From contig JALNZD010000016.1 of NCBI GenBank assembly GCA_023229505.1, forward strand, positions 1,604 to 65,603: a stretch of 64,000 bases of DNA. The letters are read 5' to 3'. The notes beneath the pieces were generated by a model, which did no database searches, was not told the DNA's origin, and saw nothing but the letters and a program-made list of their open reading frames with translations. This document shows, piece by piece, positions 1 through 64,000 of this stretch. Position 1 is the stretch's first letter, and every line of letters begins with the position of its first letter. The DNA is from Bacteroidales bacterium (GTDB taxonomy: Bacteria; Bacteroidota; Bacteroidia; Bacteroidales; JAGOPY01). Made by a program: the position numbers and the translations under genes.

Positions 1-366
1 TTTAATGATGAACCAGAACCACCTCAACGAACATCTTATAGTCCAGAGACAGGTAAAGTGATAATTTATGTCAATTTTCCTTCAGTTTTGCATTATGTAG
101 GTAATAATTGCCAATATAGAAAATCCTTACCCGCTCAGGTTTTAATAGCCGACCTGGTATCTGAAAGATGTTTTCATGAAATAGCGAAAAAAAAGGTAGA
201 AATGAGTGGTGCTTTAAATCCTCGGCATATTTATGATTTAATACAAAGAAATGCAAATGAACTTTCTAAAAAGCATGGTAAAAAGGTGCATGAATCATTG
301 GTTGATCAAAAACTTGTAAAAGAAGCTAAGTTAAACTCTCGAAGTCAAATAGATGAAGCAAAATAA
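1..366 (+). CDS. C-terminal end of a larger hypothetical protein (5' partial, runs off the window)
   Basis: Frame 1 is open from base 1 with no stop through 366. The track ORF 58..366 starts at an internal GTG. No motif could be assigned. The region is AT-rich and looks accessory. Confidence 0.5.
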   Translation, partial: FNDEPEPPQRTSYSPETGKVIIYVNFPSVLHYVGNNCQYRKSLPAQVLIADLVSERCFHEIAKKKVEMSGALNPRHIYDLIQRNANELSKKHGKKVHESLVDQKLVKEAKLNSRSQIDEAK

Positions 367-376
367 TTCTAATTCA

Positions 377-509
377 CCTAACGAACCGGCAGCCGAGCAA
401 TGCGGGGCATCCTGGTTAAATAAACTGGTTGTGGCTAATAGACATGAAAACGAAACTCGAATATAAAATCTGCTAATGCCCGCACTGCGGCTGCCAGCAA
501 GGCGTTAGG
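377..509 (+). repeat. attC-like imperfect palindrome (about 133 bp)
   Basis: Outer 7-bp pair CCTAACG (377-383) / CGTTAGG (503-509). Then an asymmetric unpaired spacer (5 vs 8 nt). Then GCAGCCG (389-395) / CGGCTGC (488-494). Then GCGGGGCAT / ATGCCCGC with one bulged G, closing a loop of about 65 nt. It lies directly 3' of an ORF on the same strand. Confidence 0.35.
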
Positions 510-587
510 AGCAATACTAATCGCAACTCCGACCAATAGTGCTAAATCATAAAGTTTCGCTTTTAGGACATACGGACAACTAACAAC

Positions 588-1862
588 ATGGACAGATTAA
601 ATTACTTCAACCCATATAAATCAAAAGGTGGCTATCACGAAGACCAGCTAACTAGAGCATATCTTGTTTTGCTTAAACATTCAAGCCATGCATTTTTTAC
701 TTTCATTGAATATTGTCGGAGCAGACACATTACTTCAAAAACTGAAAAACCAATTTCTATTCTTTATTTTTTAGAGCAGGGTTGGGAAATTAAAACTCAA
801 AAAAGTAATCCCGACATCAACACAAATTATTTGCTTTCAATTCTCATCACTGACTCTCAGGTTACGGAAAATGATACAAATATTCAGTCAAGTGAAAGAA
901 ACGCAAGGTATGACGGCATAATTACTTTCGGAAGCAACTTGACAATGGTAATTGAAAACAAACCTCGTTCAGGCAATGTTTGGTTCGGACAGTTAAATCC
1001 TTCAAGACAAAATCTTGCGGAAGACACGATAGTTTATTCTAATCCGACCGTTTTAGAATGGAAGGAAATTATCAAGCAACTAAATCTTCTGCTAACTGTT
1101 CAGACCATTTCGGGCTACGAGAAAATAATGATTGAAGATTTCCTTTCTTTCATTGACGAGAATTTTCCTTTCCTCAATCCTTATGACAGTTTCTATCAAT
1201 GTAAAGGAAACACAGAACTGCTAAACAGAAGAATTAACAATCTGCTAAAATCAATTTCGCTGGACGAAAGCAAGGTAAATTATCATAGAGGTTGGGGCTA
1301 TTACATTCATACATCCTACCAACAAATTCAAGAAATCGGTTTAATCCTTGCTCAAAAAGAAAACGAATGGTGGATTGAATTGAGTTTATACTTTGGTGAT
1401 TCACAAAGACAAGCAATTTCATTTTACTATTCCAAACATTAATCATCTCAAAGACACTGATTGGGCTTTTTATCCTAACTTCCATGTTTCATTCATGACT
1501 TCAAACTTGGTTTGGTTTCATTCAGACGACAGCGAACATTATTTGCAATTCTGGAAAGACAATGTCGGAGAAATTTATCAGCAGAAAAGAGACGATGTGC
1601 CGAAATATTTAAAATGGTTAGCGGATGAAAAGGTAATCAACATGACAAAGAAGTTGAAGAAAAATTAGATGAAAAGTTTTACGACACAGCAATGCAGACA
1701 TTAAACATTTGCCCTGGATTCGGAGTTATTTACACATTTAATTCTTCAGAGGCAGAAGAATTTGACAGAAGCGGAAAACTGAAATTCATTCTTGCAGAAA
1801 AAATAAGAGAAGGTTTGAAGGTTGTCGGACTTGATGGAAACGATTTACTTAAAAATATTTAG
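588..1862 (+). pseudogene. PD-(D/E)XK-like nuclease family gene interrupted by two compensating frameshifts
   Basis: Frame 0 runs 588-1442, frame 1 runs 1393-1668, then frame 0 resumes at about 1629-1862. Both switches fall near A-rich runs (acaaagac, acaaagaag). Motif RYDGII...NLTMVIENKP fits D-x(n)-E-x-K. The N-terminal YHEDQLTRAYLVLLKHS resembles PDDEXK family N-termini. Confidence 0.5.
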
Positions 1863-1925
1863 ACCTCTAACAAACATGACAGCAAACTTGAAACATTATC
1901 GCTTCGGACAGACAGCCGCACATGA

Positions 1926-2041
1926 CCATAACAGCGGCTTGCGGCAATAGCGGTTGACGAGCAAATTGAAAGTGTGTGCAAGTAATTATCTTTGTAGCAG
2001 GTGGACAATCCGCCACTGACCGCAAGCCGCAACATATTAGG
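1926..2041 (+). repeat. second attC-like imperfect palindrome
   Basis: Perfect 11-bp stem GCGGCTTGCGG (1935-1945) / CCGCAAGCCGC (2020-2030), with partial extension on both sides. It ends in ATTAGGC, compared with GTTAGGA at the first element. It sits directly 3' of the frameshifted ORF. Confidence 0.3.
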
Positions 2042-2143
2042 CCTAATTTATTTTAATATGAATACTAAAAGAGATAAGATTTGGTATTTCCTATCTGATG
2101 CCAAAACCAATGAATTTCTTTAATCCTTGCTTTTAAAATACTA

Positions 2144-2228
2144 TTAAAAGTGTGATTTATCATCATAAGATGATTTAGTAAAGTTATTTTTCTCAAATTT
2201 TTTAAGAATTCTCAGCGCCTCCCCCGTC
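2144..2228 (-). pseudogene. HicA-like toxin remnant (no start codon, truncated)
   Basis: The reading immediately after the hicB stop gives GEALRILKKFEKNNFTKSSYDDKSHF*. This resembles the HicA N-terminus (ELIKxLEKxGF...GSHxxF) but stops after about 28 aa. Confidence 0.3.
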
Positions 2229-2432
2229 TTAGCGGTTGTTGTATATTTGAAGGAATTCCTCCGGTTCCAGGCACATGTCAATAACTTCCCTGATATTCGC
2301 CAAAGCTTCGTCAATAGTTTTGCCAAATGAATGACAGCCCTTAAAAACAGGGCAACTAACGATGTAAACATTATCTTCGTCCTGTTCAATAAGTATCGGA
2401 AGGTGTAAGATTTTATTTTTAGTCTTGCTCAT
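2229..2432 (-). CDS. hicB: HicB-family (UPF0150) antitoxin
   Basis: MSKTKNKILHLPILIEQDEDNVYIVSCPVFKGCHSFGKTIDEALANIREVIDMCLE matches the small HicB fold signature. The start was moved to the internal ATG at 2432. Confidence 0.7.
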   Translation of the reverse strand: MSKTKNKILHLPILIEQDEDNVYIVSCPVFKGCHSFGKTIDEALANIREVIDMCLEPEEFLQIYNNR

Positions 2433-2720
2433 CGTAAATATTGTTTTTTTACTCAAAATACCGAAGTAGCTGTACAAAGATAACCATAAAATGTTGCTGA
2501 AATTTATACACGTCCCTTATAATCTATTTTCGATAAGGTGAAATCCTTACAGACAAGCCCTGATAAAAAAAAGTGTCGATTTACCGATTTGCCGAATTTC
2601 AAATTTCAATTTTCAATTTGTATGATCGGGGGATTAATATATATTTTCAATGATATTTGCGATTGAGACGGAATTTTGATAATTTTGTCAGAAATGAACT
2701 TAAACCCGGCAAATTGACTT

Positions 2721-3008
2721 ATGGATCTTGTGGAAGGATATCTTCAGAAACTTGAGGAGAAAATAAGGCAACTTGCTGAGGATCACCAAAAAATAAAAAC
2801 TGAGAAAGATCTATTGATCAAACAATCGGTCATTCAACTTAAAACAATTGAAGAGCAGAAAGAAGAGAAAGAAAATTTAAAAAAGCAGGTCCAGGCGTTG
2901 AAGATTGCCAAATCCGTCGAATCAACTCAGGAGACGGGCAAGGTAAAGGACAAGATTCGGGACCTGGTGCGGGAAATTGACCGGTGTATTGAACTGTTAA
3001 ATAAATAA
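2721..3008 (+). CDS. small coiled-coil protein upstream of zapA (ZapB-like role is speculative)
   Basis: 95 aa, with heptad-rich charged sequence. It ends 24 bp before zapA. Confidence 0.55.
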   Translation: MDLVEGYLQKLEEKIRQLAEDHQKIKTEKDLLIKQSVIQLKTIEEQKEEKENLKKQVQALKIAKSVESTQETGKVKDKIRDLVREIDRCIELLNK

Positions 3009-3032
3009 TGAAACTGGGGCATTGGAAGGGAC

Positions 3033-3320
3033 ATGGAAGAGCTTACCATCACGGTAAATATTGCCGACAGGCCTTACAGGTTAAAAATCAAAAGGGAAGA
3101 AGAAGAAGTCATCCGGAAAGCAGTTAAGGAAATTGAGCAAAGGATCAGGGAATATTCGGAGCACTTCGCCTTTAATGATAAGCAGGACCTGATGGCGATG
3201 GTATTGTTGCATTACGCGTCAACCGTCCAGAAACTTGAAAGTGACCTTTTATCCGGAGAAAATATGGTTATAACACGGCTTCAGAAGATGGAGCAATTAA
3301 TCACGACACATCCGGATTAG
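3033..3320 (+). CDS. zapA: cell division protein ZapA
   Basis: ITVNIADRPYRLKIKREEEE...DKQDLMAMVLLHYA is the typical ZapA core. Confidence 0.85.
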   Translation: MEELTITVNIADRPYRLKIKREEEEVIRKAVKEIEQRIREYSEHFAFNDKQDLMAMVLLHYASTVQKLESDLLSGENMVITRLQKMEQLITTHPD

Positions 3321-3364
3321 CAGTTCGATCCCACGCGTTCTTTGAAAATATCAGAAAAGAAATT

Positions 3365-3559
3365 TACCCGCATTAATCCAATTCTGGTTTGATAAATCAA
3401 CATGATCAAAATCAGGGTACGACTTACCGGCGCAAGGACAGGCCTCAACCAGCTTCATTGCTGGATTCACTTTAGTGGACAGTGGACGTTCGAACATCCG
3501 GGGCGACCCTAGCCATAATAATTTGGGTTTATCCCAAACCCCTGGATTAATAGCGGGTA
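3365..3559 (+). ncRNA. ssrS: candidate 6S RNA (ssrS)
   Basis: There is a 290-bp gene-free gap between zapA and rny. A long-range closing helix is formed by TACCCGC+ATTAATCCA (3365-3380) pairing with TGGATTAAT+AGCGGGTA (3543-3559). It is extended by GGTTTG/CAAACC, with internal AGGGT/ACCCT pairing around a central unpaired region and a T-run after the 3' arm. The length is about 195 nt. zapA-ssrS synteny is known from other bacteria. Confidence 0.55.
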
Positions 3560-3611
3560 TTTTTATGAACATTAGTCAACTTAATCATATACTTCTAATC
3601 ATTACTGAACC

Positions 3612-5156
3612 ATGAACCAAATATTAATTTACCTACTAGATGGATTGGCAGGACTGGTACTTGGAGTGGTGATCGGATCTTTTATCTTACGAAAGCTTAA
3701 CGCCGGGAAACTGGAAACCATAATGCATGAGGCAGAAGAAAAAGCTGAAGTAATAAAGAAAGAGAAGATCCTGCAAGCCAAGGAAAGGTTTCTTGAATTA
3801 AAAACAGAGCACGAAAAAGCCGTTAATGAAAGAAACAACGCCGTCCAGATAAACGAAACCAGGCTAAAACAGAAAGAAACCCTTATCTCTCAAAAATTTG
3901 AGGAAAACCAGCGAAAACAAAATGAAATCACCGCCATTAGGGAAAACCTTAATAATCAATTAGAAATCATAACAAAAAAGCAGTCAGAATATGACCGTGC
4001 GGTAAAGGAGCAGGTCGAAAAACTTGAGGTCATTGCGGGACTTTCTGCTGCGGAAGCTAAGGAACAGATCATTGAAACACTGAGGGAAGAGGCTAAATCT
4101 GAAGCACTGGTCTACATCAAGGACACTATCGAGGAAGCCAAGATCACAGCCCAGCGGGAAGCAAAGAAGATCGTGATTGAAACTATACAGCGGACTGCGG
4201 CTGAACATGCTATAGAAAATACCGTATCTGTTTTTCCATTGGAAAACGACGATGTCAAAGGACGTATTATCGGCCGGGAAGGCCGGAACATCAGAGCATT
4301 GGAAGCGCTTACCGGGGTAGAGATCATCATCGATGATTCGCCGGAAGCCATTATTTTATCAGGTTTTGACCCTGTCAGAAGGGAAATTGCCAGGCTCTCG
4401 CTGCATAAACTTGTTACTGACGGTCGTATTCACCCGGCCAGGATTGAGGAAGTAGTTGCTAAAACTACAAAGCAGATCGAGCAGGAAGTTATAGAAATCG
4501 GCAAAAGGACCTGTATCGATCTCGGTATCCACAACCTGCATAATGAACTGGTCAGGATGATCGGTAAAATGAAATACCGCTCTTCATACGGACAAAACCT
4601 CCTGGCCCACTCTATCGAAGTGGCAAAGCTTAGCGCGACGATGGCGGCTGAGCTGGGGCTCAATCCCAAAATGGCTAAAAGGGCAGGATTACTTCACGAT
4701 ATAGGAAAAGTGCCTGACAATGAGCCGGATTTGCCGCATGCAATACTTGGCATGAAGCTGGCTGAAAAATTCAAGGAGAACCCCGAGATTTGCAATGCAA
4801 TCGGTGCACATCATGATGAAATCGAGATGGAATCGCTGATCGCACCAATCGTTCAGGTTTGTGATGCCATTTCCGGCGCAAGGCCTGGAGCCCGGCGCGA
4901 AGTGGCTGAAGCCTATATCCAAAGGCTCAATAAACTCGAAAACCTCGCCCTTTCCTATCCCGGTGTGGTAAAAACTTATGCCATCCAGGCAGGTCGTGAA
5001 CTGAGGGTTATCGTTGGTGCCGATAAAATATCAGATAATGATGCCAGTAAGATATCCTACGAATTATCCAGGAAGATCCAGGATGAGATGACTTATCCGG
5101 GGCAGATCAAAATTACTGTTATACGGGAAACCCGGGCGGTGAATTACGCGAAATGA
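3612..5156 (+). CDS. rny: ribonuclease Y
   Basis: N-terminal TM helix, long coiled coil, KH domain ([15 protein letters not shown]) and HD domain (LLHDIGK...GAHH). Confidence 0.95.
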
Positions 5157-5200
5157 ATTTTTTTTACTTTAGCCAATCTTTTAGTTAATCCCGGATTCTA

Positions 5201-6637
5201 ATGGCATCAGAAGGCCAGTTTAAGAAATCACTCAATCTCTTTGATTCAGCGGCCATCACCATGGGCTCTATGATCGGATCCGGGATTTTCATTGTAAGCG
5301 CCGATATCGCAAGGAACGTGGGCTCCCCGGGCTGGCTGCTGGTCGTATGGGCAATAACGTTGGTCATGACTGTTCTGGCTGCCGTAAGTTACGGAGAACT
5401 GGCAAGCATGCTGCCCCATGCCGGCGGCATTTATGTTTACCTCCGTGAGGCCTATTCCCCCCTGTTCGGTTTCCTGTATGGCTGGACGTTTTTCCTGGTC
5501 ATTCAATGCGGAACGATCGCTGCAGTGGCAATGGCTTTTGCCAAGTTTACCGGTGTTCTTCTGCCGGTAATCTCGGAACATAATACGGTGCTGGACTTAG
5601 GTTTTTTTAAGTTTAACTCAACCCAGCTTTTGGCTATTATTATGATCCTGGTCCTTACCTGGATCAATACCAGGGGGATCAAGGAAGGCAAGCGCGTTCA
5701 GAATATCTTTACCTATTCCAAGGTGTTGATCCTGCTGGCTTTTATTGTAATCGGTATCTATGTTGCCAAAGCCACCCAGCTCAATATTTTCCATTCACCT
5801 GATTTCTGGGATGCTGCACGGGTCGAGGATGGCGTACAGATCCCTGTAAAAGGCTTTTCTTTGCTCATTGCCGTAGGAATGGCCATGGTGGGCTCACTTT
5901 TTGCTGCTGATGCATGGTACAATATTACCTATACTTCAGATGAGGTGATCAATCCCAAAAAGACGATCGCCCGCAGTCTCTTTATTGGCTCCCTGACTGT
6001 TTGCCTGATCTATTTTTTGGTCAATGTGGTTTATATTATTGCACTGCCAGTCAGGGGTATCCCCGAAGGAGCGACAGTACTGGAAAGAGGTATCCAGTTT
6101 GCCAGTGAAGACAGGGTTGCCACAGCAGCTATCTACGGTATATTCGGAAAAAATACCGAACTGCTCATGGCTGTAGTAGTGGTTATTTCCACCTTTGGCT
6201 GCAATAACGGAATTATCCTTGCCGGTGCACGGGTAACTTTTGCCATGGCTAAAGACCGGCTGTTCTTCAAAAGAACCGGTGAACTCAGCAGTAAGGGCGT
6301 CCCCGCGTTTGCCTTGTGGATACAGGCCGGATGGGCAACCATCCTTTGTCTGACAGGCAGTTACAGCCAACTGCTCGATTATGTGATCTTTGCCGCGCTG
6401 ATCTTCTATGTCCTGGTCATCTTTTCTGTATTTGTTCTCAGAAAAAAACATCCGGAATGGGAGCGGCCGTATAAAGCATTCGGCTTCCCGGTATTCCCTA
6501 TTATTTACATAGCCGCCTGCCTGCTGATCATTATTATACTGTTGGTTTATAAGCCTTTATTCACCTGGCCGGGATTAGTCATAGTTCTTTCAGGTGTGCC
6601 TGTGTACTATTTGTGGAAAAGGCGGAAACCAACTTAG
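5201..6637 (+). CDS. APC-superfamily amino acid permease (LAT/SteT-like)
   Basis: 478 aa and polytopic. The N-terminal motif AITMGSMIGSGIFIVSADIA is typical of APC transporters. Confidence 0.85.
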   Translation: MASEGQFKKSLNLFDSAAITMGSMIGSGIFIVSADIARNVGSPGWLLVVWAITLVMTVLAAVSYGELASMLPHAGGIYVYLREAYSPLFGFLYGWTFFLVIQCGTIAAVAMAFAKFTGVLLPVISEHNTVLDLGFFKFNSTQLLAIIMILVLTWINTRGIKEGKRVQNIFTYSKVLILLAFIVIGIYVAKATQLNIFHSPDFWDAARVEDGVQIPVKGFSLLIAVGMAMVGSLFAADAWYNITYTSDEVINPKKTIARSLFIGSLTVCLIYFLVNVVYIIALPVRGIPEGATVLERGIQFASEDRVATAAIYGIFGKNTELLMAVVVVISTFGCNNGIILAGARVTFAMAKDRLFFKRTGELSSKGVPAFALWIQAGWATILCLTGSYSQLLDYVIFAALIFYVLVIFSVFVLRKKHPEWERPYKAFGFPVFPIIYIAACLLIIIILLVYKPLFTWPGLVIVLSGVPVYYLWKRRKPT

Positions 6638-6647
6638 CCCTTCATGA

Positions 6648-9113
6648 TCATTCAGATACCATTTTGTGTATCTTTTCCTGCACCACCCTGGTTATCTCGT
6701 CACTGCTGAAACCCTTAGGGTAGATTGGCTTTGAAAAGCTTACACTGATCCGGCTGAATGGGCGGGGAAAGATGGCCCTGCCGGGCATGGCACGATAAGC
6801 CCCGTTAATGGCCACGGGAACAACCGGTATGTTGAGCTCTTTGCTGAGAATGGCAAAAGTCTTTTTGAATTCCCCCAACCTGCCGGTTTTCGTCCGCGTA
6901 CCTTCCGGGAAAATGATGACATTTTTACCCTTCTTCAATACCTCTGCAAGCTTTTGTATGGATTCTTTCAGATCCTTATTGACATCCATGACGATGACAT
7001 TATTCGTGTTCGCCAGAAACTGAAGGAAACTGTTGTTTACATGTTTCTTCTTCGCATAGAAATAGCTGTTTTTCAGCGTTTTCATCTTAAGTGCCGCTAA
7101 AATATACAAGCCGTCGAAAAAACTCTGGTGATTGGGAGTGATAATGCATGGCCCTTCAGGCACATTCTGAGCGCCATCGCTTTTTAAACGGGAATATATG
7201 GAGAAAAATCCCCGGGCTGAACTTTTAAGAACCGCTAACGTCGGCCATGTCTTCGGCAGTTTCACCTGCACTTTTTCTTTCAGTGCAGCTGCCCAGTTGG
7301 TTACATCAGCATGGTGCCAGCGCTTATTATTTTTGATGTGTTCGACGAGTGACTTGACCGAAGCAAACTTCGCCAGGTTTTCTTCTTCGATTTTTACCCC
7401 GAAAGTTTTTTCGATAAAGTCTATGAGGCTAAGCTTCCCAAGAGAGTCAAGGGCAATGTCGAACTCCAGGTGGTCGTCCGGGGAAATATCCATATCTACC
7501 TGGCTCTCAATGAATGATTTTACTGCAAGGTATTCTTCAGAACCCGCATCTTCATAGGATTTTCCCGCTCTTTTTTGCTTTTCTCCCAGCAAGTTCTCCA
7601 GCTTGAAACGCTGGATCTTTCCGAGGCGTGTCCTGGGCAATTCTTCCTTTACCAGTGAAAACTGCATAATCCTTTTGTACGAAGTAAGTTCACGGTTAAA
7701 ATCAGGCAAAATCTGTTCCCGGAAGTAGTTTTCGGGATTTTCCACCCCCTCTTCAGATAGAATTTTATAATCGGGATAGATGACAGCAAAGAAGATATCA
7801 TGATGTAAAAACACCCCGGCTTCTTTTATACAGGCTACATTTTTCTCCAGTTTAAATTCCAGTTCTACCGGATTAATATTCTTGCCATTAGGCAGCACGA
7901 TGATCTCTTTTTTCCTGCCGGTGATACGCAGATATCCTTTTTCATCGATCTCACCGAGGTCGCCGGTATAAAGCCAGCCATCCCTGAGGACTTCGGCCGT
8001 TTCTTCCGGCCGGTTGTAATATCCCTGCATGATATTCGGTCCTTTGGCCACAATTTCTCCGTCGCGGATTTCAACTGTCAAACCCGGAAGTGCTTGTCCT
8101 GCTGTACCAATAATAGCATGGCCCGGTCTCGGAAAGGTAATCATCGGTGCGGCTTCAGTCATACCATAACCTTCAAGCACTTCAAAACCCAATACCTGGA
8201 AGAAATGCCCTGCATCTTTATTCAAAGCAGCCCCGCCGGCAACCATGATCTCGAGGTGTCCTCCGAGTCCCTCGTGCACTCTTTTGAAGATCTTCATAGC
8301 CAGCCACTTGCTATGGGATAGTTTGACCAAGCGGTAAAAGATCCTTCCTATGGCTTTGGCATCGATCTTTGCTTTGATTCCCCGGTAAAGCAGTTCATAC
8401 AACCTGGGAACGCCTATCATGATCTTTACCTGGTTATTTTTCAAAGTTTCGATGATGTCTGAAGACTGCATGGAAGGAGCCATAACTACAGTGCCTCCGG
8501 CGGACAATGGCGCCATCATCGATCCCATCAGGGGAAAAATATGATGCAATGGAAGCAGCATCAGCACCTGGCGGTCAGCATTAAAGATCTTAACATCATC
8601 CGTTACCGCCTTTAAGTTGGCAATCAGGTTTGCGAAAGACAACATAACGCCTTTTGGGCTTCCCGTAGTTCCGGAAGTGTATATGATCACAGCAGTCTTT
8701 TCGGCGTGGGCAGGCAATTCCCAGGATAAATCCGAAAGTGTTTCGTCACCGGGAATATCTTCGAAGAAGATGATTTCAGGAAGATAGTCCATCTTTCCAA
8801 TCATTTTTTCCCAGGATTTGCTCATGCCCCGGCTGGCGAAGATCAATTCCGGGCGACAATCATTGATGATATAGGCGGCATCTTCCGCCGACGAGAGGAA
8901 ATCAATCGGAACCACGATGGCATCATTCTGCCAGGCCGCATAAAAAGTATATATCCATTCAGGGCGGTTTTCCGAAAACAAGGCTATCTTTTGATATCCT
9001 TTTCCTGAGAACAAGCCTGCAAATCTGTTTATTTGACGGATGAGGCTGCGATATGTAACCGTTTGATCTTTAGTGATCAGAGCCGGTTTGTCAAAATAGT
9101 TGGTATTGATCAT
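6648..9113 (-). CDS. tri-domain fusion: AMP-dependent acyl-CoA/ACP synthetase + carrier (PP-binding-like) domain + PlsC-type acyltransferase
   Basis: AMP-binding motifs YTSGTTGSPKGV and GWLYTGD. A middle region LDSLGKLSLIDFIE looks like a carrier-protein serine motif. The C-terminus has NHQSFFDG (HxxxxD acyltransferase) and FPEGTRT. The start was set at MINTNYF (9113), because the 60 aa upstream are translated tandem repeat. Confidence 0.8.
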   Translation of the reverse strand: MINTNYFDKPALITKDQTVTYRSLIRQINRFAGLFSGKGYQKIALFSENRPEWIYTFYAAWQNDAIVVPIDFLSSAEDAAYIINDCRPELIFASRGMSKSWEKMIGKMDYLPEIIFFEDIPGDETLSDLSWELPAHAEKTAVIIYTSGTTGSPKGVMLSFANLIANLKAVTDDVKIFNADRQVLMLLPLHHIFPLMGSMMAPLSAGGTVVMAPSMQSSDIIETLKNNQVKIMIGVPRLYELLYRGIKAKIDAKAIGRIFYRLVKLSHSKWLAMKIFKRVHEGLGGHLEIMVAGGAALNKDAGHFFQVLGFEVLEGYGMTEAAPMITFPRPGHAIIGTAGQALPGLTVEIRDGEIVAKGPNIMQGYYNRPEETAEVLRDGWLYTGDLGEIDEKGYLRITGRKKEIIVLPNGKNINPVELEFKLEKNVACIKEAGVFLHHDIFFAVIYPDYKILSEEGVENPENYFREQILPDFNRELTSYKRIMQFSLVKEELPRTRLGKIQRFKLENLLGEKQKRAGKSYEDAGSEEYLAVKSFIESQVDMDISPDDHLEFDIALDSLGKLSLIDFIEKTFGVKIEEENLAKFASVKSLVEHIKNNKRWHHADVTNWAAALKEKVQVKLPKTWPTLAVLKSSARGFFSIYSRLKSDGAQNVPEGPCIITPNHQSFFDGLYILAALKMKTLKNSYFYAKKKHVNNSFLQFLANTNNVIVMDVNKDLKESIQKLAEVLKKGKNVIIFPEGTRTKTGRLGEFKKTFAILSKELNIPVVPVAINGAYRAMPGRAIFPRPFSRISVSFSKPIYPKGFSSDEITRVVQEKIHKMVSE

Positions 9114-9177
9114 GAAGGTAGGAAATGGTACTCGAATATCACAAAGATATGACTTTTTCGAACAAAACTTGAAATTT

Positions 9178-9260
9178 GTAACGGTGAAACGGTGGAACAG
9201 TGAAACGGTGAAACGGTGGAATGGTGAAACCTTGAAACACGTAACACGTAACACGTAACA
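9178..9260. repeat. intergenic microsatellite block: (GGTGAAAC-like)x5 followed by (ACGTAAC)x3
   Basis: Direct reading: gtaacggtgaaacggtggaacagtgaaacggtgaaacggtggaatggtgaaaccttgaaacacgtaacacgtaacacgtaac. Confidence 0.9.
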
Positions 9261-9408
9261 TTGTATAGCCCCTCCCTTTCGGAGATACCTCATAAAGTCT
9301 TTATAACCGCAGAGACGCGGAGGCTCGGAGAATTAATTTTCCTCAATTAATTCAACAATCAAATTGAATTCATATTTTTGACAAGATAAAGGTTAAAAAT
9401 TCACCCTT

Positions 9409-9651
9409 ATGCGAAACAAACTCTTCACCACCAAGCCCATCCACGATATTTTACAGGAATCGGAAAAAAAGGAAGGGCTTAAAAGGACACTCACAGCCAC
9501 TAACCTAACAACACTCGGCATCGGAGCCATTATCGGGGCCGGGATTTTCGTCATCACCGGGCAGGCGGCAGCACAGTACGCCGGGCCGGCTATCCTGATA
9601 TCCTTTGTTATATCAGGAGTGGCCTGCGCTTTTGCCGGCCTCTGCTATGCT
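9409..9651 (+). pseudogene. N-terminal remnant (about 81 aa) of an APC/CAT-type amino acid permease
   Basis: MRNKLFTTKPIHDIL...TLGIGAIIGAGIFVITGQAAAQYAGPAILISFVISGVACAFAGLCYA aligns to residues 1-81 of the intact permease at 9930-11498. Homology then breaks abruptly. Confidence 0.8.
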
Positions 9652-9877
9652 GTATCGCCGGCATATTGCAGCGATGCTATCTTCTCCACGTAATCCTTCC
9701 AGAACAATCTTGATTTTCTCTTCTGAGGAATAGATGCGACGGGTTTGCCGCTTAATGTCTTTGATAACTGTCGCTTCAGTCTGTTTTTTCTTACTTACCA
9801 TCTTTGTGGGATTTTAGGGTTGATTTATTACTTGGTTTCCCAATATCCCACCTTAAATTTACTCTCAAATTAGTCCA
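9652..9877 (-). mobile_element. IS3-family element stub: left end plus first ~50 codons of orfA (HTH_Tnp_1-like)
   Basis: The ORF starts at 9801: MVSKKKQTEATVIKDIKRQTRRIYSSEEKIKIVLEGLRGEDSIAAICRRYSI, then runs into antisense permease sequence. A putative terminal sequence TGGACTAATTTGAGAG (minus strand) ends at about 9877. Confidence 0.6.
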
Positions 9878-9929
9878 CTTGTGGCTGAAACAAAGAGATT
9901 CAGGGACTTTCGAAATTTCATGCCTTCAC

Positions 9930-11498
9930 TCATTTTCTTGGCTTATGAATATCGGAACCCTCTTTTGCTTGTTTCCGTGCAATATTGAGCTTGCTATGCT
10001 TGTAACTATAGAAGTAATAGATCAGTACTCCAATTATCAGCCAGATAATCAGTCGAAACCATGTAGCCATTGGAAGTGCTATCATCTGAACTAAGCACAC
10101 TCCTGCTCCTAGTATCGGAACAACAGGAACCCAGGGAGTTTTAAACGGACGATGAATATCGGGTCTGGTTTTTCTGAGAACGATGATACTTATGCAAACA
10201 ATGGCGAAGGCAAATAAGGTACCTATAGAAACCAGTTCGCTTAAAATTGACATAGGTAAAATACCGGCAATAATCATGGCCACAAATCCTGTGAGTAAAG
10301 TGCTGACAAATGGAGTTTTAAAACGCGGATGCACTTTTGAAAAGACAGGTGGTAACAGACCATCTTTAGCCATGAAAAAAAATATCCTAGGCTGGCCCAG
10401 CAAGTGAACCAGTATGACAGAACCCAAGCCTGCGAGAGCGGCAATCTTGATTATCGGTCGAAACCAAAACATTTTCTGCCCCATGGCATTGACACCAACA
10501 GCCATCGGATCAGCGACATTCAATTGGGAGTAGCTGACAATCCCGGTAAGAACAATAGCTACCAGGATATATAAGACTGTAGAAATACCTAACGATCCCA
10601 TGATTCCAATAGGCATATCACGCTGGGGATGTTTAGCTTCCTGAGCAGCTGTTGAAACTGCATCGAAGCCAATATAGGCAAAAAATATCACTCCGGCCGC
10701 ACGGAATATACCCGACCAGCCAAAATTTCCAAATCCCCCGGTATTTGGCGGTATGAAAGGATGCCAGTTAACATTTTTTACAAAGTAAAATCCTGTAATG
10801 ATAAACAAAATGATCACACCCACTTTGACGATAACCATGATATCATTTAATATTGCCGATTCCCTGATACCACGGACCAGTGCCATTGTAAGAATGGCGA
10901 TAATGAACATGGCAGGCAGATTACAGATAGCCTGGACATGCTGAAGTGAGTCCGCGTTTATCCCTTTGCTCACCAGATCTTGCAGGAGTGATGGGGTTTC
11001 AGGTTTCCACCCTAAATCAGGAACATTTATCAGTGTTGTGCCGGTAGGGGCTGAAAGAAAAGCAGGTATATGAACATTGAAATCAGCCAAGAAACTCACC
11101 AGGTAACCCGACCATCCAACCGAAACAGCAGAGCATGCAAAAAGATATTCAACGATTAGATCCCAGCCAATGATCCAGGCAATAAACTCACCCAGTGTTG
11201 CATAGGCATAAGTATAAGCGCTTCCGGCAACCGGGATCATCGAAGCAAATTCAGCATAACATAAACCTGCAAAGGCACAAGCTACTCCGGAAATAAGGAA
11301 TGAGATCACAATAGCAGGGCCGGCATACATCGCAGCTGCCTGTCCTGTTATTACGAAGATTCCTGCGCCGATGATGGCCCCAATGCCTAAAGTAGTCAGG
11401 TTAGTCGCAGTTAATACGCGCTTAAAGCCATGTTCGACTTGATCAGACTCTTTTAGGATCTGGTTTATTGGTTTAATACTGAAAAGATCTTTGAACAT
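9930..11498 (-). CDS. intact APC/CAT-type amino acid permease, homolog of the disrupted flanking gene
   Basis: 523 aa counted from MFKDLFSIKPINQ. It is full length and polytopic. It shares roughly 60-75 percent aa identity (by eye) with the flanking remnants but uses different, AT-richer codons. Confidence 0.85.
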   Translation of the reverse strand: MFKDLFSIKPINQILKESDQVEHGFKRVLTATNLTTLGIGAIIGAGIFVITGQAAAMYAGPAIVISFLISGVACAFAGLCYAEFASMIPVAGSAYTYAYATLGEFIAWIIGWDLIVEYLFACSAVSVGWSGYLVSFLADFNVHIPAFLSAPTGTTLINVPDLGWKPETPSLLQDLVSKGINADSLQHVQAICNLPAMFIIAILTMALVRGIRESAILNDIMVIVKVGVIILFIITGFYFVKNVNWHPFIPPNTGGFGNFGWSGIFRAAGVIFFAYIGFDAVSTAAQEAKHPQRDMPIGIMGSLGISTVLYILVAIVLTGIVSYSQLNVADPMAVGVNAMGQKMFWFRPIIKIAALAGLGSVILVHLLGQPRIFFFMAKDGLLPPVFSKVHPRFKTPFVSTLLTGFVAMIIAGILPMSILSELVSIGTLFAFAIVCISIIVLRKTRPDIHRPFKTPWVPVVPILGAGVCLVQMIALPMATWFRLIIWLIIGVLIYYFYSYKHSKLNIARKQAKEGSDIHKPRK

Positions 11499-11744
11499 AA
11501 GGTGCGTGTTAAAATTGGAATTAAAGGTAAAAATAAAATGTTTGGACACAAACAAGCAAAAAGAGTGAAATTATTTCATTCTTCTTATTTGGCGTTTCAA
11601 TTATGGTGTTTACATTATTCTATTTGTTATTTCATAAAGAAATTCCCTATTATGAAAAAATCCATAATGATTTTATGATTCCTTTTCACACTAATTTTAA
11701 AAATGACTTTTTGGAAAAATAACACCTACTTTATTAAAACCAAC

Positions 11745-12032
11745 CTAATCAAAAGCATACATAAGTTTTCTAGCATCTAAATTAAAAACATACTTTTCCC
11801 TTTGTGATATAATTAACCTTAATTCTTTTTGACCCGGATGAATTTTTACAACAATAAACTTATCTTGTTTATTCTTGAAATATCCGCTTACCTGTAAAAC
11901 ATCTACTACTTTTTGAACTTCCGGGGATTCATTTTCAACCTCCTTGTTTACACATTTAAATTTACTATAAAGTGTCCACGAAGGTCTGAAGGTTCTACAT
12001 ATAAATTTTAAAAATATAACATTCACCACCAC
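11745..12032 (-). CDS. hypothetical small ORF inside the inserted segment
   Basis: The only support is an open frame in AT-rich DNA. No motif was recognised. Confidence 0.2.
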   Translation of the reverse strand: MVVNVIFLKFICRTFRPSWTLYSKFKCVNKEVENESPEVQKVVDVLQVSGYFKNKQDKFIVVKIHPGQKELRLIISQREKYVFNLDARKLMYAFD

Positions 12033-12039
12033 TAAAATA

Positions 12040-12231
12040 ATGATTAGGGATCCGATCCGAACCCCATGGGTACCCCTGGTCCCGATACTTGGTACAGCTG
12101 TCTGCCTGGCACAAATGGTCGCCCTTCCGTTTGATACCTGGCTCCGGTTGCTGATCTGGATGGGTATCGGGTTTCTGATCTATTTTACTTACAGCGTCAA
12201 CCATAGCAAATTCCATAAACCGGGGTTATAA
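12040..12231 (+). pseudogene. C-terminal remnant (about 63 aa) of the disrupted permease
   Basis: IRDPIRTPWVPLVPILGTAVCLAQMVALPFDTWLRLLIWMGIGFLIYFTYS aligns to the C-terminus of the intact copy (FKTPWVPVVPILGAGVCLVQMIALPMATWFRLIIW). Confidence 0.8.
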
Positions 12232-12244
12232 AATTTCTCCTTTT

Positions 12245-12273
12245 GACCGGGTATATTTTTCATTTTTCCGGAT
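12245..12273 (+). repeat. 29-bp dispersed motif, copy 1 (GACCGGGTATATTTTTCATTTTTCCGGAT)
   Basis: Identical 29-mer to 20191-20219. It starts 14 bp after a stop codon and ends 9 bp before the next ATG. Confidence 0.9.
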
Positions 12274-12282
12274 CAATCGGTA

Positions 12283-13266
12283 ATGAAAGACCGGATCAAA
12301 GATTATTTTGCCTTTAACCGGAAAGAACAGCGGGGTTTGATCATCCTGCTGGGCCTGTTGCTATTATCTGTATTGATCAATCTTTTCCTTCCACAACTGG
12401 TCCCGGAAAAGGAGTACGACATTGCCCCTTTTCAAATTGCAGTATCAACTTTCATTGCATCCATTGATAAACTTGACTCAACAGAAAAGATAAAACCACA
12501 AAAATTTTCTGATAATTATTCAAAAGATGAGGGCGCTGATCTTAGCTCCTTCATTGCATCTCCTTTTAATTTCGATCCGAATGATTTAAACGAACAACAA
12601 TGGGTTAATATGGGCATAGGAGCCAAAATCGCCCGCAATATCCTTCGTTATCGCGAAAAGGGAGGGACTTTCCGTGATAAAAAAGGTCTTGGCAGGATCT
12701 ATGGTATGAATGATTCAGTCTTTGCAATCCTTGAGCCATATGTCCGGATTAAAGAAATGGAGAAAGCACCGTCATCATCTTATATTAATAATAATGATAA
12801 TAAAAACTACACAAAACCAGGCAATAACTTCACAAAATATAAACCGGATACGCTTATCATCGAACTGAATTCGACTGATTCTGCATCACTACTCGCCTGC
12901 CATGGCATCGGGCCATCATATGCAGGCAGGATCATCAGGTACCGTGAGCTTTTGGGCGGGTTTACCAGCGTTGAGCAGCTCATGGAAATAAGAGGCATGG
13001 ATAGCATTCGCTACAACCAGTTCAGGGGGCAGATCACCGTTAACCCGCAGCAGGTTAGAAAGATCGACCTGAATAGTGTAACCTTTAAAGAATTGTTAAG
13101 ACATCCATACTTTGAATATTACCTGGTCAAGGCTGTTTTCAATTTCAAAGATGAAATTAAAGCCTATGATTCTGTCGGACAGATTAGGACAATACCTGTC
13201 ATGTACGAGGAATTGTACGAAAAGATAGCACCGTACCTGGATGTCAAACCGTCTGCAGGAAAATAA
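12283..13266 (+). CDS. ComEA-like helix-hairpin-helix repeat protein
   Basis: N-terminal TM helix and three HhH-type repeats (for example LLACHGIGPSYAGRIIRYRELLGGF). Confidence 0.7.
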   Translation: MKDRIKDYFAFNRKEQRGLIILLGLLLLSVLINLFLPQLVPEKEYDIAPFQIAVSTFIASIDKLDSTEKIKPQKFSDNYSKDEGADLSSFIASPFNFDPNDLNEQQWVNMGIGAKIARNILRYREKGGTFRDKKGLGRIYGMNDSVFAILEPYVRIKEMEKAPSSSYINNNDNKNYTKPGNNFTKYKPDTLIIELNSTDSASLLACHGIGPSYAGRIIRYRELLGGFTSVEQLMEIRGMDSIRYNQFRGQITVNPQQVRKIDLNSVTFKELLRHPYFEYYLVKAVFNFKDEIKAYDSVGQIRTIPVMYEELYEKIAPYLDVKPSAGK

Positions 13267-13302
13267 TTCTTATCATTGCTGCCTGATCCCTAGTAAAATT
13301 CT

Positions 13303-14763
13303 ATGACAAAAATCGGCCGGATATTCAGCAATTTCCCAAGGGCCTTCTGGGTTGCCAACACCATGGAGCTTTTTGAACGATGGGCGTGGTACGGGATGTT
13401 CCTCGTCCTCCCTCTCTACCTGACTGGTTCAACCGACACAGGAGCGCTGGGCTTTTCCCAGGCGCAGAAAGGCCTGCTCACCGGTACCGTCGTCATGATC
13501 CTCTACTTTCTTCCAACCTTTACAGGCGCTATTGCTGATAGATTCGGCTATAAGAAAATCCTTATCCTTGCTTATATCATTCTTATAACCGGTTATTACA
13601 TGATGGGTGTGGTAAGAAGCTACACCGCACTCTGGTTTGTTTTTCTTTACCTGGGTGTCGGAGCTGGATTGTTCAAGCCGGTCATTTCTGCCACCATTCG
13701 TAAAAGCACTAACGACAAAACGTCATCTATCGGCTTTGGCATCTTTTACATGATTGTCAATATCGGCGCTTTTGTCGGCCCCATTTTCGCGTCCAAATTG
13801 CGGGAAGTGAGCTGGGACCTGGTTTTTATCATGTCGGCAGCTGTAATTGGCATCAACCTTTTGCTGGTACTTTTCATTTTCCGGGAACCGCCATTGGAAA
13901 GGAAAAGCGAACCGCTGATGAAGTCAATCGTCAATATCTTCCGTAACATCGGTTCCGCGCTCAGTGATCTCAGGCTGCTCATTTTCCTCATCATCATCAT
14001 TGGTTTCTGGGCCATGTACAACCAGCTTTTCTATACCCTGCCGGTTTTTATAGATCAGTGGCTCGACACCTCCCCTATTTACAATATATTGGATTCTGTT
14101 TCACCGTCATTGGCCAGGGCTATCGGCACTGAAAAAGGGACGATCGCCCCGGAAATGCTTACCAATATCGATGCTTTTTACATCGTAGTTTTCCAGGTAC
14201 TGGTTTCCAGCCTGGTGATGCGCTTCAAACCGCTGAAAACCATGCTGGCCGGCATTTTTATCTGTGCCATCGGTATCGGGCTCTGGTTCGTTACGCTGAA
14301 CCCTTTCTTCCTTTTCCTGTCTATTCTGATCTTTGCTTTTGGCGAAATGACCAGTTCTCCCAAGATCCTGGAATACGTTGGCCGGATTGCGCCGGAAGAC
14401 AAGGTCGCTTTGTACATGGGCTGTTATTTTATTCCGATGGCAGGAGGAAATTTCCTGGCCGGCATCCTCTCGGGAAACGTTTACGGTCCCGTTGCAGACA
14501 AGATCACGCTTTTGCAGCGTGAGGTTGCCGCCAGGGGATTAAGTATCCCCGAAATTTCGGCCTCTTTTTCCCAGAATGAGTACGTTGCGCAAGCCGCAGC
14601 CCGGATGGGGATGACACCTCATGAACTGACACTCTTTCTTTGGAACACTTACCATCCTTCAAAAATCTGGATGATCTTCACCGGTATCGGCCTGCTGACC
14701 GTTGCGGCGTTATTTGTCTATAATTGGTTTTTAGGAAGAAATCCAGGGAAACAGGCTTATTGA
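13303..14763 (+). CDS. POT/PTR2-family di/tripeptide:proton symporter
   Basis: The signature NTMELFERWAWYGM corresponds to the ExxERFxYYG motif. The protein is a 486-aa MFS. Confidence 0.85.
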   Translation: MTKIGRIFSNFPRAFWVANTMELFERWAWYGMFLVLPLYLTGSTDTGALGFSQAQKGLLTGTVVMILYFLPTFTGAIADRFGYKKILILAYIILITGYYMMGVVRSYTALWFVFLYLGVGAGLFKPVISATIRKSTNDKTSSIGFGIFYMIVNIGAFVGPIFASKLREVSWDLVFIMSAAVIGINLLLVLFIFREPPLERKSEPLMKSIVNIFRNIGSALSDLRLLIFLIIIIGFWAMYNQLFYTLPVFIDQWLDTSPIYNILDSVSPSLARAIGTEKGTIAPEMLTNIDAFYIVVFQVLVSSLVMRFKPLKTMLAGIFICAIGIGLWFVTLNPFFLFLSILIFAFGEMTSSPKILEYVGRIAPEDKVALYMGCYFIPMAGGNFLAGILSGNVYGPVADKITLLQREVAARGLSIPEISASFSQNEYVAQAAARMGMTPHELTLFLWNTYHPSKIWMIFTGIGLLTVAALFVYNWFLGRNPGKQAY

Positions 14764-15602
14764 TCCCGTTTTCTGTAGATATGCCGGATTTCATGTATTT
14801 CTTGATCGGTAAGGGTAGTTTTCCAATAAGCGCCATCATCGTTTTCATCTTCATCTTCATTCCCATCATCATGCTTTTCTTCAAGTTCCCAGTCATAAAC
14901 CTTGCGCTGCGGGCCTTCTTTCCGGTAATAAAATGCCATTGAAATCCCTGCGACGAGGCCAAAGAGATGCGATTCCCACGAAATATTCTCTTCAGGGAAG
15001 AATTCAGGAAAAATGCCCCAGATCAGGCTGCCATATAGAAATACCACGATCAGCGCCATCGCCATCAGGCCCGCATGACGACGAAGTATCCCGCTGACAA
15101 GAATGAAGGCTGCGAGACCATAAACTATACCGCTCGCACCGATATGGCAGGCTTCTCTTCCGCCAATCCAAACCCAGAAACCTGTAAAAAGCCAGATCAA
15201 TACCAGGATACGAAATGCAATTTCCCGGTAAAAATAAAACAGCGCCGAACCCAGTATAATCATGGGAACTGAATTAGCGATGAGATGAGAAAAACCGCTG
15301 TGAATAAACGGTGTGGTGATTATTCCAACGAGGCCCTGCCATTTTAACGGATAGATGCCGAGGAAGGACAGATCGTACCCACCGATTGTCTGGATCAACC
15401 TGACGGCCCACATGATCAAAACTAACAGGGATGGGAAAACCAGGCTATGAATTATTCTTTTTTCGTCTTCTCTCATTATGAAAGGGAAACCTTGATATTG
15501 ATGCGTAAAGCTAATCAAACCGGCATTAAAAATATCATTTTGCCGGACATTCATTACAAAAATGGCTCCAATGTCATTATCTGACAAAAGCAACAAGGTC
15601 AT
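14757..15602 (-). CDS. rhomboid-family intramembrane serine protease
   Basis: FSHLIANS (HxxxN) and GASGIVYGL (GxSG) motifs. Its ATGA overlaps the upstream gene. Confidence 0.85.
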   Translation of the reverse strand: MTLLLLSDNDIGAIFVMNVRQNDIFNAGLISFTHQYQGFPFIMREDEKRIIHSLVFPSLLVLIMWAVRLIQTIGGYDLSFLGIYPLKWQGLVGIITTPFIHSGFSHLIANSVPMIILGSALFYFYREIAFRILVLIWLFTGFWVWIGGREACHIGASGIVYGLAAFILVSGILRRHAGLMAMALIVVFLYGSLIWGIFPEFFPEENISWESHLFGLVAGISMAFYYRKEGPQRKVYDWELEEKHDDGNEDEDENDDGAYWKTTLTDQEIHEIRHIYRKRDQ

Positions 15603-16618
15603 TCCGTTTTTTCAATCAGAATACTGACCGGCAGATGGTCGCTGAACCCATTGTTATAGCCAGGGCCTGAATAAGTGCGAAAAGGTTTATAACCGGTATA
15701 AGTCTCATCTGGCTCCATAAGAAAGCCGGCCCTGAATATCTCAGTTTTTTCGCTCACCAGTTTCAATCCATTATTTCCACTTATCAAGGAAGGTGAAACG
15801 AGGATCTGGTCAAAGACGCTCCAGCTCCCCTGGTGTTTTATCGTGCCTTCAATATCAGTCAATGAAGTTTTAACCGAAAGATTGATAAGGAGCGAATGAC
15901 TGTCCGCACCTTCATTCACCAATATTTTATTCAGGACCTGAAGGCTTTCATCTCCGGGTTCATCATTAAAATCGCCCATGATAATGATATTGGAAGAAGG
16001 GATTGAAGATAAAAACTGCTTTACAGACACCGCCAGCATACTGGCTGCCGCCAGTCGCTTTGCATTTGATCCGCCCGCACCGCCGTAACGGGAAGGCCAG
16101 TGATTAACGTAGACATGAATAGTGTCATTTTTCCATATCCTGCCTTTCACCAGCAGGATTTCCCGTGTAGCCTCACCTCCGGGCAAAGGAACTTTCAACC
16201 AGGCAGATGAATCCGGCTCGAAAATGTCCGGGCGGTAAAGCATAGCCACATCAATTCCTCTCGCATCGGGCGATTCCCGGTGAATGATATGATAGCCTAT
16301 CCTATTCAATGGCGTATCATAGATCAACCTGTTCAGCACGTCCCGGTTCTCGATTTCGCTTAGACCGATAACAGCCGGCATTTCTCCCTCACCCAGGGCC
16401 ACAATAGTCTGGTAAATACGGACAATTTTACGACGAAAACGTTCATTCGTCCAGTTCTTGTCACCTTCCGGTAAAAATTCCTCATCATTTGTCAGGGAAT
16501 CATTCCGGGTATCAAACAGGTTCTCCACATTGTAAAAGACAATTCGGGCCTGCTGAGCCTGCGTTTCAGCAATGATCAACCCAATCAATCCGGTCATAAG
16601 AAAAAATACTTTTTTCAT
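15599..16618 (-). CDS. secreted endonuclease/exonuclease/phosphatase (EEP) family protein
   Basis: Signal peptide, NVENLFD near the N-terminus, and the terminal SDHLPV motif. Confidence 0.8.
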   Translation of the reverse strand: MKKVFFLMTGLIGLIIAETQAQQARIVFYNVENLFDTRNDSLTNDEEFLPEGDKNWTNERFRRKIVRIYQTIVALGEGEMPAVIGLSEIENRDVLNRLIYDTPLNRIGYHIIHRESPDARGIDVAMLYRPDIFEPDSSAWLKVPLPGGEATREILLVKGRIWKNDTIHVYVNHWPSRYGGAGGSNAKRLAAASMLAVSVKQFLSSIPSSNIIIMGDFNDEPGDESLQVLNKILVNEGADSHSLLINLSVKTSLTDIEGTIKHQGSWSVFDQILVSPSLISGNNGLKLVSEKTEIFRAGFLMEPDETYTGYKPFRTYSGPGYNNGFSDHLPVSILIEKTE

Positions 16619-16666
16619 AACATTGAAATCATTTGAATGCTGAGTCTATCCCGAATAAGCATTTTT

Positions 16667-16758
16667 TGCCACCAAAGCACTAAAACACAAAAATTCACCA
16701 AGGTTATTTACTTAATAATCATTGTTTTGTGAAATTTGGTGTCTTGGTGTTTTTGTGG
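16667..16758. repeat. imperfect palindrome built from CACnAAAn / nTTTnGTG short units
   Basis: gccaccaaagcactaaaacacaaaaattcaccaagg ... ttgtgaaatttggtgtcttggtgtttttgtggc. Confidence 0.7.
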
Positions 16759-16805
16759 CATTTAAAGTTATCTGCCAGTAAGAGTAGACTCTACTCTTTA
16801 TATTT

Positions 16806-16833
16806 ATCCGGTTTTTATCAAAATATACCCGGT
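16806..16833 (-). repeat. 29-bp dispersed motif, copy 3 (inverted, variant centre)
   Basis: ATCCGG-TTTTTATC-AAAATATACCCGGT compared with the reverse complement of the 29-mer, ATCCGG-AAAAATGA-AAAATATACCCGGT. Both arms are conserved (20/29) and only the central 8 nt differ. Confidence 0.7.
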
Positions 16834-16958
16834 TGGAATAAAATATTTTCAAGGGTGCAACTCTTTTCAGTATCATTTGTCTTATGAATCATAGATTATG
16901 TATTCTAAAAGATGAATTCAATCATTAACTGCATAACAAATGCGCCTTTCGATCGTTT

Positions 16959-19328
16959 ATGCACGTATTAAACCAAACTATGAGGCTTAAACTAATTATT
17001 CTCCTGATCCTGTTTCCTATCATGACCATTTTTGCCGACGGAGAGTCAGACCCGTCTGTAAAACGTTACACGGTAAGTGGCCATGTGAAAGATGCTGAAA
17101 CAGGAGAAGACCTCTTTGGCGCGTCCATTCTCGTTGCTGAGATTGGCACGGGTTCTGTCGCGAATGAATATGGTTTTTACTCCGTAAGCCTTCCCAAAGG
17201 GCAATATTCCCTTAGTTTCTCATACACGGGTTATGAATCGCAGATTCATAATGTCACAGTTGAAAAAGATATTGTTCTGGACATTCAGTTAAATCCTCTT
17301 TCTCAAACCTTAAAAGAAATTGAGATAAAAGCTGAGCGAACCGATGCAAATGTCAAAGCTCCGGAAATGAGCATCGTAAAAATGGATGTAAAGACCATCA
17401 ACAAAATACCCGCCCTGATGGGTGAAGTAGATATTATCAAAGCGATCCAGCTTTTACCGGGGGTCCAGTCTGTCAGCGAAGGATCATCAGGATTCAGTGT
17501 CAGGGGTGGCAGCCCGGATCAGAACCTCATCCTGCTGGATGAAGCGACTGTTTATAACCCCTCACATTTCCTCGGTTTCTTTTCGGTTTTTAACAATAAT
17601 GCCATTAAGGATGTTAAATTATATAAAGGCGATTTGCCGGCACAATATGGGGGAAGGTTAGCATCGGTGCTCGATGTCAGGATGAAAGACGGGAATCAGA
17701 AAAAGTTTTCAGGAACAGGCGGTATTGGGCTGATATCCAGCAGGCTGACCATTGAAGGGCCGATCATCAAAGACAGGACCTCGTTTATTGTCTCAGGAAG
17801 AAGGACTTACGCTGACCTTTTCCTGCCACTTTCCAAAAATGAAGGCGCTCAGGATAGCCGCCTTTATTTCTACGATTTTAACGCAAAGATCAATCATACT
17901 TTTAATGAGAATAACAGGATTTATCTTTCGGGGTATTTCGGCAGGGATGTTTTCAAAAATCCTTTTGCAAATATGAAGCTGGGAAATTCTACGGCAACAG
18001 CCAGATGGAACCATTTGTTCTCACAAAGGCTTTTCAGTAATTTCACAACGATTTATTCCCGCTATGAATACGGCCTGGGAACGGCCAATGAGAGTGATCC
18101 CAATTCATTTCTATGGATTTCCAAACTTCAGGATTACCAGGTTAAAGGTGATTTCACTTACTACCCAACTACAAATCATACGTTGAGATTTGGTTTCAGC
18201 AGCATCCTGCACATTTTTGACCCTGGAAAAGCCAAAGGAACCGGTGATGAAAGCATGTTTACAGGATATGCACTTGACCGGACCCACGCATTGGAAAGCG
18301 GGGTTTATATCAGCAACGATCAGGATATAGGCAGCCGGCTGACCCTGAAATACGGTCTCCGTTTTTCCCTGTTTCAAAATGTCGGACCAGCCACAGTTTA
18401 CGGGTATGATCAATATTTCAAGCTGGCAGATTCCACCAAATACAGCCAGGGAGATTTTTATCACACTTACTCGGGTCTAGAGCCAAGACTTGGGATGACT
18501 TATGTTTTGGATGAGGTTTCTTCAGTAAAAGCAAGCTATTCTCACACATACCAATATTTGCAACTCGCTCAGAATTCAACGGCCGGAACCCCGCTCGACA
18601 TCTGGTTTGCCGCCAGCCCAAACGTTAAACCTCAGGTTTCCGACCAGGTTGCTGCCGGTTATTTCAGGAACCTAAGGCGGAATACCATTGAAACTTCGGT
18701 GGAAGTTTACTATAAAAGCATGCGTAACGCCATTGATTTTAAGGATCATGCAACGTTATTGCTCAATAAACAACTGGAAGGCGAATTGCGTTTTGGTAAA
18801 GCATGGGCTTATGGCATTGAGTTGATGATTGCAGTTCCTGAAGGACGATTGAACGGATGGGTCAGTTATACCTACTCCCGGACCTGGAGGAAATTCAAGG
18901 ACATCAACGATGGGAAAACTTATCCCGCGCCTTATGACTCGCCGCATGATGTATCTATAGTCATGAATTTTGAAGCCAGCCAGCGCATCAGTCTTTCAGC
19001 CAATTGGATTTATTCAACCGGAAAGCCGGTCACATTCCCCACCGGGAGAGCCGTCATCGATGGAGCCATAGTCCCCATCTATTCTGATCGGAATGCTTAC
19101 AGGATAAAAGACTATCACCGGTTAGACCTGTCAGTTACCTTGCACCAGAAACCCAACGACCACAGGTTCAAATGGGATTTGATCTTTTCAGTTTATAATG
19201 CTTATAACCGCCATAATACCTGGGCCATTAACTTTGTTCAGGACGTTCAAAACCCTTACAAAACCTACGCTGAAATGACTTACCTGTTCGGTGTCATACC
19301 GGCTGTTACTTTTAACTTCAGATTTTAA
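16959..19328 (+). CDS. TonB-dependent receptor with N-terminal carboxypeptidase-regulatory-like domain
   Basis: YTVSGHVKDAETGEDLFGASI (CarbopepD_reg-like), a plug region, and a C-terminal beta-barrel ending in F. The likely true start is MRLKL at 16980. Confidence 0.9.
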   Translation: MHVLNQTMRLKLIILLILFPIMTIFADGESDPSVKRYTVSGHVKDAETGEDLFGASILVAEIGTGSVANEYGFYSVSLPKGQYSLSFSYTGYESQIHNVTVEKDIVLDIQLNPLSQTLKEIEIKAERTDANVKAPEMSIVKMDVKTINKIPALMGEVDIIKAIQLLPGVQSVSEGSSGFSVRGGSPDQNLILLDEATVYNPSHFLGFFSVFNNNAIKDVKLYKGDLPAQYGGRLASVLDVRMKDGNQKKFSGTGGIGLISSRLTIEGPIIKDRTSFIVSGRRTYADLFLPLSKNEGAQDSRLYFYDFNAKINHTFNENNRIYLSGYFGRDVFKNPFANMKLGNSTATARWNHLFSQRLFSNFTTIYSRYEYGLGTANESDPNSFLWISKLQDYQVKGDFTYYPTTNHTLRFGFSSILHIFDPGKAKGTGDESMFTGYALDRTHALESGVYISNDQDIGSRLTLKYGLRFSLFQNVGPATVYGYDQYFKLADSTKYSQGDFYHTYSGLEPRLGMTYVLDEVSSVKASYSHTYQYLQLAQNSTAGTPLDIWFAASPNVKPQVSDQVAAGYFRNLRRNTIETSVEVYYKSMRNAIDFKDHATLLLNKQLEGELRFGKAWAYGIELMIAVPEGRLNGWVSYTYSRTWRKFKDINDGKTYPAPYDSPHDVSIVMNFEASQRISLSANWIYSTGKPVTFPTGRAVIDGAIVPIYSDRNAYRIKDYHRLDLSVTLHQKPNDHRFKWDLIFSVYNAYNRHNTWAINFVQDVQNPYKTYAEMTYLFGVIPAVTFNFRF

Positions 19329-19330
19329 TC

Positions 19331-20173
19331 ATGAGAAAGATATTTTTGATCATACCAGCTATTTTTATATTTCTTACGTCTTGCACCGAGCGCATTGACA
19401 TTAAACTGGATGATTCCTTTACACGACTGGTTGTTTACGGTGCCATAACAACTGATACCACGCGGCATTATATCGAATTATCCACTACTTCCAGTTATTA
19501 TTACAATGAAGCTCCGCCGCCTGTTACAGGTGCCAGCCTGGAAATCTCTGATGATCAGGGTAATACGGAAAGCCTTACAGAATTGGAACCCGGAAAATAC
19601 GCGACTTCTCCCCTGTTCTTCGCCTTACCGGGAAGAACATATACCCTTAGAATTGAATTGGCAGGGGAGCTAAACGGACACAAAACTTATCTGGCAACTT
19701 CATCTGTTAACCCCATTTACCCGATTGATTCAATCGGATTAGTTTACCAGCCCGACTGGGGAGAAAAAGGTTTTTATGAAGTCACCTGTTACTACCAGGA
19801 TCCCCCCACCAGGGACTTCTATATGTTTAACATTTTTAAAAACGGCGAAATGCTTACCGATACCATCAGAAACCGGTTTGTCATCGATGATGGATTCTTC
19901 AACGGTAATTATACCAATGGAATTGGCGTAGGTTTCCTCAATCAGGCAAACGAAAGGGAAGTGCTTAGGGTTGGCGACACAATTACTTTCCAGGGTTGCA
20001 ACATTACCGAAGAATATTTTAATTTCGTCCAGACTCTGCAATCTGAAACCGGTTTTCAGAATCCGTTGTTCAGCGGCCCGCCGGCAAATGTCAAAAGCAA
20101 TATCAGTAACGGCGCCGTAGGTTTTTTTGCTGCTTATGCAGTAGCCTATTCCAGAAAGGTTTTTCAACCTTAA
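19331..20173 (+). CDS. DUF4249-type lipoprotein partner of the TonB-dependent receptor
   Basis: Lipobox FLTSC. The gene lies 2 bp after the receptor stop. Size and sequence are typical of DUF4249 as recalled. Confidence 0.7.
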   Translation: MRKIFLIIPAIFIFLTSCTERIDIKLDDSFTRLVVYGAITTDTTRHYIELSTTSSYYYNEAPPPVTGASLEISDDQGNTESLTELEPGKYATSPLFFALPGRTYTLRIELAGELNGHKTYLATSSVNPIYPIDSIGLVYQPDWGEKGFYEVTCYYQDPPTRDFYMFNIFKNGEMLTDTIRNRFVIDDGFFNGNYTNGIGVGFLNQANEREVLRVGDTITFQGCNITEEYFNFVQTLQSETGFQNPLFSGPPANVKSNISNGAVGFFAAYAVAYSRKVFQP

Positions 20174-20190
20174 AAAAATATTTCCCAACC

Positions 20191-20219
20191 GACCGGGTAT
20201 ATTTTTCATTTTTCCGGAT
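20191..20219 (+). repeat. 29-bp dispersed motif, copy 2
   Basis: Identical to 12245-12273. It starts 18 bp after a stop codon, and its upstream flank is also similar (AAATnTTTCnC). Confidence 0.9.
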
Positions 20220-20561
20220 AAACAAGAAAAAGGATTCATGTTTGTCCGGTATCATCGTGGGTTGGCCACCCGGATATTCCTCTTATTCTATTGAGTAAAC
20301 GGACAAATTTGAATTTAGTTATTGATTCAAAAAAAATCTGGCTTACAATCTAATTTACTACACTGCTCTTCCTGTTTAATTATACAGGTTGATAATCATC
20401 GAATTACTCTTGATAACAGGAGCAGCGGCGCCGGTTCTTCCTTTCGGACAGCTTATCGGAAATATGTTGGGGTGGAATTGTTGGACTGCGAAAGTGGAAA
20501 TATGCCCGGTTGCCGAAAAGGGCTGATAGAGTAGGCGAAATTGAAATTAAACCAACGGATT

Positions 20562-21071
20562 ATGAAAAAAATACTTTTTACTTTTGTTATCCTTCTGGCT
20601 ATAATAGCCAATGGACAAGCGCAGGAAAAGCTGAAGATCGGTGAAATAAAGAACGGTAAGTTCCAGGTCACCAATCCGGATGCTTTGAAAGCTTTCTTTA
20701 TGAACAGCCTGGGAAATAGCGGAGCCTTGGGGAAAGATTTCCAGGTCAGCACAGCGCCGGAAGGCGACCGCTTCTTTGTTTATTACCCTGTATCCGGAAA
20801 TAAGGATAAAGTGACAAATATAGGTGTGATGCTAGTTAAAATTAAGAATGATGCTTTTATTGTCGAAAATCCACCTGATCCCATCCCAAACGCACCCGGG
20901 GGTGGTGGAAGTGCCACATTTACATGCACCGGTAATCCATGTGAATCATGCACTCCTGATATTACATGGCCGATAGGGAATTGGATTCCATTGATCATGT
21001 GTAATTGTGAAGGTGGTGGCCATTGTAACATGTCAATCTCCTTCTCAATCAATATTAATATTGGTTTCTAA
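20562..21071 (+). CDS. secreted protein with Gly-rich linker and Cys-rich C-terminal module
   Basis: Signal peptide MKKILFTFVILLAIIANGQAQ. The C-terminus is GGGGSATFTCTGNPCESCTPDITWPIGNWIPLIMCNCEGGGHCNMS (7 Cys). Confidence 0.55.
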   Translation: MKKILFTFVILLAIIANGQAQEKLKIGEIKNGKFQVTNPDALKAFFMNSLGNSGALGKDFQVSTAPEGDRFFVYYPVSGNKDKVTNIGVMLVKIKNDAFIVENPPDPIPNAPGGGGSATFTCTGNPCESCTPDITWPIGNWIPLIMCNCEGGGHCNMSISFSININIGF

Positions 21072-21086
21072 AATGATAATTTACTC

Positions 21087-21159
21087 AGTGTAAACTCTTT
21101 CAGATTGAAATATCGGATAAGATAAATTAATTAAAATCCTCTCTGAAGGAGTTTACACT
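21087..21159. repeat. long inverted repeat between two co-directional genes
   Basis: AGTGTAAACTCTTTCAG (21087-21103) and CTGAAGGAGTTTACACT (21143-21159), with 16/17 complementary and a 39-nt loop. Confidence 0.75.
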
Positions 21160-21187
21160 TTCCTTTACCCAATTTAAGCTAATTAAT

Positions 21188-22345
21188 ATGAAAACACGGC
21201 TACTCCTGATCTTTCTTCTCTCTGCCAATGTGCTATTTTCCCAAGTAAGCAGTGAAAAGTCACAATCCGGAGATCCATTTCTAAATTCGGTCTTAAAAAT
21301 ATTCTTCCTCGAAAATATTTCCTATGAAGTCTCTTCCAAAAAAAAGGCATTATTTGACTTGGATACGGCATATTCTCAAGCAAAGGTTACAGTCAAAAAG
21401 CAAGGTGACTCCATCATCTTTTTACATATTATAAACTCTACCCAACAGGATGAATTACTGCTTTATAGTGATTCCGTATGGTACGTTCGTCATCAGGAAA
21501 AAGAATTGCGGTTTATTGGAAAAGGAATCGATGGTGCAGGTAGAAATTATTTATTGGAACATTTCCCTGTTAGTTTATACACTATAGATACACTAATTAA
21601 TCAAGTGAACCCATTTTGGAGAATCATCAGAGAAAATGAACTATATAATTTGGTTTCAATTGACATTGCGACTAAACCAGAGGAGGTTTCTGACCTTCGG
21701 GTGGAAATCTTGATAAAGCATTCTGACAGCCTGATTTATTCAATGATACAAGATGTTGGTTTCAAGGGAATGACTGTCCGTCTTTTTCAAGAGGAAACCT
21801 TCCGGAATTATACTTTCCCTACGACTGATCAAGTCGTATTGCCTGCCTGTTTCAATGATTATAAGAAGATTATTCCAGACTATATAGCTATAGATGGACT
21901 TGAGAAATCACAATCGGATAGCGTGAAACAGGATATTTTTTTACAATCCATAGAACTGTATGATTTGGAAGAAAATCCTTTCAGACTGCCGGAAGAAGGA
22001 TTGATCTTTTTCGATCTATGGTACGTAGGTTGTTTTCCCTGCATGAAAGCTGCACCGGTGATCGAAAAACTCTTCAATGAATATAAAGACAGTATTCATT
22101 TTTACAGTGTAAATGAAGTCGACTCCGACAAGGAAAAGATTAAGCGGTTTATGGACATGAAAAACATTTCATTTCCTGTGCTGCTTGGTGGCAAAGAAAA
22201 ACTTGCCGTTAAGGTCAATGGCAGAAGTGGTTATCCGCTATTTATCCTGATGGATGCCCAAAGCGGCAAAGTATTATGGAAATTAGAAGGATATACGGAA
22301 AACCTTGAAGAACTTATAAAAAATGCCATCGACCAAAACCTTTGA
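21188..22345 (+). CDS. secreted TlpA/ResA-like thiol-disulfide oxidoreductase with N-terminal extra domain
   Basis: Signal peptide, followed by a C-terminal thioredoxin fold with WYVGCFPCMKAAP (CxxC). Confidence 0.75.
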   Translation: MKTRLLLIFLLSANVLFSQVSSEKSQSGDPFLNSVLKIFFLENISYEVSSKKKALFDLDTAYSQAKVTVKKQGDSIIFLHIINSTQQDELLLYSDSVWYVRHQEKELRFIGKGIDGAGRNYLLEHFPVSLYTIDTLINQVNPFWRIIRENELYNLVSIDIATKPEEVSDLRVEILIKHSDSLIYSMIQDVGFKGMTVRLFQEETFRNYTFPTTDQVVLPACFNDYKKIIPDYIAIDGLEKSQSDSVKQDIFLQSIELYDLEENPFRLPEEGLIFFDLWYVGCFPCMKAAPVIEKLFNEYKDSIHFYSVNEVDSDKEKIKRFMDMKNISFPVLLGGKEKLAVKVNGRSGYPLFILMDAQSGKVLWKLEGYTENLEELIKNAIDQNL

Positions 22346-22403
22346 TGATTACCCGGCCATACTTTAATTATGTTCAGACCTTCAGGATATATATCACTTT
22401 TTG

Positions 22404-23516
22404 ATGAAATCAATCTTAATAACAATTTCGTTTTTGCTGATATGGGCATATTCGCAAAGCCAGCCGGGTGCAACTGACCTGCAAAAACAACTGGATGAAT
22501 TAAGATCCAGGATCAAAATACTGGAGAAAGAGAATGATAAACTGAAGTCGGAAAGCAGATCGAACGACAGTGTGGCTTATTGCACCTTGCGTTACGAAAT
22601 ATTCGAAGCTTTCACGAATGTTTCACAACTTGATTTCGATTTTAAGAATACAGCCGATAAAATTGCTGTAACCGGCTTGTTTACCAAGTTAATGCAGGCA
22701 AACAACCCGACCAGCGATATCCTCGGTTTCCGGTTCACTGAAATAATTTTTTCTGCCTCGGAAAAGCATTTTAAAGAGGCATTGAAAGATGAAGGAGATA
22801 AAAAAAGATTTTCGCAGGTCATCAGTAAAATCATTGATAATCCGGTTGTTTCCTCACTCGCTAATACTAATCCGGTCACTTCTGTTGTGGCGGCCATCAT
22901 CAACATTGTTGCCGGTTTTACAACCTCACGGACTGAAGTTGAAAAAGAAGGTGGCCGGATCAAAGATGTCACTGTTGAACAGCAGGATGCTTTTGAGAAT
23001 AGAGGAATTTCAGCCTTCCGAAATGAATTGAAGGAATACATTGACTTTTATGATGCGCTCATTATTGCTTCCTGTGATTACCTGGAAGGTCTTGATGCAC
23101 TTAATAGAAAGTTCGCTAATCTCATCCAGTCGGTAACGGATTACAAAAAGGAACTCTACACTGAACTTGATTTCAAAGAAAGCAACCTGCTGATGCAACT
23201 GGCAAAGTTATTACCGGACCCTGCTGCAGATGGCATCAATTATAGCGGCATCATTCATGACCCTAAAATTCAGAAGAGCCAGCTTCTTGCAAGAAAATAC
23301 CCGGTCCTGCAGCAGGCTGTCAGCTCTTTCAAAAAAGAATATAACACCCTCCTTTTTAATTTCTTATCGGATTATATCAAAACCCTGAAAACGGCCAGGG
23401 ACTTCCCCAGCGGGGATATAGATAAAACTAAGACCGATGCCCTGGTTACTGATATTGAAACCTTTATCAACAGTCAGAAAGGCAAAGAACGGGAAGAGCT
23501 GGATGCATTCAGATAA
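22404..23516 (+). CDS. secreted coiled-coil hypothetical protein
   Basis: Signal peptide and then LQKQLDELRSRIKILEKENDKLK. No further motif was recognised. Confidence 0.5.
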   Translation: MKSILITISFLLIWAYSQSQPGATDLQKQLDELRSRIKILEKENDKLKSESRSNDSVAYCTLRYEIFEAFTNVSQLDFDFKNTADKIAVTGLFTKLMQANNPTSDILGFRFTEIIFSASEKHFKEALKDEGDKKRFSQVISKIIDNPVVSSLANTNPVTSVVAAIINIVAGFTTSRTEVEKEGGRIKDVTVEQQDAFENRGISAFRNELKEYIDFYDALIIASCDYLEGLDALNRKFANLIQSVTDYKKELYTELDFKESNLLMQLAKLLPDPAADGINYSGIIHDPKIQKSQLLARKYPVLQQAVSSFKKEYNTLLFNFLSDYIKTLKTARDFPSGDIDKTKTDALVTDIETFINSQKGKEREELDAFR

Positions 23517-23614
23517 AGTTTGAAACCCATTCTATGTATCTTTGTCACTAAAGTAGCTAAAACCAAAACTTTGGTTTCTAATTTCAAATTTCTATTTTCA
23601 AATTTCTAATTTTA

Positions 23615-24751
23615 ATGATTACCATTATTGCCGATGATCACATCCCTTTCCTGAAAGGCGTTCTCGAACCTTTCGCAAAGATTATTTATACGAAAGGCGG
23701 CCAGATTGACCACAAACTCGCCCTGCAGGCTGACGGGTTGGTTATCCGGACAAGAACATTTTGTAATGCCAGCCTGCTGGAAGGAACACCGGTGAGGTTT
23801 ATCGCCACGGCTACCATCGGTTTTGATCATATCGACACGGATTATTGTTCAAAAAAGGAGATCAGCTGGCATCATGCCCCCGGGTGCAATGCTTCGTCTG
23901 TCAGGCAATATCTGGCATCCGCCCTGGTCAATCTGGCATTAAGACATAAATTCAGCCTGCAGGGCAAGAAGATCGGTATTATTGGCGTAGGGCACGTCGG
24001 TAGCAAAATAGCCCAGCTTGCCAGTGCACTGGGCATGGTTCCCCTGCTCAATGACCCCCCCAGGGAAAGATCTGAAAATATAGGTGGTTTTGTATCCCTT
24101 GAAGAAATACAGGAAACCGCTGATATCATTACTTTCCATGTGCCCCTCACCCATGAAGGTCCGGATAAAACATATCACATGGCGGATAAGGAGTTTTTTA
24201 AAAAGCTCAGAAAAAAACCATTGCTCATTAATACCGCACGTGGCCCTGTTATCGATACTCATTTAGTTAAAGACACCGTCTGCAGAGGTGAAATTTCCGG
24301 ATTTGCTGCCGATGTATGGGAAAATGAACCAAATCCTGACAGAGAACTGCTGGAAATAGCCGGCATTGCCACTCCCCACATCGCAGGTTATTCCGTGGAA
24401 GGCAAAGCAAACGGAACAGTTGCCTGCGTGCAGGCCGCCAGCCGCTTCTTCAACTTCGGAATTGATGATTGGTATCCATCGCCCCTACCACTTCCTGAAA
24501 ATCCGCTGATTGAAATAAATGCCCGGGGCAATACAAATGAGCTGGTAATATTCGAATCTATTCTTGCAAGCTATGATGTTCGGCATGATGATGCCATCTT
24601 CCGGAAGGATCCTTCCCAATTCGAAAACCTCCGGAATCATTACCCGGTCAGACGCGAGTTTGGCGCATACCGGGTACATATTTCAAATTCAAGGACAGAA
24701 CTTCTATCAATGCTGCATAAAATTGGATTTTCTTCGAGTTCTGAGTTCTGA
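23615..24751 (+). CDS. pdxB: 4-phosphoerythronate dehydrogenase
   Basis: D-2-hydroxyacid dehydrogenase fold with GIIGVGHVGS and the PdxB-specific C-terminal dimerisation domain. The protein is 378 aa. Confidence 0.85.
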   Translation: MITIIADDHIPFLKGVLEPFAKIIYTKGGQIDHKLALQADGLVIRTRTFCNASLLEGTPVRFIATATIGFDHIDTDYCSKKEISWHHAPGCNASSVRQYLASALVNLALRHKFSLQGKKIGIIGVGHVGSKIAQLASALGMVPLLNDPPRERSENIGGFVSLEEIQETADIITFHVPLTHEGPDKTYHMADKEFFKKLRKKPLLINTARGPVIDTHLVKDTVCRGEISGFAADVWENEPNPDRELLEIAGIATPHIAGYSVEGKANGTVACVQAASRFFNFGIDDWYPSPLPLPENPLIEINARGNTNELVIFESILASYDVRHDDAIFRKDPSQFENLRNHYPVRREFGAYRVHISNSRTELLSMLHKIGFSSSSEF

Positions 24752-24819
24752 GTTTTATCTTCTGTCTTTTGTCTTCTGTCTTCTGTCTTACGGTTTTTTA
24801 ATTTTAATTTTTAATTTTG
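24736..24819. repeat. microsatellite block: (GAGTTCT)x3, (TTCTGTC)x4, (TTTTAAT)x3
   Basis: Direct reading. The first unit set overlaps the last codons and the stop of pdxB. Confidence 0.9.
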
Positions 24820-24869
24820 TCTGTTGTCATCTCAATTCACTATTTTTCACAACGTAACTATGCCCGAAA

Positions 24870-26915
24870 ATGAGCAAACCGATTGTTGACCGTGCTGCCG
24901 ACAATATCCGCATTTTATCCGCCGCCATGGTGGAGAAATCCAACTCCGGCCATCCTGGCGGAGCAATGGGAGGTGCTGATTACATCAACATCCTTTTCAC
25001 TGAATTTCTGAATTTCGATCCGGATGATCCCACCTGGCCCTTGCGCGACCGATTTTTCCTCGATCCCGGCCACATGTCGCCCATGCTTTATTCCATCCTC
25101 CATCTGTGTGGATATTTCTCCACAGAAGACCTGCAAAATTTCCGGCAATGGAATAGCGTAACGCCAGGCCACCCTGAGCTTGACCTGCTCCGCGGGATTG
25201 AAAACACATCGGGGCCGCTGGGGCAGGGACATGTGATAGCAGTGGGAGCCGCTATTGCAGAGCGTTTCCTTGCTGCGCGCTTCGGGGAATGGATGTCACA
25301 TAAAACCTTTGCCTATCTTTCCGACGGAAGCATAGAGGAAGAAATTTCCCAGGGAGCGGGTCGCATCGCGGGGTATCTGGGGTTAAATAACCTGATCATG
25401 TTTTACGATTCCAACGGTATCCAACTCTCCACAAAAGTCAATGAAGTTACCTGTGAAAATACAGCCGCGAAATACGAAGCCTGGGGCTGGTATGTGCAAT
25501 CCATCAACGGCAACAATGCCGGTGAAATCAGGCAGGCTTTGCAGAATGCTGTGACCGGGAAACATCGTCCTTGTCTTATCATCGGTAAAACGATTATGGG
25601 TTTTGGGACCCTTTCGGAAGATGGTAAAAAAATGGAAGGCCTCGGTTCTACTCACGGACAACCACTTTCCAAAGCAGGGGCTTCTATTGAGAAAACTATC
25701 CTTAACCTGGGCGGCGATCCGGCAAGACCCTTCCAGGTATTCCCTGATGTCAAAGAATATTACACCCGGATTTTGAGCAAAAAAAGAGATCAGACTGATT
25801 CCAGGAAAGCCACACAGCATACATGGGAGGATCTTAATCCCGGACTAACTGCCACATGGAAAAAGTGTATCGCCAATGAACCGCCTTACATTGATTACAA
25901 AGCTATCCCCCTCAAACCTGATGCGGCAACCCGCAATACATCAGGGGATGTCCTTGCTTACTATTCAGCTCACTTAGGTAATATGATCGTAATGTCAGCC
26001 GACCTTTCGAACAGTGACAAGACAGAAGGATTTCTCAAATCATCCAAACCTTTTAAACCGGGTGACTTTACCGGCGGGTTCCTGAATGCAGGCGTTTCCG
26101 AGCTGACCATGGCCGCAATTGCAAACGGCATCGCCTTGCATGGAGGTATATTTGTGGCTTGCGGCACTTTCTTTGTTTTCTCGGATTATATGAAACCGGC
26201 CATACGCCTGGCTGCCCTGATGCGTTTACCGGTGAAATACGTTTTCACCCACGACTCTTTCCGTGTCGGAGAAGATGGCCCGACGCACCAGCCGGTGGAG
26301 CAAGAGATGCAGCTCCGGTTGCTGGAACAACTTAAAAATCACCACGGTGGTAACGGACTGCTGGTTCTTCGCCCCGCTGACGGCGCCGAAACTATTGCCG
26401 CCTGGAAGATGGCTGTGGAAAACACTAAAAGCCCTACTGCCCTGATACTGTCCCGCCAGAATATCAAAGATATCCCTGCCCTTCCCGGTGGTTCCCGCTT
26501 TGAACAAGCCGGGCAGATCTGCAAAGGGGCCTATATTGTCAGGGACACCAGTGGAAAGCCCGATATCATCATGCTGGCCAACGGATCGGAAGTATCTACG
26601 CTGGTGGAAAGCGCTGATCTGCTTGAAATAGAGAAAGGCATTCATGCCAGGGTTGTTTCGGCCCCTTCGGAAGGTTTGTTCCGCCTCCAGGATAAAGCGT
26701 ATCAAATAAGTGTCATACCGGAAGATGTCCCTGTATTTGGACTTACAGCAGGACTTCCCGTCACCCTCCAGGGACTTGCAGGATGCAAAGGGAAGGTTTT
26801 CGGGCTTGACCACTTCGGCTTCTCCGCCCCTTACCAGGTCCTGGATGAAAAATTCGGATTTTCACCGGAGAACGTGGTGAATCAAGTGACAGAATTTTTG
26901 AAATTTGAAACTTGA
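24870..26915 (+). CDS. tkt: transketolase
   Basis: SGHPGGAMG TPP motif. The protein is 681 aa, with the pyrimidine-binding and C-terminal domains recognisable. Confidence 0.95.
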   Translation: MSKPIVDRAADNIRILSAAMVEKSNSGHPGGAMGGADYINILFTEFLNFDPDDPTWPLRDRFFLDPGHMSPMLYSILHLCGYFSTEDLQNFRQWNSVTPGHPELDLLRGIENTSGPLGQGHVIAVGAAIAERFLAARFGEWMSHKTFAYLSDGSIEEEISQGAGRIAGYLGLNNLIMFYDSNGIQLSTKVNEVTCENTAAKYEAWGWYVQSINGNNAGEIRQALQNAVTGKHRPCLIIGKTIMGFGTLSEDGKKMEGLGSTHGQPLSKAGASIEKTILNLGGDPARPFQVFPDVKEYYTRILSKKRDQTDSRKATQHTWEDLNPGLTATWKKCIANEPPYIDYKAIPLKPDAATRNTSGDVLAYYSAHLGNMIVMSADLSNSDKTEGFLKSSKPFKPGDFTGGFLNAGVSELTMAAIANGIALHGGIFVACGTFFVFSDYMKPAIRLAALMRLPVKYVFTHDSFRVGEDGPTHQPVEQEMQLRLLEQLKNHHGGNGLLVLRPADGAETIAAWKMAVENTKSPTALILSRQNIKDIPALPGGSRFEQAGQICKGAYIVRDTSGKPDIIMLANGSEVSTLVESADLLEIEKGIHARVVSAPSEGLFRLQDKAYQISVIPEDVPVFGLTAGLPVTLQGLAGCKGKVFGLDHFGFSAPYQVLDEKFGFSPENVVNQVTEFLKFET

Positions 26916-26956
26916 TATTTGGAATTCTTTAATCGAAAATTGAGTCCGTTCCTGAT

Positions 26957-27367
26957 TTAAGAATAACCATATTCCTCATAGAACTTCCGGATGACAGAAT
27001 CGAGGTCATCAAAAACCACATAATGATTTTTGCACCCGTTTCTTGAACAAACACTCACTCTTCCACCAACATCTGCATTAAAAGAAACCATAGGAGCATC
27101 GCAGATATCACAGGTAACATTTTTTCTCTTGAGATTCTCTTTGCAATGTGGGCAAGTTAATACAACTATTTCATTGTCAGGTATATGAAATTCTGAACTG
27201 TAATTATAATCTCCGTAAATCGAACTCAACCACATCGTTCCCTTTTGATTGTTGGAAGTTTCGATATGTAGTCTGATTCCTGGTTTATTATTGATGAGAT
27301 GATTCCCGTCCATTAGCGATTCATCGCAATGAGGGCACCTGACTGATAATGCAATTACCTTTGTCAT
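26957..27367 (-). CDS. four-CxxC zinc-ribbon protein, last gene of the hydrogenase operon
   Basis: CPHC...CPHC...CDIC...CSRNGC pattern. The gene lies 27 bp downstream of mvhA. It is a paralog of 37951-38433. Confidence 0.6.
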   Translation of the reverse strand: MTKVIALSVRCPHCDESLMDGNHLINNKPGIRLHIETSNNQKGTMWLSSIYGDYNYSSEFHIPDNEIVVLTCPHCKENLKRKNVTCDICDAPMVSFNADVGGRVSVCSRNGCKNHYVVFDDLDSVIRKFYEEYGYS

Positions 27368-27394
27368 ATTTCAGGATTTTATAGATTAATGATA

Positions 27395-28864
27395 TCATGA
27401 CCCTTTCCTAATGATTGTTTGAATTATTTTTCCATTTGCATCCCTGACCTTTACTTCCATTGGCATCTTTCCGGGCAAATGGTGAGTTGCGCAGGAAAAG
27501 CAAGGATCATATGCACGGAAAGCCATTTCGATTAAATTAAGTTTCCCTTCATCAACCTCTTCTCCAGGCCGGATCAGTTGCATTGCAGCCATTTTAATTG
27601 AAAGGCAGATTGCGCCGTTGTTGTTCGTGGTACCAACAATAAGATTAACCTTTTTAGTTATACCTTTTTCATCAGTAAAATAATGATGCGTGAGCGTACC
27701 TCGTTGCGCTTCCACTGTACCAACCCCTTCACCGACGATTTTCCCCAAAGGAGCTCTGAGGTCAGTGCCGGTAATATCCGGATCATGTGTAAGTTCCAGG
27801 CAGTGCTCGGCGGCATAGAGTAGCTCGATCAGCCTGGCCCAATGCATGGCCATAGTAAAATGGACAGGTTTGGTCCCGAAAGTATCAAACATTTTAGCAT
27901 ATTCCACGTTTGCGAGAGGTGTGGCCATACCATCAGCCACATTCAACCGCGATAAAGGTGTTGCCATGTATAGGCCTGATTGCTGACCTTCAATTAAACC
28001 TTTCCATCCGATTTGTTTCAAATACGGAAATTTTAAATAACTCCAGGATTCCACGTGCTCTTCGATGAAATCCAGGTAATCCTTCGGTTCATATTTGCAT
28101 ATTTCGTTTCCAACAGTATCAACTACTCTCACCTTGCCATCATAAAAATTAACATAATTATGCTCATCAACCAGGCCCATGGAATGCAATGTCAACCGGT
28201 AGGGGCCATTCGTAATAAGGTCAAGATAATCGGGATTGCCCAGCACAACATTCTCAAACAGTTGAAGACTAAATTTGGCAAAATCGACAAATCCTCTGGC
28301 TTTTTTCTCCACATCATCCCTCTCTTGTTCTGTTAATCCTTTTCTGACCCCACCCGGAATATTCATAACCACATGAGTCTGATGCCCTCCAAGTAAAGCC
28401 TGTATCTCCTGGGCAAATCTTCTTTGTTTGATCACCTCAGCCACGATTTCCTTTCCAACTTTTCCTATGACACCAAGAAGATTCCGCTCCATTGGAGGAG
28501 CCGTCGGGCCAACAATAAAATCAGGCGCAGCCAGAGCGTAAAAGTGAGCAATATGGCTGTGTACAAAGTGGGCCATATAAAATAACTCACGTAACTTTTT
28601 AGCCGTAGGTGGAGGAACCAGGCCGTATACAGCATCCAAGGCCTTTCCTGAGGCCATGTGATGGCAACCGGGACAAACGCCGCAGATTTTTGTAACAATT
28701 TGAGGCAATTCTTCAACTGGGCGTCCTTCACAGAACTTTTCAAATCCTCTCAATTCCGGCACCTGGAAAAAAGCGTTTTCGACATTACCATTATCATCCA
28801 GTAAAATTTCTATTTTACCGTGACCTTCCAATCGGGTGATCGGGTCAATTGTGATCTGTTTCAT
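27395..28864 (-). CDS. mvhA: [NiFe] hydrogenase large subunit, Mvh/group 3c-like
   Basis: N-terminal RLEGHG and KICGVCPGCH, and C-terminal DPCFSCATH followed by a 28-aa extension. Confidence 0.9.
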   Translation of the reverse strand: MKQITIDPITRLEGHGKIEILLDDNGNVENAFFQVPELRGFEKFCEGRPVEELPQIVTKICGVCPGCHHMASGKALDAVYGLVPPPTAKKLRELFYMAHFVHSHIAHFYALAAPDFIVGPTAPPMERNLLGVIGKVGKEIVAEVIKQRRFAQEIQALLGGHQTHVVMNIPGGVRKGLTEQERDDVEKKARGFVDFAKFSLQLFENVVLGNPDYLDLITNGPYRLTLHSMGLVDEHNYVNFYDGKVRVVDTVGNEICKYEPKDYLDFIEEHVESWSYLKFPYLKQIGWKGLIEGQQSGLYMATPLSRLNVADGMATPLANVEYAKMFDTFGTKPVHFTMAMHWARLIELLYAAEHCLELTHDPDITGTDLRAPLGKIVGEGVGTVEAQRGTLTHHYFTDEKGITKKVNLIVGTTNNNGAICLSIKMAAMQLIRPGEEVDEGKLNLIEMAFRAYDPCFSCATHHLPGKMPMEVKVRDANGKIIQTIIRKGS

Positions 28865-29847
28865 ATAACCTTCCTCCGTAATATTGACGCAGGTAATGAA
28901 AATCTGTAAAAAGTTCCGGCCGGATCAGGAAATCCTTGTATAATCCGGGCAATTTCATCCGGGTCATCCGAATCAATCATCGTGGCAATAGCTGACATCA
29001 TCTTCGCTCCCGGATCAATAACATCAGCCGGAGGCCCGTAACAGCCCCGGCAGGGTGCATTCCCTTTGATGCAACGCGTGCCACATCCGCTGCGGGTAGC
29101 TGGTCCCAGACAGATAACACCCTGTTCCAGGAAACAGGTTTCATGATCATCTTCAATTTCGTAACTCCTGAAAATCTGCCTGATCTTTTTATTATCGGAT
29201 TTTTTCCGTTCACATTCTTCACATTGTGATTTTTCATTTGCCCCGATTACACTGCCTATTGGCGGCAATTCCGCACCAGAAAAAACCGCTTCAAGTACCT
29301 CCACCAGACGTTCGCTTTGAGGCGGACACCCGGGCATGAAATAATCAACCGGAACAACATCATTTAGCGTGTAAACATCCTTATAGAACTCCGGAAGACG
29401 TAAATGCAAACCTGCAATGTGTTGCTCAGTCAAAGGTCTGACCTTGTCCGGATTTACCGTTGATTCACATTCATCATATAACCTTTCAAATATTAAATCC
29501 TTATTAAAGAAATTAGCCAGTCCCGGAATCCCGCCCAAATGGGCACAAGTTCCATAAGCGATTAAAATTTTCGATTTCTGGCGAAGTACTTTAGCAAGAT
29601 GTTCGTTCTCCGAATTCCTGATTGCTCCATTGAACAAAGTAATATCTATAAACTTATCCGGCATGGCTTCGACATCCTTGTATTTGACATCCAGGGCGAT
29701 AGGCCAGAAAACCAGGTCAGCAGCTTCAACTACAGCGAAGAGCTTTTCATGAATATCCAGCACTGACACGCAACATCCACCGCAAGCAGCTCCCCAGTAA
29801 ACAGCCAGCTTCAATTTGGCTTTTTCTTTTGAATCACTCATGTGCAA
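28861..29847 (-). CDS. mvhG: [NiFe] hydrogenase small subunit, MvhG-like
   Basis: [11 protein letters not shown] and the [10 protein letters not shown] proximal-cluster region, plus C-terminal Cys clusters. There is a 4-bp overlap with mvhA. Confidence 0.85.
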
Positions 29848-30268
29848 CTTTTATTTTAGCGTTTTCGCAAACTTTACTTGGACCCAACGCTCTGATGGAT
29901 TCCGTGTATTTATCCACAAGGGCGGCAAATTGTCTGCCTTCGCTGGCACTGATCCATTCCAGCGATAACCTTTCCTCCTCGATACCCATTTGGGTGATAT
30001 ATTTTTTAAGTAGATGATATCTTCTCAGGCACTTGTAATTACCTGACTGGTAATGGCAATCACCGGGATGACAGCCACAGATAAGAACCCCGTCGGCCCC
30101 TTCACGGAAAGCCTCCAGAACAAAGGTGGGTTCAATTCTCCCTGAACACATGACCCGGATGATCCGGACATTGGCTGCATATTTCATCCGGGATGTACCG
30201 GCAAGATCTGCACCTGTATAGGCACACCAATTACATAGAAATGCCAGAATGGTCGGTTGATAACTCAT
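29834..30268 (-). CDS. mvhD: MvhD-type hydrogenase iron-sulfur subunit
   Basis: FLCNWCAY...VMCSGR...[11 protein letters not shown] is the MvhD/FlpD signature. Confidence 0.9.
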
Positions 30269-30272
30269 AAAT

Positions 30273-32009
30273 TTATACCTCCATAAGTTCTTTTGATTTT
30301 ACAATCAGTTCCCTGATTTCCGAGAGTATCTGCTGATCGGTAAAGTGCCTGCTCCTTATCGCCCCTGTCGGACATGAGGAGCCACAGGTGCCGCAACCCT
30401 TGCAAAGGATTTCATTAACCCTTGAGACCTTTTTATCCATATCATAACTTATCGCAGTATAGGGACATAAGCTGATACAAGTCTGACATCCGCAACAAAT
30501 TTCTTCGTTAACTGATGCAGTTGTGACCTCGACATTCATCTTTCCAAGGCTGATGTTGGCAAGAATCCTGGCAGTGGCTGCTCTCGCCTGCGCTACTGTA
30601 TTTGGGATATCCTTCGGCGCCTGGCAGCTTCCCACAATGAATACACCATCTGTGGTTGTGGCTACCGGATCAAGTTTAGGGTGCTTTTCGATGTAAAATT
30701 CATTACTGCACATGGCTATTCCGGTCATGTGTGCAACGCTTTTCGCCGTATCATGAGCCTCCATAGCCACCATCAGGATGATCAAATCGGCCGGTACCAG
30801 GACCTGCTCGCCGGTTAATTTCTCGTCAACCTCAACAACAAGGTTGGGATATTCATTCCTGGCTCCTTTGCGGATCAAGGGAAGGCCATCATTTTGATTA
30901 AACATTAAAAAAAGCACGTTTTTTCTTGAAGTATCCCGGTATAATTCCTCGCAACCTTTGCCATATGACCTCATGTCAGCATATAGCTGGTAAATAGAAG
31001 CATGTGGCAAGGCTGATCTGATCTGGTTGGAGTATTTCAACGCCGTGGAGCAACAGGTTCTTGAACAGTATTCATGGTAATGCGAATTACGGCTTCCGAC
31101 ACAATGGATGATCACAACATTTTTCGGTTCATCTCCCCTGCTGGTGACAATCCTGCCTCTCTTGAGCATGTTTTCAAATTGAAAAGATGTAATGACATTG
31201 GGATACTTAGTATACCCATATTGGGGAATGATTGACGGATCAAATGGCTTTAACCCTGTTGCTATAACAATATGACCAAACTCCAGCTTAACTTCCTCCT
31301 CCTGATAATTAAAGCTGGTTTCAAAATTTCCGATATATCCGTAAACCTCTTCAAGATTGGTATTCAGAAATACCCGGATGTTAGGAAGGTTGAGTACCCT
31401 GTCGATGACCGAGCGAATGACCTGCTGGGTGCTGTCGAAATATGGAAACGTCAGGTCGACTTCTGCTACGATACCTCCAAGATGTTCTGACTTTTCGATT
31501 AGAAAAGCCTGCTTCCCCGCATCTGCGATTTCAAGAGCCGCGGTCATACCGGCAATTCCTCCGCCAACGATGAGGGTTGAAGGCTTAATATCAACCAATC
31601 GTTTGTCAAGCGCCTCATGCCACCTGACCCGGTGCACTGCCGCTGCTACAAGGGCTATGGCTTTCTGTGTCGCTTCACTTCTGTCATTATGAACCCATGA
31701 AACCTGTTCCCTTATATTGGCCATCTCCAATAAATAGGGATTCAAACCGGCATGTTCAAGGGCTTTTCGGAAAGTAAACTCATGGATGCGGGGCGAACAA
31801 GCAGCAACCACTATCCTATTCAGCTTGAACTCCTTGATATCATTGACTATCTGATCTTGTCCCGGGTCAGAACACATGTATTGATAATTACGCGCTACGG
31901 TGACATCTTGGATCTTAGAAATGTGAGATGACACCTCTTCAACATCAACCATCCTGGCGATGTTGGACCCGCACCAGCATACATACACCCCTATTCGCTT
32001 TTCAGCCAT
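30273..32009 (-). CDS. hdrA: HdrA-like flavoprotein, paralog 2 (N-terminal Cys domain + C-terminal 2x[4Fe-4S] ferredoxin domain, no inserted ferredoxin)
   Basis: [10 protein letters not shown]...YMCSDPG...AACSPR, GGGIAG, HCVGSR...YCSRTCC, and C-terminal [12 protein letters not shown] and [12 protein letters not shown]. Confidence 0.85.
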
Positions 32010-32020
32010 ATTGATTCAAT

Positions 32021-33211
32021 TTATACAGTTGCAAGTGAATTCTGAATAACCATTTCTGTCCTCGCTTTCTTTTTCAAACGATACAAATAAATAGCAAAAG
32101 GCCGGTAGGCAAGATGCGACCATTTCGAGAAAGGAACCTCGATTACGATCATGGGAACGAGAATCGCCATATGTATGACATAGGTAAAGTAAGTGGTCAC
32201 AGGTATCCCGCTTAGCCTGAAAAAATGAAGTACTATCCCTGAAATAGTAGTCAGGCCTAGCATGACAATGAATAACCAGTCAGAAGCATGAGAATATTTG
32301 AATTTATAGTCCTTTTTAATAATACGCTGGTAAGTGGCGATCCCCAGAAAGAAAAGAATTCCAAAAGTGGCATAATATCCGAGAAGGCGCTGCCAATGAT
32401 ACCATGCATAAACCTCTTCTGTCTGAAATCGTTTTAACATGGCTACAATAAAAATGAACATCATAGTATAACCGGACATAAGAAGGAAATGGCCAAACCA
32501 GTATTTCCGGCGATCGCAATGATAAAACTTGTTTTGTGTTACAAAATGGTAAATAAGTGACCAGGCTTCTGTAAAATAGGCATAAAATGGAACCTTGTAC
32601 TTTTTATCCCTGAGTATTGACAGGATAAACATCCTGATAATATTGGAAATCAGGATGCCTCCAATGATAATGGCCATGATCCAATCAGACCACTCAATGA
32701 TTTTAACAAATTGATCCGCGGATATGCCTGCTACCAGGCTATTGATCATTACACCGCCTTGTGAATTAATAAAATTCGCAGGATTTGAGAACATATCACG
32801 GTTAGGTGGCAGAAAAATGGCAAATGCCGCTAGAACCAGCATAAAAAAGGTTAATACCACACCAACTTCCCAGAACTTCGAGGTGTAAAATTTACGCGAC
32901 AATCCCGTCCAGTCATAAAGTGAAGTCAGGTAACGCCGCATTGACATCATGATCTCTGCCGGGTTGGCATCCCGCGGGCAGGATTCGGAACATTCCCCGC
33001 AATAATAGCACAGCCAGGGGTCAAGATTTGCCACCATACTGTCTTTTAACCCAAGTTGTGCCTGCTTGATGACCTTCCTTGGAAAAAGAAAGCCTTCTTC
33101 GGTCAGCTTGCAAATCGCACTGCAATTGCCACAGTTAAAGCAATCATTCCAATCTCTTACGCCAAACTTCAGCAGATCAAGCTTAACCTGGTCGTTAACT
33201 AATTGGCTCAT
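32021..33211 (-). CDS. QmoC-like protein: HdrC-like 2x[4Fe-4S] domain fused to a His-rich multi-TM (HdrE/NarI-like) domain
   Basis: CFNCGNCSAIC and CYYCGECSESCP lie at the N-terminus. Several hydrophobic segments follow, with His residues in or near them (YHFV, FGHFLL, WYHW, VLHFF, VIHMA, WSHLAY). Confidence 0.7.
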   Translation of the reverse strand: MSQLVNDQVKLDLLKFGVRDWNDCFNCGNCSAICKLTEEGFLFPRKVIKQAQLGLKDSMVANLDPWLCYYCGECSESCPRDANPAEIMMSMRRYLTSLYDWTGLSRKFYTSKFWEVGVVLTFFMLVLAAFAIFLPPNRDMFSNPANFINSQGGVMINSLVAGISADQFVKIIEWSDWIMAIIIGGILISNIIRMFILSILRDKKYKVPFYAYFTEAWSLIYHFVTQNKFYHCDRRKYWFGHFLLMSGYTMMFIFIVAMLKRFQTEEVYAWYHWQRLLGYYATFGILFFLGIATYQRIIKKDYKFKYSHASDWLFIVMLGLTTISGIVLHFFRLSGIPVTTYFTYVIHMAILVPMIVIEVPFSKWSHLAYRPFAIYLYRLKKKARTEMVIQNSLATV

Positions 33212-35025
33212 AATACTTCCTCCTTTTTTTCAATCATCCTTTTTAACCTGGGTATTATTTCTTCAGGATAAACATCCTTAATAGGTCTGTTGATCTTTCC
33301 TTTAATAATACTTTGAAGCACCCGTGAAGCTGCAGCGGAAGCCTGGGCGACGGTATCGGGAATATCTTTAGGCCCCTGGCAGGTTCCGGCGATATGAATA
33401 CCTGAAACATGGGTATCAACAGGATTATTCAAATAATTACTCTCCACATACCATCCGTATTCATCCACCGGAATACCCAGCATTTCACTCAACCATTCAT
33501 ATCCTTCACTCGGTTCCAGGCCAACTGAAAGGATAACCATGTCGACCTCCTGCCAGACAATCTTTTGACCTTCAATATCTTCTGTCCTGATGAACAGTTT
33601 GTCACCGGAAGGAAGAACCCTGGCAGCTTTTCCGCGTTGAATGTGGATGCCTTCCTTTTTCACCCGTTCGTAAAATTCTTCATACCCCTTCCCGTAAGCC
33701 CTCATATCAATGAAGTACTCATAAATAGAAGCTTCAGGTAATTTTTCCCTGGCAAGATGGGCCATTTTAAGTGAGTACATGCAACAAACCCTTGAGCAAT
33801 ATTTGTTATAATGCTCGTCACGGCTGCCAATACAATGTATAAAGGCAATGCTTTTTGGCTCTTCATTTTCCGGGGAAAACACCCAATTGCCTTTTTTATC
33901 TTTCGATCTGAATTTGATCATTCCACCAGTAGGGCCGGAAGCATTGAGTAATCGCTCAAACTCCAGAGATGTCAATACATTTGGAAATTTACCATAGCCA
34001 TAATTTTCAATTCTGCGTGCATCAAAAGTCTTGAATCCGGTTGCAATGATGATGTTTCCTACTGCAAATTCAACCTCATGATCTTCTTCATCAAGGTTGA
34101 TACAACCCGGAACTGGGCATACCTTGACACAAACACCACATTTACCGTTTTCAACATAAGTACAATGCTCCGGATCAATCAGGTATTTATTTGGAACTGC
34201 CTGAGGAAATGGTATATAAATGGCTTTCCTCAAAGTCGTTGCAGCATCAAACTCACTGGGAGCAGTTCTCGGACATTTTTCCGCGCAGGTGCCACATCCG
34301 ATGCAGGCCGACAGGCTAACACGCCGGGCTTTCTTTAAAACTCTTACAGTAAAATTCCCCGCTTTTCCACTGATAAAAGAAATCATTGAATTAGTAAGAA
34401 TCTCAATATTAGCATGTTGACCCACTTCAACCATCTTAGGAGTCAAAATGCAAGCGGCACAATCCAACGTTGGGAAGGTTTTGTCAAACATTGCCATATG
34501 TCCGCCGATGGTTCCCGATTTTTCGACAAGATAAACCTTGTTTTTACTATTCCCGATTTCCAGCGCAGCCTGGATACCGGCAATACCACCGCCAATCACT
34601 AGTGTAGCAGCATGGACCGGAGCTTCTTCAGGCGGATAAACCGATGATAAATCCACACCAAAAAGCCCGCATATTATGACTGAGGCTGCAAAAGGTGCGC
34701 TGCTTTTTTTGAATATGCCATATTCCCGGAAATTAAGCAGAACAACGTCCTGGATGTCAAGACCTGCCATCAACATAGATTTTGTAAGAAATGTTTTGTA
34801 AAAGCCGACATTGTGGCCCGCAACTAAAATCCGTTTCACCTGAAGATTTCTGATCTGTTTTGCCATCGCTGCAGGATCGTAGACAGGCACTGTTTTTTCG
34901 TTCCACACCGGTCCGGTTTCTATTACCTTATGAAGTTCCACAACAACATCTTCCTGTCTCAAGCTGTCAGCGCTTCCATTGAACATGCTTCCGAAAAATA
35001 TGGCTGATGACCTTGGATTTATCAT
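33208..35025 (-). CDS. hdrA: HdrA-like flavoprotein, paralog 1 (Cys-less N-terminal domain, inserted 2x[4Fe-4S] ferredoxin domain, no C-terminal ferredoxin)
   Basis: GGGIAG, TLDCAACILTPK, CIGCGTCAEKCP, CGVCVKVCP and HCIGSR...YCSRVCC. The N-terminal region aligns to paralog 2 but has AGHNVG where paralog 2 has AACSPR. Confidence 0.85.
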   Translation of the reverse strand: MINPRSSAIFFGSMFNGSADSLRQEDVVVELHKVIETGPVWNEKTVPVYDPAAMAKQIRNLQVKRILVAGHNVGFYKTFLTKSMLMAGLDIQDVVLLNFREYGIFKKSSAPFAASVIICGLFGVDLSSVYPPEEAPVHAATLVIGGGIAGIQAALEIGNSKNKVYLVEKSGTIGGHMAMFDKTFPTLDCAACILTPKMVEVGQHANIEILTNSMISFISGKAGNFTVRVLKKARRVSLSACIGCGTCAEKCPRTAPSEFDAATTLRKAIYIPFPQAVPNKYLIDPEHCTYVENGKCGVCVKVCPVPGCINLDEEDHEVEFAVGNIIIATGFKTFDARRIENYGYGKFPNVLTSLEFERLLNASGPTGGMIKFRSKDKKGNWVFSPENEEPKSIAFIHCIGSRDEHYNKYCSRVCCMYSLKMAHLAREKLPEASIYEYFIDMRAYGKGYEEFYERVKKEGIHIQRGKAARVLPSGDKLFIRTEDIEGQKIVWQEVDMVILSVGLEPSEGYEWLSEMLGIPVDEYGWYVESNYLNNPVDTHVSGIHIAGTCQGPKDIPDTVAQASAAASRVLQSIIKGKINRPIKDVYPEEIIPRLKRMIEKKEEVL

Positions 35026-35099
35026 TATGCTGAAATTTTAATAGTGAATTTACACGAGATTAAAAGCGAGCAAGTTAGGCTCTGTTAATAGAATAACAA

Positions 35100-35113
35100 A
35101 TGATAATAATCAT
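35100..35113. promoter_or_regulatory. FNR/CRP-type palindrome ATGAT-AATA-ATCAT
   Basis: A perfect 5+4+5 palindrome about 80 bp upstream of the hdrA-like-1 start. It matches the core of TTGAT-N4-ATCAA. Confidence 0.55.
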
Positions 35114-35121
35114 GTTGGAAT

Positions 35122-35135
35122 ATGATTTTTATCAT
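35122..35135. promoter_or_regulatory. second FNR/CRP-type palindrome ATGAT-TTTT-ATCAT
   Basis: The half-sites are the same as in the first box. The box centres are 22 bp apart. Confidence 0.55.
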
Positions 35136-35172
35136 TAATACAAGAAGCTAGATAATTGAATGAAATGCAGGA

Positions 35173-35865
35173 TTAGTTAATTTTCCCTATCTTTTTCAGC
35201 TCTTCAAAATTCCGGATGGAAATTTTTCGCCCATTGATATCGATCAGATGTTCATCTTTGAATTCGGATAACAACCGGATTACGCATTCAGTAGCTGTTC
35301 CTATAATATTAGCCAGGTCTGTCCTGGATAAATTAATGTGGTTATTTCCTCCATTTTTATTAAAAACTTCATGCAGGGCCAGTAATGTCTCTGCAAGACG
35401 CTCCCTGACCGGCTTTTGTGCAAGGGATAATAGCTTGCTCTCGGCGTCTTCAAGCAGCGAACTAAGCGCCACCATCAGGCAATGAGAGACATCGGGATAT
35501 TTGAGCGTAACTTTAAGAAATGGCCTTTTAGGAATAAAACAAACTACAGAATCTTCAAGCGTGACAGCAGCTGTTGAATAATTCCAACCGCTAATCAGTG
35601 CCCGCAATCCGAAAAAGCTTGATGGGGTGACAATCCTCACAACCTGCTCTTTACCGTCACATCCAAGTCGATATATTTTAACCTTACCATCATTCAGGCA
35701 ATAAACACCTTGCGGGGTTCTTCCTTCATGAAAAATGATCTGTCCGCGTTTAATAATCGTGCTGCTTTTGAACGAACTGATAGATGCCTTATCCTCAGGA
35801 GGTAATTTTGCAAAACAATTGAGACTTTTTGCAAGACAAACTGAACAATCACGCTCAACATACAT
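35173..35865 (-). CDS. Crp/Fnr-family transcriptional regulator with N-terminal Cys triad
   Basis: cNMP-binding-like beta-roll and C-terminal HTH (LSRTDLANIIGTATECVIRLLSEF). A C-x2-C-x6-C motif occurs at residues 7-17 counted from MYVERD, with further Cys downstream. Confidence 0.8.
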   Translation of the reverse strand: MYVERDCSVCLAKSLNCFAKLPPEDKASISSFKSSTIIKRGQIIFHEGRTPQGVYCLNDGKVKIYRLGCDGKEQVVRIVTPSSFFGLRALISGWNYSTAAVTLEDSVVCFIPKRPFLKVTLKYPDVSHCLMVALSSLLEDAESKLLSLAQKPVRERLAETLLALHEVFNKNGGNNHINLSRTDLANIIGTATECVIRLLSEFKDEHLIDINGRKISIRNFEELKKIGKIN

Positions 35866-36018
35866 CTTAAATCCGGCTTTTATATTTAACAAATATATAT
35901 AATTATCATATAAAGTCAATTTCTTAACATTGGTCAAGGCAGATTTCCCGTTTATTTTAGGTCTTGCATGAAAAATTTGGGTTTACAGCAGAAAAAGTAT
36001 TTAATTTAGTGACAGAGT

Positions 36019-36078
36019 TTTTGAAACTTGAAACTTGAAATTTGGGATACCTAACACGTTACACGTAACTCGTAACTC
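36019..36078. repeat. microsatellite block: (TTGAAAC)x3 then ACGTTAC/ACGTAAC/TCGTAAC units
   Basis: ttgaaacttgaaacttgaaatttgggatacctaacacgttacacgtaactcgtaactcg. It has the same two unit types, in the same order, as 9178-9260. Confidence 0.9.
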
Positions 36079-36116
36079 GTTTTCCGAAACAATTAATTAT
36101 CAAACATCATCGACTT

Positions 36117-36848
36117 ATGACTATTTCATTAATGTGGGGTTTTATTGCCGCATCCTCTCTCATAATCGGCGGGCTTATAACATTTTGGTTACGTATCGGA
36201 TCGCGCTTGCTTGGGCTGATCATGGCCTTTGGTGCCGGTGTATTGATTTCGGCTGTGGCTTATGAACTTGCCCATAATGCTGTGGAGCTCTCCGAAGGGA
36301 GCGGACATGTTGCTTTTGGCTTGCTGGCTGGTGCACTTGCTTTTTTCGGTGGTAATTCACTCATAGACAAGATGGGTGGGCATGACCGAAAGAAGATCGG
36401 TGCTACGCACAGCAGTGAATTAGGACTCCCGATCGTGTTGGGTATCGTACTCGATGGAATTCCCGAGTCGATCGTCATCGGCATCAGTTTGTTAAATGGT
36501 AAAGGTGTGGGACTATCGCTACTCGTGGCCGTTTTCCTGTCAAACCTTCCTGAAGCGATCGCTGCTACTTCAGGCCTGACGTCAGGTGGTTGGAGCCGGT
36601 TGCGTGTGACAGGTCTGTGGATATTGGTAGCACTTATATGCGGATTGGCTGCATTGGCCGGCTATGTGCTATTTGAAAATGCCGCGTCCTCCTCGATTGC
36701 ATTCATCCTGTCATTCGCCTGCGGGGCGATCCTGGTCATGCTGGCCGACACGATGATGCCCGAAGCGTTTGAACACGGAGGCAAACTGGCCGGTCTTGTC
36801 ACAGTGGTGGGATTCGGGCTGGCTGTTTATATTTCCTTACTCCAGTAA
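36117..36848 (+). CDS. ZIP-family divalent metal transporter
   Basis: LDGIPESIVIG and SNLPEAIAA motifs. The protein is a 243-aa polytopic membrane protein. Confidence 0.8.
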   Translation: MTISLMWGFIAASSLIIGGLITFWLRIGSRLLGLIMAFGAGVLISAVAYELAHNAVELSEGSGHVAFGLLAGALAFFGGNSLIDKMGGHDRKKIGATHSSELGLPIVLGIVLDGIPESIVIGISLLNGKGVGLSLLVAVFLSNLPEAIAATSGLTSGGWSRLRVTGLWILVALICGLAALAGYVLFENAASSSIAFILSFACGAILVMLADTMMPEAFEHGGKLAGLVTVVGFGLAVYISLLQ

Positions 36849-37023
36849 GCTGGCATAGGGGGGCAGGAAAGCGGGGAAAATTCAGGTTTGAGGTTTAAAT
36901 TCGGGATTTTGGAGAAAATAAGGGGCTGTGAATTGAAAGATCCAGGGCATGCAGTTTAACCTGGTGCGTTCACTTTGGATAAGCAGCATCATTATCGTTG
37001 TCAGATTCATTTTCTTCTCCGTT

Positions 37024-37410
37024 TTATAAAGACTCAATGACACGTTTTAACTTTTCTGTAATCTCTAAAGCTATTGGTTCAAGACCAATATTCTGAATTG
37101 CCATCATCGAAGCACCAGGGTTTACAGCTGAAACTTCTGTCTTTTCGTTTCCCTGGTCAATAACTATGACGTTGCAGGGAAGCATTGTTCCGATCTTTTC
37201 TTCCAGCATCAATGCTTTGTAAGCATAGCCTGGATTACAGGCTCCAAGTATCCTGTATTTTTTAAAACTGACACCCAGCTTTTCATTAAGTTTCTCATGA
37301 ATGTTGATCTCCGAAATTATTCCAAATCCTTCCTTTTTCAAGGAATCGGTTGTGCGTTGAACAGCCTCATCAAATGAGGCATTTAGAATTTTACTAAAAT
37401 AATATTCCAT
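37024..37410 (-). CDS. DUF302 domain protein
   Basis: FDEAVQRTTDSLKKEGFGIISEINIHEKL...YRILGACNP is typical of DUF302. The start was set at MEYYFSK. Confidence 0.75.
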   Translation of the reverse strand: MEYYFSKILNASFDEAVQRTTDSLKKEGFGIISEINIHEKLNEKLGVSFKKYRILGACNPGYAYKALMLEEKIGTMLPCNVIVIDQGNEKTEVSAVNPGASMMAIQNIGLEPIALEITEKLKRVIESL

Positions 37411-37520
37411 AAATCTTTTCTTTTTAGTGATCCTTACTTCGTTTAAAAACAAGAGCTACAAAATTACGAACAATAAAGTGACATTAAAACGAATTAGTGA
37501 TATTAAAGCGCTTGGTAGAT

Positions 37521-37607
37521 TAACCTGTCAGGTTCTCCCAAAGTCGCACGCTGACAGGTTACCTATCCATCAAACCTGACGGTGTCCGCCGCAGGCGGTC
37601 CCGTCAG
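37521..37607. repeat. two adjacent hairpins sharing the word CCTGWCAGG/CTGACGG
   Basis: TAACCTGTCAG (37521-31) / CTGACAGGTTA (37551-61) form a perfect 11-bp pair. CCTGACG (37575-81) / CGTCAGC-side pairing (37601-07) encloses CCGCC-GCA-GGCGG. Confidence 0.7.
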
Positions 37608-37950
37608 CGTTTAAAACCTATAAGCTTTCTCAACTGCTGATTTAACCGGCCCATTTAACAAAAATGAAATAAGCAGATCATCTTTAGTTTCTTTCACTTC
37701 ACAAACATTATCATCCTTTTCCCGGTCGATAAGCACGAGGTATGGATCGATACCTGCCTGAGCAGGCTTTTTGGCGCTGAAGCAGAAAATCCAGGGGGCT
37801 GATAAAAATTTCCAGTAATAGGCGCAAAATCAGATTTAATAACTCCACTTTATCATCATCTGTTCATACAATACAAGAGGGAAGGTTAATTTTTTTCTGG
37901 ACAAAAGCATAAAAAAGTCGTAACTTCATGAGGTATTAAATAAAAGAGCC

Positions 37951-38433
37951 ATGCAAAGATTTGACCAGAATGGAATGATGATTTTCCCAAGTCCTGAAAG
38001 GATCAAAAAGGTTGGAAAACTCGAAGACCTCCTTGTCATAAGACAGTGTTATTGTCCGAACGGCCATAATCTCGTGAGTGACCAGGCTGTGTTCGATGGC
38101 TTTAACGGGATCGTTATGAAGGTAAGAAAAGCCGGCCAGGAGGGTCATGTTGCCCTGAATCCGGTTTACGGCCTGAAGCACCGTGTTTCGTTCAATATCA
38201 AGCTTGTCAAAGATGATTTGCTGGAAGTACTTTGTCCCCATTGCGGCGTTGCTTTACCTGTCTATACAGCTTGTTCGTGCGGTGGGGATCTCGTTACACT
38301 ATTCCTGGACGAAAAGCCTGATTTCACTAACAGCGTATTAATCTGCAACAGGGTTGACTGCCCTAATGCCAAGATCCGCCTTCATAATGAAATAGTTCAT
38401 TACGATGGTATGGGACATGTGATTTTCAAATAA
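37951..38433 (+). CDS. zinc-ribbon protein, paralog of the hydrogenase-operon 4xCxxC protein
   Basis: CYCPNGH...CPHC...CSC...CNRVDCPN, with the same spacing logic and shared blocks as 26957-27367. The start codon is uncertain. Confidence 0.55.
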   Translation: MQRFDQNGMMIFPSPERIKKVGKLEDLLVIRQCYCPNGHNLVSDQAVFDGFNGIVMKVRKAGQEGHVALNPVYGLKHRVSFNIKLVKDDLLEVLCPHCGVALPVYTACSCGGDLVTLFLDEKPDFTNSVLICNRVDCPNAKIRLHNEIVHYDGMGHVIFK

Positions 38434-38494
38434 TTCAACCCGGTGCCTCATACACCCACACTTCACCTGCACACCCAAACCCACACTCTCTTCG

Positions 38495-38569
38495 TGGGTT
38501 GTACTGGATTCGAACCAGTGACCCCATGCCTGTCAAGCATGTGCTCTAAACCAACTGAGCTAACAACCC
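38495..38569 (-). tRNA. tRNA-Val (GAC)
   Basis: Cloverleaf read by eye: acceptor GGGTTGT/ACAACCC, anticodon loop TTGACAG and T-loop GGTTCGAATCC. Confidence 0.9.
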
Positions 38570-38735
38570 TGCAATCATGGACGATTTTACACGGACGATG
38601 GACGATTTAATCAGTCCTGGTCGACAAACGGCCATTTTGGGTTTGCAAAATTAATATTATTTTATTCCGATTTCTATATCTTTGCCGCAAAATTTAACTC
38701 CTCCCTACTCGGGAATCACTTTAAAGTTCTTTTTG

Positions 38736-38844
38736 TTTCTCGCAGATTTACGCTGAAAAAAAACGCAGATTAACGCAGATAATTGGATTTGTGTTAATAA
38801 TATCTGCGCGATTTGTGGATAAATCTGCGCAAATCTGCGAGAAA
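38736..38844. repeat. palindromic array: 3x CGCAGAT then 3x ATCTGCG
   Basis: The outer 14-bp arms TTTCTCGCAGATTT / AAATCTGCGAGAAA are perfect. Inner copies lie at 38764, 38774, 38802 and 38823. Confidence 0.85.
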
Positions 38845-38904
38845 AATTTATTTTATAACTTTTTAGTCAATCCTGCCGGGGGATGAGTGTATAAACATCA
38901 ACTT

Positions 38905-41085
38905 ATGAAAAAATTATTCTTACTTCTGATCACATCATTCCTGCTAACCCCAGGATTTATCTTCTCACAGAGTAAAGAGATAACCCTGAAAGATATCTTC
39001 GGCAGCCGGCAATTCTATCCCAAAGGTGTTTATGGGCTTCACCCGATGAAAGACGGCAATACTTACAGCCTTCAGAAAAGTGACTCCATAAAAGTCTATA
39101 GTTATGAAAAAGGAGATTACGTGAATACACTTGCTATTGGCAAAGAGATGATCCCCGAAGGCGATACCACTCCCCTCAAGCTTTCTGATTACACTTTCAG
39201 CCAGGATGAGAAAAAATTGCTCATAGCAACCGTTACGGATTATATTTACCGTTACTCTTCTTCTTCTGAATTTTATATCTGGGATATTATCCAAAAGAAA
39301 CTCAACCGCCTTTCTCATGGTGGAAAACAGCGCCTGGCTGAATTCTCACCGGAGGCCTCCAAAATTGCGTTTGTTCGTGATAATAACCTTATTGTCAGCG
39401 ACCTGGTTAATAATATTGAAATGCAGGTGACCCACGATGGAAAGCAAAACGAGATCATAAATGGTACGACCGACTGGGTGTATGAAGAGGAATTCAACAT
39501 CACCAAAGGCTTCGAATGGTCACCGGATGGAAAAAAAATTGCCTTCTACCGCTTCGATGAAAGCAAGGTCCCGGAGTTTTCCATGACCGAATGGGGTGAG
39601 TTATACCCAACACAGACAAAATTCAAATATCCTAAAGCAGGAGAGGTTAACTCCCTGGTAATAGTCCAGGTATATGATGTGGCAACGCAGCAGATTATCC
39701 AGGTTGACCTGGGCCCGGAAACCGACCAGTACATCCCACGTATCATCTGGACAAAAGATCCCGGCAAACTGATCGTCCTTAGGCTCAACCGCCTGCAAAA
39801 CCAGCTCGACATCCTGCTTGCAGATGCCTCCACCGGCAAATCCGAGCTCGTCTACCGCGAAGAAAACCAATACTATATCGAGGAAAGTAATTACGATCAT
39901 TTTATCTTTATTGATAACAACCGGTACCTCATGACCAGCGAGCGGTCAGGCTATTATCACATCTATCTGAATACCCTCGACCGGTCAACTAGATTTTTTC
40001 AGCTTACTTCAGGGAACTGGGATGTGACGGACATATTTGGTTATGATGAAGCAAACGGGCTGGTCTGGTTTGATGCAGCCTCTTCTTCCCCTATCAACCG
40101 CGAGTTATGGACTGTCGACCTGAAAGGGAACATGAAACAAGTGTCAAAAGAGGAAGGTACCCATCGGCCACAATTCAGCAGCAATTTTAAATATTATGTC
40201 GATAATTTCTCCGATGCCAATACGCCCGCGGTTTACACTGTCAATAAACCCAACGGAAAAGTGATACGCACCATCGAAGATAACCAGGCTCTCCGGAAAA
40301 CCATAGAGGATTACAACTTCAGCAAAAAGGAGTTCTTTACCTTCACTACTACTGAAGGTGTTGAGTTGCATGGATGGAAAATTCTTCCTCCCGACTTCGA
40401 TCCGGATAAAAAATACCCTGTATTAATGGACGTATATGGCGGACCAGGCTATCAGACCGTCACTAATTTTTACAGTCCCGGCGATTTCACCTGGTATCAG
40501 ATGCTGGCACAGAAAGGATACATCATCGCTTCAGTGGATAACAGGGGAACGGGAGCTCGCGGCCAGGAATTCAAAAAGATGACCTACCTGCAACTGGGCA
40601 AATACGAGACTATCGACCAGATCGAAGCAGCCAGGTATTTCGCCTCACAATCTTATGTTGACACCGCCAGGATCGGCATCTGGGGCTGGAGCTACGGCGG
40701 TTTTTTGTCGACACTCTGCATCACAAAAGGGGCAGATGTTTTCAGCATGGCTATGGCGGTGGCACCCGTTACTAACTGGCGCTATTATGATAATATCTAT
40801 ACCGAGCGCTTCATGCGTAAACCGCAGGATAATGCCAGCGGATACGATGACAACTCCCCTATCAACCACGTCGATAAACTCAAAGGCAAGTACCTCGTGA
40901 TCCATGGAACAGGCGATGATAACGTGCATGTCCAGAACACAATGGACCTTATCTCTGCCCTGAACAAAGCCAACAAGCAATACAGCATGTTCCTGTATCC
41001 GAATAAGAATCATGGGATTTATGGAGGAAATACAAGGATGCATCTTTATACTTTAATGACAAATTTTATCCTGGAAAACCTGTAA
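38905..41085 (+). CDS. dipeptidyl-peptidase IV (S9B family)
   Basis: Signal peptide, beta-propeller region, catalytic GWSYGG, and later GTGDDNVH. The start was set at the ATG (MKKLF). Confidence 0.9.
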   Translation: MKKLFLLLITSFLLTPGFIFSQSKEITLKDIFGSRQFYPKGVYGLHPMKDGNTYSLQKSDSIKVYSYEKGDYVNTLAIGKEMIPEGDTTPLKLSDYTFSQDEKKLLIATVTDYIYRYSSSSEFYIWDIIQKKLNRLSHGGKQRLAEFSPEASKIAFVRDNNLIVSDLVNNIEMQVTHDGKQNEIINGTTDWVYEEEFNITKGFEWSPDGKKIAFYRFDESKVPEFSMTEWGELYPTQTKFKYPKAGEVNSLVIVQVYDVATQQIIQVDLGPETDQYIPRIIWTKDPGKLIVLRLNRLQNQLDILLADASTGKSELVYREENQYYIEESNYDHFIFIDNNRYLMTSERSGYYHIYLNTLDRSTRFFQLTSGNWDVTDIFGYDEANGLVWFDAASSSPINRELWTVDLKGNMKQVSKEEGTHRPQFSSNFKYYVDNFSDANTPAVYTVNKPNGKVIRTIEDNQALRKTIEDYNFSKKEFFTFTTTEGVELHGWKILPPDFDPDKKYPVLMDVYGGPGYQTVTNFYSPGDFTWYQMLAQKGYIIASVDNRGTGARGQEFKKMTYLQLGKYETIDQIEAARYFASQSYVDTARIGIWGWSYGGFLSTLCITKGADVFSMAMAVAPVTNWRYYDNIYTERFMRKPQDNASGYDDNSPINHVDKLKGKYLVIHGTGDDNVHVQNTMDLISALNKANKQYSMFLYPNKNHGIYGGNTRMHLYTLMTNFILENL

Positions 41086-41093
41086 ACTGAAAA

Positions 41094-41127
41094 TAATTAA
41101 AAATTAAAAATTAAAAATTAAAAATTA
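41094..41127. repeat. microsatellite (AAAATT/AAAAATT)x5
   Basis: aattaaaaattaaaaattaaaaattaaaaatta. Confidence 0.9.
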
Positions 41128-41190
41128 TTGCTAATTTTGCACTCCTAAATTTTATTAGTAATAACCTTTTAAAGAAAGCGGGAAAATCGT

Positions 41191-41385
41191 ATGATTATCG
41201 TTCCGGTAAAAGAAGGCGAAAGCATTGACAGGGCCTTGAAAAAATACAAGAGAAAATTTGAGAAAACTGGCGTTATAAAAGAATTACGCGATCGCCAACA
41301 ATTCACCAAACCCTCCATTATTAAGCGCAAACAACGGTTGAAAGCTATTTACATCCAACAATTAAGAGAAGCACTGGATCAATAA
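41191..41385 (+). CDS. rpsU: 30S ribosomal protein S21
   Basis: ESIDRALKKYKRKFEKTGVIKELRDRQQFTKPS. Confidence 0.95.
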   Translation: MIIVPVKEGESIDRALKKYKRKFEKTGVIKELRDRQQFTKPSIIKRKQRLKAIYIQQLREALDQ

Positions 41386-41481
41386 TTTTCATTTTTTTTG
41401 ATATTTTTCTTAAGAAGAAATTTTATTTCAGATATTTTATTATTATATTTGGATTAAAGTTTCTTCTTATTTTTTTGGTGG

Positions 41482-42369
41482 ATGACGAAGGATCGGTTTC
41501 TTGACTATATAACTTACGAAAAGCGCTATTCTCAACACACTATTGTTGCTTACCAGACTGACCTGGAGCAGTTTTTCACTTTTCTGACCAACCAGTATAA
41601 TATTTCTGACATTAATAATGTAAACCACCAGATCATCCGGTCGTGGGTCGTCAGCCTGATGGAAAGTGGCAATACAGCCAGAACCGTCAACCGGAAAATA
41701 ACCACCTTAAAATCTTACTTCAAATTTCTTGTCAAAGAAGAATCAATACAGGAAAACCCCATGAACCGGGTGGTTGCTCCGAAGACTTCCCAAAGGCTGC
41801 CGGTTTTCGTGGAGCAGGAAAGCATGAACATACTTTTTGAAGAAGTTGATTTTGGCGAAGGTTACCCAGCCATCCGTGACCGGTTGATCATGGAACTGTT
41901 TTACGCAACCGGGATGCGGTTATCTGAACTGATCAACCTGAAAGATGCAGACATTGACCTGTATAAAAATGTACTTAAAGTTACGGGCAAGCGCAATAAA
42001 CAGCGGATAATCCCGTTCTCTGCTAATCTGGTCAATATGCTCCGTGAATACCTTGAAATGAAGAGAAAGACATTCCCGGTGAACGAGCAGGACACTCACC
42101 TTTTCCTGACAAATAAAGGTGAAAAGCTCTACCCCAAAATGGTTTATCGCATGGTGCACCATTACCTCAACCTGGTTACCACAATCAGCAAGCGCAGTCC
42201 GCATGTGATCCGTCATACTTTTGCCACGCACATGCTGAATAACGGTGCCGACCTCAATGCCATCAAAGAAATCCTGGGTCATGCCAACCTTGCGGCAACC
42301 CAGGTCTATACCCATAATACGATTGAAAAGCTTAAATCAATATATAAACAGGCCCATCCCAGGGCTTAA
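41482..42369 (+). CDS. xerC: tyrosine recombinase XerC/XerD-type
   Basis: N-terminal SAM-like domain, and catalytic RLSEL...HVIRHTFATH...LGHANLAATQVYTH. It lies in the conserved rpsU-xer-hpf context. Confidence 0.85.
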   Translation: MTKDRFLDYITYEKRYSQHTIVAYQTDLEQFFTFLTNQYNISDINNVNHQIIRSWVVSLMESGNTARTVNRKITTLKSYFKFLVKEESIQENPMNRVVAPKTSQRLPVFVEQESMNILFEEVDFGEGYPAIRDRLIMELFYATGMRLSELINLKDADIDLYKNVLKVTGKRNKQRIIPFSANLVNMLREYLEMKRKTFPVNEQDTHLFLTNKGEKLYPKMVYRMVHHYLNLVTTISKRSPHVIRHTFATHMLNNGADLNAIKEILGHANLAATQVYTHNTIEKLKSIYKQAHPRA

Positions 42370-42391
42370 CCTAAATATGGAGGATTTACTT

Positions 42392-42694
42392 ATGAGATTA
42401 AACATCAATGCTGTTCATTTCAAGGCTGACAAGAAACTTATCGCCTTTATCAAGGAGAAGATGGAAAAGATCACCCAGGTATTCGAAGGGGTAATCGACA
42501 CAGAGGTATCGCTTAAAGTCGAAAATTCGGATATGCGGGAGAATAAGATTACGGAGATCCTGGTAACTATACCAGGGAATAATTTCTATGTTAAAAAACA
42601 AAGTGCAACATTCGAAGAGTCTGCAGATGAAGCTGTTGAAGCGCTGAGACGGCAGTTAAAGAAATATAAGGAAAAGGTAAGGGGTAATCACTAA
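42392..42694 (+). CDS. hpf: ribosome hibernation factor HPF/RaiA (short form)
   Basis: MRLNINAVHFKADKKLIAFIKEKMEKI...EESADEAVEALRRQLKKYKEK. The start was set at the second ATG. Confidence 0.85.
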   Translation: MRLNINAVHFKADKKLIAFIKEKMEKITQVFEGVIDTEVSLKVENSDMRENKITEILVTIPGNNFYVKKQSATFEESADEAVEALRRQLKKYKEKVRGNH

Positions 42695-42753
42695 ATATAT
42701 TTATCATGATTTAGAAACTTTCTTTTGTTAATTCAACAATAATGTCTATTTTT

Positions 42754-42784
42754 GCAGACCTTTTTCGAAAGGTCTGCTTTTTTA
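42754..42784 (+). terminator. Rho-independent terminator after hpf
   Basis: GCAGACC-TTTTTCGAAA-GGTCTGC followed by TTTTTT. Confidence 0.8.
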
Positions 42785-42799
42785 TGTTCTTTGCATAAT

Positions 42800-42873
42800 G
42801 CCGATGTAGCTCAGCTGGCCAGAGCAGCTGATTTGTAATCAGCCGGTCGGCGGTTCGAATCCGTCCATCGGCT
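42800..42873 (+). tRNA. tRNA-Thr (TGT)
   Basis: Acceptor GCCGATG/CATCGGC and anticodon loop TTTGTAA. Confidence 0.9.
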
Positions 42874-42903
42874 CAAATTGAGAACAAATCAGAGCACTTT
42901 AAT

Positions 42904-42988
42904 GGGGAGATTCCAGAGCGGTCAAATGGGGCAGACTGTAAATCTGTTGGCTACGCCTTCGGAGGTTCGAATCCTCCTCTCCCCACCA
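42904..42988 (+). tRNA. tRNA-Tyr (GTA), long variable arm, CCA encoded
   Basis: Acceptor GGGGAGA/TCTCCCC and anticodon loop CTGTAAA. Confidence 0.9.
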
Positions 42989-42992
42989 CCTC

Positions 42993-43065
42993 GCGGAAGT
43001 AGCTCATTTGGTAGAGCGACAGCCTTCCAAGCTGTAGGTAGCGGGTTCGAGACCCGTCTTCCGCT
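42993..43065 (+). tRNA. tRNA-Gly (TCC)
   Basis: Acceptor GCGGAAG/CTTCCGC and anticodon loop CTTCCAA. Confidence 0.9.
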
Positions 43066-43070
43066 CCCAG

Positions 43071-43142
43071 GCCTTTGTAGCTCAGGGGTAGAGCACTTCC
43101 TTGGTAAGGAAGGGGTCATGAGTTCAATTCTCATCAAAGGCT
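43071..43142 (+). tRNA. tRNA-Thr (GGT)
   Basis: Acceptor GCCTTTG/CAAAGGC and anticodon loop TTGGTAA. Confidence 0.9.
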
Positions 43143-43196
43143 CTTAAATAATTTATAGTAAATAAATAACTTTTTAATTTTTAAATATTATTCGAT

Positions 43197-44384
43197 ATGG
43201 CTAAAGAAACCTTTCAACGTACTAAACCGCACGTGAATATCGGCACGATTGGTCACGTTGACCATGGAAAGACCACCCTTACTGCAGCCATCACCCTGAA
43301 CTTGCAGGATAAAGGTCTTGCCACTTTTAAATCGTTCGATGAAATTGATAATGCCCCTGAAGAAAAAGCCAGAGGTATAACGATCAACACGGCTCACATA
43401 GAATACGAAACTGTTAACCGTCATTACGCTCACGTTGACTGTCCGGGCCACGCCGACTATGTTAAGAACATGGTTACCGGTGCTGCCCAGATGGATGGCG
43501 CTATCCTTGTGGTGGCTGCTACTGATGGTCCAATGCCCCAGACGCGTGAGCATATTCTTCTCGCACGCCAGGTAGGTGTTCCCAAGATCGTTGTATTCAT
43601 GAGCAAGGTGGATATGGTTGATGACGAAGAACTTATCGACCTGGTAGATATGGAAATCCGTGAACTTCTCACCTTCTACGGGTTTGATGGCGATAATACG
43701 CCTGTGATCCGCGGATCAGCCCTGGGTGCTTTGAATAAAGAGCCTAAATGGATTGAAAAGATCTGGGAACTGATGGAAGCATGTGACACATGGATCCCGC
43801 TGCCAAAGCGTGATATTGACAAGCCTTTCCTGATGCCTGTTGAAGACGTGTTCTCCATCACGGGCCGCGGCACCGTCGCTACCGGAAGGATTGAACAAGG
43901 TGTTATTAAAGTCGGTGAAGCAGTAGAAATTATCGGTCTCGGCGCTGAAAAACTAAAATCAGTCGTTACCGGTGTCGAAATGTTCCGCAAAATCCTTGAC
44001 CGCGGTGAAGCCGGTGACAATGCCGGTCTGCTGCTCAGAGGTATTGACAAGGATTCAGTTCGTCGTGGCCAGGTTATTGCTGCCCCGGGTTCCATTACTC
44101 CTCATACCCACTTTAAAGCTCAGGTGTATATCCTGAAAAAAGAAGAAGGTGGACGTCATACGCCGTTCCACGATAAATATCGTCCTCAGTTCTACTTCAG
44201 GACTACAGACGTTACAGGTGAGATCCAACTGCCGGAGGGTGTTGAAATGATCATGCCAGGCGATAACCTTGCCATCACCGTGAAACTGATTCACGAAGTG
44301 GCTATGGATAAAGGTTTACGCTTTGCCATCCGTGAAGGTGGAAGGACAGTTGGCGCAGGACAGGTAATTGAAATAATTGCATAA
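43197..44384 (+). CDS. tuf: elongation factor Tu
   Basis: [15 protein letters not shown] and NKVD-equivalent (SKVD) motifs. The protein is 395 aa. Confidence 0.98.
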
Positions 44385-44445
44385 TTGGTAGGTTAATTTC
44401 CCGGCCATGCGAATATTTGACCGGGATCGAACCTGCTTTGAGCTT

Positions 44446-44518
44446 ACGGGTGTAGCTCAATTGGCAGAGTAGTGGTCTCCAAAACCATTGGTTGTAGGTT
44501 CGAGTCCTACCACCCGTG
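44446..44518 (+). tRNA. tRNA-Trp (CCA)
   Basis: Acceptor ACGGGTG/CACCCGT and anticodon loop CTCCAAA. Confidence 0.9.
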
Positions 44519-44535
44519 CAAAACGCATAAGTTAA

Positions 44536-44730
44536 ATGGCAAATAAAATCCAGGCGTACCTTAAAGAAAGTTACGACGAACTTAAACACAAAACCTCCTG
44601 GCCTACATGGAGTGAGCTGCAAAGTAGTGCTATTGTGGTATCTGTTGCTTCCCTGATAATCGCTTTAGTCGTTTATTTGATGGATATCTCATTGAGAACA
44701 TTATTGACCCAGTTTTATAAACTGTTTTAA
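44536..44730 (+). CDS. secE: preprotein translocase subunit SecE
   Basis: 64 aa, with KTSWPTW and one TM helix. Its position between tRNA-Trp and nusG fits. Confidence 0.9.
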   Translation: MANKIQAYLKESYDELKHKTSWPTWSELQSSAIVVSVASLIIALVVYLMDISLRTLLTQFYKLF

Positions 44731-44797
44731 TAATGATAGTACTACTGAATTTTAATTTAACCTGAATAATTTAATTTTTTCATCCTAAGGGATAAGT

Positions 44798-45340
44798 ATG
44801 GGCGAACAGGTCAAAAAGTGGTATGTAGTACGGGCAGTAAGCGGTAAGGAAAAAAAGGTGAAAGAGTATATCGAGAGCGAGATCAACCGCCTTGGATTAC
44901 AGGATTTCCTTTCGCAGGTGCTCATCCCTACTGAAAAAGTTTACCAGGTAAGGAAAGGAAAGAAAATCAGCAAAGAAAGGAATTATTTTCCCGGATATGT
45001 GCTGATCGAAGCTGCCCTGGTGGGCGAATTAACGCACATCATCCGGAATATCCCTAATGTTCTGGGATTTCTGGGGACAGGCAATGAGCCGAGCCCAATG
45101 CGCGCCAGCGAAGTCAAACGTATCCTCGGAAAAGTGGATGAGTTGGCCGAGCAGAGCGAAGGCATCAATGTTCCTTTCATCGTGGGTGAAACCGTTAAGG
45201 TGGTCGATGGCCCTTTCAACAGTTTTTCCGGTGTGATCGAAGAGATCAACGAGGAAAAAAAGAAACTGAAGGTAATGGTCAAGATCTTCGGACGGAAAAC
45301 CCCGCTGGAACTGACTTTCATGCAGGTGGAAAAAGAATGA
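44798..45340 (+). CDS. nusG: transcription termination/antitermination factor NusG
   Basis: [18 protein letters not shown] domain and C-terminal KOW domain. Confidence 0.95.
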
Positions 45341-45385
45341 CACAGGTTATCCTTTAATTAATTAACATTTCAATCTTTTAATAGC

Positions 45386-45832
45386 ATGGCAAAAGAAGTT
45401 GCTGGAATGATCAAACTGCAAATCAAAGGGGCAGCTGCTAACCCTTCTCCCCCGGTTGGTCCTGCACTTGGTTCAAAAGGCGTGAACATCATGGAGTTTT
45501 GTAAACAGTTCAACGCCCGTACCCAGGATCAGCCCGGGAAATTACTCCCGGTGATTATCACGGTGTACAGGGATAAGAGCTTTGATTTCGTGATCAAACA
45601 CCCCCCTGTTGCAGTGCAGTTGATGGAAATGGCCAAAGTCACCAAAGGATCAGCCGAATCAAACCGCACAAAGATTGGATCGGTAACCTGGGACCAGGTC
45701 AAGATAATTGCCGAAGATAAAATGGTGGACTTGAATTGTTTTACGATCGAATCAGCTATGACGATGGTTGCTGGCACTGCCAGAAGCATGGGCCTCACCA
45801 TTAAAGGCGATTCACCGGTCTCTGAGCAATAA
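45386..45832 (+). CDS. rplK: 50S ribosomal protein L11
   Basis: [22 protein letters not shown]. Confidence 0.97.
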
Positions 45833-45878
45833 ACGGGTATATCATTATTCGTGAATTTAACATTAACGAAGTAAAACA

Positions 45879-46577
45879 ATGGCTAAACTAACCAAAAAAC
45901 AAAAGGAATCCCTGACGAAGTTTGATAAGGCGAAATCCTACGGGCTAAATGAAGCAGTAGAGGTTGTGAAAGGGATTACTTATACAAGCTTTGATGCTTC
46001 CGTTGACCTCGATGTCCGGTTGGGCGTTGATCCTCGAAAGGCTAACCAGATGGTTCGCGGTATCGTTACCCTGCCCCATGGCACCGGTAAAACGGTTCGC
46101 GTTCTGGCTCTCGTTACGCCCGACAAGGAAGAGGAAGCCATAGCAGCTGGTGCTGATTTTGTCGGACTTGAGGATTACATTGATAAAATCAAGCAAGGTT
46201 GGACCGACATTGATGTCGTGATAACAATGCCTCAGGTAATGCCTAAAATAGGCCCCCTTGGAAAGATCCTCGGCCCCCGCGGTCTCATGCCTAATCCTAA
46301 AACAGGTACGGTAACAATCGACGTGGCCAAGGCAATCAAGGAAGTGAAAGCAGGTAAAATCGACTTTAAAGTCGATAAATATGGCATCATCCATGCCTCT
46401 ATCGGAAAAGTGTCCTTCGAAAATGAACAACTCGTGGATAACGCGAGAGAATTACTGCAGACGATTCTTAAACTGAAACCGACTGCAGCCAAAGGAACCT
46501 ATATGAAGAGCGTGTATATGTCAAGTACGATGAGCCCGGGAATTCAAATCGAGCCCAAATCCTTAACAACAGTGTAA
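45879..46577 (+). CDS. rplA: 50S ribosomal protein L1
   Basis: [24 protein letters not shown]. Confidence 0.97.
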
Positions 46578-46603
46578 TAACCAAAATTAAGCAAGACAGA
46601 GTC

Positions 46604-47125
46604 ATGACAAGAGAAGAAAAAGATCAAATGATCGACTCATTGGCGGAAACACTGAAGAGTAGTAATACAGTCTATCTCACAGATATTTCAAAACTGAATT
46701 CAAGCAACTCCACCAGGTTGCGCTCGCTTTGCTTTAAAAGAAATGTGACGCTACAGGTGGTGAAGAATACTTTGCTTAAGAAAGCTATGGAAAAGTCTGA
46801 AAAAAACTTTGAAGGTCTTTTCGGAATTTTACATGGTCCTACATCCTTGATGATATCTGATTCGGGCAATGTCCCGGCAAAACTAATCAAAGAGTTCAGA
46901 AAGACCTCTGACAAACCCATTCTGAAAGGTGCTTATGTGCAAGAGATGGTGTTTGTTGGTGATGATCAGCTGGATTTATTGATGGCGCTCAAATCGAAAA
47001 ATGAACTGATCGCCGATGTCTTGGCATTACTTCAGTCACCCGTTAAAAATGTTATTTCCGGCCTGCAATCAGGCGGCCATAAGCTTTCAGGTATCCTGAA
47101 AACTTTATCGGAAAAGGAAGCATAA
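46604..47125 (+). CDS. rplJ: 50S ribosomal protein L10
   Basis: Supported by position and by sequence (LRSLCFKRNVTLQVVKNTL). Confidence 0.93.
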   Translation: MTREEKDQMIDSLAETLKSSNTVYLTDISKLNSSNSTRLRSLCFKRNVTLQVVKNTLLKKAMEKSEKNFEGLFGILHGPTSLMISDSGNVPAKLIKEFRKTSDKPILKGAYVQEMVFVGDDQLDLLMALKSKNELIADVLALLQSPVKNVISGLQSGGHKLSGILKTLSEKEA

Positions 47126-47178
47126 CAAAACAGAATTATTTAAAATTAAAATTGTAAACGTTTAAAAAATAATAAAAA

Positions 47179-47562
47179 ATGGCAGATTTAAAAGCTTTCG
47201 CAGAAAAGTTGGTAAACTTAACCGTAAAAGAAGTCAACGATTTAGCACAGATCCTCAAAGAAGAATATGGAATTGAACCGGCCGCAGCAGCCGCAGTGAT
47301 TGCAGCACCGGGAGCAGCAACGGGCGGCGAAGCCGTTGTCGCTGAAGAAAAGACCACCTTCGATGTGATCCTGAAACATGCAGGACAAGCCAAGCTTGGC
47401 GTTGTTAAACTCGTGAAGGAATTGACCAGCCTTGGTCTCAAGGAATCCAAAGAACTTGTTGATGCAGCTCCCAAGGCCATCAAAGAAGGAGTCTCCAGGG
47501 ATGAGGCTGAAGCACTGAAGAAACAGCTTGAAGAAGCTGGCGCAGAAGTTGAAGTTAAGTAG
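47179..47562 (+). CDS. rplL: 50S ribosomal protein L7/L12
   Basis: Ala-rich hinge, and [41 protein letters not shown]. Confidence 0.97.
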
Positions 47563-47605
47563 ATCTGATGAACAGGCTAAAAATATTTAGCCGTTCTATT
47601 ATCGG

Positions 47606-47633
47606 GCCTGGTTCCGCTTTTGGCGGATCAGGC
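47606..47633 (+). promoter_or_regulatory. rplL-rpoB intergenic hairpin (possible attenuator)
   Basis: GCCTGGTTCCGC-TTTTG-GCGGATCAGGC, with no clean T-tail. It sits at the position of the known partial terminator in other bacteria. Confidence 0.35.
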
Positions 47634-47705
47634 TCGTCCCCTTTAACATCATCTATCAATTCTTAATGTGCTAAACCGCCCCAACTGGGCATAAAACATA
47701 AAACC

Positions 47706-50700
47706 TTGGCATCGAAAAAAGCTGTAAGATTCAATTTCGGATCTTCAAAAGTCAAAGCTAATTACCCTGATTTTCTCGAAATCCAGCTTCAATCCTTCAA
47801 GGATTTCATCCAGCTCGAAACGAATCCGGAAGACCGTGTAAATGAAGGACTCTACAAGGTTTTCAGCGAAAATTTCCCGATTACGGACGCCAGGAATAAT
47901 TTCGTCCTTGAATTCCTCGATTATTTTGTGGACCCGCCACGTTATACTATTGAGGAATGCATGGAACGCGGGCTTACCTATTCCGTGCCGCTGAAAGCCA
48001 AACTTAAACTATATTGTACGGATCCTGAACATGAAGATTTTGAGACGATTATCCAGGATGTTTACCTTGGCATGATCCCCTACATGACTCCCAAAGGCAC
48101 TTTTGTCATAAACGGGGCCGAACGTGTAGTGGTTTCCCAATTGCACCGGTCGCCGGGAGTTTTCTTCGGCACCAGCACTCATGCCAATGGAACCCAACTC
48201 TTCTCAGCCAGGATCATTCCTTTTAAAGGATCATGGATCGAGTTCACGACCGATATCAATAATGTCATGTACGCTTACATCGACAGGAAGAAAAAATTAC
48301 CTGTCACGACATTACTTCGGGCTATCGGTTATGAGACCGATAAGGATATCCTGGAAATTTTCCACCTGGCCGAAGAGGTGAAAGTGAACAAGACTAACGT
48401 AAAGAAGGTCATCGGCCGGAAACTGGCTGCCCGCGTTGTCAGGGCATGGGTTGAAGATTTTGTGGATGAGGATACCGGTGAAGTCGTTTCCATCGAACGT
48501 ACGGAAGTGTTGATAGAACGGGAAATCGTGATTGAGAAAGAGCATGCCGAATTGATCCTCGAATCAGGTGTTGATACTTTCCTTCTTCACAAGGAAGATG
48601 TGAATACGCTGGAATACGCGATCATCTTCAACACACTCCAGAAAGATACCGCTAATTCGGAAAAAGAAGCTGTGGAGTATATTTACCGCCAGCTTAGAAA
48701 TGCTGAACCGCCTGATGAAGAAACGGCAAGGGGTATCATAGATAAATTGTTTTTCTCCGAAAAAAGATATGACCTGGGTGATGTCGGACGTTACAGGATC
48801 AACACTAAGCTTGGACTTGATGTTGATCATGCTATCAAAGTCCTTACAAAAGAAGATATTATTTCGATCATTAAGTACCTGGTCGAACTTTCCAATTCCA
48901 AAACTGAGGTTGATGATATCGACCACCTTAGCAACCGTAGGGTGAGGACCGTTGGCGAGCAGCTTTCAGCCCAGTTTGGTGTGGGCCTTGCCCGTATGGC
49001 CAGAACTATCCGGGAAAGGATGAACGTCAGGGATAATGAAGTGTTCACTCCCATGGACCTCATCAATGCCAAGACTTTATCATCAGTCATTAACTCATTC
49101 TTCGGAACTAACCAGCTGTCGCAGTTCATGGATCAGACAAATCCATTATCTGAGCTGACCCACAAACGCAGGATATCTGCCCTTGGCCCGGGTGGTCTTT
49201 CAAGAGAAAGAGCCGGTTTCGAGGTCAGGGACGTTCATTATACACATTACGGCCGTCTTTGCACGATCGAAACCCCGGAAGGGCCGAATATCGGGCTTAT
49301 CTCATCGCTCTGCGTTTTTGCTAAAGTCAACAACCTGGGATTTATCGAAACCCCCTATAAAAGGGTTGAAAATGGCCAGGTTATGCTGAATGAGCCTCCG
49401 ATCTTCCTGAGCGCTGAAGAAGAAGAAAAGAAGATCATCGCACAGGCCAGTGCACCATTGCAAGATGATGGCACATTCCTGAAGGAAAAGGTCAAAGTCC
49501 GTTATCAGGCCGATTACCCGATCATTGCACGGCATGAGGTCGACCTTATGGATACCGCCCCAAACCAAATCGCTTCGATCGCTGCATCACTCATTCCCTT
49601 CCTCGAACATGACGATGCCAACAGGGCATTGATGGGATCAAACATGATGCGCCAGGCCGTCCCGTTGCTGGAACCTGAAGTACCGCTGGTCGGCACGGGC
49701 ATTGAAGCCGATGTGGTCCGCGATTCCCGCGTTCTGATCAACGCTGAAGGCGATGGTTATGTAGAATATGTCGATGCCAAGGAAATTGTTATCCGGTATA
49801 CCCGCGATGAAATGGAAAAGCTCGTTAGTTTTGAAGACGATATCAAACGTTATGAGCTGATAAAGTTCCTGCGTACCAATCAGAATACCTGCGTTAACCT
49901 GCGGCCGATCGTCCGCAAAGGCGATAAGGTATTAAAAGGACAAGTGCTTTGTGAAGGTTATGCTACCAAGAATGGCGAACTGGCTCTCGGCCGGAACCTG
50001 ATGGTGGCATTCATGCCCTGGAAAGGCTATAACTTTGAAGATGCCGTTGTTATAAACGAGAAGGTAGTCAAGGAAGATATCTTTACTTCGATCCATATCG
50101 AGGAATTCACACTTGAAGTCCGTGATACTAAAAGAGGTATAGAAGAGCTTACCAACGATATTCCCAACGTAAGTGCTGAAGCCACTAAGGATCTCGATGA
50201 AAATGGCCTTATCCGCATCGGTGCTGAAGTTAAGGAAGGTGATATCCTGATCGGGAAGATCACTCCAAAAGGAGAAAGTGACCCGACCCCTGAAGAGAAG
50301 TTGCTACGTGCCATCTTCGGTGATAAAGCCGGCGATGTAAAAAATGCCTCTTTGAAAGCGCCTCCGGCAATGAAAGGCGTGGTCATCGAAAATAAATTGT
50401 TTTCAAGGGTAATTAAAGACCGCAAGTCAAGGGCCAAGGAAAAAGATGTCCTGAAAGAACTTGATGACCAGATGCACAAAGAAACCAACGACTTGAAATC
50501 AAAGCTTGTTGATAAGCTGATGATCCTGGTCAGTGGTAAAACTTCCCAGGGTGTTTATAACAACTTCAAGGAAGAAGTGGTCCCCAAAAAGGCCAAATTT
50601 ACCCAAAAAATGCTGATGGTGCTGGATTATGGCAGCATCAACCCGAATCGCTGGACCTCAGATAAAGAAAAGAATGATCTGATCAAGGTTTTGATCAACA

Positions 50701-51512
50701 ACTACAATATTAAGCATAAAGAATTGCAAGGCAGGTTTAACAGGATGAAATTCCAGTCGACTGTCGGCGATGACCTTCCTAACGGGATTGTGCAAATGGC
50801 TAAAGTTTACGTTGCCCGCAAGCGGAAACTGCAGGTTGGCGACAAGATGTCGGGTCGGCACGGAAACAAGGGTATTGTAGCAAAGATTGTCCGGCAGGAA
50901 GACATGCCGTTCCTTGAAGATGGCACACCGGTCGATATCGTCCTTAACCCACTCGGTGTTCCCAGCCGTATGAACCTGGGACAAATCTATGAAACCGTTC
51001 TCGGCTGGGCCGGTCACAAGCTTGGTATGACCTATAGCACCCCGATTTTTGATGGTGCAAGCTATACGCAGATCAATGATTTGATGGAGAAAGCAGGTTT
51101 GCCTAAAGATGGAAAAGTATTTCTATATGACGGCGAAACAGGCGAAAGGTTCCATCAGCCAACTACTGTCGGGTTTATCTATATGCTGAAACTGCACCAC
51201 ATGGTGGAAGATAAAATCCACGCCCGTTCCATCGGACCTTACTCCCTGATTACGCAGCAACCGCTTGGTGGTAAAGCACAGTTTGGGGGACAGCGTTTCG
51301 GTGAAATGGAAGTCTGGGCACTTGAAGCATTTGGTGCTTCCAACATCCTTCAGGAAATACTTACCGTCAAATCGGACGATGTACAGGGAAGGGCAAAAGC
51401 TTATGAAACGATTGTTAAGGGCGAAAATATGCCTAAAGCGAGCATCCCTGAATCCTTCAACGTTTTGGTACACGAACTCAGAGGTCTTGGCCTCGAAGTG
51501 AGATTCGAATAA
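47706..51512 (+). CDS. rpoB: DNA-directed RNA polymerase subunit beta
   Basis: 1268 aa and conserved throughout. There is no in-frame ATG after the upstream stop at 47664, so a TTG start at 47706 is the best candidate. Confidence 0.98.
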
Positions 51513-51540
51513 TTTCAAGTAACAATTAAATCACTTATAC

Positions 51541-54500
51541 ATGGCCTTCAGAAGAGAATCCAATACTACAATTGATTTTAACAGCATAACTATCAGCTTA
51601 GCTTCTCCTGAATCCATCCTTGAGCGCTCTTACGGAGAAGTGCTGAAACCCGAAACCATCAATTACCGGACTTACAAACCTGAACGTGACGGACTTTTTT
51701 GTGAAAGGATCTTCGGACCGGTTAAGGACTATGAATGCCATTGCGGGAAATATAAACGCATTCGTTACAAAGGCATCATTTGCGATCGTTGCGGGGTGGA
51801 AGTTACGGAGAAAAAAGTCAGGAGGGAAAGGACTGGTCACATCCAGCTCGTTGTTCCTGTCGCACACATCTGGTTTTTTCGTTCGCTACCTAATAAAATC
51901 GGCGCCCTTCTGGGACTTCCTTCCAAAAAAATGGATTCGATCATCTATTATGAGAAATATGTCGTCATCAAACCGGGGATAAAAGAAAAAGACGGGTTGA
52001 AGGAGTTGGATTTCCTTTCAGAAGAAGAGTATTTTGATATTGTTGATAACCTGCCGGCAGATAACGCGCATCTTGACGATTCTGATCCAAATAAATTCAT
52101 TGCAAAAATGGGTGCTGAAGCGCTTTTTGATCTTTTGGAGAGGCTGGACCTTGACAAAGTTTCTTATGACCTGCGCCATAAAGCCAATACTGAAACCTCT
52201 CAGCAGCGTAAACAGGAAGCTCTGAAACGGCTCCAGGTTTATGAAGCATTCCGCGATGCCCGTACCCGTTCTGAAAACCGCCCGGGTTGGATGATCATGA
52301 AAATCGTACCGGTGATACCCCCTGAGCTCCGCCCGCTGGTGCCCCTTGATGGTGGCAGATTTGCAACATCCGACCTCAATGACCTCTATCGCAGGGTGAT
52401 CATCAGGAATAACCGCCTCAAGCGACTGATCGAGATCAAAGCGCCAGATGTCATCATGCGTAATGAGAAACGTATGCTCCAGGAAGCTGTCGACTCCCTG
52501 CTGGACAACTCCAGAAAGGTCAGTGCCGTCAAGACAGAATCAAACAGGCCGTTGAAATCACTCAGCGATAGCCTGAAAGGTAAGCAAGGCCGTTTTCGTC
52601 AGAATTTACTCGGTAAACGTGTCGATTATTCCGGCCGTTCAGTTATCGTGGTTGGCCCGGAGCTAAAACTTAATGAGTGCGGTCTTCCGAAAGACATGGC
52701 GGCTGAGTTATTCAAACCCTTTATCATCAGGAAACTCCTCGAAAGAGGCATAGTGAAGACGGTCAAATCAGCGAAGAAGATCGTCGACCGGAAAGATGCC
52801 GTTGTCTGGGATATCCTCGAAAACATTCTGAAAGGCCACCCGGTTCTCCTGAACCGTGCCCCTACCCTTCACAGGCTCGGTATCCAGGCCTTCCAGCCTA
52901 AACTTATTGAGGGTAAAGCCATCCAGTTGCACCCATTGGTATGTACCGCGTTTAACGCTGACTTCGACGGTGACCAGATGGCTGTCCACGTACCATTGGG
53001 CAATGCAGCCATTTTGGAAGCCCAGATCCTCATGCTTGCTTCACATAACATTCTGAACCCAGCCAATGGCGCTCCAATCACTGTTCCTTCACAGGACATG
53101 GTATTGGGTCTTTATTATATGACCAAAGGCAGAAAATCTACCCCGGAATATCCAGTCAAGGGCGAAGGGAAACGCTTCTATTCGCCTGAAGAAGTAATCA
53201 TCGCGTTCAATGAGAACAAACTTGATCTTCATGCCAATATATTTGTGAAAGTCGAAGACCTGGTTGATGGCCAGCCCGTTAACCAGATCGTTGAAACAAC
53301 TACAGGAAGGGTCCTCTTTAACCAGGTCGTTCCCGGGGAAATGGGATACATCAACCAATTGCTGACTAAAAAGGCTTTGCGTGATATTATCGGGGATATC
53401 CTGAAATCAACAGGTACGAAGAAAACTTCCGATTTCCTGGATAATATCAAAAACCTTGGATTCATTATGGCTTTCAAAGGAGGTCTGTCTTTTAACCTTG
53501 GAGATGTGATCATCCCGGAGGTCAAAGAATCTTTCATTGAAGAAGCCAACCAGGAAGTTGATGAGGTTCTCAGCAACTACAACATGGGTTTCATCACCAA
53601 TAATGAACGTTATAACCAGATCATCGATATCTGGACCCATACAAACTCCAGACTAACCCAGCAGGTGATGAAAGAAATTTCCCTGGATAAGGGAGGTTTT
53701 AACCCGATCTTTATGATGCTCGACTCAGGTGCGAGAGGTTCTAAAGAACAGATCCGCCAGTTGTCAGGCATGAGGGGTCTGATGGCCAAACCACAGAAAT
53801 CCGGGGCAACAGGAGGTGAAATTATCGAAAACCCGATCTTATCCAACTTCAAAGAAGGATTATCAGTTCTTGAATACTTCATTTCCACCCACGGCGCCCG
53901 TAAAGGTCTTGCCGATACAGCTCTTAAAACAGCAGATGCCGGTTACCTGACCCGACGCCTGGTCGATGTTTCGCAGGATGTCATTATTTCGGAAGATGAC
54001 TGCGGCACCCTCAGGGGAATCACAATCTCTGCCCTAAAAAAGAATGAGGAGACCGTAGAATCCCTTTACGACCGGATCCTTGGCCGGGTTACCCTGCATG
54101 ATATCTTCCATCCTAATACCGGCGAACTGATTGCAAGGGCAGGCCACCAGCTCACTGAAGACAAATGTAAAATCATCGAAGAATCCCCGATAGAATCGGT
54201 CGAGATTCGTTCCGTGCTTACCTGTGAATCCAAGCAGGGTGTTTGCGCAAGATGTTATGGAAGGAACCTCGCTACGGGAAGAATGATCCAGGAGGGCGAG
54301 GCAGTTGGTGTTATCGCTGCCCAGTCAATCGGTGAGCCTGGAACACAGCTGACCCTGCGTACTTTCCACGTTGGGGGTACTGCTTCTAACGTTGCGATTA
54401 TTTCGAAAATTGAAGCTAAATACGATGGTTTCCTCGAAATTGACGAACTCAGGTTTGTAACCTATACCAACAAGGAAGGCAAAAGCTATGATGTGGTGAT

Positions 54501-55848
54501 TGGCCGTTCTGCTGAAATGAGGATCATTGATAAACACACCAAGATTGTCCTTGCTTCTGGTCATATTCCCTATGGAGCTAACCTTTATTTTAAGGAAAAC
54601 ACGGAAGTTAAAAAAGGCAGCCTGATCAGCGACTGGGATCCTTTCAATGCTGTGATCCTTGCCGAAGTTAAAGGCACTATCCAATATGAAAATATCGTTG
54701 AAGGGAAAACTTACCGTATTGAATCTGATGAGCAGACCGGTTATGTAGATAAGGTTGTAATAGAACCTCGTCAGAAACTCAAGAATCCGACGATCAATAT
54801 TGTCTCCGGCGATGGTGAAGTCGTTAAATCTTATGACATCCCAGTTGGAGCACGTATCGTGGTTGAAGACGGACAGGACATCAAAGCGGGTGAGCCGCTG
54901 GTAAAAATCCCCAGGGCAATCGGGAAAACCGGTGATATTACTGGTGGTTTGCCCAGAGTTACCGAACTCTTTGAGGCCAGGAACCCATCCGAGCCGGCTG
55001 TTGTGGCTGAAATCGACGGTGTGGTTACGATCAGCAAAAAGCTGAAAAGAGGCAACCGTGAGGTGGTCATTACTTCGAAAACCGGAGAAGAGAAACATTA
55101 TCTCGTCCCAACGACGAAACAGGTCCTTGCCCAGGAAAATGACTATATCCGTGCTGGAACATCCCTTTCCGAAGGTGAGATTTCACCTTCAGATATATTG
55201 GCTATCAAAGGTCCGATGAAGGTTCAGGAATATATCGTCAATGAAGTGCAGGAAGTTTACCGTTTGCAGGGTGTGAAGATCAACGACAAGCATTTTGAAG
55301 TGATTGTCAGGCAGATGATGAGAAAAGTTGAAGTAGAAGATCCCGGCGATACGAGATTCCTTGAAGGCGAACTGGTCAACAAAACCGATTTCCAGGATGA
55401 AAATGATGACGTCTTCGGAAAGAAAGTAGTCATCGATCCGGGTGATTCGCTTACATACCGGGCCGGTCAGATCGTAAGTGCGAGGAAACTGCGCGATGAG
55501 AATTCAATGCTGAAACGTAAAGACAAGCGCCTGATTGTTGCCAGGGATGCAAGTCCGGCAACCGGCCTGCAGGTTATCCAGGGTATTACGCGGGCATCAT
55601 TGCAAACCAATAGCTGGATTTCTGCCGCTTCATTCCAGGAAACCACAAAAGTGCTGACCCAGGCAGCCATCCAGGCCAAGACCGACGAGCTAAAAGGCTT
55701 GAAAGAAAATGTCATCGTTGGCCATAAAATCCCCGCCGGGACAGGATTACGGAAATATGAAGATATCATTGTCGGTTCACGCGAAGAATATGAAGAAATC
55801 ATGGCGAGCAAAGAGGATTTCGATGATGAACCGGAGGATGAATTGTAG
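51541..55848 (+). CDS. rpoC: DNA-directed RNA polymerase subunit beta prime
   Basis: 1435 aa. It has the NADFDGD catalytic motif and zinc-finger Cys residues near the N-terminus. Confidence 0.98.
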
Positions 55849-55866
55849 ATTTAATTTTAAAAGCAA

Positions 55867-56190
55867 ATGACCATGTCAGATAACAAACCGAAGAACCAGA
55901 TCAATATTGAGCTGGGAGAAGATCAGGCCGAGGGTACTTACGCGAATCTCGCCATGATCTCGCATTCTCATTCTGAGTTCATCATTGATTTTATAAAGAT
56001 GATGCCTGGAATGCCCAAAGCCAAAGTTAAATCCAGGGTGATCCTGACGCCACAACATGCCAAACGCCTGTTACGTGCCTTGAAAGAGAACGTCGGCAAG
56101 TATGAAAGCATGTATGGCAATATTGAAACACCGGAAGGATCGGATGGGCTTCCGCCTTTCCACCTTGGAGGCCCCACGGCTCAAGCTTAA
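55867..56190 (+). CDS. DUF3467 domain protein (conserved downstream of rpoC in Bacteroidota)
   Basis: GTYANLAMISHSHSEFIIDFI...VILTPQHAKRLLRAL. Confidence 0.75.
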   Translation: MTMSDNKPKNQINIELGEDQAEGTYANLAMISHSHSEFIIDFIKMMPGMPKAKVKSRVILTPQHAKRLLRALKENVGKYESMYGNIETPEGSDGLPPFHLGGPTAQA

Positions 56191-57194
56191 AAAATCAAAC
56201 GGAAAGTCCCATCGCCTTCAAGGACAACAACCTCAAGGCTTTCTACAAGGTGCTTATACTTTCGGAAAACTTCTTTTGGCTGCTTTTCTCCATTTATATA
56301 CATCGCACGTGAATCCAGATCTATTACGTACTTTTTACGCGGAATAGCAAGGCCATCATCAATAAGTTCCTGACGGATTATCTTTTCAGCAGGAGGAGCC
56401 CCGTATTCATGAGAAAATTCTCTCATTGGCGGAGCAGGAGCAGGAAACAATTGCTGATCCTTTTCAAAATCTTTCAATTTAAATTCATACTCCCGAAGTG
56501 CTCTATCATATTTATCTGACCATTTCATCTGATCATCATTGTAATAATCATACTTTAAATCTGGCATTTCGGGAATCTCAGGAAATTCCGGAACATCAAA
56601 TCCATAAAATTGAAATCCTCCGTCCGTAACAATGGATGTATCATAACCTTCAGGGATCCAAAGTATTGTATCACCTTTGATAACCTTAAAGTAATTTCCT
56701 GATTTGATGATTACTACTTTCCGCATGCTATCGAGTTGCTCTGAATTTTTTTTCAGGATAATCACCTCTTTTTCATAATCATTCCGGGCATTTTCCCATT
56801 CCCCGATATTCTTGTCCAGCGTTTCAACGAAAACTTTAATATCTCTGTCATCCGTGGCATCAGTTGAATCGGTATAAACTTTCACAATCACCTTTCCGGA
56901 TTTGGATGTAGCAATGATTGTATCAGGGGTTTCAGGATTGACAGGCATTAAATTAAAAATCCTTTCTCCTGATTCACGACCAGTAAGGTCAAATGTGCTG
57001 GGGATAAATGACAAGGCATTTAGTGATAGGGTAAAGATCAGGCCGACAAGTAAAATGAAGGCAATGATCCCCTCGCTGAGACCCTTTCTGAGTTTCACCG
57101 GGGTAAGCAATCTTTTCACCCTGAAGAGAAGTTTTTTCTTTGAACCGGCCATAGCATTGGCCAATAACGTTGATTTCGAATTTAAATCTTCCAT
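56187..57194 (-). CDS. membrane-anchored hypothetical protein downstream of the BlaR-like stub
   Basis: One TM helix (IIAFILLVGLIFTLSLNALSFI). No catalytic motif was seen. It may be the distal part of a split BlaR1-like gene. Confidence 0.5.
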   Translation of the reverse strand: MEDLNSKSTLLANAMAGSKKKLLFRVKRLLTPVKLRKGLSEGIIAFILLVGLIFTLSLNALSFIPSTFDLTGRESGERIFNLMPVNPETPDTIIATSKSGKVIVKVYTDSTDATDDRDIKVFVETLDKNIGEWENARNDYEKEVIILKKNSEQLDSMRKVVIIKSGNYFKVIKGDTILWIPEGYDTSIVTDGGFQFYGFDVPEFPEIPEMPDLKYDYYNDDQMKWSDKYDRALREYEFKLKDFEKDQQLFPAPAPPMREFSHEYGAPPAEKIIRQELIDDGLAIPRKKYVIDLDSRAMYINGEKQPKEVFRKYKHLVESLEVVVLEGDGTFRLIF

Positions 57195-57249
57195 AGTTGT
57201 TAATGCTTTGATATAGTTTAGATGATCATGATTAACACTGATAGCAATG

Positions 57250-57645
57250 TCATCGCAGATATGCTCCCTTTCCTGCCTGATTTTCGAAAATATTTACAGT
57301 ATGAACATACCAGGCATCGTATGTCCCGCTCTCAACGATAGTTGGCATTTCAGGCAGAATGTTGTTTTCAGGGAGCCCTGAAATAGCAGAAGCTTCATTC
57401 CTGGGATTATCTTTTACATTTTCAGGGTGGTAAGTGTACAGGAAGGTTGCTGTGAAGAAAACAGGTATAAGCATCAGAAATATATAAAGGATCATATAGC
57501 GAATACCAGGCCTGTGCTTGCGCAGGATTATCAATAGCCCCATTGCTATCAAAGCAATAAGCCCTCCTTGCCAGACAGAGTGGAATAAGGTCCAGGCAAA
57601 AGCACGGATAAACTCTTCTGATAATATAGATTCAAAGAAGTTCAT
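57250..57645 (-). CDS. BlaR1/M56-family N-terminal transmembrane module lacking the HExxH peptidase region
   Basis: AFAWTLFHSVWQGGLIAL is the typical M56 first-TM signature. Its ATGA overlaps blaI. The ORF ends after 131 aa with no HExxH. Confidence 0.55.
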   Translation of the reverse strand: MNFFESILSEEFIRAFAWTLFHSVWQGGLIALIAMGLLIILRKHRPGIRYMILYIFLMLIPVFFTATFLYTYHPENVKDNPRNEASAISGLPENNILPEMPTIVESGTYDAWYVHTVNIFENQAGKGAYLR

Positions 57646-58034
57646 CGTTTATCTCCTTCCAGCTTTTGGATGAGTTCTTTGATTTCCTGCAGCTCAACAT
57701 CTGAAGTCTTATGATTGCCAAGTGCCTGAAGCACTAATTTAGAAGCCGATCCTCCAAAAGCGATTTCAAGCAGGCGGTCGAGCATCCGTACCTGGGTATC
57801 CTCCTGTTTGGCCAGGGCATAATAAATATGTGTCCGGCCTTCCATTACCCTTTCTACCATACCTTTTTCAGTCATGATTTGCATCAGTTTCAGGGTTGTT
57901 GTGTAGCCGACATTTTTATTTTGTTTCATCTCGTCGTTCACAAATCTCACCGTTGAGGGGCCATTTTTCCAGAGAATCGAGAGGATTTCCAGTTCGGATT
58001 CTGTTGGTTTGAAAGTCTTTCCGATTTGGGTCAT
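57642..58034 (-). CDS. BlaI/MecI/CopY-family transcriptional repressor
   Basis: SELEILSILWKNGPSTVRFVNDEM...GYTTTLKLMQIMTEKGMV winged helix. Confidence 0.85.
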   Translation of the reverse strand: MTQIGKTFKPTESELEILSILWKNGPSTVRFVNDEMKQNKNVGYTTTLKLMQIMTEKGMVERVMEGRTHIYYALAKQEDTQVRMLDRLLEIAFGGSASKLVLQALGNHKTSDVELQEIKELIQKLEGDKR

Positions 58035-58196
58035 ATTTATTTAATTACGAATTAATTCGTACAACAAAGATACATGAAGAGTACCCTGAAGTCAATTCTA
58101 TTTACGAATTTTTTCGTAAAAAATGTTAAATTCTGTAAATAATGTTAGGAAAGGCTGGGATGTGATGTGCTTCTGAGTTGGCATCTCAAATCAATA

Positions 58197-60392
58197 CTAA
58201 TCCAGTTTAACCGCTTTGCTCACACCTCCCATCTGTGATATTTTTTGAATCAGGTCAGAAAGTGAACTGCTGTTCTTTACCATCAACTTAATGATGCCAT
58301 TAAAAACCCCTTTCTTTGCTTCGATCTTAACGGATATCATATTGACTTTTAAATCATTGGAGATTATTTGGGAGATTTCATTCATGATACCGATCCGGTC
58401 AGTACCCGTGACACGAATGGCTGCCCGGAAAGCCCCTTTTTCTTCAATACCCTTCCACTGGACTTCAATTTTCCGATAGCCGTAGCGGGTCAGCAATTGT
58501 TTAGCATTAGGGCAATTTTGATGATGTATGGTGATGCCCCGGCTGATCGTCACAAAACCAAACACCGGGTCGCCGGGAACAGGATTACAACAGTGGGCCA
58601 GCTTGTAGTTAACTTTTTTAAGATTGGTATCGATAAAAAGCACATCATCCTGTTCCTGTAAGCCCGTTTTACCTGCCTGGGATGGTTTTTGCTCCCGTCC
58701 GGGTAATGTTTTACCTTCGTCGGTTTTTTCAATATCACCTGATAAGAAGCGCTTCACCTCAATCAGATCGATCTTTTCATGGTAAATCAGCCCATAAAGA
58801 TCAATAGAAGAAGAAAGCTTAAATTTCTTAATCAACCGGTCGATATTCTCATCAACAAAAGCTATTTTCCAGTTTTTAAACTTCCTGCGCAGGATTTCGT
58901 TGCCCTTCTCAGCTTCAAGGAACATCTCCTCTTTCAGCGCTCTTTTTATTTTATTTTTCGCTTTGGTAGTGACCACATAATTCAGCCAATCCATTTTTGG
59001 TTTCTGGATTTTCGAAGTTATGATCTCCACTTTATCGCCATTTTCCAAAACCTGTTTCAGTGGGACAATCTTATTATTGACTTTAGCGCCCGTGCAGGAA
59101 TAACCAACATTAGTATGAACTTCAAAAGCAAAGTCAAGCACAGTGGAGCCCTGGTCCAGTTCTTTCAAATCGCCGGTAGGTGTAAAAACAAATACCTTAT
59201 TGGCATTCTGGGTTTTTAATGTTTTTTCACTTTCGTCAAATGCGATCTGCTCGGGGTGCTCAATGATATCCCTGACCTGAAGCATCCATCTTTCTATATC
59301 TTCTTTTGATCCGAAGCCCTTATATTTCCAATGAGCGGCCTGGCCTTTTTCCGCAACTTCGTCCATCCTTGCTGTACGGATCTGGACTTCCACCCAGCGG
59401 TCGTGCGGCCCATTTACAGTTGTATGAAGAGATTCGTAACCTGAGGCTTTAGGAGTAGATATCCAGTCCCTTAACCTTTTCGGGTTAGGTGGATAGATAT
59501 TGGTAACCAGGGAATAGGCCTTCCAGCAGTCCGACTTTTCATTCTCCGGAAGTGAATTCAGGATGATCCGGATAGCAAACAGATCAAAAACCTGCTCAAA
59601 CTCAACATCCTGCTTTTGCATTTTCTCCCAGATCGAAGGTATAGATTTGGGCCGGCCTTTGATCTCAAACTCAAGTCCCTGTTTGATGAGTTCGCGTTGA
59701 ATTGGTGCAATGAATTCATTAATGAATGCATTTCGTTTTGATTCCGTTTCACGGATTTTTTGGGCAATCTGTTGATAAACCTCAGGCCGGGTAAACTTCA
59801 TCGAAAGGTCTTCCAGTTCTTTTTTGACCCGGTAAAGGCCAAGTCGGTGGGCAATTGGGCTATACAGAAAATTTACTTCATTGATATATCTTGCCTGGTA
59901 CTCAGTAGGAAGCTTTTCAATCATTCTCATGTCTCTAAGACGGTGCGCCAGTTTGAGCAGGATAACGCGGATGTCATCCACTACGGCCAGGAAGAGTTTT
60001 CTGAAAGTGTCAGATTGCAATGATACCTTACCGGTAGGCAATTCGCTGATCCTGGCATAACTCTTTATCATATCTGCAATGGCCGTCCCGAATTTCTTCT
60101 TTATGTCTTCTATTCCGATAGTTTGAGTGGCAAGGGCATCATGAAGAAGAGCAGTCACAATCGAATTAATTCCCAGGCCCATTTCCTCTGCAGCAATCCT
60201 GGCAATGGACAATGAATGGCATATCAGCAGTTCTCCGGTCATATGCCGGGATTCTCCATATAACTCCCGGGAAAACAAAAAAGCATGATCCAGCAATTGC
60301 CTGTCGTCTTCCTTCAGCAGTCCTTGTGAAACTGCCAGCAAGCCATCATATTTTGCAATAATTTTCTGAAGTTCAGCCTCTGAAATCATCAC
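58197..60392 (-). CDS. bifunctional (p)ppGpp synthetase/hydrolase, RelA/SpoT homolog
   Basis: HD domain (LHDALA), synthetase domain (SLHTTV, GYESLH), TGS domain and C-terminal ACT domain. The protein is 731 aa. Confidence 0.93.
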   Translation of the reverse strand: MMISEAELQKIIAKYDGLLAVSQGLLKEDDRQLLDHAFLFSRELYGESRHMTGELLICHSLSIARIAAEEMGLGINSIVTALLHDALATQTIGIEDIKKKFGTAIADMIKSYARISELPTGKVSLQSDTFRKLFLAVVDDIRVILLKLAHRLRDMRMIEKLPTEYQARYINEVNFLYSPIAHRLGLYRVKKELEDLSMKFTRPEVYQQIAQKIRETESKRNAFINEFIAPIQRELIKQGLEFEIKGRPKSIPSIWEKMQKQDVEFEQVFDLFAIRIILNSLPENEKSDCWKAYSLVTNIYPPNPKRLRDWISTPKASGYESLHTTVNGPHDRWVEVQIRTARMDEVAEKGQAAHWKYKGFGSKEDIERWMLQVRDIIEHPEQIAFDESEKTLKTQNANKVFVFTPTGDLKELDQGSTVLDFAFEVHTNVGYSCTGAKVNNKIVPLKQVLENGDKVEIITSKIQKPKMDWLNYVVTTKAKNKIKRALKEEMFLEAEKGNEILRRKFKNWKIAFVDENIDRLIKKFKLSSSIDLYGLIYHEKIDLIEVKRFLSGDIEKTDEGKTLPGREQKPSQAGKTGLQEQDDVLFIDTNLKKVNYKLAHCCNPVPGDPVFGFVTISRGITIHHQNCPNAKQLLTRYGYRKIEVQWKGIEEKGAFRAAIRVTGTDRIGIMNEISQIISNDLKVNMISVKIEAKKGVFNGIIKLMVKNSSSLSDLIQKISQMGGVSKAVKLD

Positions 60393-60491
60393 ACCCCGAA
60401 TTCATTAGATTTACAATCCTTACCATGAAAGACAATTAGCCGGATCTGTCAGATATCCAGCATACAAGAAGAAAGATATTATTGAGACTGA

Positions 60492-61508
60492 TTAAAAGCT
60501 TTCTTTATCGTTGTCTTTAATACCTTTTTTAGGTTTGGAACTGGGGGGTTCGGCGATCGAATCCCGCATCCTGGTATCGGCCTTGATATTTTGATAACGT
60601 TGGTAATCCATGATCCCCAGGTTACCTGTGCGGAATGCTTCCGCAATAGCTTTTGGAATTTCAGCTTCAGCCTGGATGAGGTTTGCCCGCGATTCTTCAG
60701 CTTTCGCCCGCATTTCCTGTTCCCGGGCTACGGCCATGGCACGGCGTTCCTCTGCTCTTGCCTGTGCGATATTTTTATCGGCATTGGCCTGGTCCATCTG
60801 AAGGAAAGCACCGATATTCTTGCCTACATCGATATCGGCAATATCAATGGATAGGATTTCAAAAGCAGTTCCTGAGTCAAGACCTTTGCCAAGAACAAGT
60901 TTGGAAATACTATCGGGATTTTCCAGCACAGATTTATGGGATTGGGCTGAACCGATCGACGACACGATACCCTCTCCTACCCTGGCGAGTACTGTTTCTT
61001 CGCCGGCACCTCCCACCAATTGCTTGATGTTGGCACGAACTGTGACCCTTGCTTTGGCTATCAGCTGGATACCATCTTTTGCAACTGCTGTAACAGATGG
61101 CGTATCAATGACTTTTGGATTCACTGACATTTTAACCGCTTCAAGAACATCGCGGCCGGCCAGGTCGATGGCAGTGGCGGTTTGAAAATCAAGTTTTATA
61201 TTAGCTTTATCGGCGGATATCAATGCATTGACGACCCTCGGCACATTCCCTCCCGCAAGGTAATGGGCTTCCAGGGAATTCCTGTTCAGGGAAAGGCCTG
61301 CTTTGGTAGCTGCAATAAGACTATTGACAATAATAGTTACCGGCACCTTACGCCAGCGCATGATAACCAATTGAAGCAAGGAAATTCTGACACCGGAGAC
61401 CAAAGCTTTAAACCAAATCCCAACCGGTATGAGATAAAAAAGAATCCAAATGGCAAATATTGCTCCCAATCCAATGGCAACAATGACAAATACCTGTGAA
61501 TCACCCAT
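60492..61508 (-). CDS. floA: flotillin-like protein FloA (SPFH/UPF0365)
   Basis: [25 protein letters not shown]...[10 protein letters not shown]...[15 protein letters not shown]. Confidence 0.9.
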
Positions 61509-61513
61509 GATTT

Positions 61514-61981
61514 TTAATCTTTACGTTTTACAATTATTTTATTATACTCGATTTTTTCCACAACAATATAAGTTTGCTGATCTATGAAATCCCCATTCGT
61601 GCTTACTTCATAAAACTCCCCATTGATCAGTGCTTTTCCCATGGGGGCCAGGCGTGACACGGTTTTTCCCGTATCGCCGGTCTTGATCAACTTGTGATCA
61701 ATGACATTTACCTGGCTGTCGATCGCTGTTGAAAGTGCCAGTTTTCGCCATGTTTTTCCCCTGAGTGATAGCACAAGCGTAAGCACAGTCAATATAAATG
61801 TACCGGCAAGGACGAGGTGTCCCGCAAACATCCCATGACCGGCGTAAGATTGCCAGACACCAATGGCAATAAGAATGAACCCGATCACACCAGCAATCCC
61901 GACGCCGGGAATGATCAGGATTTCTAGAGCCAGGAATAAAAGGCCAATGATGATAAAAGTCGATATGAGTAACCAATGCAT
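61514..61981 (-). CDS. NfeD-family membrane protein
   Basis: TM-rich N-terminus and a C-terminal OB-like domain ([12 protein letters not shown]). It lies directly upstream of floA. Confidence 0.8.
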
Positions 61982-61986
61982 ATTAT

Positions 61987-62259
61987 TCAGGATATTGTAA
62001 CTGTCAGGTCCCGGTTTAACATCTCATCGCATAAGGGCTTCAGGGAATCGAACGGCCCTGTTTTAATGCCGCATTTCCCATTAGAATGGGCGATCAAAGC
62101 ACATTGCTCTGCCTGGAAGGCATCATGCCCGCATACTTCAATCAATGTCTCAATGACATATTCAAAAGTATTTACTTCATCGTTAAACAGGATCAGTTCT
62201 TTTTCACCTGAAGCAACCTCTTCACTTTTACCGGCCGGTTTTAATTTTTCCTTTACCAT
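61987..62259 (-). CDS. clpS: ATP-dependent Clp protease adaptor ClpS
   Basis: LILFNDEVNTFEYVIETLIEVCGHDAFQAEQCALIAHSNGK. Confidence 0.93.
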   Translation of the reverse strand: MVKEKLKPAGKSEEVASGEKELILFNDEVNTFEYVIETLIEVCGHDAFQAEQCALIAHSNGKCGIKTGPFDSLKPLCDEMLNRDLTVTIS

Positions 62260-62374
62260 TAGGAAGATCGTTTAATCAGAATAAATGTAATTAAAAAACA
62301 ACTTACTGAAAGCGCTAACGAAAGTAGTAAAAAAATAGCAATTTTGCATAGCATTATTTGTTTGATAAAAGACG

Positions 62375-63010
62375 ATGGAATTTAAAGTATTCATAGAAAG
62401 CATTAAAAGAAAGCTGGACAAGCCCCTTCCGGGGGTTCCGTCACAGCTTAAAATGGCAAGTATGCGCCGGTTGATGAAGGACGGAAAAGTTGTTGTTCCT
62501 GCCGATGTAAGGAAGGGTGGTGTGCTGGCCTTATTTTACCCTTCAAATGGTAAGATTTATATGGTTTTCATCAAGAGAACGGAATATCCCGGTGTTCACA
62601 GCGGTCAGATCTCTTTTCCGGGAGGAGGCTGGGAACAAGGCGACCAGGATATAGTAGATACGGCTCTGCGTGAAGCTGAAGAAGAAATCGGGGTAAACAG
62701 AAATACTGTCGTTCCTATCGGAAAGCTTACCGACCTTTTCATTCCACCGAGCAATTTCCTTGTAACACCTATAGTGGGTTATACCAATGAGCGGCCTGAT
62801 TTCAGGTCTGACCCGGATGAAGTCGACCGGATCCTGGAATTTCCACTGGAAGAATTGTTTGATGAATTAAATATTCAGGAACAGGATATTACGATCTTTC
62901 CCGCGATCAATTTAAAAGTTCCCTGTTTTTATGTAGATGGAAATGTGATATGGGGAGCTACCGCGATGATACTTAATGAACTGATCGATGTGATCAGGCT
63001 AGAATCCTGA
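62375..63010 (+). CDS. NUDIX hydrolase, CoA pyrophosphatase-like
   Basis: Nudix box FPGGGWEQGDQDIVDTALREAEEEIGV, with an upstream LAxxY-type motif region. Confidence 0.8.
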   Translation: MEFKVFIESIKRKLDKPLPGVPSQLKMASMRRLMKDGKVVVPADVRKGGVLALFYPSNGKIYMVFIKRTEYPGVHSGQISFPGGGWEQGDQDIVDTALREAEEEIGVNRNTVVPIGKLTDLFIPPSNFLVTPIVGYTNERPDFRSDPDEVDRILEFPLEELFDELNIQEQDITIFPAINLKVPCFYVDGNVIWGATAMILNELIDVIRLES

Positions 63011-63410
63011 TTTCGTAGGTTATTTCTGCACCGAAACGCAATAACGCATTCACACCGCAATATCTTTCCCTGGAAAGGTTCACGGCTTTTTCAACTTTCT
63101 CCTGGTCAATATCCTTTCCTTTCAATTCATAAATAATGTGGATTTTATGGTAGTATTTAGGATGTTCTTCTGTCAGCTCACCTTCAACTGAAACATTGAA
63201 AAACTCAGGCTCTGCCCTCATTTTTCTCAGTATTGATATCACATCCATCCCGGTGCATCCGGCCAGGGAAACCAGGGTAAGCGGCTTTGGGCGGGGTCCG
63301 TTATTTTTGCCTCCCACCTCCGGCTCAGCATCCAACATAATCTTAAATCCATTCACATCCGCTTCAAAGGTCATATCCTTTTTCCAGGCACAGTCAATTT
63401 TAGTTTTCAT
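62994..63410 (-). CDS. OsmC-family peroxiredoxin-like protein
   Basis: GPRPKPLTLVSLAGCTGMDV...RYCGVNALL (two conserved Cys). Confidence 0.8.
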   Translation of the reverse strand: MKTKIDCAWKKDMTFEADVNGFKIMLDAEPEVGGKNNGPRPKPLTLVSLAGCTGMDVISILRKMRAEPEFFNVSVEGELTEEHPKYYHKIHIIYELKGKDIDQEKVEKAVNLSRERYCGVNALLRFGAEITYEIRILA

Positions 63411-63458
63411 TCTTTTCTTTTTTACAAAAGTAAATCATTTTCAGTTGGAAAGGTAGTC

Positions 63459-64000
63459 TTATTGGTTAAACCAGAACCCGTTAGGAATTATACCAACCAG
63501 GAAAGAATCGACCGGTGTGCCATCCAGGGCATTAAACCGGTATACCCATCCATTCTGGGCATAGTCGAGCGGATCAGTTGCAAAGATCATTTTAGTCACC
63601 TTATCATATCCCAGGCCATAAAACATTGTATTCCCGGAGATCAAAGGCTGAGTATTCAGTAATGAAGCAGACACGGGGAAACCGTTCCATCCCTTGCCAG
63701 AGCATAGGACCCAGATCTTACCATTAACATCCTTTTGAATTCCTGACGGCCGGTGGCCAACTTCGAGCAGCCCGAAGGGTTCTTCATCATTAGTCTGTAT
63801 AATAGAAACCGTACTGTCAACTCCAAATCCACCTGAGTTTATTACAAACAACTGATCACCTGCCAGGATCATCTCATCAGGGCCGTTTCCGGTCTGAATG
63901 CTTGTTATGATGGAGTAATCCCTGAGGTTCATTACTTTAACCGTTGAATCCCAGCAGGAGACATATCCTTTATCTTCATCAAAACCAATAAAATAGCGTG
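63459..64000 (-). CDS. beta-propeller-like surface protein (YncE/DUF5074-like), 5' partial at window edge
   Basis: The frame stays open to base 64000 (…RYFIGFDEDKGYVSCWDSTVKVMNLRD…). Repeated LFVINSGG- and IWVLCSG-type blades are visible. Confidence 0.45.
   Translation of the reverse strand, partial: RYFIGFDEDKGYVSCWDSTVKVMNLRDYSIITSIQTGNGPDEMILAGDQLFVINSGGFGVDSTVSIIQTNDEEPFGLLEVGHRPSGIQKDVNGKIWVLCSGKGWNGFPVSASLLNTQPLISGNTMFYGLGYDKVTKMIFATDPLDYAQNGWVYRFNALDGTPVDSFLVGIIPNGFWFNQ

What the first reader, a model, noticed from the sequence alone, without database searches (positions are those of the whole stretch)
26957..35025. Mvh-type [NiFe] hydrogenase operon wired to a Qmo-like membrane module instead of HdrBC
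Seven co-directional genes are packed with 4-14 bp overlaps or gaps of 27 bp or less. In order they are hdrA-like-1, a QmoC-like protein, hdrA-like-2, mvhD, mvhG, mvhA and a zinc-ribbon protein. The QmoC-like protein has an HdrC-like 2x[4Fe-4S] domain fused to a His-rich multi-TM domain. No CCG-domain HdrB, and no free HdrC, is present anywhere in the window.

Established knowledge supplies two reference systems. In methanogens, MvhADG-HdrABC bifurcates electrons from H2 to ferredoxin and heterodisulfide. In sulfate reducers, QmoABC (two HdrA-like subunits plus an HdrC/HdrE fusion) connects the menaquinone pool to APS reductase.

Here the two halves are combined in what otherwise looks like a Bacteroidota chromosome. 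hdrA-like-2 plus mvhD together resemble a split QmoB. My inference is a membrane-anchored, flavin-based bifurcating or confurcating H2:menaquinone/ferredoxin oxidoreductase. I cannot tell from the sequence alone whether this architecture is already described.
Basis: partly seen in the sequence, partly recalled or inferred. Interest (0 to 1): 0.85.

Follow-up and report, generated by a model that had tools for sequence, protein, structure and literature searches.

The report
Membrane-anchored Mvh hydrogenase with Qmo module
A Bacteroidales chromosome carries a conserved operon that joins a methanogen-type cytoplasmic [NiFe] hydrogenase to two HdrA-like flavoproteins and a QmoC-like membrane cytochrome, probably linking H2 to menaquinone and ferredoxin; the same parts list and idea were already published for methanogenic Archaeoglobi, but it has never been tested biochemically.

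Summary
Seven tightly packed minus-strand genes (26957-35025) encode HdrA-like-1, a QmoC-like protein, HdrA-like-2, MvhD, MvhG, MvhA and a zinc-ribbon protein. An FNR-like regulator lies upstream. No HdrB or free HdrC is present in the window.

HdrA-like-2 plus MvhD is colinear with an Apr-linked QmoB. HdrA-like-1 is a QmoA-like protein with an added Cys-less N-domain. The membrane subunit has 8 FeS cysteines, six helices and conserved histidines on both membrane faces.

The order A1-QmoC-A2-MvhD-G-A recurs in every related locus with enough downstream sequence (18 of 18). Classical QmoA-B-C loci never carry the hydrogenase.

The best reading is a reversible, flavin-based bifurcating H2:menaquinone/ferredoxin oxidoreductase. 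This is inferred, not shown.

It is not new as an idea. Lynes et al. 2024, citing Buessecker et al. 2023, describe a "unique" MvhAGD + two HdrA + QmoC cluster in Ca. Methanoglobus and propose the same reaction. I found no description for Bacteroidota; one paper on a related phylum labels a comparable hydrogenase "MvhADG/HdrABC".

Verdict: a real, conserved and uncharacterised system, and a new bacterial member of a recently proposed kind. Interest is moderate to high.

The parts
35173..35865 (-). Crp/Fnr-family regulator. The probable start is the ATG at 35865, giving 230 aa; the mechanical ORF runs to the TTG at 35937. The N-terminus carries C-x2-C-x6-C (MYVERDCSVCLAKSLNCF).
   Evidence: The protein matches cNMP_binding and HTH_Crp_2, and NCBIfam Fnr at 86 bits. 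Public gene callers give 230 aa. A homologous regulator lies upstream of the cluster in at least 16 related loci, many with the same Cys motif.
35101..35134 (.). Two TGAT-N4-ATCA palindromes, 22 bp apart, in the 147-bp regulator/hdrA-like-1 intergenic region. They are candidate FNR/CRP boxes.
   Evidence: The whole 64-kb window has 7 such sites against 2.2 expected, and two of them fall here. The same motif is present in the equivalent intergenic region of L002, L006, L009, L015, L019 and L022.
33208..35025 (-). HdrA-like-1 (QmoA-like). It has a degenerate Cys-less N-domain, an FAD/thioredoxin-reductase fold, an inserted 2x[4Fe-4S] ferredoxin domain, the HdrA C-x13-C-x3-CC cluster motif and a DCxxC motif. 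It has no C-terminal ferredoxin domain.
   Evidence: It aligns to HdrA 5odc_A residues 54-571. The alignment with QmoA proteins is A2. Its N-domain is weakly homologous to that of HdrA-like-2.
32021..33211 (-). QmoC-like subunit. It has an N-terminal HdrC-like 2x[4Fe-4S] domain and six TM helices. The conserved residues are H241, H308, H329, H347, H366 and C232.
   Evidence: It matches NF038018 qmoC at 169 bits over its full length. The FeS domain hits HdrC in the PDB. The AF2 model has pLDDT 79.9 with helices 112-133, 165-200, 235-257, 273-298, 310-334 and 337-361.
30273..32009 (-). HdrA-like-2 (the flavoprotein part of QmoB). It has a Cys-complete N-domain ([4Fe-4S]), FAD, the C-x13-C-x3-CC motif and a C-terminal 2x[4Fe-4S] ferredoxin domain. 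The inserted ferredoxin domain is deleted and the DCxxC motif is lost.
   Evidence: It aligns to HdrA 5odc_A residues 1-232 and 309-647. It is colinear with residues 2-604 of an Apr-linked QmoB.
29834..30268 (-). MvhD ([2Fe-2S] adaptor). It corresponds to the C-terminal domain of QmoB.
   Evidence: It matches PF02662 at 186 bits and VhuD at 133 bits. It aligns to QmoB residues 607-735.
28861..29847 (-). MvhG, the small subunit with three [4Fe-4S] clusters. It has no twin-arginine signal, so it is cytoplasmic. The likely start is the ATG at 29841.
   Evidence: It matches VhuG at 219 bits. It matches 5odc_E over its full length at 241 bits, against 97 bits (N-terminal half only) for the HydS small subunit 7t2r_E.
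27395..28864 (-). MvhA, the [NiFe] large subunit. It has the RLEGHG, CGVCPGCH and DPCFSCATH motifs and a 27-residue C-terminal extension that needs an endopeptidase.
   Evidence: The sequence is. It matches VhuA at 386 bits and 5odc_F at 1e-116.
26957..27367 (-). Zinc-ribbon protein with about four CxxC pairs and unknown role. It is a loosely associated accessory gene.
   Evidence: The only hit is a weak Zn_ribbon_3 match, and there is no PDB relative. It sits in the same position in L001 (84% identity) and upstream of the regulator in L006 and L009 (about 50%). It is absent from most other loci, and in L005 a HycI-like protease follows mvhA instead.
26886..26915 (+). The true 3' end of transketolase. 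It is one copy of a direct repeat that brackets the regulator+operon block.
35961..36038 (+). A decayed duplicate of the transketolase 3' end (VLHEKFGFTAEKVFNLVTEFLKLET*). It is the other boundary of the ~9.1-kb block.
   Evidence: The 30-mer has exactly two copies in the window against 0 expected. tblastn gives 72% identity over 25 aa. The frame upstream is broken by stops.

Best explanation
The seven genes, under an adjacent FNR-like regulator, most likely encode one cytoplasm-facing, membrane-anchored complex.

The proposed electron path is as follows.
- H2 is oxidised at the [NiFe] site of MvhA.
- Electrons pass through the three [4Fe-4S] clusters of MvhG to the [2Fe-2S] cluster of MvhD.
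- HdrA-like-1 and HdrA-like-2 form a heterodimer that replaces the HdrA homodimer of methanogens, each keeping one of the two ferredoxin domains.
- At an FAD the electron pair is split. The high-potential electron goes through the HdrC-like clusters of the QmoC-like subunit and its b haem(s) to menaquinone. [quoted passage not shown]

The net reaction would be 2 H2 + MK + 2 Fd(ox) <-> MKH2 + 2 Fd(red) + 2 H+. At sediment H2 pressures this is close to equilibrium, so it would be reversible.

Shown here: gene content, domain and cofactor motifs, membrane topology, conserved gene order, and absence of HdrB. Inferred: that the proteins form one complex, that menaquinone and ferredoxin are the acceptors, that the coupling is bifurcating, and the physiological direction.
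For: Tight operon: junctions range from -14 to +27 nt.

Parts and motifs.

Complementary domain loss in the two HdrA paralogues. A1 keeps the inserted Fd domain and DCxxC motif. A2 keeps the Cys-complete N-domain and the C-terminal Fd domain. The same asymmetry is seen in QmoA and QmoB.

In canonical Hdr, the low-potential branch runs through the inserted ferredoxin domain. The high-potential branch runs through HdrA and HdrC clusters. The hydrogenase arm sits with the N- and C-terminal regions of HdrA (PMC13518236; PMC6019823).

The HdrC-like domain is fused to six TM helices. His residues conserved on the cytoplasmic side are H241, H308 and H366. Those on the periplasmic side are H329 and H347. 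The fold hits are HdrC (prob 1.0), EtfD (0.87) and NarI (0.63).

Absolute linkage: all 18 loci with the A1-C-A2 order and at least 3.9 kb of downstream sequence continue with MvhD-G-A. No QmoA-B-C-order locus does.

MvhG has no Tat signal.

Independent specialists proposed the same reaction for the same parts list in Ca. Methanoglobus, where the cluster is highly transcribed at 995-2431 RPKM (PMC10945360).

Ramos et al. 2012 had already suggested a hydrogenase as partner of QmoB's MvhD domain (PMC3333476).
Against: There are no biochemical data for any member of this kind.

The quinone site, the haem number and the haem ligands are not established. H329 and H308 are conserved only within the close family. 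The His at position 226 of cutoff-passing QmoC is Gln here.

Fold matches of the TM domain have non-significant E-values.

Both flavoproteins retain FAD motifs, so the bifurcating site is ambiguous.

Ferredoxin as the acceptor is only an analogy with HdrA.

I could not examine the rest of the genome for menaquinone synthesis, fumarate reductase, Rnf, hyp genes or a possible third partner.

The maturation protease is not in the window.
Confidence: 0.6

Rival explanations
1. The same complex is physiologically a confurcating H2-evolving enzyme. Menaquinol and reduced ferredoxin together reduce protons. This would let a fermentative Bacteroidales dispose of quinol-level electrons as H2 at low H2 partial pressure.
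For: The reaction is near equilibrium at 1-10 Pa H2, by my calculation from standard potentials of H2 (-414 mV), MK (-74 mV) and Fd (about -450 to -500 mV). Confurcation is the favoured hypothesis for Qmo (PMC3333476). The relatives come largely from environmental metagenome assemblies. The FNR-like regulator implies anaerobic expression.
Against: Nothing in the sequence indicates direction. Bacteroidota normally re-oxidise menaquinol with fumarate reductase (established knowledge). Mvh enzymes in methanogens act in uptake.
Confidence: 0.3
2. It is a simple, non-bifurcating cytoplasmic H2:menaquinone oxidoreductase. The flavoproteins act only as electron wires or 2e/1e converters, and no ferredoxin is reduced.
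For: H2 to MK is strongly exergonic on its own. The membrane anchor and FeS chain would suffice.
Against: Two large HdrA-type flavoproteins would be superfluous. Both keep the FAD motif and the unusual FAD-proximal cluster motif, and one keeps the inserted ferredoxin domain. Ordinary quinone-reducing uptake hydrogenases use a cytochrome b directly (established knowledge). The flavoprotein pair is conserved in all 18 complete loci.
Confidence: 0.15
3. The complex serves a third, soluble partner encoded elsewhere. By analogy, QmoA donates to AprAB. The partner could be a sulfur-metabolism enzyme, a DsrC-like disulfide or an HdrB-like protein. In that case H2 plus menaquinol would confurcate onto that acceptor.
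For: QmoA interacts with AprAB in sulfate reducers (PMC3333476). Relatives of the QmoC-like protein sit in aprBA-qmoABC loci (L077) and next to a TsuA-like thiosulfate transporter (L074).
Against: No apr, dsr, hdrB or sulfur gene is in the window or adjacent to any of the 18 complete Mvh-linked loci I inspected by similarity. HdrA-like-1 keeps a full two-cluster ferredoxin domain, whereas the Apr-linked QmoA of L077 has lost the second cluster motif.
Confidence: 0.1

Closest known systems
'Mvh-Qmo-Hdr' gene cluster of methanogenic Archaeoglobi: Ca. Methanoglobus nevadensis (Buessecker et al. 2023, ISME J 17:1649) and Ca. M. hypatiae (Lynes et al. 2024, PMC10945360)
   Same: The parts list is identical as described: MvhAGD, two HdrA copies (one classed as QmoB) and a QmoC with a fused HdrC domain. 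No HdrB is involved. The proposed reaction is the same, H2 to menaquinone plus ferredoxin by bifurcation.
   Different: It is in a different domain of life and a different habitat: thermophilic archaea against mesophilic Bacteroidales. I could not obtain the archaeal sequences, so gene order, orthology and domain-loss pattern were not compared. The archaeal cluster is known only from genomes and transcriptomes. Here there is also an FNR-like regulator and a zinc-ribbon gene.
QmoABC of sulfate reducers and sulfur oxidisers (Pires et al. 2003; Ramos et al. 2012, PMC3333476)
   Same: The membrane subunit is homologous over its full length and 42% identical to the QmoC of an aprBA-linked locus. 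There are two HdrA-like flavoproteins with the same asymmetry. An MvhD module follows the second flavoprotein.
   Different: The gene order is A-C-B rather than A-B-C. QmoB is split into HdrA-like-2 and MvhD. The QmoA equivalent carries an extra degenerate N-domain. The flavoproteins are much closer to methanogen HdrA (E about 1e-130) than to the QmoB and QmoA-like proteins examined (26-38% identity). The cluster is linked to MvhGA and not to aprBA. Position 226 is Gln, not the His seen in QmoC sequences that pass the NCBIfam cutoff.
MvhADG-HdrABC of methanogens (Kaster et al. 2011; Wagner et al. 2017, PDB 5ODC)
   Same: The hydrogenase module MvhA/G/D is the closest solved relative. The HdrA fold is present, with FAD and the FAD-proximal cluster motif. 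The HdrC-like two-cluster domain is present.
   Different: There is no HdrB, so no heterodisulfide chemistry. HdrC is fused to a six-helix membrane domain. One HdrA is replaced by two paralogues, each lacking one ferredoxin domain.
FixABCX / EtfABCX (bifurcating NADH:quinone, ferredoxin/flavodoxin oxidoreductases)
   Same: This is the functional precedent for flavin-based bifurcation with a quinone as the high-potential acceptor (PMC5861303; PMC6085437).
   Different: The proteins are unrelated (Etf family), the donor is NADH rather than H2, and the attachment is peripheral rather than integral.
NarI / HdrE / EtfD-type dihaem cytochrome b quinone modules
   Same: EtfD and NarI are the only membrane-protein fold hits with probability above 0.5. 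His residues lie on both membrane faces.
   Different: The E-values are not significant. The His spacing and the helices carrying them differ from NarI (my reading). Pfam PF02665 does not hit.

Membership tests
Group 3c [NiFe]-hydrogenase (Mvh/Vhu) | Large subunit with N- and C-terminal Ni-Fe cysteine motifs (CxxC ... DPCxxCxxH) | tested here: met
   The motifs RLEGHG, KICGVCPGCH and DPCFSCATH are present, plus a C-terminal extension.
Group 3c [NiFe]-hydrogenase (Mvh/Vhu) | Large subunit closest to MvhA/VhuA rather than to other group 3 enzymes | tested here: inconclusive
   The best hits are MvhA 5odc_F (394 bits) and NCBIfam VhuA (386 bits, below the equivalog cutoff of 800). The bifurcating NiFe-HydL 7t2r_D is nearly equal at 388 bits. 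Groups 3d, 3a and 3b score lower, at 315, 112 and 94 bits. No HydDB run or phylogeny was done.
Group 3c [NiFe]-hydrogenase (Mvh/Vhu) | MvhG-type small subunit with a C-terminal extension carrying the medial and distal clusters | tested here: met
   It matches MvhG 5odc_E over its full length (residues 12-323, 241 bits). HydS 7t2r_E matches only residues 10-196 (97 bits). VhuG scores 219 bits.
Group 3c [NiFe]-hydrogenase (Mvh/Vhu) | MvhD [2Fe-2S] subunit encoded with the hydrogenase | tested here: met
   PF02662 FlpD at 186 bits covers the whole model.
Group 3c [NiFe]-hydrogenase (Mvh/Vhu) | Partnered with HdrABC, including the CCG-domain HdrB | tested here: not met
   No CCG domain occurs in any frame of the window. 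None lies in the operon or its neighbours.
QmoABC | QmoC: HdrC-like 2x[4Fe-4S] domain fused to a six-helix membrane domain | tested here: met
   There are 8 Cys in two motifs. The NF038018 alignment spans model positions 8-358 of 360. Six helices are predicted.
QmoABC | QmoC equivalog score (NCBIfam NF038018 cutoff of 300 bits) | tested here: not met
   The score is 169 bits. The cutoff is narrow, however. The QmoC of an aprBA-qmoABC locus (L077) scores only 208 bits, while P0217, P0266 and P0265 score 419, 393 and 366 bits.
QmoABC | Conserved haem-ligand histidines in the membrane domain (two haems b in the purified complex, Pires et al. 2003, from memory) | tested here: inconclusive
   H241, H347 and H366 are invariant across the superfamily. 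H308 (119/119) and H329 (117/119) are conserved only in the close family. The His at position 226 of cutoff-passing QmoC is Gln in 119/119 close relatives. The geometry could not be measured.
QmoABC | QmoB: a single polypeptide of HdrA-like flavoprotein plus a C-terminal MvhD domain | tested here: not met
   It is split into two genes 4 nt apart. Both align colinearly to QmoB residues 2-604 and 607-735.
QmoABC | Gene order qmoA-qmoB-qmoC, typically next to aprBA | tested here: not met
   The order here is A-C-B-(MvhD-G-A). No apr genes are present.
HdrABC heterodisulfide reductase | HdrA with all six clusters; HdrB with two CCG domains; free HdrC | tested here: not met
   The two HdrA paralogues score 527 and 565 bits against a cutoff of 1100, and each lacks one ferredoxin domain. 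There is no HdrB. HdrC is fused to the TM domain.
Mvh-Qmo-Hdr cluster (Ca. Methanoglobus) | [quoted passage not shown] | tested here: met
   The parts list matches the published description (PMC10945360).
Mvh-Qmo-Hdr cluster (Ca. Methanoglobus) | Orthology and shared gene order with the archaeal genes | not tested

The most novel reading that the evidence does not exclude
This would be a widespread bacterial energy-coupling enzyme that has been overlooked because it is annotated as 'MvhADG/HdrABC'. It would be the first bifurcating hydrogenase whose high-potential acceptor is the membrane quinone pool. It would let abundant anaerobic Bacteroidota both respire with H2 and make low-potential ferredoxin, or vent quinol electrons as H2. 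It would also give natural genetic evidence for the long-debated idea that Qmo-type complexes work by confurcation with an Mvh-type partner docking on the MvhD domain.
Probability: 0.4. Interest if true: 0.75.

Novelty: new member of a known kind. Interest (0 to 1): 0.55.

Why it matters
Group 3c hydrogenases in bacteria are routinely interpreted as heterodisulfide-linked, although these bacteria have no CoM-CoB heterodisulfide. For example, the Ignavibacteriae MAG in PMC7509429 is labelled this way, and the Caldithrix cluster is reported as of unknown function in PMC5317091.

If the Bacteroidota enzyme couples H2 to menaquinone and ferredoxin, three things follow:
- It supplies the missing acceptor for this group.
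- It changes how H2 budgets of anoxic sediments, digesters and similar habitats are modelled.
- It offers a possibly more tractable bacterial system than thermophilic archaeal enrichments for testing HdrA-based bifurcation to a quinone.

It also bears on the unresolved mechanism of QmoABC in sulfate reduction. The exact QmoC-like protein of this window occurs on at least 22 contigs from several metagenomes. The family has thousands of members. The system is therefore environmentally common.

Tried and rejected
- **Genome scan.** The genome-contig scan with the single QmoC-like protein returned only 4 close loci.
- **Promoter and terminator scans.** The sigma-70 promoter scan was uninformative, with 20 sites against 21.3 expected, and Bacteroidota promoters are not covered. 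The terminator scan gave nothing convincing, with 13 sites against 8.6 expected.
- **NCBIfam cutoffs.** I considered using the equivalog cutoffs as membership tests for QmoC. I rejected this as decisive because an Apr-linked QmoC also fails the cutoff.
- **Fold search.** The Foldseek search of the AF2 model gave no significant hit for the membrane domain, with the best E-value at 0.09. It is used only as a weak hint.
- **Zinc-ribbon protein.** It has no informative family or structural relative. A HypA-like role was considered, but the N-terminus lacks the MHE motif (my reading), so it is not claimed.
- **Downstream ORFs as hyp genes.** I considered that the 731-aa and 338-aa ORFs at 58-61 kb might be HypF and HypE. 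They are RelA/SpoT and FloA.
- **Apparent CCG motif.** I considered that the apparent CCG motif at 30384-30626 was an HdrB remnant. It is the C-terminal ferredoxin domain of HdrA-like-2.
- **Literature.** Nine searches found no description of the cluster in Bacteria. Paywalled reviews, such as Appel et al. 2021 (BBA) on HdrA modules, could not be checked.
- **tkt duplicate in a relative.** I looked for the tkt 3' duplicate in the closest relative, L001, and did not find it.

Full report
**1. Observation**

The seven co-directional minus-strand ORFs are present exactly as reported. Their junctions are -4, +11, +4, -14, -4 and +27 nt.

Pfam and NCBIfam give the following assignments:

| Coordinates | Length | Assignment | Support |
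|---|---|---|---|
| 33208-35025 | 605 aa | HdrA-like-1 | HdrA2 model, 527 bits |
| 32021-33211 | 396 aa | QmoC-like | NF038018, 169 bits, model 8-358 of 360; also HdrC |
| 30273-32009 | 578 aa | HdrA-like-2 | HdrA2 model, 565 bits |
| 29834-30268 | 144 aa | MvhD | PF02662, 186 bits |
| 28861-29847 | 328 aa | MvhG | VhuG, 219 bits |
| 27395-28864 | 489 aa | MvhA | VhuA, 386 bits |
| 26957-27367 | 136 aa | Zinc-ribbon protein | weak hit only |

MvhA carries the RLEGHG, CGVCPGCH and DPCFSCATH motifs.

A six-frame motif scan finds no CCG domain in the window. It also finds no further CxxCxxCxxxCP motif outside these genes. Pfam scans of 39 other ORFs show only housekeeping functions: RNase Y, permeases, a TonB receptor, transketolase, DPP-IV, XerC/D-like integrase, RelA/SpoT and FloA. 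The tRNA-tuf-rplKAJL-rpoBC region lies downstream.

The operon is bounded by a Crp/Fnr gene upstream and a convergent transketolase downstream, so HdrBC cannot be part of it. The closest genome locus is an uncultured Bacteroidales MAG with the same neighbours.

**2. Anatomy of the flavoproteins**

I aligned both HdrA-like proteins to the solved HdrA (5odc_A).

- HdrA-like-1 covers residues 54-571. It has the thioredoxin-reductase/FAD fold, the inserted two-cluster ferredoxin domain, the FAD-proximal C-x13-C-x3-CC motif and a DCxxC motif. It has no C-terminal ferredoxin domain, and its N-domain has lost all cluster cysteines (sequence).
- HdrA-like-2 covers residues 1-232 and 309-647. [quoted passage not shown] The inserted ferredoxin domain is cleanly deleted and the DCxxC motif is lost.
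- The two paralogues are 39% identical in the C-terminal half and 27% in the N-terminal half.

An aprBA-linked qmoABC locus recovered from metagenomes (L077) served as the Qmo reference. Its aprA scores 874 bits and its aprB 199 bits.

- Its QmoB (742 aa) aligns colinearly with HdrA-like-2 at residues 2-604, at 26% identity.
- The same QmoB aligns with MvhD at residues 607-735, at 28% identity.
- QmoA (422 aa) corresponds to HdrA-like-1 without its N-domain.

The 'split QmoB' idea is therefore correct in architecture. By sequence, however, both flavoproteins are far closer to methanogen HdrA (E about 1e-130).

**3. The membrane subunit**

Hydropathy and an AlphaFold2 model (pLDDT 79.9, pTM 0.79) agree on the layout. 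A cytoplasmic FeS domain is followed by six helices at 112-133, 165-200, 235-257, 273-298, 310-334 and 337-361. The Lys/Arg-rich loops lie on the side of the FeS domain (my reading of the sequence).

The exhaustive representative search finds 1834 relatives at E < 1e-3 and 133 at E < 1e-30. Three of these pass the NCBIfam QmoC cutoff.

In a 196-sequence alignment, several residues are conserved across the superfamily:
- the 8 FeS cysteines;
- C232, H241, D311, W312, H347 and H366.

Within the close family, H308 (119/119) and H329 (117/119) are also conserved. The His at position 226 of cutoff-passing QmoC is Gln in all 119 close relatives.

In the predicted topology, H241, H308 and H366 lie at the cytoplasmic face and H329 and H347 in the outer half. 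This is compatible with a transmembrane dihaem arrangement but does not prove it.

Foldseek matches HdrC with probability 1.0. The only membrane hits above 0.5 are EtfD (0.87) and NarI (0.63), and their E-values are non-significant.

The NCBIfam cutoff is not a fair membership test. The QmoC of the Apr-linked locus scores only 208 bits, yet it is 42% identical to the window protein.

**4. Conservation of the gene order**

They comprise 4 genome loci, 1 locus from an exact-protein look-up and 80 metagenome loci. Two architectures emerge.

- **Type I.** The order is (Crp/Fnr)-A1-QmoC-A2. It occurs in 25 loci, plus 4 truncated but consistent ones. In all 18 loci with at least 3.9 kb downstream of QmoC, it continues with MvhD-MvhG-MvhA. 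Shorter contigs show MvhD, or MvhD-G, up to the contig end. One locus (L079) is unresolved.
- **Type II.** The order is the classical (MvhD)-QmoA-QmoB-QmoC. It occurs in about 25 loci and never has a hydrogenase, even with 10 kb of downstream sequence.

In L005, a 4.1-Mb contig, a HycI-like protease follows mvhA. In the window and in L001 a zinc-ribbon gene sits there instead.

Named relatives are Bacteroidales, Marinilabiliaceae, Marinifilaceae and Sphingobacteriales MAGs. More distant QmoC-like proteins (35-38% identity) occur in Vicinamibacteria and Ca. Coatesbacteria.

The identical window protein is found on at least 22 contigs from several metagenomes.

**5. Mechanism**

In canonical Mvh-Hdr, three points are established:
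- the hydrogenase arm sits with the N- and C-terminal regions of HdrA;
- the low-potential electron leaves through the inserted ferredoxin domain;
- the high-potential electron goes through HdrA and HdrC clusters to HdrB (PMC13518236; PMC6019823).

I map this onto the present proteins as follows. MvhA, MvhG and MvhD feed HdrA-like-2, which retains the docking domains. An A1/A2 heterodimer replaces the HdrA homodimer. HdrA-like-1, which retains the inserted ferredoxin domain, reduces ferredoxin. The HdrC-like domain of the QmoC-like subunit takes the high-potential electron to b haem(s) and menaquinone.

From standard potentials (my calculation), the reaction is exergonic at 1 bar H2. It is near equilibrium at 1-10 Pa, so it could run either way.

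Complex formation, the identity of the acceptors, the coupling and the direction are all inferences.

The rivals are set out in the dedicated field:
- physiological H2 evolution by confurcation;
- a simple uncoupled H2:MK oxidoreductase;
- an unknown third partner.

**6. Regulation**

The upstream regulator is FNR-like (86 bits to Fnr). Its probable 230-aa form starts MYVERDCSVCLAKSLNCF, a C-x2-C-x6-C motif that recurs in many orthologous regulators.

Two TGAT-N4-ATCA palindromes lie in the 147-bp region upstream of hdrA-like-1, where the whole window has 7 against 2.2 expected. The motif recurs in the same position in six other loci.

This suggests anaerobic or redox control. It has not been tested.

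**7. Comparison with the literature**

Nine full-text searches found no description of this cluster in Bacteria. Bacterial group 3c enzymes are interpreted as 'MvhADG/HdrABC' or left as of unknown function (PMC7509429; PMC5317091).

Lynes et al. 2024 (PMC10945360), citing Buessecker et al. 2023, report for Ca. Methanoglobus 'a unique gene cluster ... [quoted passage not shown] They note that it is highly transcribed. They hypothesise that it bifurcates electrons from H2 to menaquinone and ferredoxin, and they name it Mvh-Qmo-Hdr.

Ramos et al. 2012 had earlier proposed a hydrogenase as a possible partner of QmoB's MvhD domain.

What is new here:
- the bacterial (Bacteroidota) occurrence and its breadth;
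- the diagnostic A-C-B order with absolute Mvh linkage;
- the complementary domain loss in the two flavoproteins;
- the His pattern that differs from cutoff-passing QmoC.

I could not compare the sequences with the archaeal cluster, and I could not read Buessecker et al..

**8. Verdict**

- Novelty: a new member, in a different domain of life, of a recently proposed and uncharacterised kind.
- Interest: 0.55.

Noticed in passing
window 26886-26915 and 35961-36038: The ~9.1-kb regulator+operon block is bracketed by a direct duplication of the transketolase 3' end. The second copy translates to VLHEKFGFTAEKVFNLVTEFLKLET*, against the true C-terminus VLDEKFGFSPENVVNQVTEFLKFET*, and is preceded by stop codons. 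This looks like the scar of an insertion at the 3' end of tkt, that is, a horizontally acquired cassette. There is no integrase inside the block, and the nearest (XerC/D-like) is at 41482-42369. The duplicate was not found in the closest relative, L001.
   Followed up: partly
window 35101-35134 and 35173-35865: Two TGAT-N4-ATCA palindromes lie upstream of hdrA-like-1. The adjacent Crp/Fnr regulator has an N-terminal C-x2-C-x6-C motif. Both features recur in related loci, which suggests an Fe-S (O2 or redox) sensing FNR-type activator dedicated to the operon.
   Followed up: partly
window 26957-27367: A 136-aa protein with about four CxxC pairs has no informative relative. It travels with the cluster in L001, L006 and L009. 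In L005 a HycI-like maturation protease follows mvhA instead. The window contains no HycI or hyp genes, although MvhA has a cleavable C-terminal extension.
   Followed up: partly
L018 2190-6910 (minus strand): A second, divergent A1-QmoC-A2 cluster (QmoC 33% identical) without any hydrogenase lies head-to-head with the Mvh-linked cluster. The flavoprotein/QmoC module therefore also exists on its own.
   Followed up: no
L074 5365-13641; L080; L077 1844-11218: Classical-order Qmo-like loci fall into at least two contexts. L077 has aprBA, a FixC-like flavoprotein and qmoABC. L074 and L080 have a separate MvhD-like gene, QmoA and a QmoB without the MvhD domain, then QmoC; in L074 a TsuA-like thiosulfate transporter follows. 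Neither carries a hydrogenase.
   Followed up: partly
window 32021-33211, residues 226, 308, 329: Position 226 is His in QmoC proteins that pass the NCBIfam cutoff. It is Gln in all 119 close relatives of the window protein. Those relatives instead conserve H308 and H329. The haem ligation may therefore differ between Apr-type and Mvh-type QmoC.
   Followed up: partly
L006 and L010, downstream of mvhA: A second small/large [NiFe] hydrogenase subunit pair (31-32% and 44% identity to MvhG and MvhA) lies a few kb downstream of the cluster in L010. L006 shows only the second small subunit.
   Followed up: no
L001 13259-15823 and 16286-18320: In the closest relative (a long-contig MAG), mvhA and tkt each appear as two adjacent pieces. 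These are probably frameshifts from assembly errors or pseudogenisation.
   Followed up: no
L015, L017, L019 upstream of the regulator: A transketolase-like region, matched by the window tkt protein in two pieces, lies just upstream of the cluster in three more distant loci. The window has a single-gene tkt on the other side. This may be coincidence or a recurrent neighbourhood.
   Followed up: no

Follow-up and report, generated by a model that had tools for sequence, protein, structure and literature searches.

The window, a 64,000-nucleotide stretch of a Bacteroidales genome (contig JALNZD010000016.1), carries a six-gene operon whose products (HdrA1-QmoC-HdrA2-MvhD-MvhG-MvhA) probably (at roughly 60%) form a membrane-anchored six-subunit complex with an asymmetric HdrA heterodimer, one bifurcation path, and quinone and ferredoxin as acceptors. 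The genes overlap or sit 4 to 11 bp apart. Of 80 related genome loci, virtually all that were long enough showed the same gene order; the 80 loci represent at least six phyla and include Bacteroidota, Ignavibacteria, and Calditrichia hosts, among others. The hosts were mostly fermentative Bacteroidota and Ignavibacteria.

The two HdrA paralogs are encoded on the minus strand at 33208..35025 (hdrA1, paralog 1; 605 aa) and 30273..32009 (hdrA2, paralog 2; 578 aa), where the initial annotation had placed them. HdrA of M. thermolithotrophicus (5ODC_A) was the best PDB match of both (E values of 1.9e-129 and 1.5e-136, respectively), and each was approximately 41 to 42% identical to methanogen HdrA. 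Motifs were compared by aligning both paralogs to 5ODC_A, the sequence of which was rebuilt from its database alignments. Paralog 1, a "core-type" unit, retained the FAD-binding motif GGGIAG, the CxxC pair (C189xxC192, corresponding to Mt C194/C197), all eight Cys residues of an inserted 2x[4Fe-4S] ferredoxin domain (C241/244/247/251 and C288/296/299/303), and the core [4Fe-4S] site (C398/410/414/415; HCIGSR...YCSRVCC). It had no Cys residue at Mt C11/C13/C46/C71 (AGHNVG versus AACSPR in paralog 2), and the chain stopped short of the C-terminal ferredoxin domain. Paralog 2, an "arm-type" unit, retained C11, C13, C46, and C71 of the N-terminal cluster domain, the core [4Fe-4S] site (C303/315/319/320), and a C-terminal 2x[4Fe-4S] ferredoxin domain with eight Cys residues (C505/508/511/515 and C536/539/542/546). 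S/Q occupied its CxxC position ([11 protein letters not shown]; FAD-binding region through the CxxC position, [17 protein letters not shown]), the (A)SGPxxG loop was not found in it, and the inserted ferredoxin domain was cleanly deleted. The alignment thus agrees with the initial annotation on what each paralog had kept and lost, and every motif quoted there was found again, including GGGIAG and HC(V/I)GSR...YCSRxCC in both paralogs.

Sequence identity to methanogen HdrA was divided between the paralogs in the same manner: in the N-terminal domain it was 56% for paralog 2 versus 19% for paralog 1, and in the flavin core it was 45 to 48% for paralog 1 versus 33 to 38% for paralog 2. The N-terminal domain of paralog 1 (aa 1 to 130), which lacks Cys residues, was nevertheless folded in an AlphaFold2 model (pLDDT, 81 to 95); by this model, the domain is degenerate rather than deleted.

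The 80 loci provided 71 orthologs of paralog 1 and 62 orthologs of paralog 2. All 71 paralog 1 orthologs kept C194, C197, the eight inserted-domain Cys residues, and the four core Cys residues, and none had a C-terminal ferredoxin domain. Likewise, the four N-terminal, four core, and eight C-terminal Cys residues were kept in 62/62 paralog 2 orthologs, none of which had C194, C197, or the inserted domain. The 20 residues around the CxxC pair of paralog 1 (F180 to V199) were invariant in 80 family members; the Cys-bearing segments of the paralog 2 N-terminal domain were likewise invariant. No shifted Cys was found in the 5ODC_A alignment of either paralog. Because the complementary pattern was strict in every ortholog examined, the two objections raised in advance against it (i.e., that the missing ligands had merely shifted or that the losses were random) were removed. 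The complementary pattern is not due to chance.

The gene between the two hdrA genes (32021..33211, minus strand; 396 aa) encodes a QmoC-like membrane subunit, and the first 4 bp of this gene are also the last 4 bp of hdrA1. The protein matched the NCBIfam qmoC profile (NF038018; E value, 1.6e-49) over the full length, with a score of 169 bits against a cutoff of 300. Residues 12 to 93 matched HdrC (7BKB_C; E value, 2.2e-11) and form an HdrC-like 2x[4Fe-4S] domain (C24/27/30/34 and C68/71/74/78). Six transmembrane helices were predicted from hydropathy on the C-terminal side of this domain, and H241, H347, H366, M194, and C232 were invariant in 72 orthologs. A heme and a quinone-binding role are predicted for this subunit.

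The remaining genes of the operon, also on the minus strand, encode a hydrogenase module. MvhD (29834..30268; 144 aa; Pfam FlpD; E value, 2.8e-55), the [2Fe-2S] adaptor between hydrogenase and HdrA, starts 4 bp past hdrA2, and its Cys residues were invariant in 59 orthologs. It matched positions 647 to 774 of the NCBIfam HdrA2 profile, a fused profile that is colinear with paralog 2 plus MvhD. MvhG (28861..29847) is the small subunit of a group 3c-type [NiFe] hydrogenase (NCBIfam VhuG; E value, 8.5e-65; Pfam Oxidored_q6), and MvhA (27395..28864) is the large subunit (5ODC_F MvhA; E value, 1e-116; NCBIfam VhuA; E value, 1.1e-115) with the nickel-binding motifs CGVCPGCH (N-terminal) and DPCFSCATH (C-terminal). 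Directly 3' of mvhA lies a gene for a Cys-rich zinc-ribbon protein (26957..27367, minus strand; 136 aa), which had weak Pfam Zn_ribbon matches only and no match in an NCBIfam search. This protein is a distant paralog of that encoded at 37951-38433, and homologs were located close to the operon in several loci (e.g., L032, L001, and L008). It is possibly an accessory protein, of uncertain membership in the system. In the flanks of the 80 loci, only hydrogenase maturation genes and regulators were conserved; no conserved copy of hdrB, hdrC, or apr was found there.

The methanogen MvhAGD-HdrABC complex (5ODC; related structures, Elp-Hdr, Fdh-Hdr-Fmd, and Hdr-Vhu-Fwd) shares homologous HdrA, MvhD, MvhG, and MvhA subunits (E values, 1e-116 to 1e-136) and the cofactor-binding motifs with the system described here. 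Methanogen HdrA is a homodimer (PMC12350162). Its mobile arm, which consists of the N-terminal cluster, the C-terminal ferredoxin domain, and MvhD/hydrogenase, works in trans (PMC12350162; PMC13518236), acting on the partner's FAD', core cluster HA4', and inserted ferredoxin domain HA5' (PMC12350162). The N-terminal A3 cluster and residue 197 have been placed between the arm and FAD (PMC13518236). Structural reports disagree on this residue: according to Wagner 2017, as summarized in PMC9012536, the partner's Cys197 is a ligand of the N-terminal cluster, whereas PMC13518236 describes a selenosulfide-forming U197.

Because the parts kept by the two paralogs match the trans arm and the core of the solved methanogen HdrA, paralog 2 would be the arm carrier and paralog 1 would supply the core (i.e., FAD, Cys197, core cluster, and inserted ferredoxin domain), and the heterodimer would therefore hold exactly one complete bifurcation unit. 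[quoted passage not shown] Acting in the direction of H2 uptake, the complex would pass electrons from H2 through MvhA/G and MvhD to the FAD of paralog 1, the putative bifurcating flavin. The high-potential branch would run from the core cluster of paralog 1 through the HdrC-like Fe-S domain of QmoC, in the position of HdrC, and heme b to menaquinone. The low-potential branch would run from the N-terminal cluster of paralog 2 through the inserted ferredoxin domain of paralog 1 to ferredoxin or flavodoxin. HdrB, the disulfide-reducing subunit, is absent here, and a six-helix membrane protein would substitute for HdrC with its Fe-S domain; thus, the high-potential acceptor is presumably a quinone rather than CoM-S-S-CoB. 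In contrast to the symmetric methanogen homodimer with two complete paths, one path would be split over two paralogs; the second, symmetry-related path would have been dismantled, leaving one per heterodimer.

Directly upstream of the operon lies a gene for a Crp/Fnr-family transcription regulator (35173..35937, minus strand; Pfam cNMP_binding, E value, 1.4e-21; HTH_Crp_2, E value, 4.2e-16), a homolog of which was present upstream of paralog 1 in approximately 30 of the 80 loci. The 147-bp gap between this gene and hdrA1 contains two TGAT-N4-ATCA palindromes (35101-35112 and 35123-35134), i.e., two of the seven matches in the window (2.2 expected). At least one exact box was present in 14 of 75 orthologous upstream regions (0.013 expected per region), and we infer that these palindromes are candidate Crp/Fnr-type operator sites. 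A Rex-like, NADH/NAD-sensing regulator was encoded downstream of the operon in 25 of the 80 loci, which fits a redox-balancing, H2-evolving role equally well. Run in reverse, the same heterodimer would be confurcating and would form H2 from reduced ferredoxin and menaquinol, disposing of fermentation reducing equivalents. Flavin-based bifurcation can in principle run backward, and Qmo has been proposed to confurcate. Hydrogenases that serve redox balancing in fermentation typically come with a Rex and Crp/Fnr combination, as discussed for C. abyssi, and the mostly fermentative hosts would suit such a role. We nevertheless consider this direction unlikely given its poor thermodynamics. From standard potentials, we estimate that ferredoxin (approximately -450 to -500 mV) and menaquinone (approximately -74 mV) average approximately -270 mV, which would meet the H+/H2 couple only at approximately 1 Pa H2, and the reaction would also work against the proton-motive force if menaquinol is oxidized on the outer face of the membrane.

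The one-path model gives no reason for the apparently intact FAD site and the core cluster of paralog 2, both of which were strongly conserved. This would be less puzzling for a nonbifurcating H2:menaquinone (or, with hydrogenase input, ferredoxin:menaquinone) oxidoreductase, in which the HdrA heterodimer would do no more than conduct electrons and act as a scaffold, and electrons could also enter or leave at the inserted ferredoxin domain. The transfer of electrons from H2 to menaquinone is strongly exergonic alone, and no ferredoxin gene was found in the operon or its conserved flanks. However, the shuttle cluster, the CxxC pair, and the inserted-domain Cys residues are invariant across all orthologs, and the apparatus would be costly to keep for what simple cytochrome-b-linked hydrogenases can do already. 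We judge this alternative slightly less likely still than the reverse reaction.

The two paralogs could also form separate co-transcribed enzymes (paralog 1 homodimers with QmoC and paralog 2 homodimers with MvhADG) sharing a soluble electron carrier, as the homodimeric state of methanogen HdrA and the gene order (qmoC between the hdrA genes and mvhD after hdrA2) might suggest. This is quite improbable, because a paralog 2 homodimer would have no electron exit, lacking the CxxC pair, the inserted domain, and an HdrC-like partner, and a paralog 1 homodimer would lack both an arm and a site of entry from MvhD; furthermore, the losses are exactly reciprocal and do not vary among orthologs. In addition, the 149 other best representatives at 50% identity included at least 78 in which a core-type unit was fused to an arm-type unit on its C-terminal side, six of these chains ending with a fused MvhD. 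Among 118 tandems, the first unit gave the best alignment with paralog 1 in 94, and the second unit gave the best alignment with paralog 2 in all 118. The two paralogs joined directly as a covalent concatenation also gave a confidently compact AlphaFold2 model (pLDDT, 91.8; pTM, 0.90). The pLDDT of the CxxC loop (171-190) rose from 54/39 in paralog 1 alone to 94/90 in this model, a gain that may reflect the alignment and not the partner because the concatenation used a deeper alignment than the model of paralog 1 only.

Together, the conservation, the trans architecture, the fusions, and the concatenated model support the obligate heterodimer with a single asymmetric electron path put forward in the initial annotation, and the two chains presumably pair physically. 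The idea was not novel, as Chadwick et al. (2022; PMC9012536) had already drawn a symmetry-broken heterodimer from the complementary tandem or fused paralogs of ANME archaea (HdrA 5/6, 12/13, 3, and 4) and from the HdrA fusion in the MetFV-HdrABC-MvhD complex of Moorella thermoacetica. There, one unit has the N-terminal cluster and C-terminal ferredoxin domain without Cys197 and the other has Cys197 without the N-terminal cluster, a pattern that also dominates the fused representatives found here. In the present system, by comparison, the two units are encoded separately on either side of a qmoC-like gene, the core-type unit retains its folded Cys-less N-terminal domain, the partners are QmoC and MvhDGA rather than HdrBC, MetFV, or Fdh-type modules, and the hosts belong to Bacteroidota, Ignavibacteria, and Calditrichia. 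In neighbor-joining trees of the flavin core, paralog 2 grouped with the arm-type units of the fusions in 0/100 bootstraps, and a clade of the two paralogs excluded those units in 98/100. This suggests that the split and fused forms had separate origins, which we consider probable.

QmoABC of sulfate reducers and sulfur oxidizers, for which bifurcation or confurcation has been proposed, is likewise a membrane complex of two different HdrA-like flavoproteins, an MvhD-like module, and QmoC, in which an HdrC-like Fe-S domain is fused to a cytochrome-b-like membrane domain. An ordinary QmoABC serving APS reductase in sulfur metabolism (QmoA being paralog 1 and QmoB being paralog 2 plus MvhD) would fit this composition and the full-length qmoC alignment but is very improbable, as the QmoC-like score is far below the curated family cutoff, MvhD is a separate gene, the operon includes a complete, dedicated MvhDGA hydrogenase, apr and sat were absent from the window and showed no conservation in the flanks of the 80 loci, and both flavoproteins are close to true HdrA. 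The 150 best representatives included none with a QmoA-like or QmoB-like architecture.

The heterodimer idea itself being published, what appears to be undescribed is this bacterial version with a QmoC-like quinone module instead of HdrBC. The complex is common in Bacteroidota-type bacteria, in which its likely function would be H2-driven bifurcation to menaquinone and ferredoxin.

The two HdrA paralogs are encoded in a tight six-gene operon on the minus strand (i.e., hdrA1, qmoC-like, hdrA2, mvhD, mvhG, and mvhA). The gene for paralog 1 (A1; 35025-33208; 605 aa) overlaps the QmoC-like gene (33211-32021) by 4 bp, and is followed by the gene for paralog 2 (A2; 32009-30273; 578 aa), mvhD (30268-29834; Pfam FlpD, E 2.8e-55; VhuD profile, E 7e-39), mvhG (29847-28861; VhuG profile, E 8.5e-65), and mvhA (28864-27395; VhuA profile, E 1e-115; 5ODC_F match, E 1e-116). 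MvhA has the N- and C-terminal CxxC nickel-binding motifs of a group 3c [NiFe] hydrogenase (MvhADG), and genes for MvhG and MvhD are encoded with mvhA beside hdrA as in that group, with VhuA, VhuG, and VhuD profile scores that are all under the equivalog cut-offs. The operon contains neither hdrB nor a separate hdrC, and neither gene was among the conserved flanking genes of 80 related loci.

The best solved relative of both paralogs was 5ODC_A, the HdrA of Methanothermococcus thermolithotrophicus (A1, E 1.9e-129; A2, E 1.5e-136; its residue numbers are marked Mt below). Residues 1 to 647 of 5ODC_A were rebuilt from the A1 and A2 search alignments, and a three-way alignment was then prepared. 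The initial annotation had described complementary losses in the two paralogs, and the alignment bore out each of them. A1 retains C189xxC192 (corresponding to Mt C194/C197), the eight cysteines of the inserted ferredoxin domain, and the core motif (HCIGSR...YCSRVCC), has no cysteine at the positions of Mt C11, C13, C46, and C71, and ends before the C-terminal ferredoxin domain. A2 retains C11, C13, C46, and C71, the core motif, and the eight cysteines of the C-terminal 2x[4Fe-4S] ferredoxin domain; the CxxC position is taken by a non-CxxC sequence, and the inserted domain is cleanly deleted. Both have an HdrA-type, thioredoxin-reductase-like FAD domain with GxGxxG (Pfam Pyr_redox_2/FAD_oxidored and the 5ODC_A alignment), and a predicted model of A1 matched the HdrA core 8rwn_A with a TM score of 0.92. 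Neither chain carries the full HdrA cofactor set; each specific element is confined to one paralog. Against the NCBIfam HdrA and HdrA2 profiles, the two paralogs scored 366 to 565 bits, far short of the cut-offs of 1100 to 1400.

A genome scan with A1 found >500 relatives, of which the best 80 loci were reported. Nearly all of these 80 are in metagenome-assembled genomes of Bacteroidales, Prolixibacteraceae, Draconibacterium, Ignavibacteria, Calditrichia, Aminicenantes, Chlorobiota, Nitrospirales, and Acidobacteriota; a second genome scan added bins labelled Fibrobacteraceae, Deltaproteobacteria, and Thermoleophilia. A search for a cultured host through cluster look-ups yielded MAG or generic names only. 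Caldithrix abyssi was not among the best 80 loci of a Calditrichia-seeded scan, so we do not claim this architecture for the C. abyssi cluster of PMC5317091. Every sufficiently long locus among the 80 had the six genes in the same order. [quoted passage not shown] Conversely, all 62 A2 orthologs had the four N-terminal, four core, and eight C-terminal cysteines, and C194, C197, and the inserted domain occurred in 0/62. The core [4Fe-4S] motif (CxGxRD...CSxxCC), which the initial annotation had reported for both paralogs, was found in A1, A2, and all 71 + 62 orthologs. In deeper family alignments, 20 consecutive residues around the A1 CxxC (F180-V199) and the cysteine-bearing segments of the A2 N-terminal domain were invariant, and the G/E/GG motifs of the FAD domain were invariant in both families.

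Two alternatives to the complementary pattern, both named as refuting outcomes in the initial annotation, can be dismissed: no shifted cysteines were seen in the three-way alignment or in an alignment of 136 sequences, which rules out displacement rather than loss of the ligands, and the invariance of the complementary pattern (71/71 and 62/62) rules out random loss among orthologs.

These reciprocal losses can be read against the solved Hdr complexes. In cryo-EM structures, the N-terminal [4Fe-4S] domain, the C-terminal ferredoxin domain, MvhD, and the electron-input enzyme form a mobile arm, and the arm of one HdrA feeds electrons to the FAD of the partner HdrA (PMC12350162 and PMC13518236). 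The high-potential electron exits via the partner's core cluster toward HdrC, and the low-potential electron passes through the shuttle cluster of the arm and then the partner's inserted ferredoxin domain (PMC12350162 and PMC13518236). Residue 197 of the partner is located between the arm clusters and the flavin; according to the summary of the crystal structure in PMC9012536, it ligates the N-terminal cluster, and in M. maripaludis it is a selenosulfide-forming selenocysteine (PMC13518236). A2 has exactly the arm elements and A1 exactly the core elements (i.e., FAD, Cys197, core cluster, and inserted ferredoxin domain); hence, a heterodimer holds one complete bifurcation unit. The symmetry-related unit, in which the arm of A1 would act on the core of A2, has, as judged from sequence, lost every specific part. 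The proposal of an obligate heterodimer with a single asymmetric electron path is therefore supported by the reciprocal, invariant losses together with this trans arrangement of arm and core.

Sequence conservation by domain follows the same arm/core split as the ligand content. The identity to methanogen HdrA was 19% for A1 and 56% for A2 in the N-terminal domain, compared with 45 to 48% for A1 and 33 to 38% for A2 in the flavin core. The first 130 residues of A1 (34636-35025) were predicted to form a folded N-terminal domain (pLDDT, 81 to 95) from which all cluster cysteines are gone; about half of the A1 orthologs (33/71) still have a cysteine at the Mt C11 position. A BLAST search of the representative set with the N-terminal 135 residues of A1 matched nothing except the query itself. 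Canonical HdrA (8/8) and A1 (9/9) retain an (A)SGPxxG loop in the flavin core (Mt 361-367) that the A2 family has lost (0/11; site around A2 aa 283-287); among tandem HdrA fusions, the loop occurs in 80/105 core-type units and 2/105 arm-type units. Its absence is a third, apparently convergent loss accompanying arm-type specialisation. The FAD site and core cluster of A2 are apparently intact and strongly constrained, although the one-path model has no need of them.

The fusions came from searching A2 exhaustively, without a profile, against a set of 1.84 billion representatives. All A2 orthologs formed one cluster in this search; the other 149 best representatives were classified by BLAST with five methanogen HdrA domains. 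At least 78 of the 149 were single polypeptides of about 950 to 1500 aa with a core-type unit followed by an arm-type unit. [quoted passage not shown] A further 22 representatives were alike but N-terminally truncated or interrupted, and six fusions run on into MvhD (e.g., P0256, composed of core-type unit, arm-type unit, and MvhD). Among 118 tandems, the first unit was the best match for A1 in 94, and the second unit was the best match for A2 in all 118. Core-type and arm-type units have thus repeatedly been joined in one molecule in nature. The fusions differ from the pair studied here in that their core-type N-terminal domain is deleted altogether, whereas A1 keeps a folded, cysteine-less one. 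Many of them (P0257, P0262, P0265, and others; 1300 to 1530 aa) have a large insertion of ~450 aa in the first unit. Judged from its sequence, the insertion resembles a flavoprotein module of the NAD(P)H-binding NfnB/GltD type, in agreement with the HdrA-NfnB fusions noted for ANME-1 (PMC9012536).

Mimicking the natural fusions, A1 was joined directly to A2 and modelled with AlphaFold2 using an alignment of tandem proteins and both families. The joined model was compact and confident (mean pLDDT, 91.8; pTM, 0.90). When A1 was modelled alone, disorder was limited to the CxxC loop (residues 171-190; pLDDT, 54 and 39); this loop reached 94 and 90 in the joined model, a comparison of confidence scores between a covalent chain with a deeper alignment and A1 by itself.

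The fused tandem HdrAs could be orthologs of the A1/A2 pair, but a tree of the core domain gave no support to this view. A neighbour-joining tree was built from 216 columns of the HdrA flavin core (100 bootstraps), a crude method applied to saturated distances; A1 and A2 fell together in it with a few canonical HdrAs. A2 grouped with the arm-type units of the fusions in 0/100 bootstraps, and the clade of the most recent common ancestor of A1 and A2 excluded the second units in 98/100 and both fusion units in 65/100, again with saturated distances. The fusions are therefore evidence by analogy only. The tree suggests that the pair arose by a duplication of its own and then degenerated in the same complementary way (i.e., convergence), which we rate as a lead.

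The heterodimer concept itself is already published. Chadwick et al. (2022; PMC9012536) proposed heterodimers that break the two-fold symmetry for HdrAs of ANME archaea and made the same point about the fused HdrA in the Moorella MetFV-HdrABC-MvhD complex. Their hallmark, a reciprocal distribution of the N-terminal cluster (with the C-terminal ferredoxin domain) and Cys197 over adjacent or fused HdrA units, is found in A1 and A2. The interpretation as a heterodimer is supported and has a structural rationale, as a variant of a published idea and not a new principle. The present system differs from the ANME and Moorella systems in that the two units are encoded by separate genes on either side of qmoC, the core-type unit still has what is modelled as a folded, cysteine-less N-terminal domain, the partners are QmoC and Mvh, and the hosts belong to the Fibrobacterota-Chlorobiota-Bacteroidota (FCB) group. 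QmoABC likewise combines two different HdrA-like subunits, an MvhD-like module, and QmoC; unlike QmoABC, the operon shows no aprBA/sat linkage, either in its flanks within the window or among the conserved flanking genes of the 80 loci. No QmoA-like or QmoB-like architecture was present among the best 150 representatives, and NCBIfam gave the qmoC model only. A full-text literature search found no description of the hdrA-qmoC-hdrA-mvhDGA cluster, although an earlier mention is possible, for example in the review of Appel et al. (2021, BBA). Where such clusters come up in the literature, they are named "MvhADG/HdrABC" or their function is given as unknown.

The QmoC-like protein aligned to the entire length of the curated QmoC profile NF038018 (169 bits; cut-off, 300) and has eight invariant cysteines, six predicted helices, and invariant H241, H347, H366, and M194. 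Its N-terminal Fe-S domain is homologous to HdrC (7BKB_C, E 2.2e-11) and is the only HdrC-like domain of the operon. In solved Hdr complexes, HdrC is the recipient of the high-potential electron from the HdrA core cluster. Given the HdrC-like Fe-S domain, the membrane helices, and the absence of HdrB, the simplest reading is that QmoC would replace HdrBC and that menaquinone would replace heterodisulfide as the high-potential acceptor. Overall, the complex would catalyse 2 H2 + MK + 2 Fd(ox) -> MKH2 + 2 Fd(red) + 2 H+, in which we infer the direction, the quinone, and the ferredoxin alike. By our own estimate from standard potentials, this direction is strongly favourable; by the same estimate, the reverse (H2 evolution from reduced ferredoxin and MKH2) would be feasible only near 1 Pa H2. 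We tentatively propose, with a probability of roughly one in three, that these operons encode an unrecognised class of membrane-bound, quinone-dependent bifurcating [NiFe] hydrogenase (H2, menaquinone, and ferredoxin), widespread in Bacteroidota, Ignavibacteria, Calditrichia, and neighbouring phyla, at the heart of which is an HdrA heterodimer whose one-path asymmetry evolved separately from that of the tandem HdrA fusions in Firmicutes and archaea.

Upstream of the operon is a Crp/Fnr-type regulator gene (35937-35173, minus strand). Two TGAT-N4-ATCA palindromes, 22 bp apart, lie between this gene and hdrA1 (35101-35134), and a third (35235-35246) is in the 3'-terminal part of the regulator gene. 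Seven matches to this pattern occur in the window (2.2 expected), and 14 of 75 related loci have an exact box upstream of hdrA1 (0.013 expected per region). The boxes are likely operators of the adjoining regulator, a prediction made from their sequence and placement. A sigma-70 promoter scan was uninformative (20 sites; 21.3 expected), and Bacteroidota promoters differ from that consensus.

The only conserved flanking genes of the 80 loci encode a hydrogenase maturation protease (3' of mvhA in 46/80), HypABDEF (hypF/B/A/E/D near the operon in 17 to 27), Rex-like (25/80) and Crp/Fnr-like regulators, and small zinc-ribbon proteins. The protease, the hyp genes, and the Rex-like regulator are not found beside the window operon, which is flanked by genes for transketolase, a PdxB-like dehydrogenase, a ZIP transporter, and DPP-IV. 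No hdrB, hdrC, apr, maturation protease, or hypA was found in the 64-kb window (by tblastn for the protease and hypA); the last two must therefore be encoded elsewhere in this genome. Two small Cys-rich zinc-ribbon proteins with 24% identity to each other (E 2e-5) are encoded on either side of the operon region, one downstream of the operon (27367-26957, minus strand) and one at 37951-38433 (plus strand). Homologs of both recur beside the operon in other genomes; the 37951-38433 protein shares 47% identity with a protein encoded downstream of mvhA in the related locus L058, and its family is present in 19 loci. No meaningful Pfam or NCBIfam family was obtained for either protein, and they may be accessory or assembly factors.

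The wider chromosomal context (41482-44519 and 44798-55848) is ordinary. A XerC/D-type tyrosine recombinase gene (41482-42369) is followed by a tRNA cluster (Thr, Tyr, Gly, and Thr), a 395-aa open reading frame (ORF) in the tuf position, tRNA-Trp, several small ORFs, and two very large ORFs (1268 and 1435 aa), arranged as in a typical rplKAJL-rpoBC cluster. The tuf and rpoBC identities are putative, being taken from size and gene order. An 881-aa AMP-binding/PP-binding/acyltransferase protein is encoded at 6648-9293.

Group 3c hydrogenase/HdrA clusters of nonmethanogenic bacteria are routinely labelled as heterodisulfide reducing ("MvhADG/HdrABC"). HdrB is missing from the cluster in these organisms. 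The analysis offers a testable wiring diagram in which one bifurcation path extends over two paralogs and exits to the quinone pool via the QmoC-like subunit. The complex would be a natural "half-of-sites" HdrA with arm and core on separate, independently mutable polypeptides, which would make mechanistic studies of flavin-based bifurcation easier. The seemingly separate origins of the pair and the fusions suggest that the two-fold symmetry of the methanogen Hdr is dispensable and has been repeatedly lost; if the proposal is true, HdrA has been convergently and repeatedly reduced from a two-path homodimer to a one-path pseudo-dimer. Of most interest are the predicted quinone-linked bifurcating hydrogenase, its wide spread in uncultured FCB-group bacteria, and the possibly convergent asymmetry. 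If correct, the wiring would tie H2 metabolism directly to the quinone pool of the membrane and also to the ferredoxin pool, in anaerobic Bacteroidota-type bacteria that abound in sediments, digesters, and groundwater.
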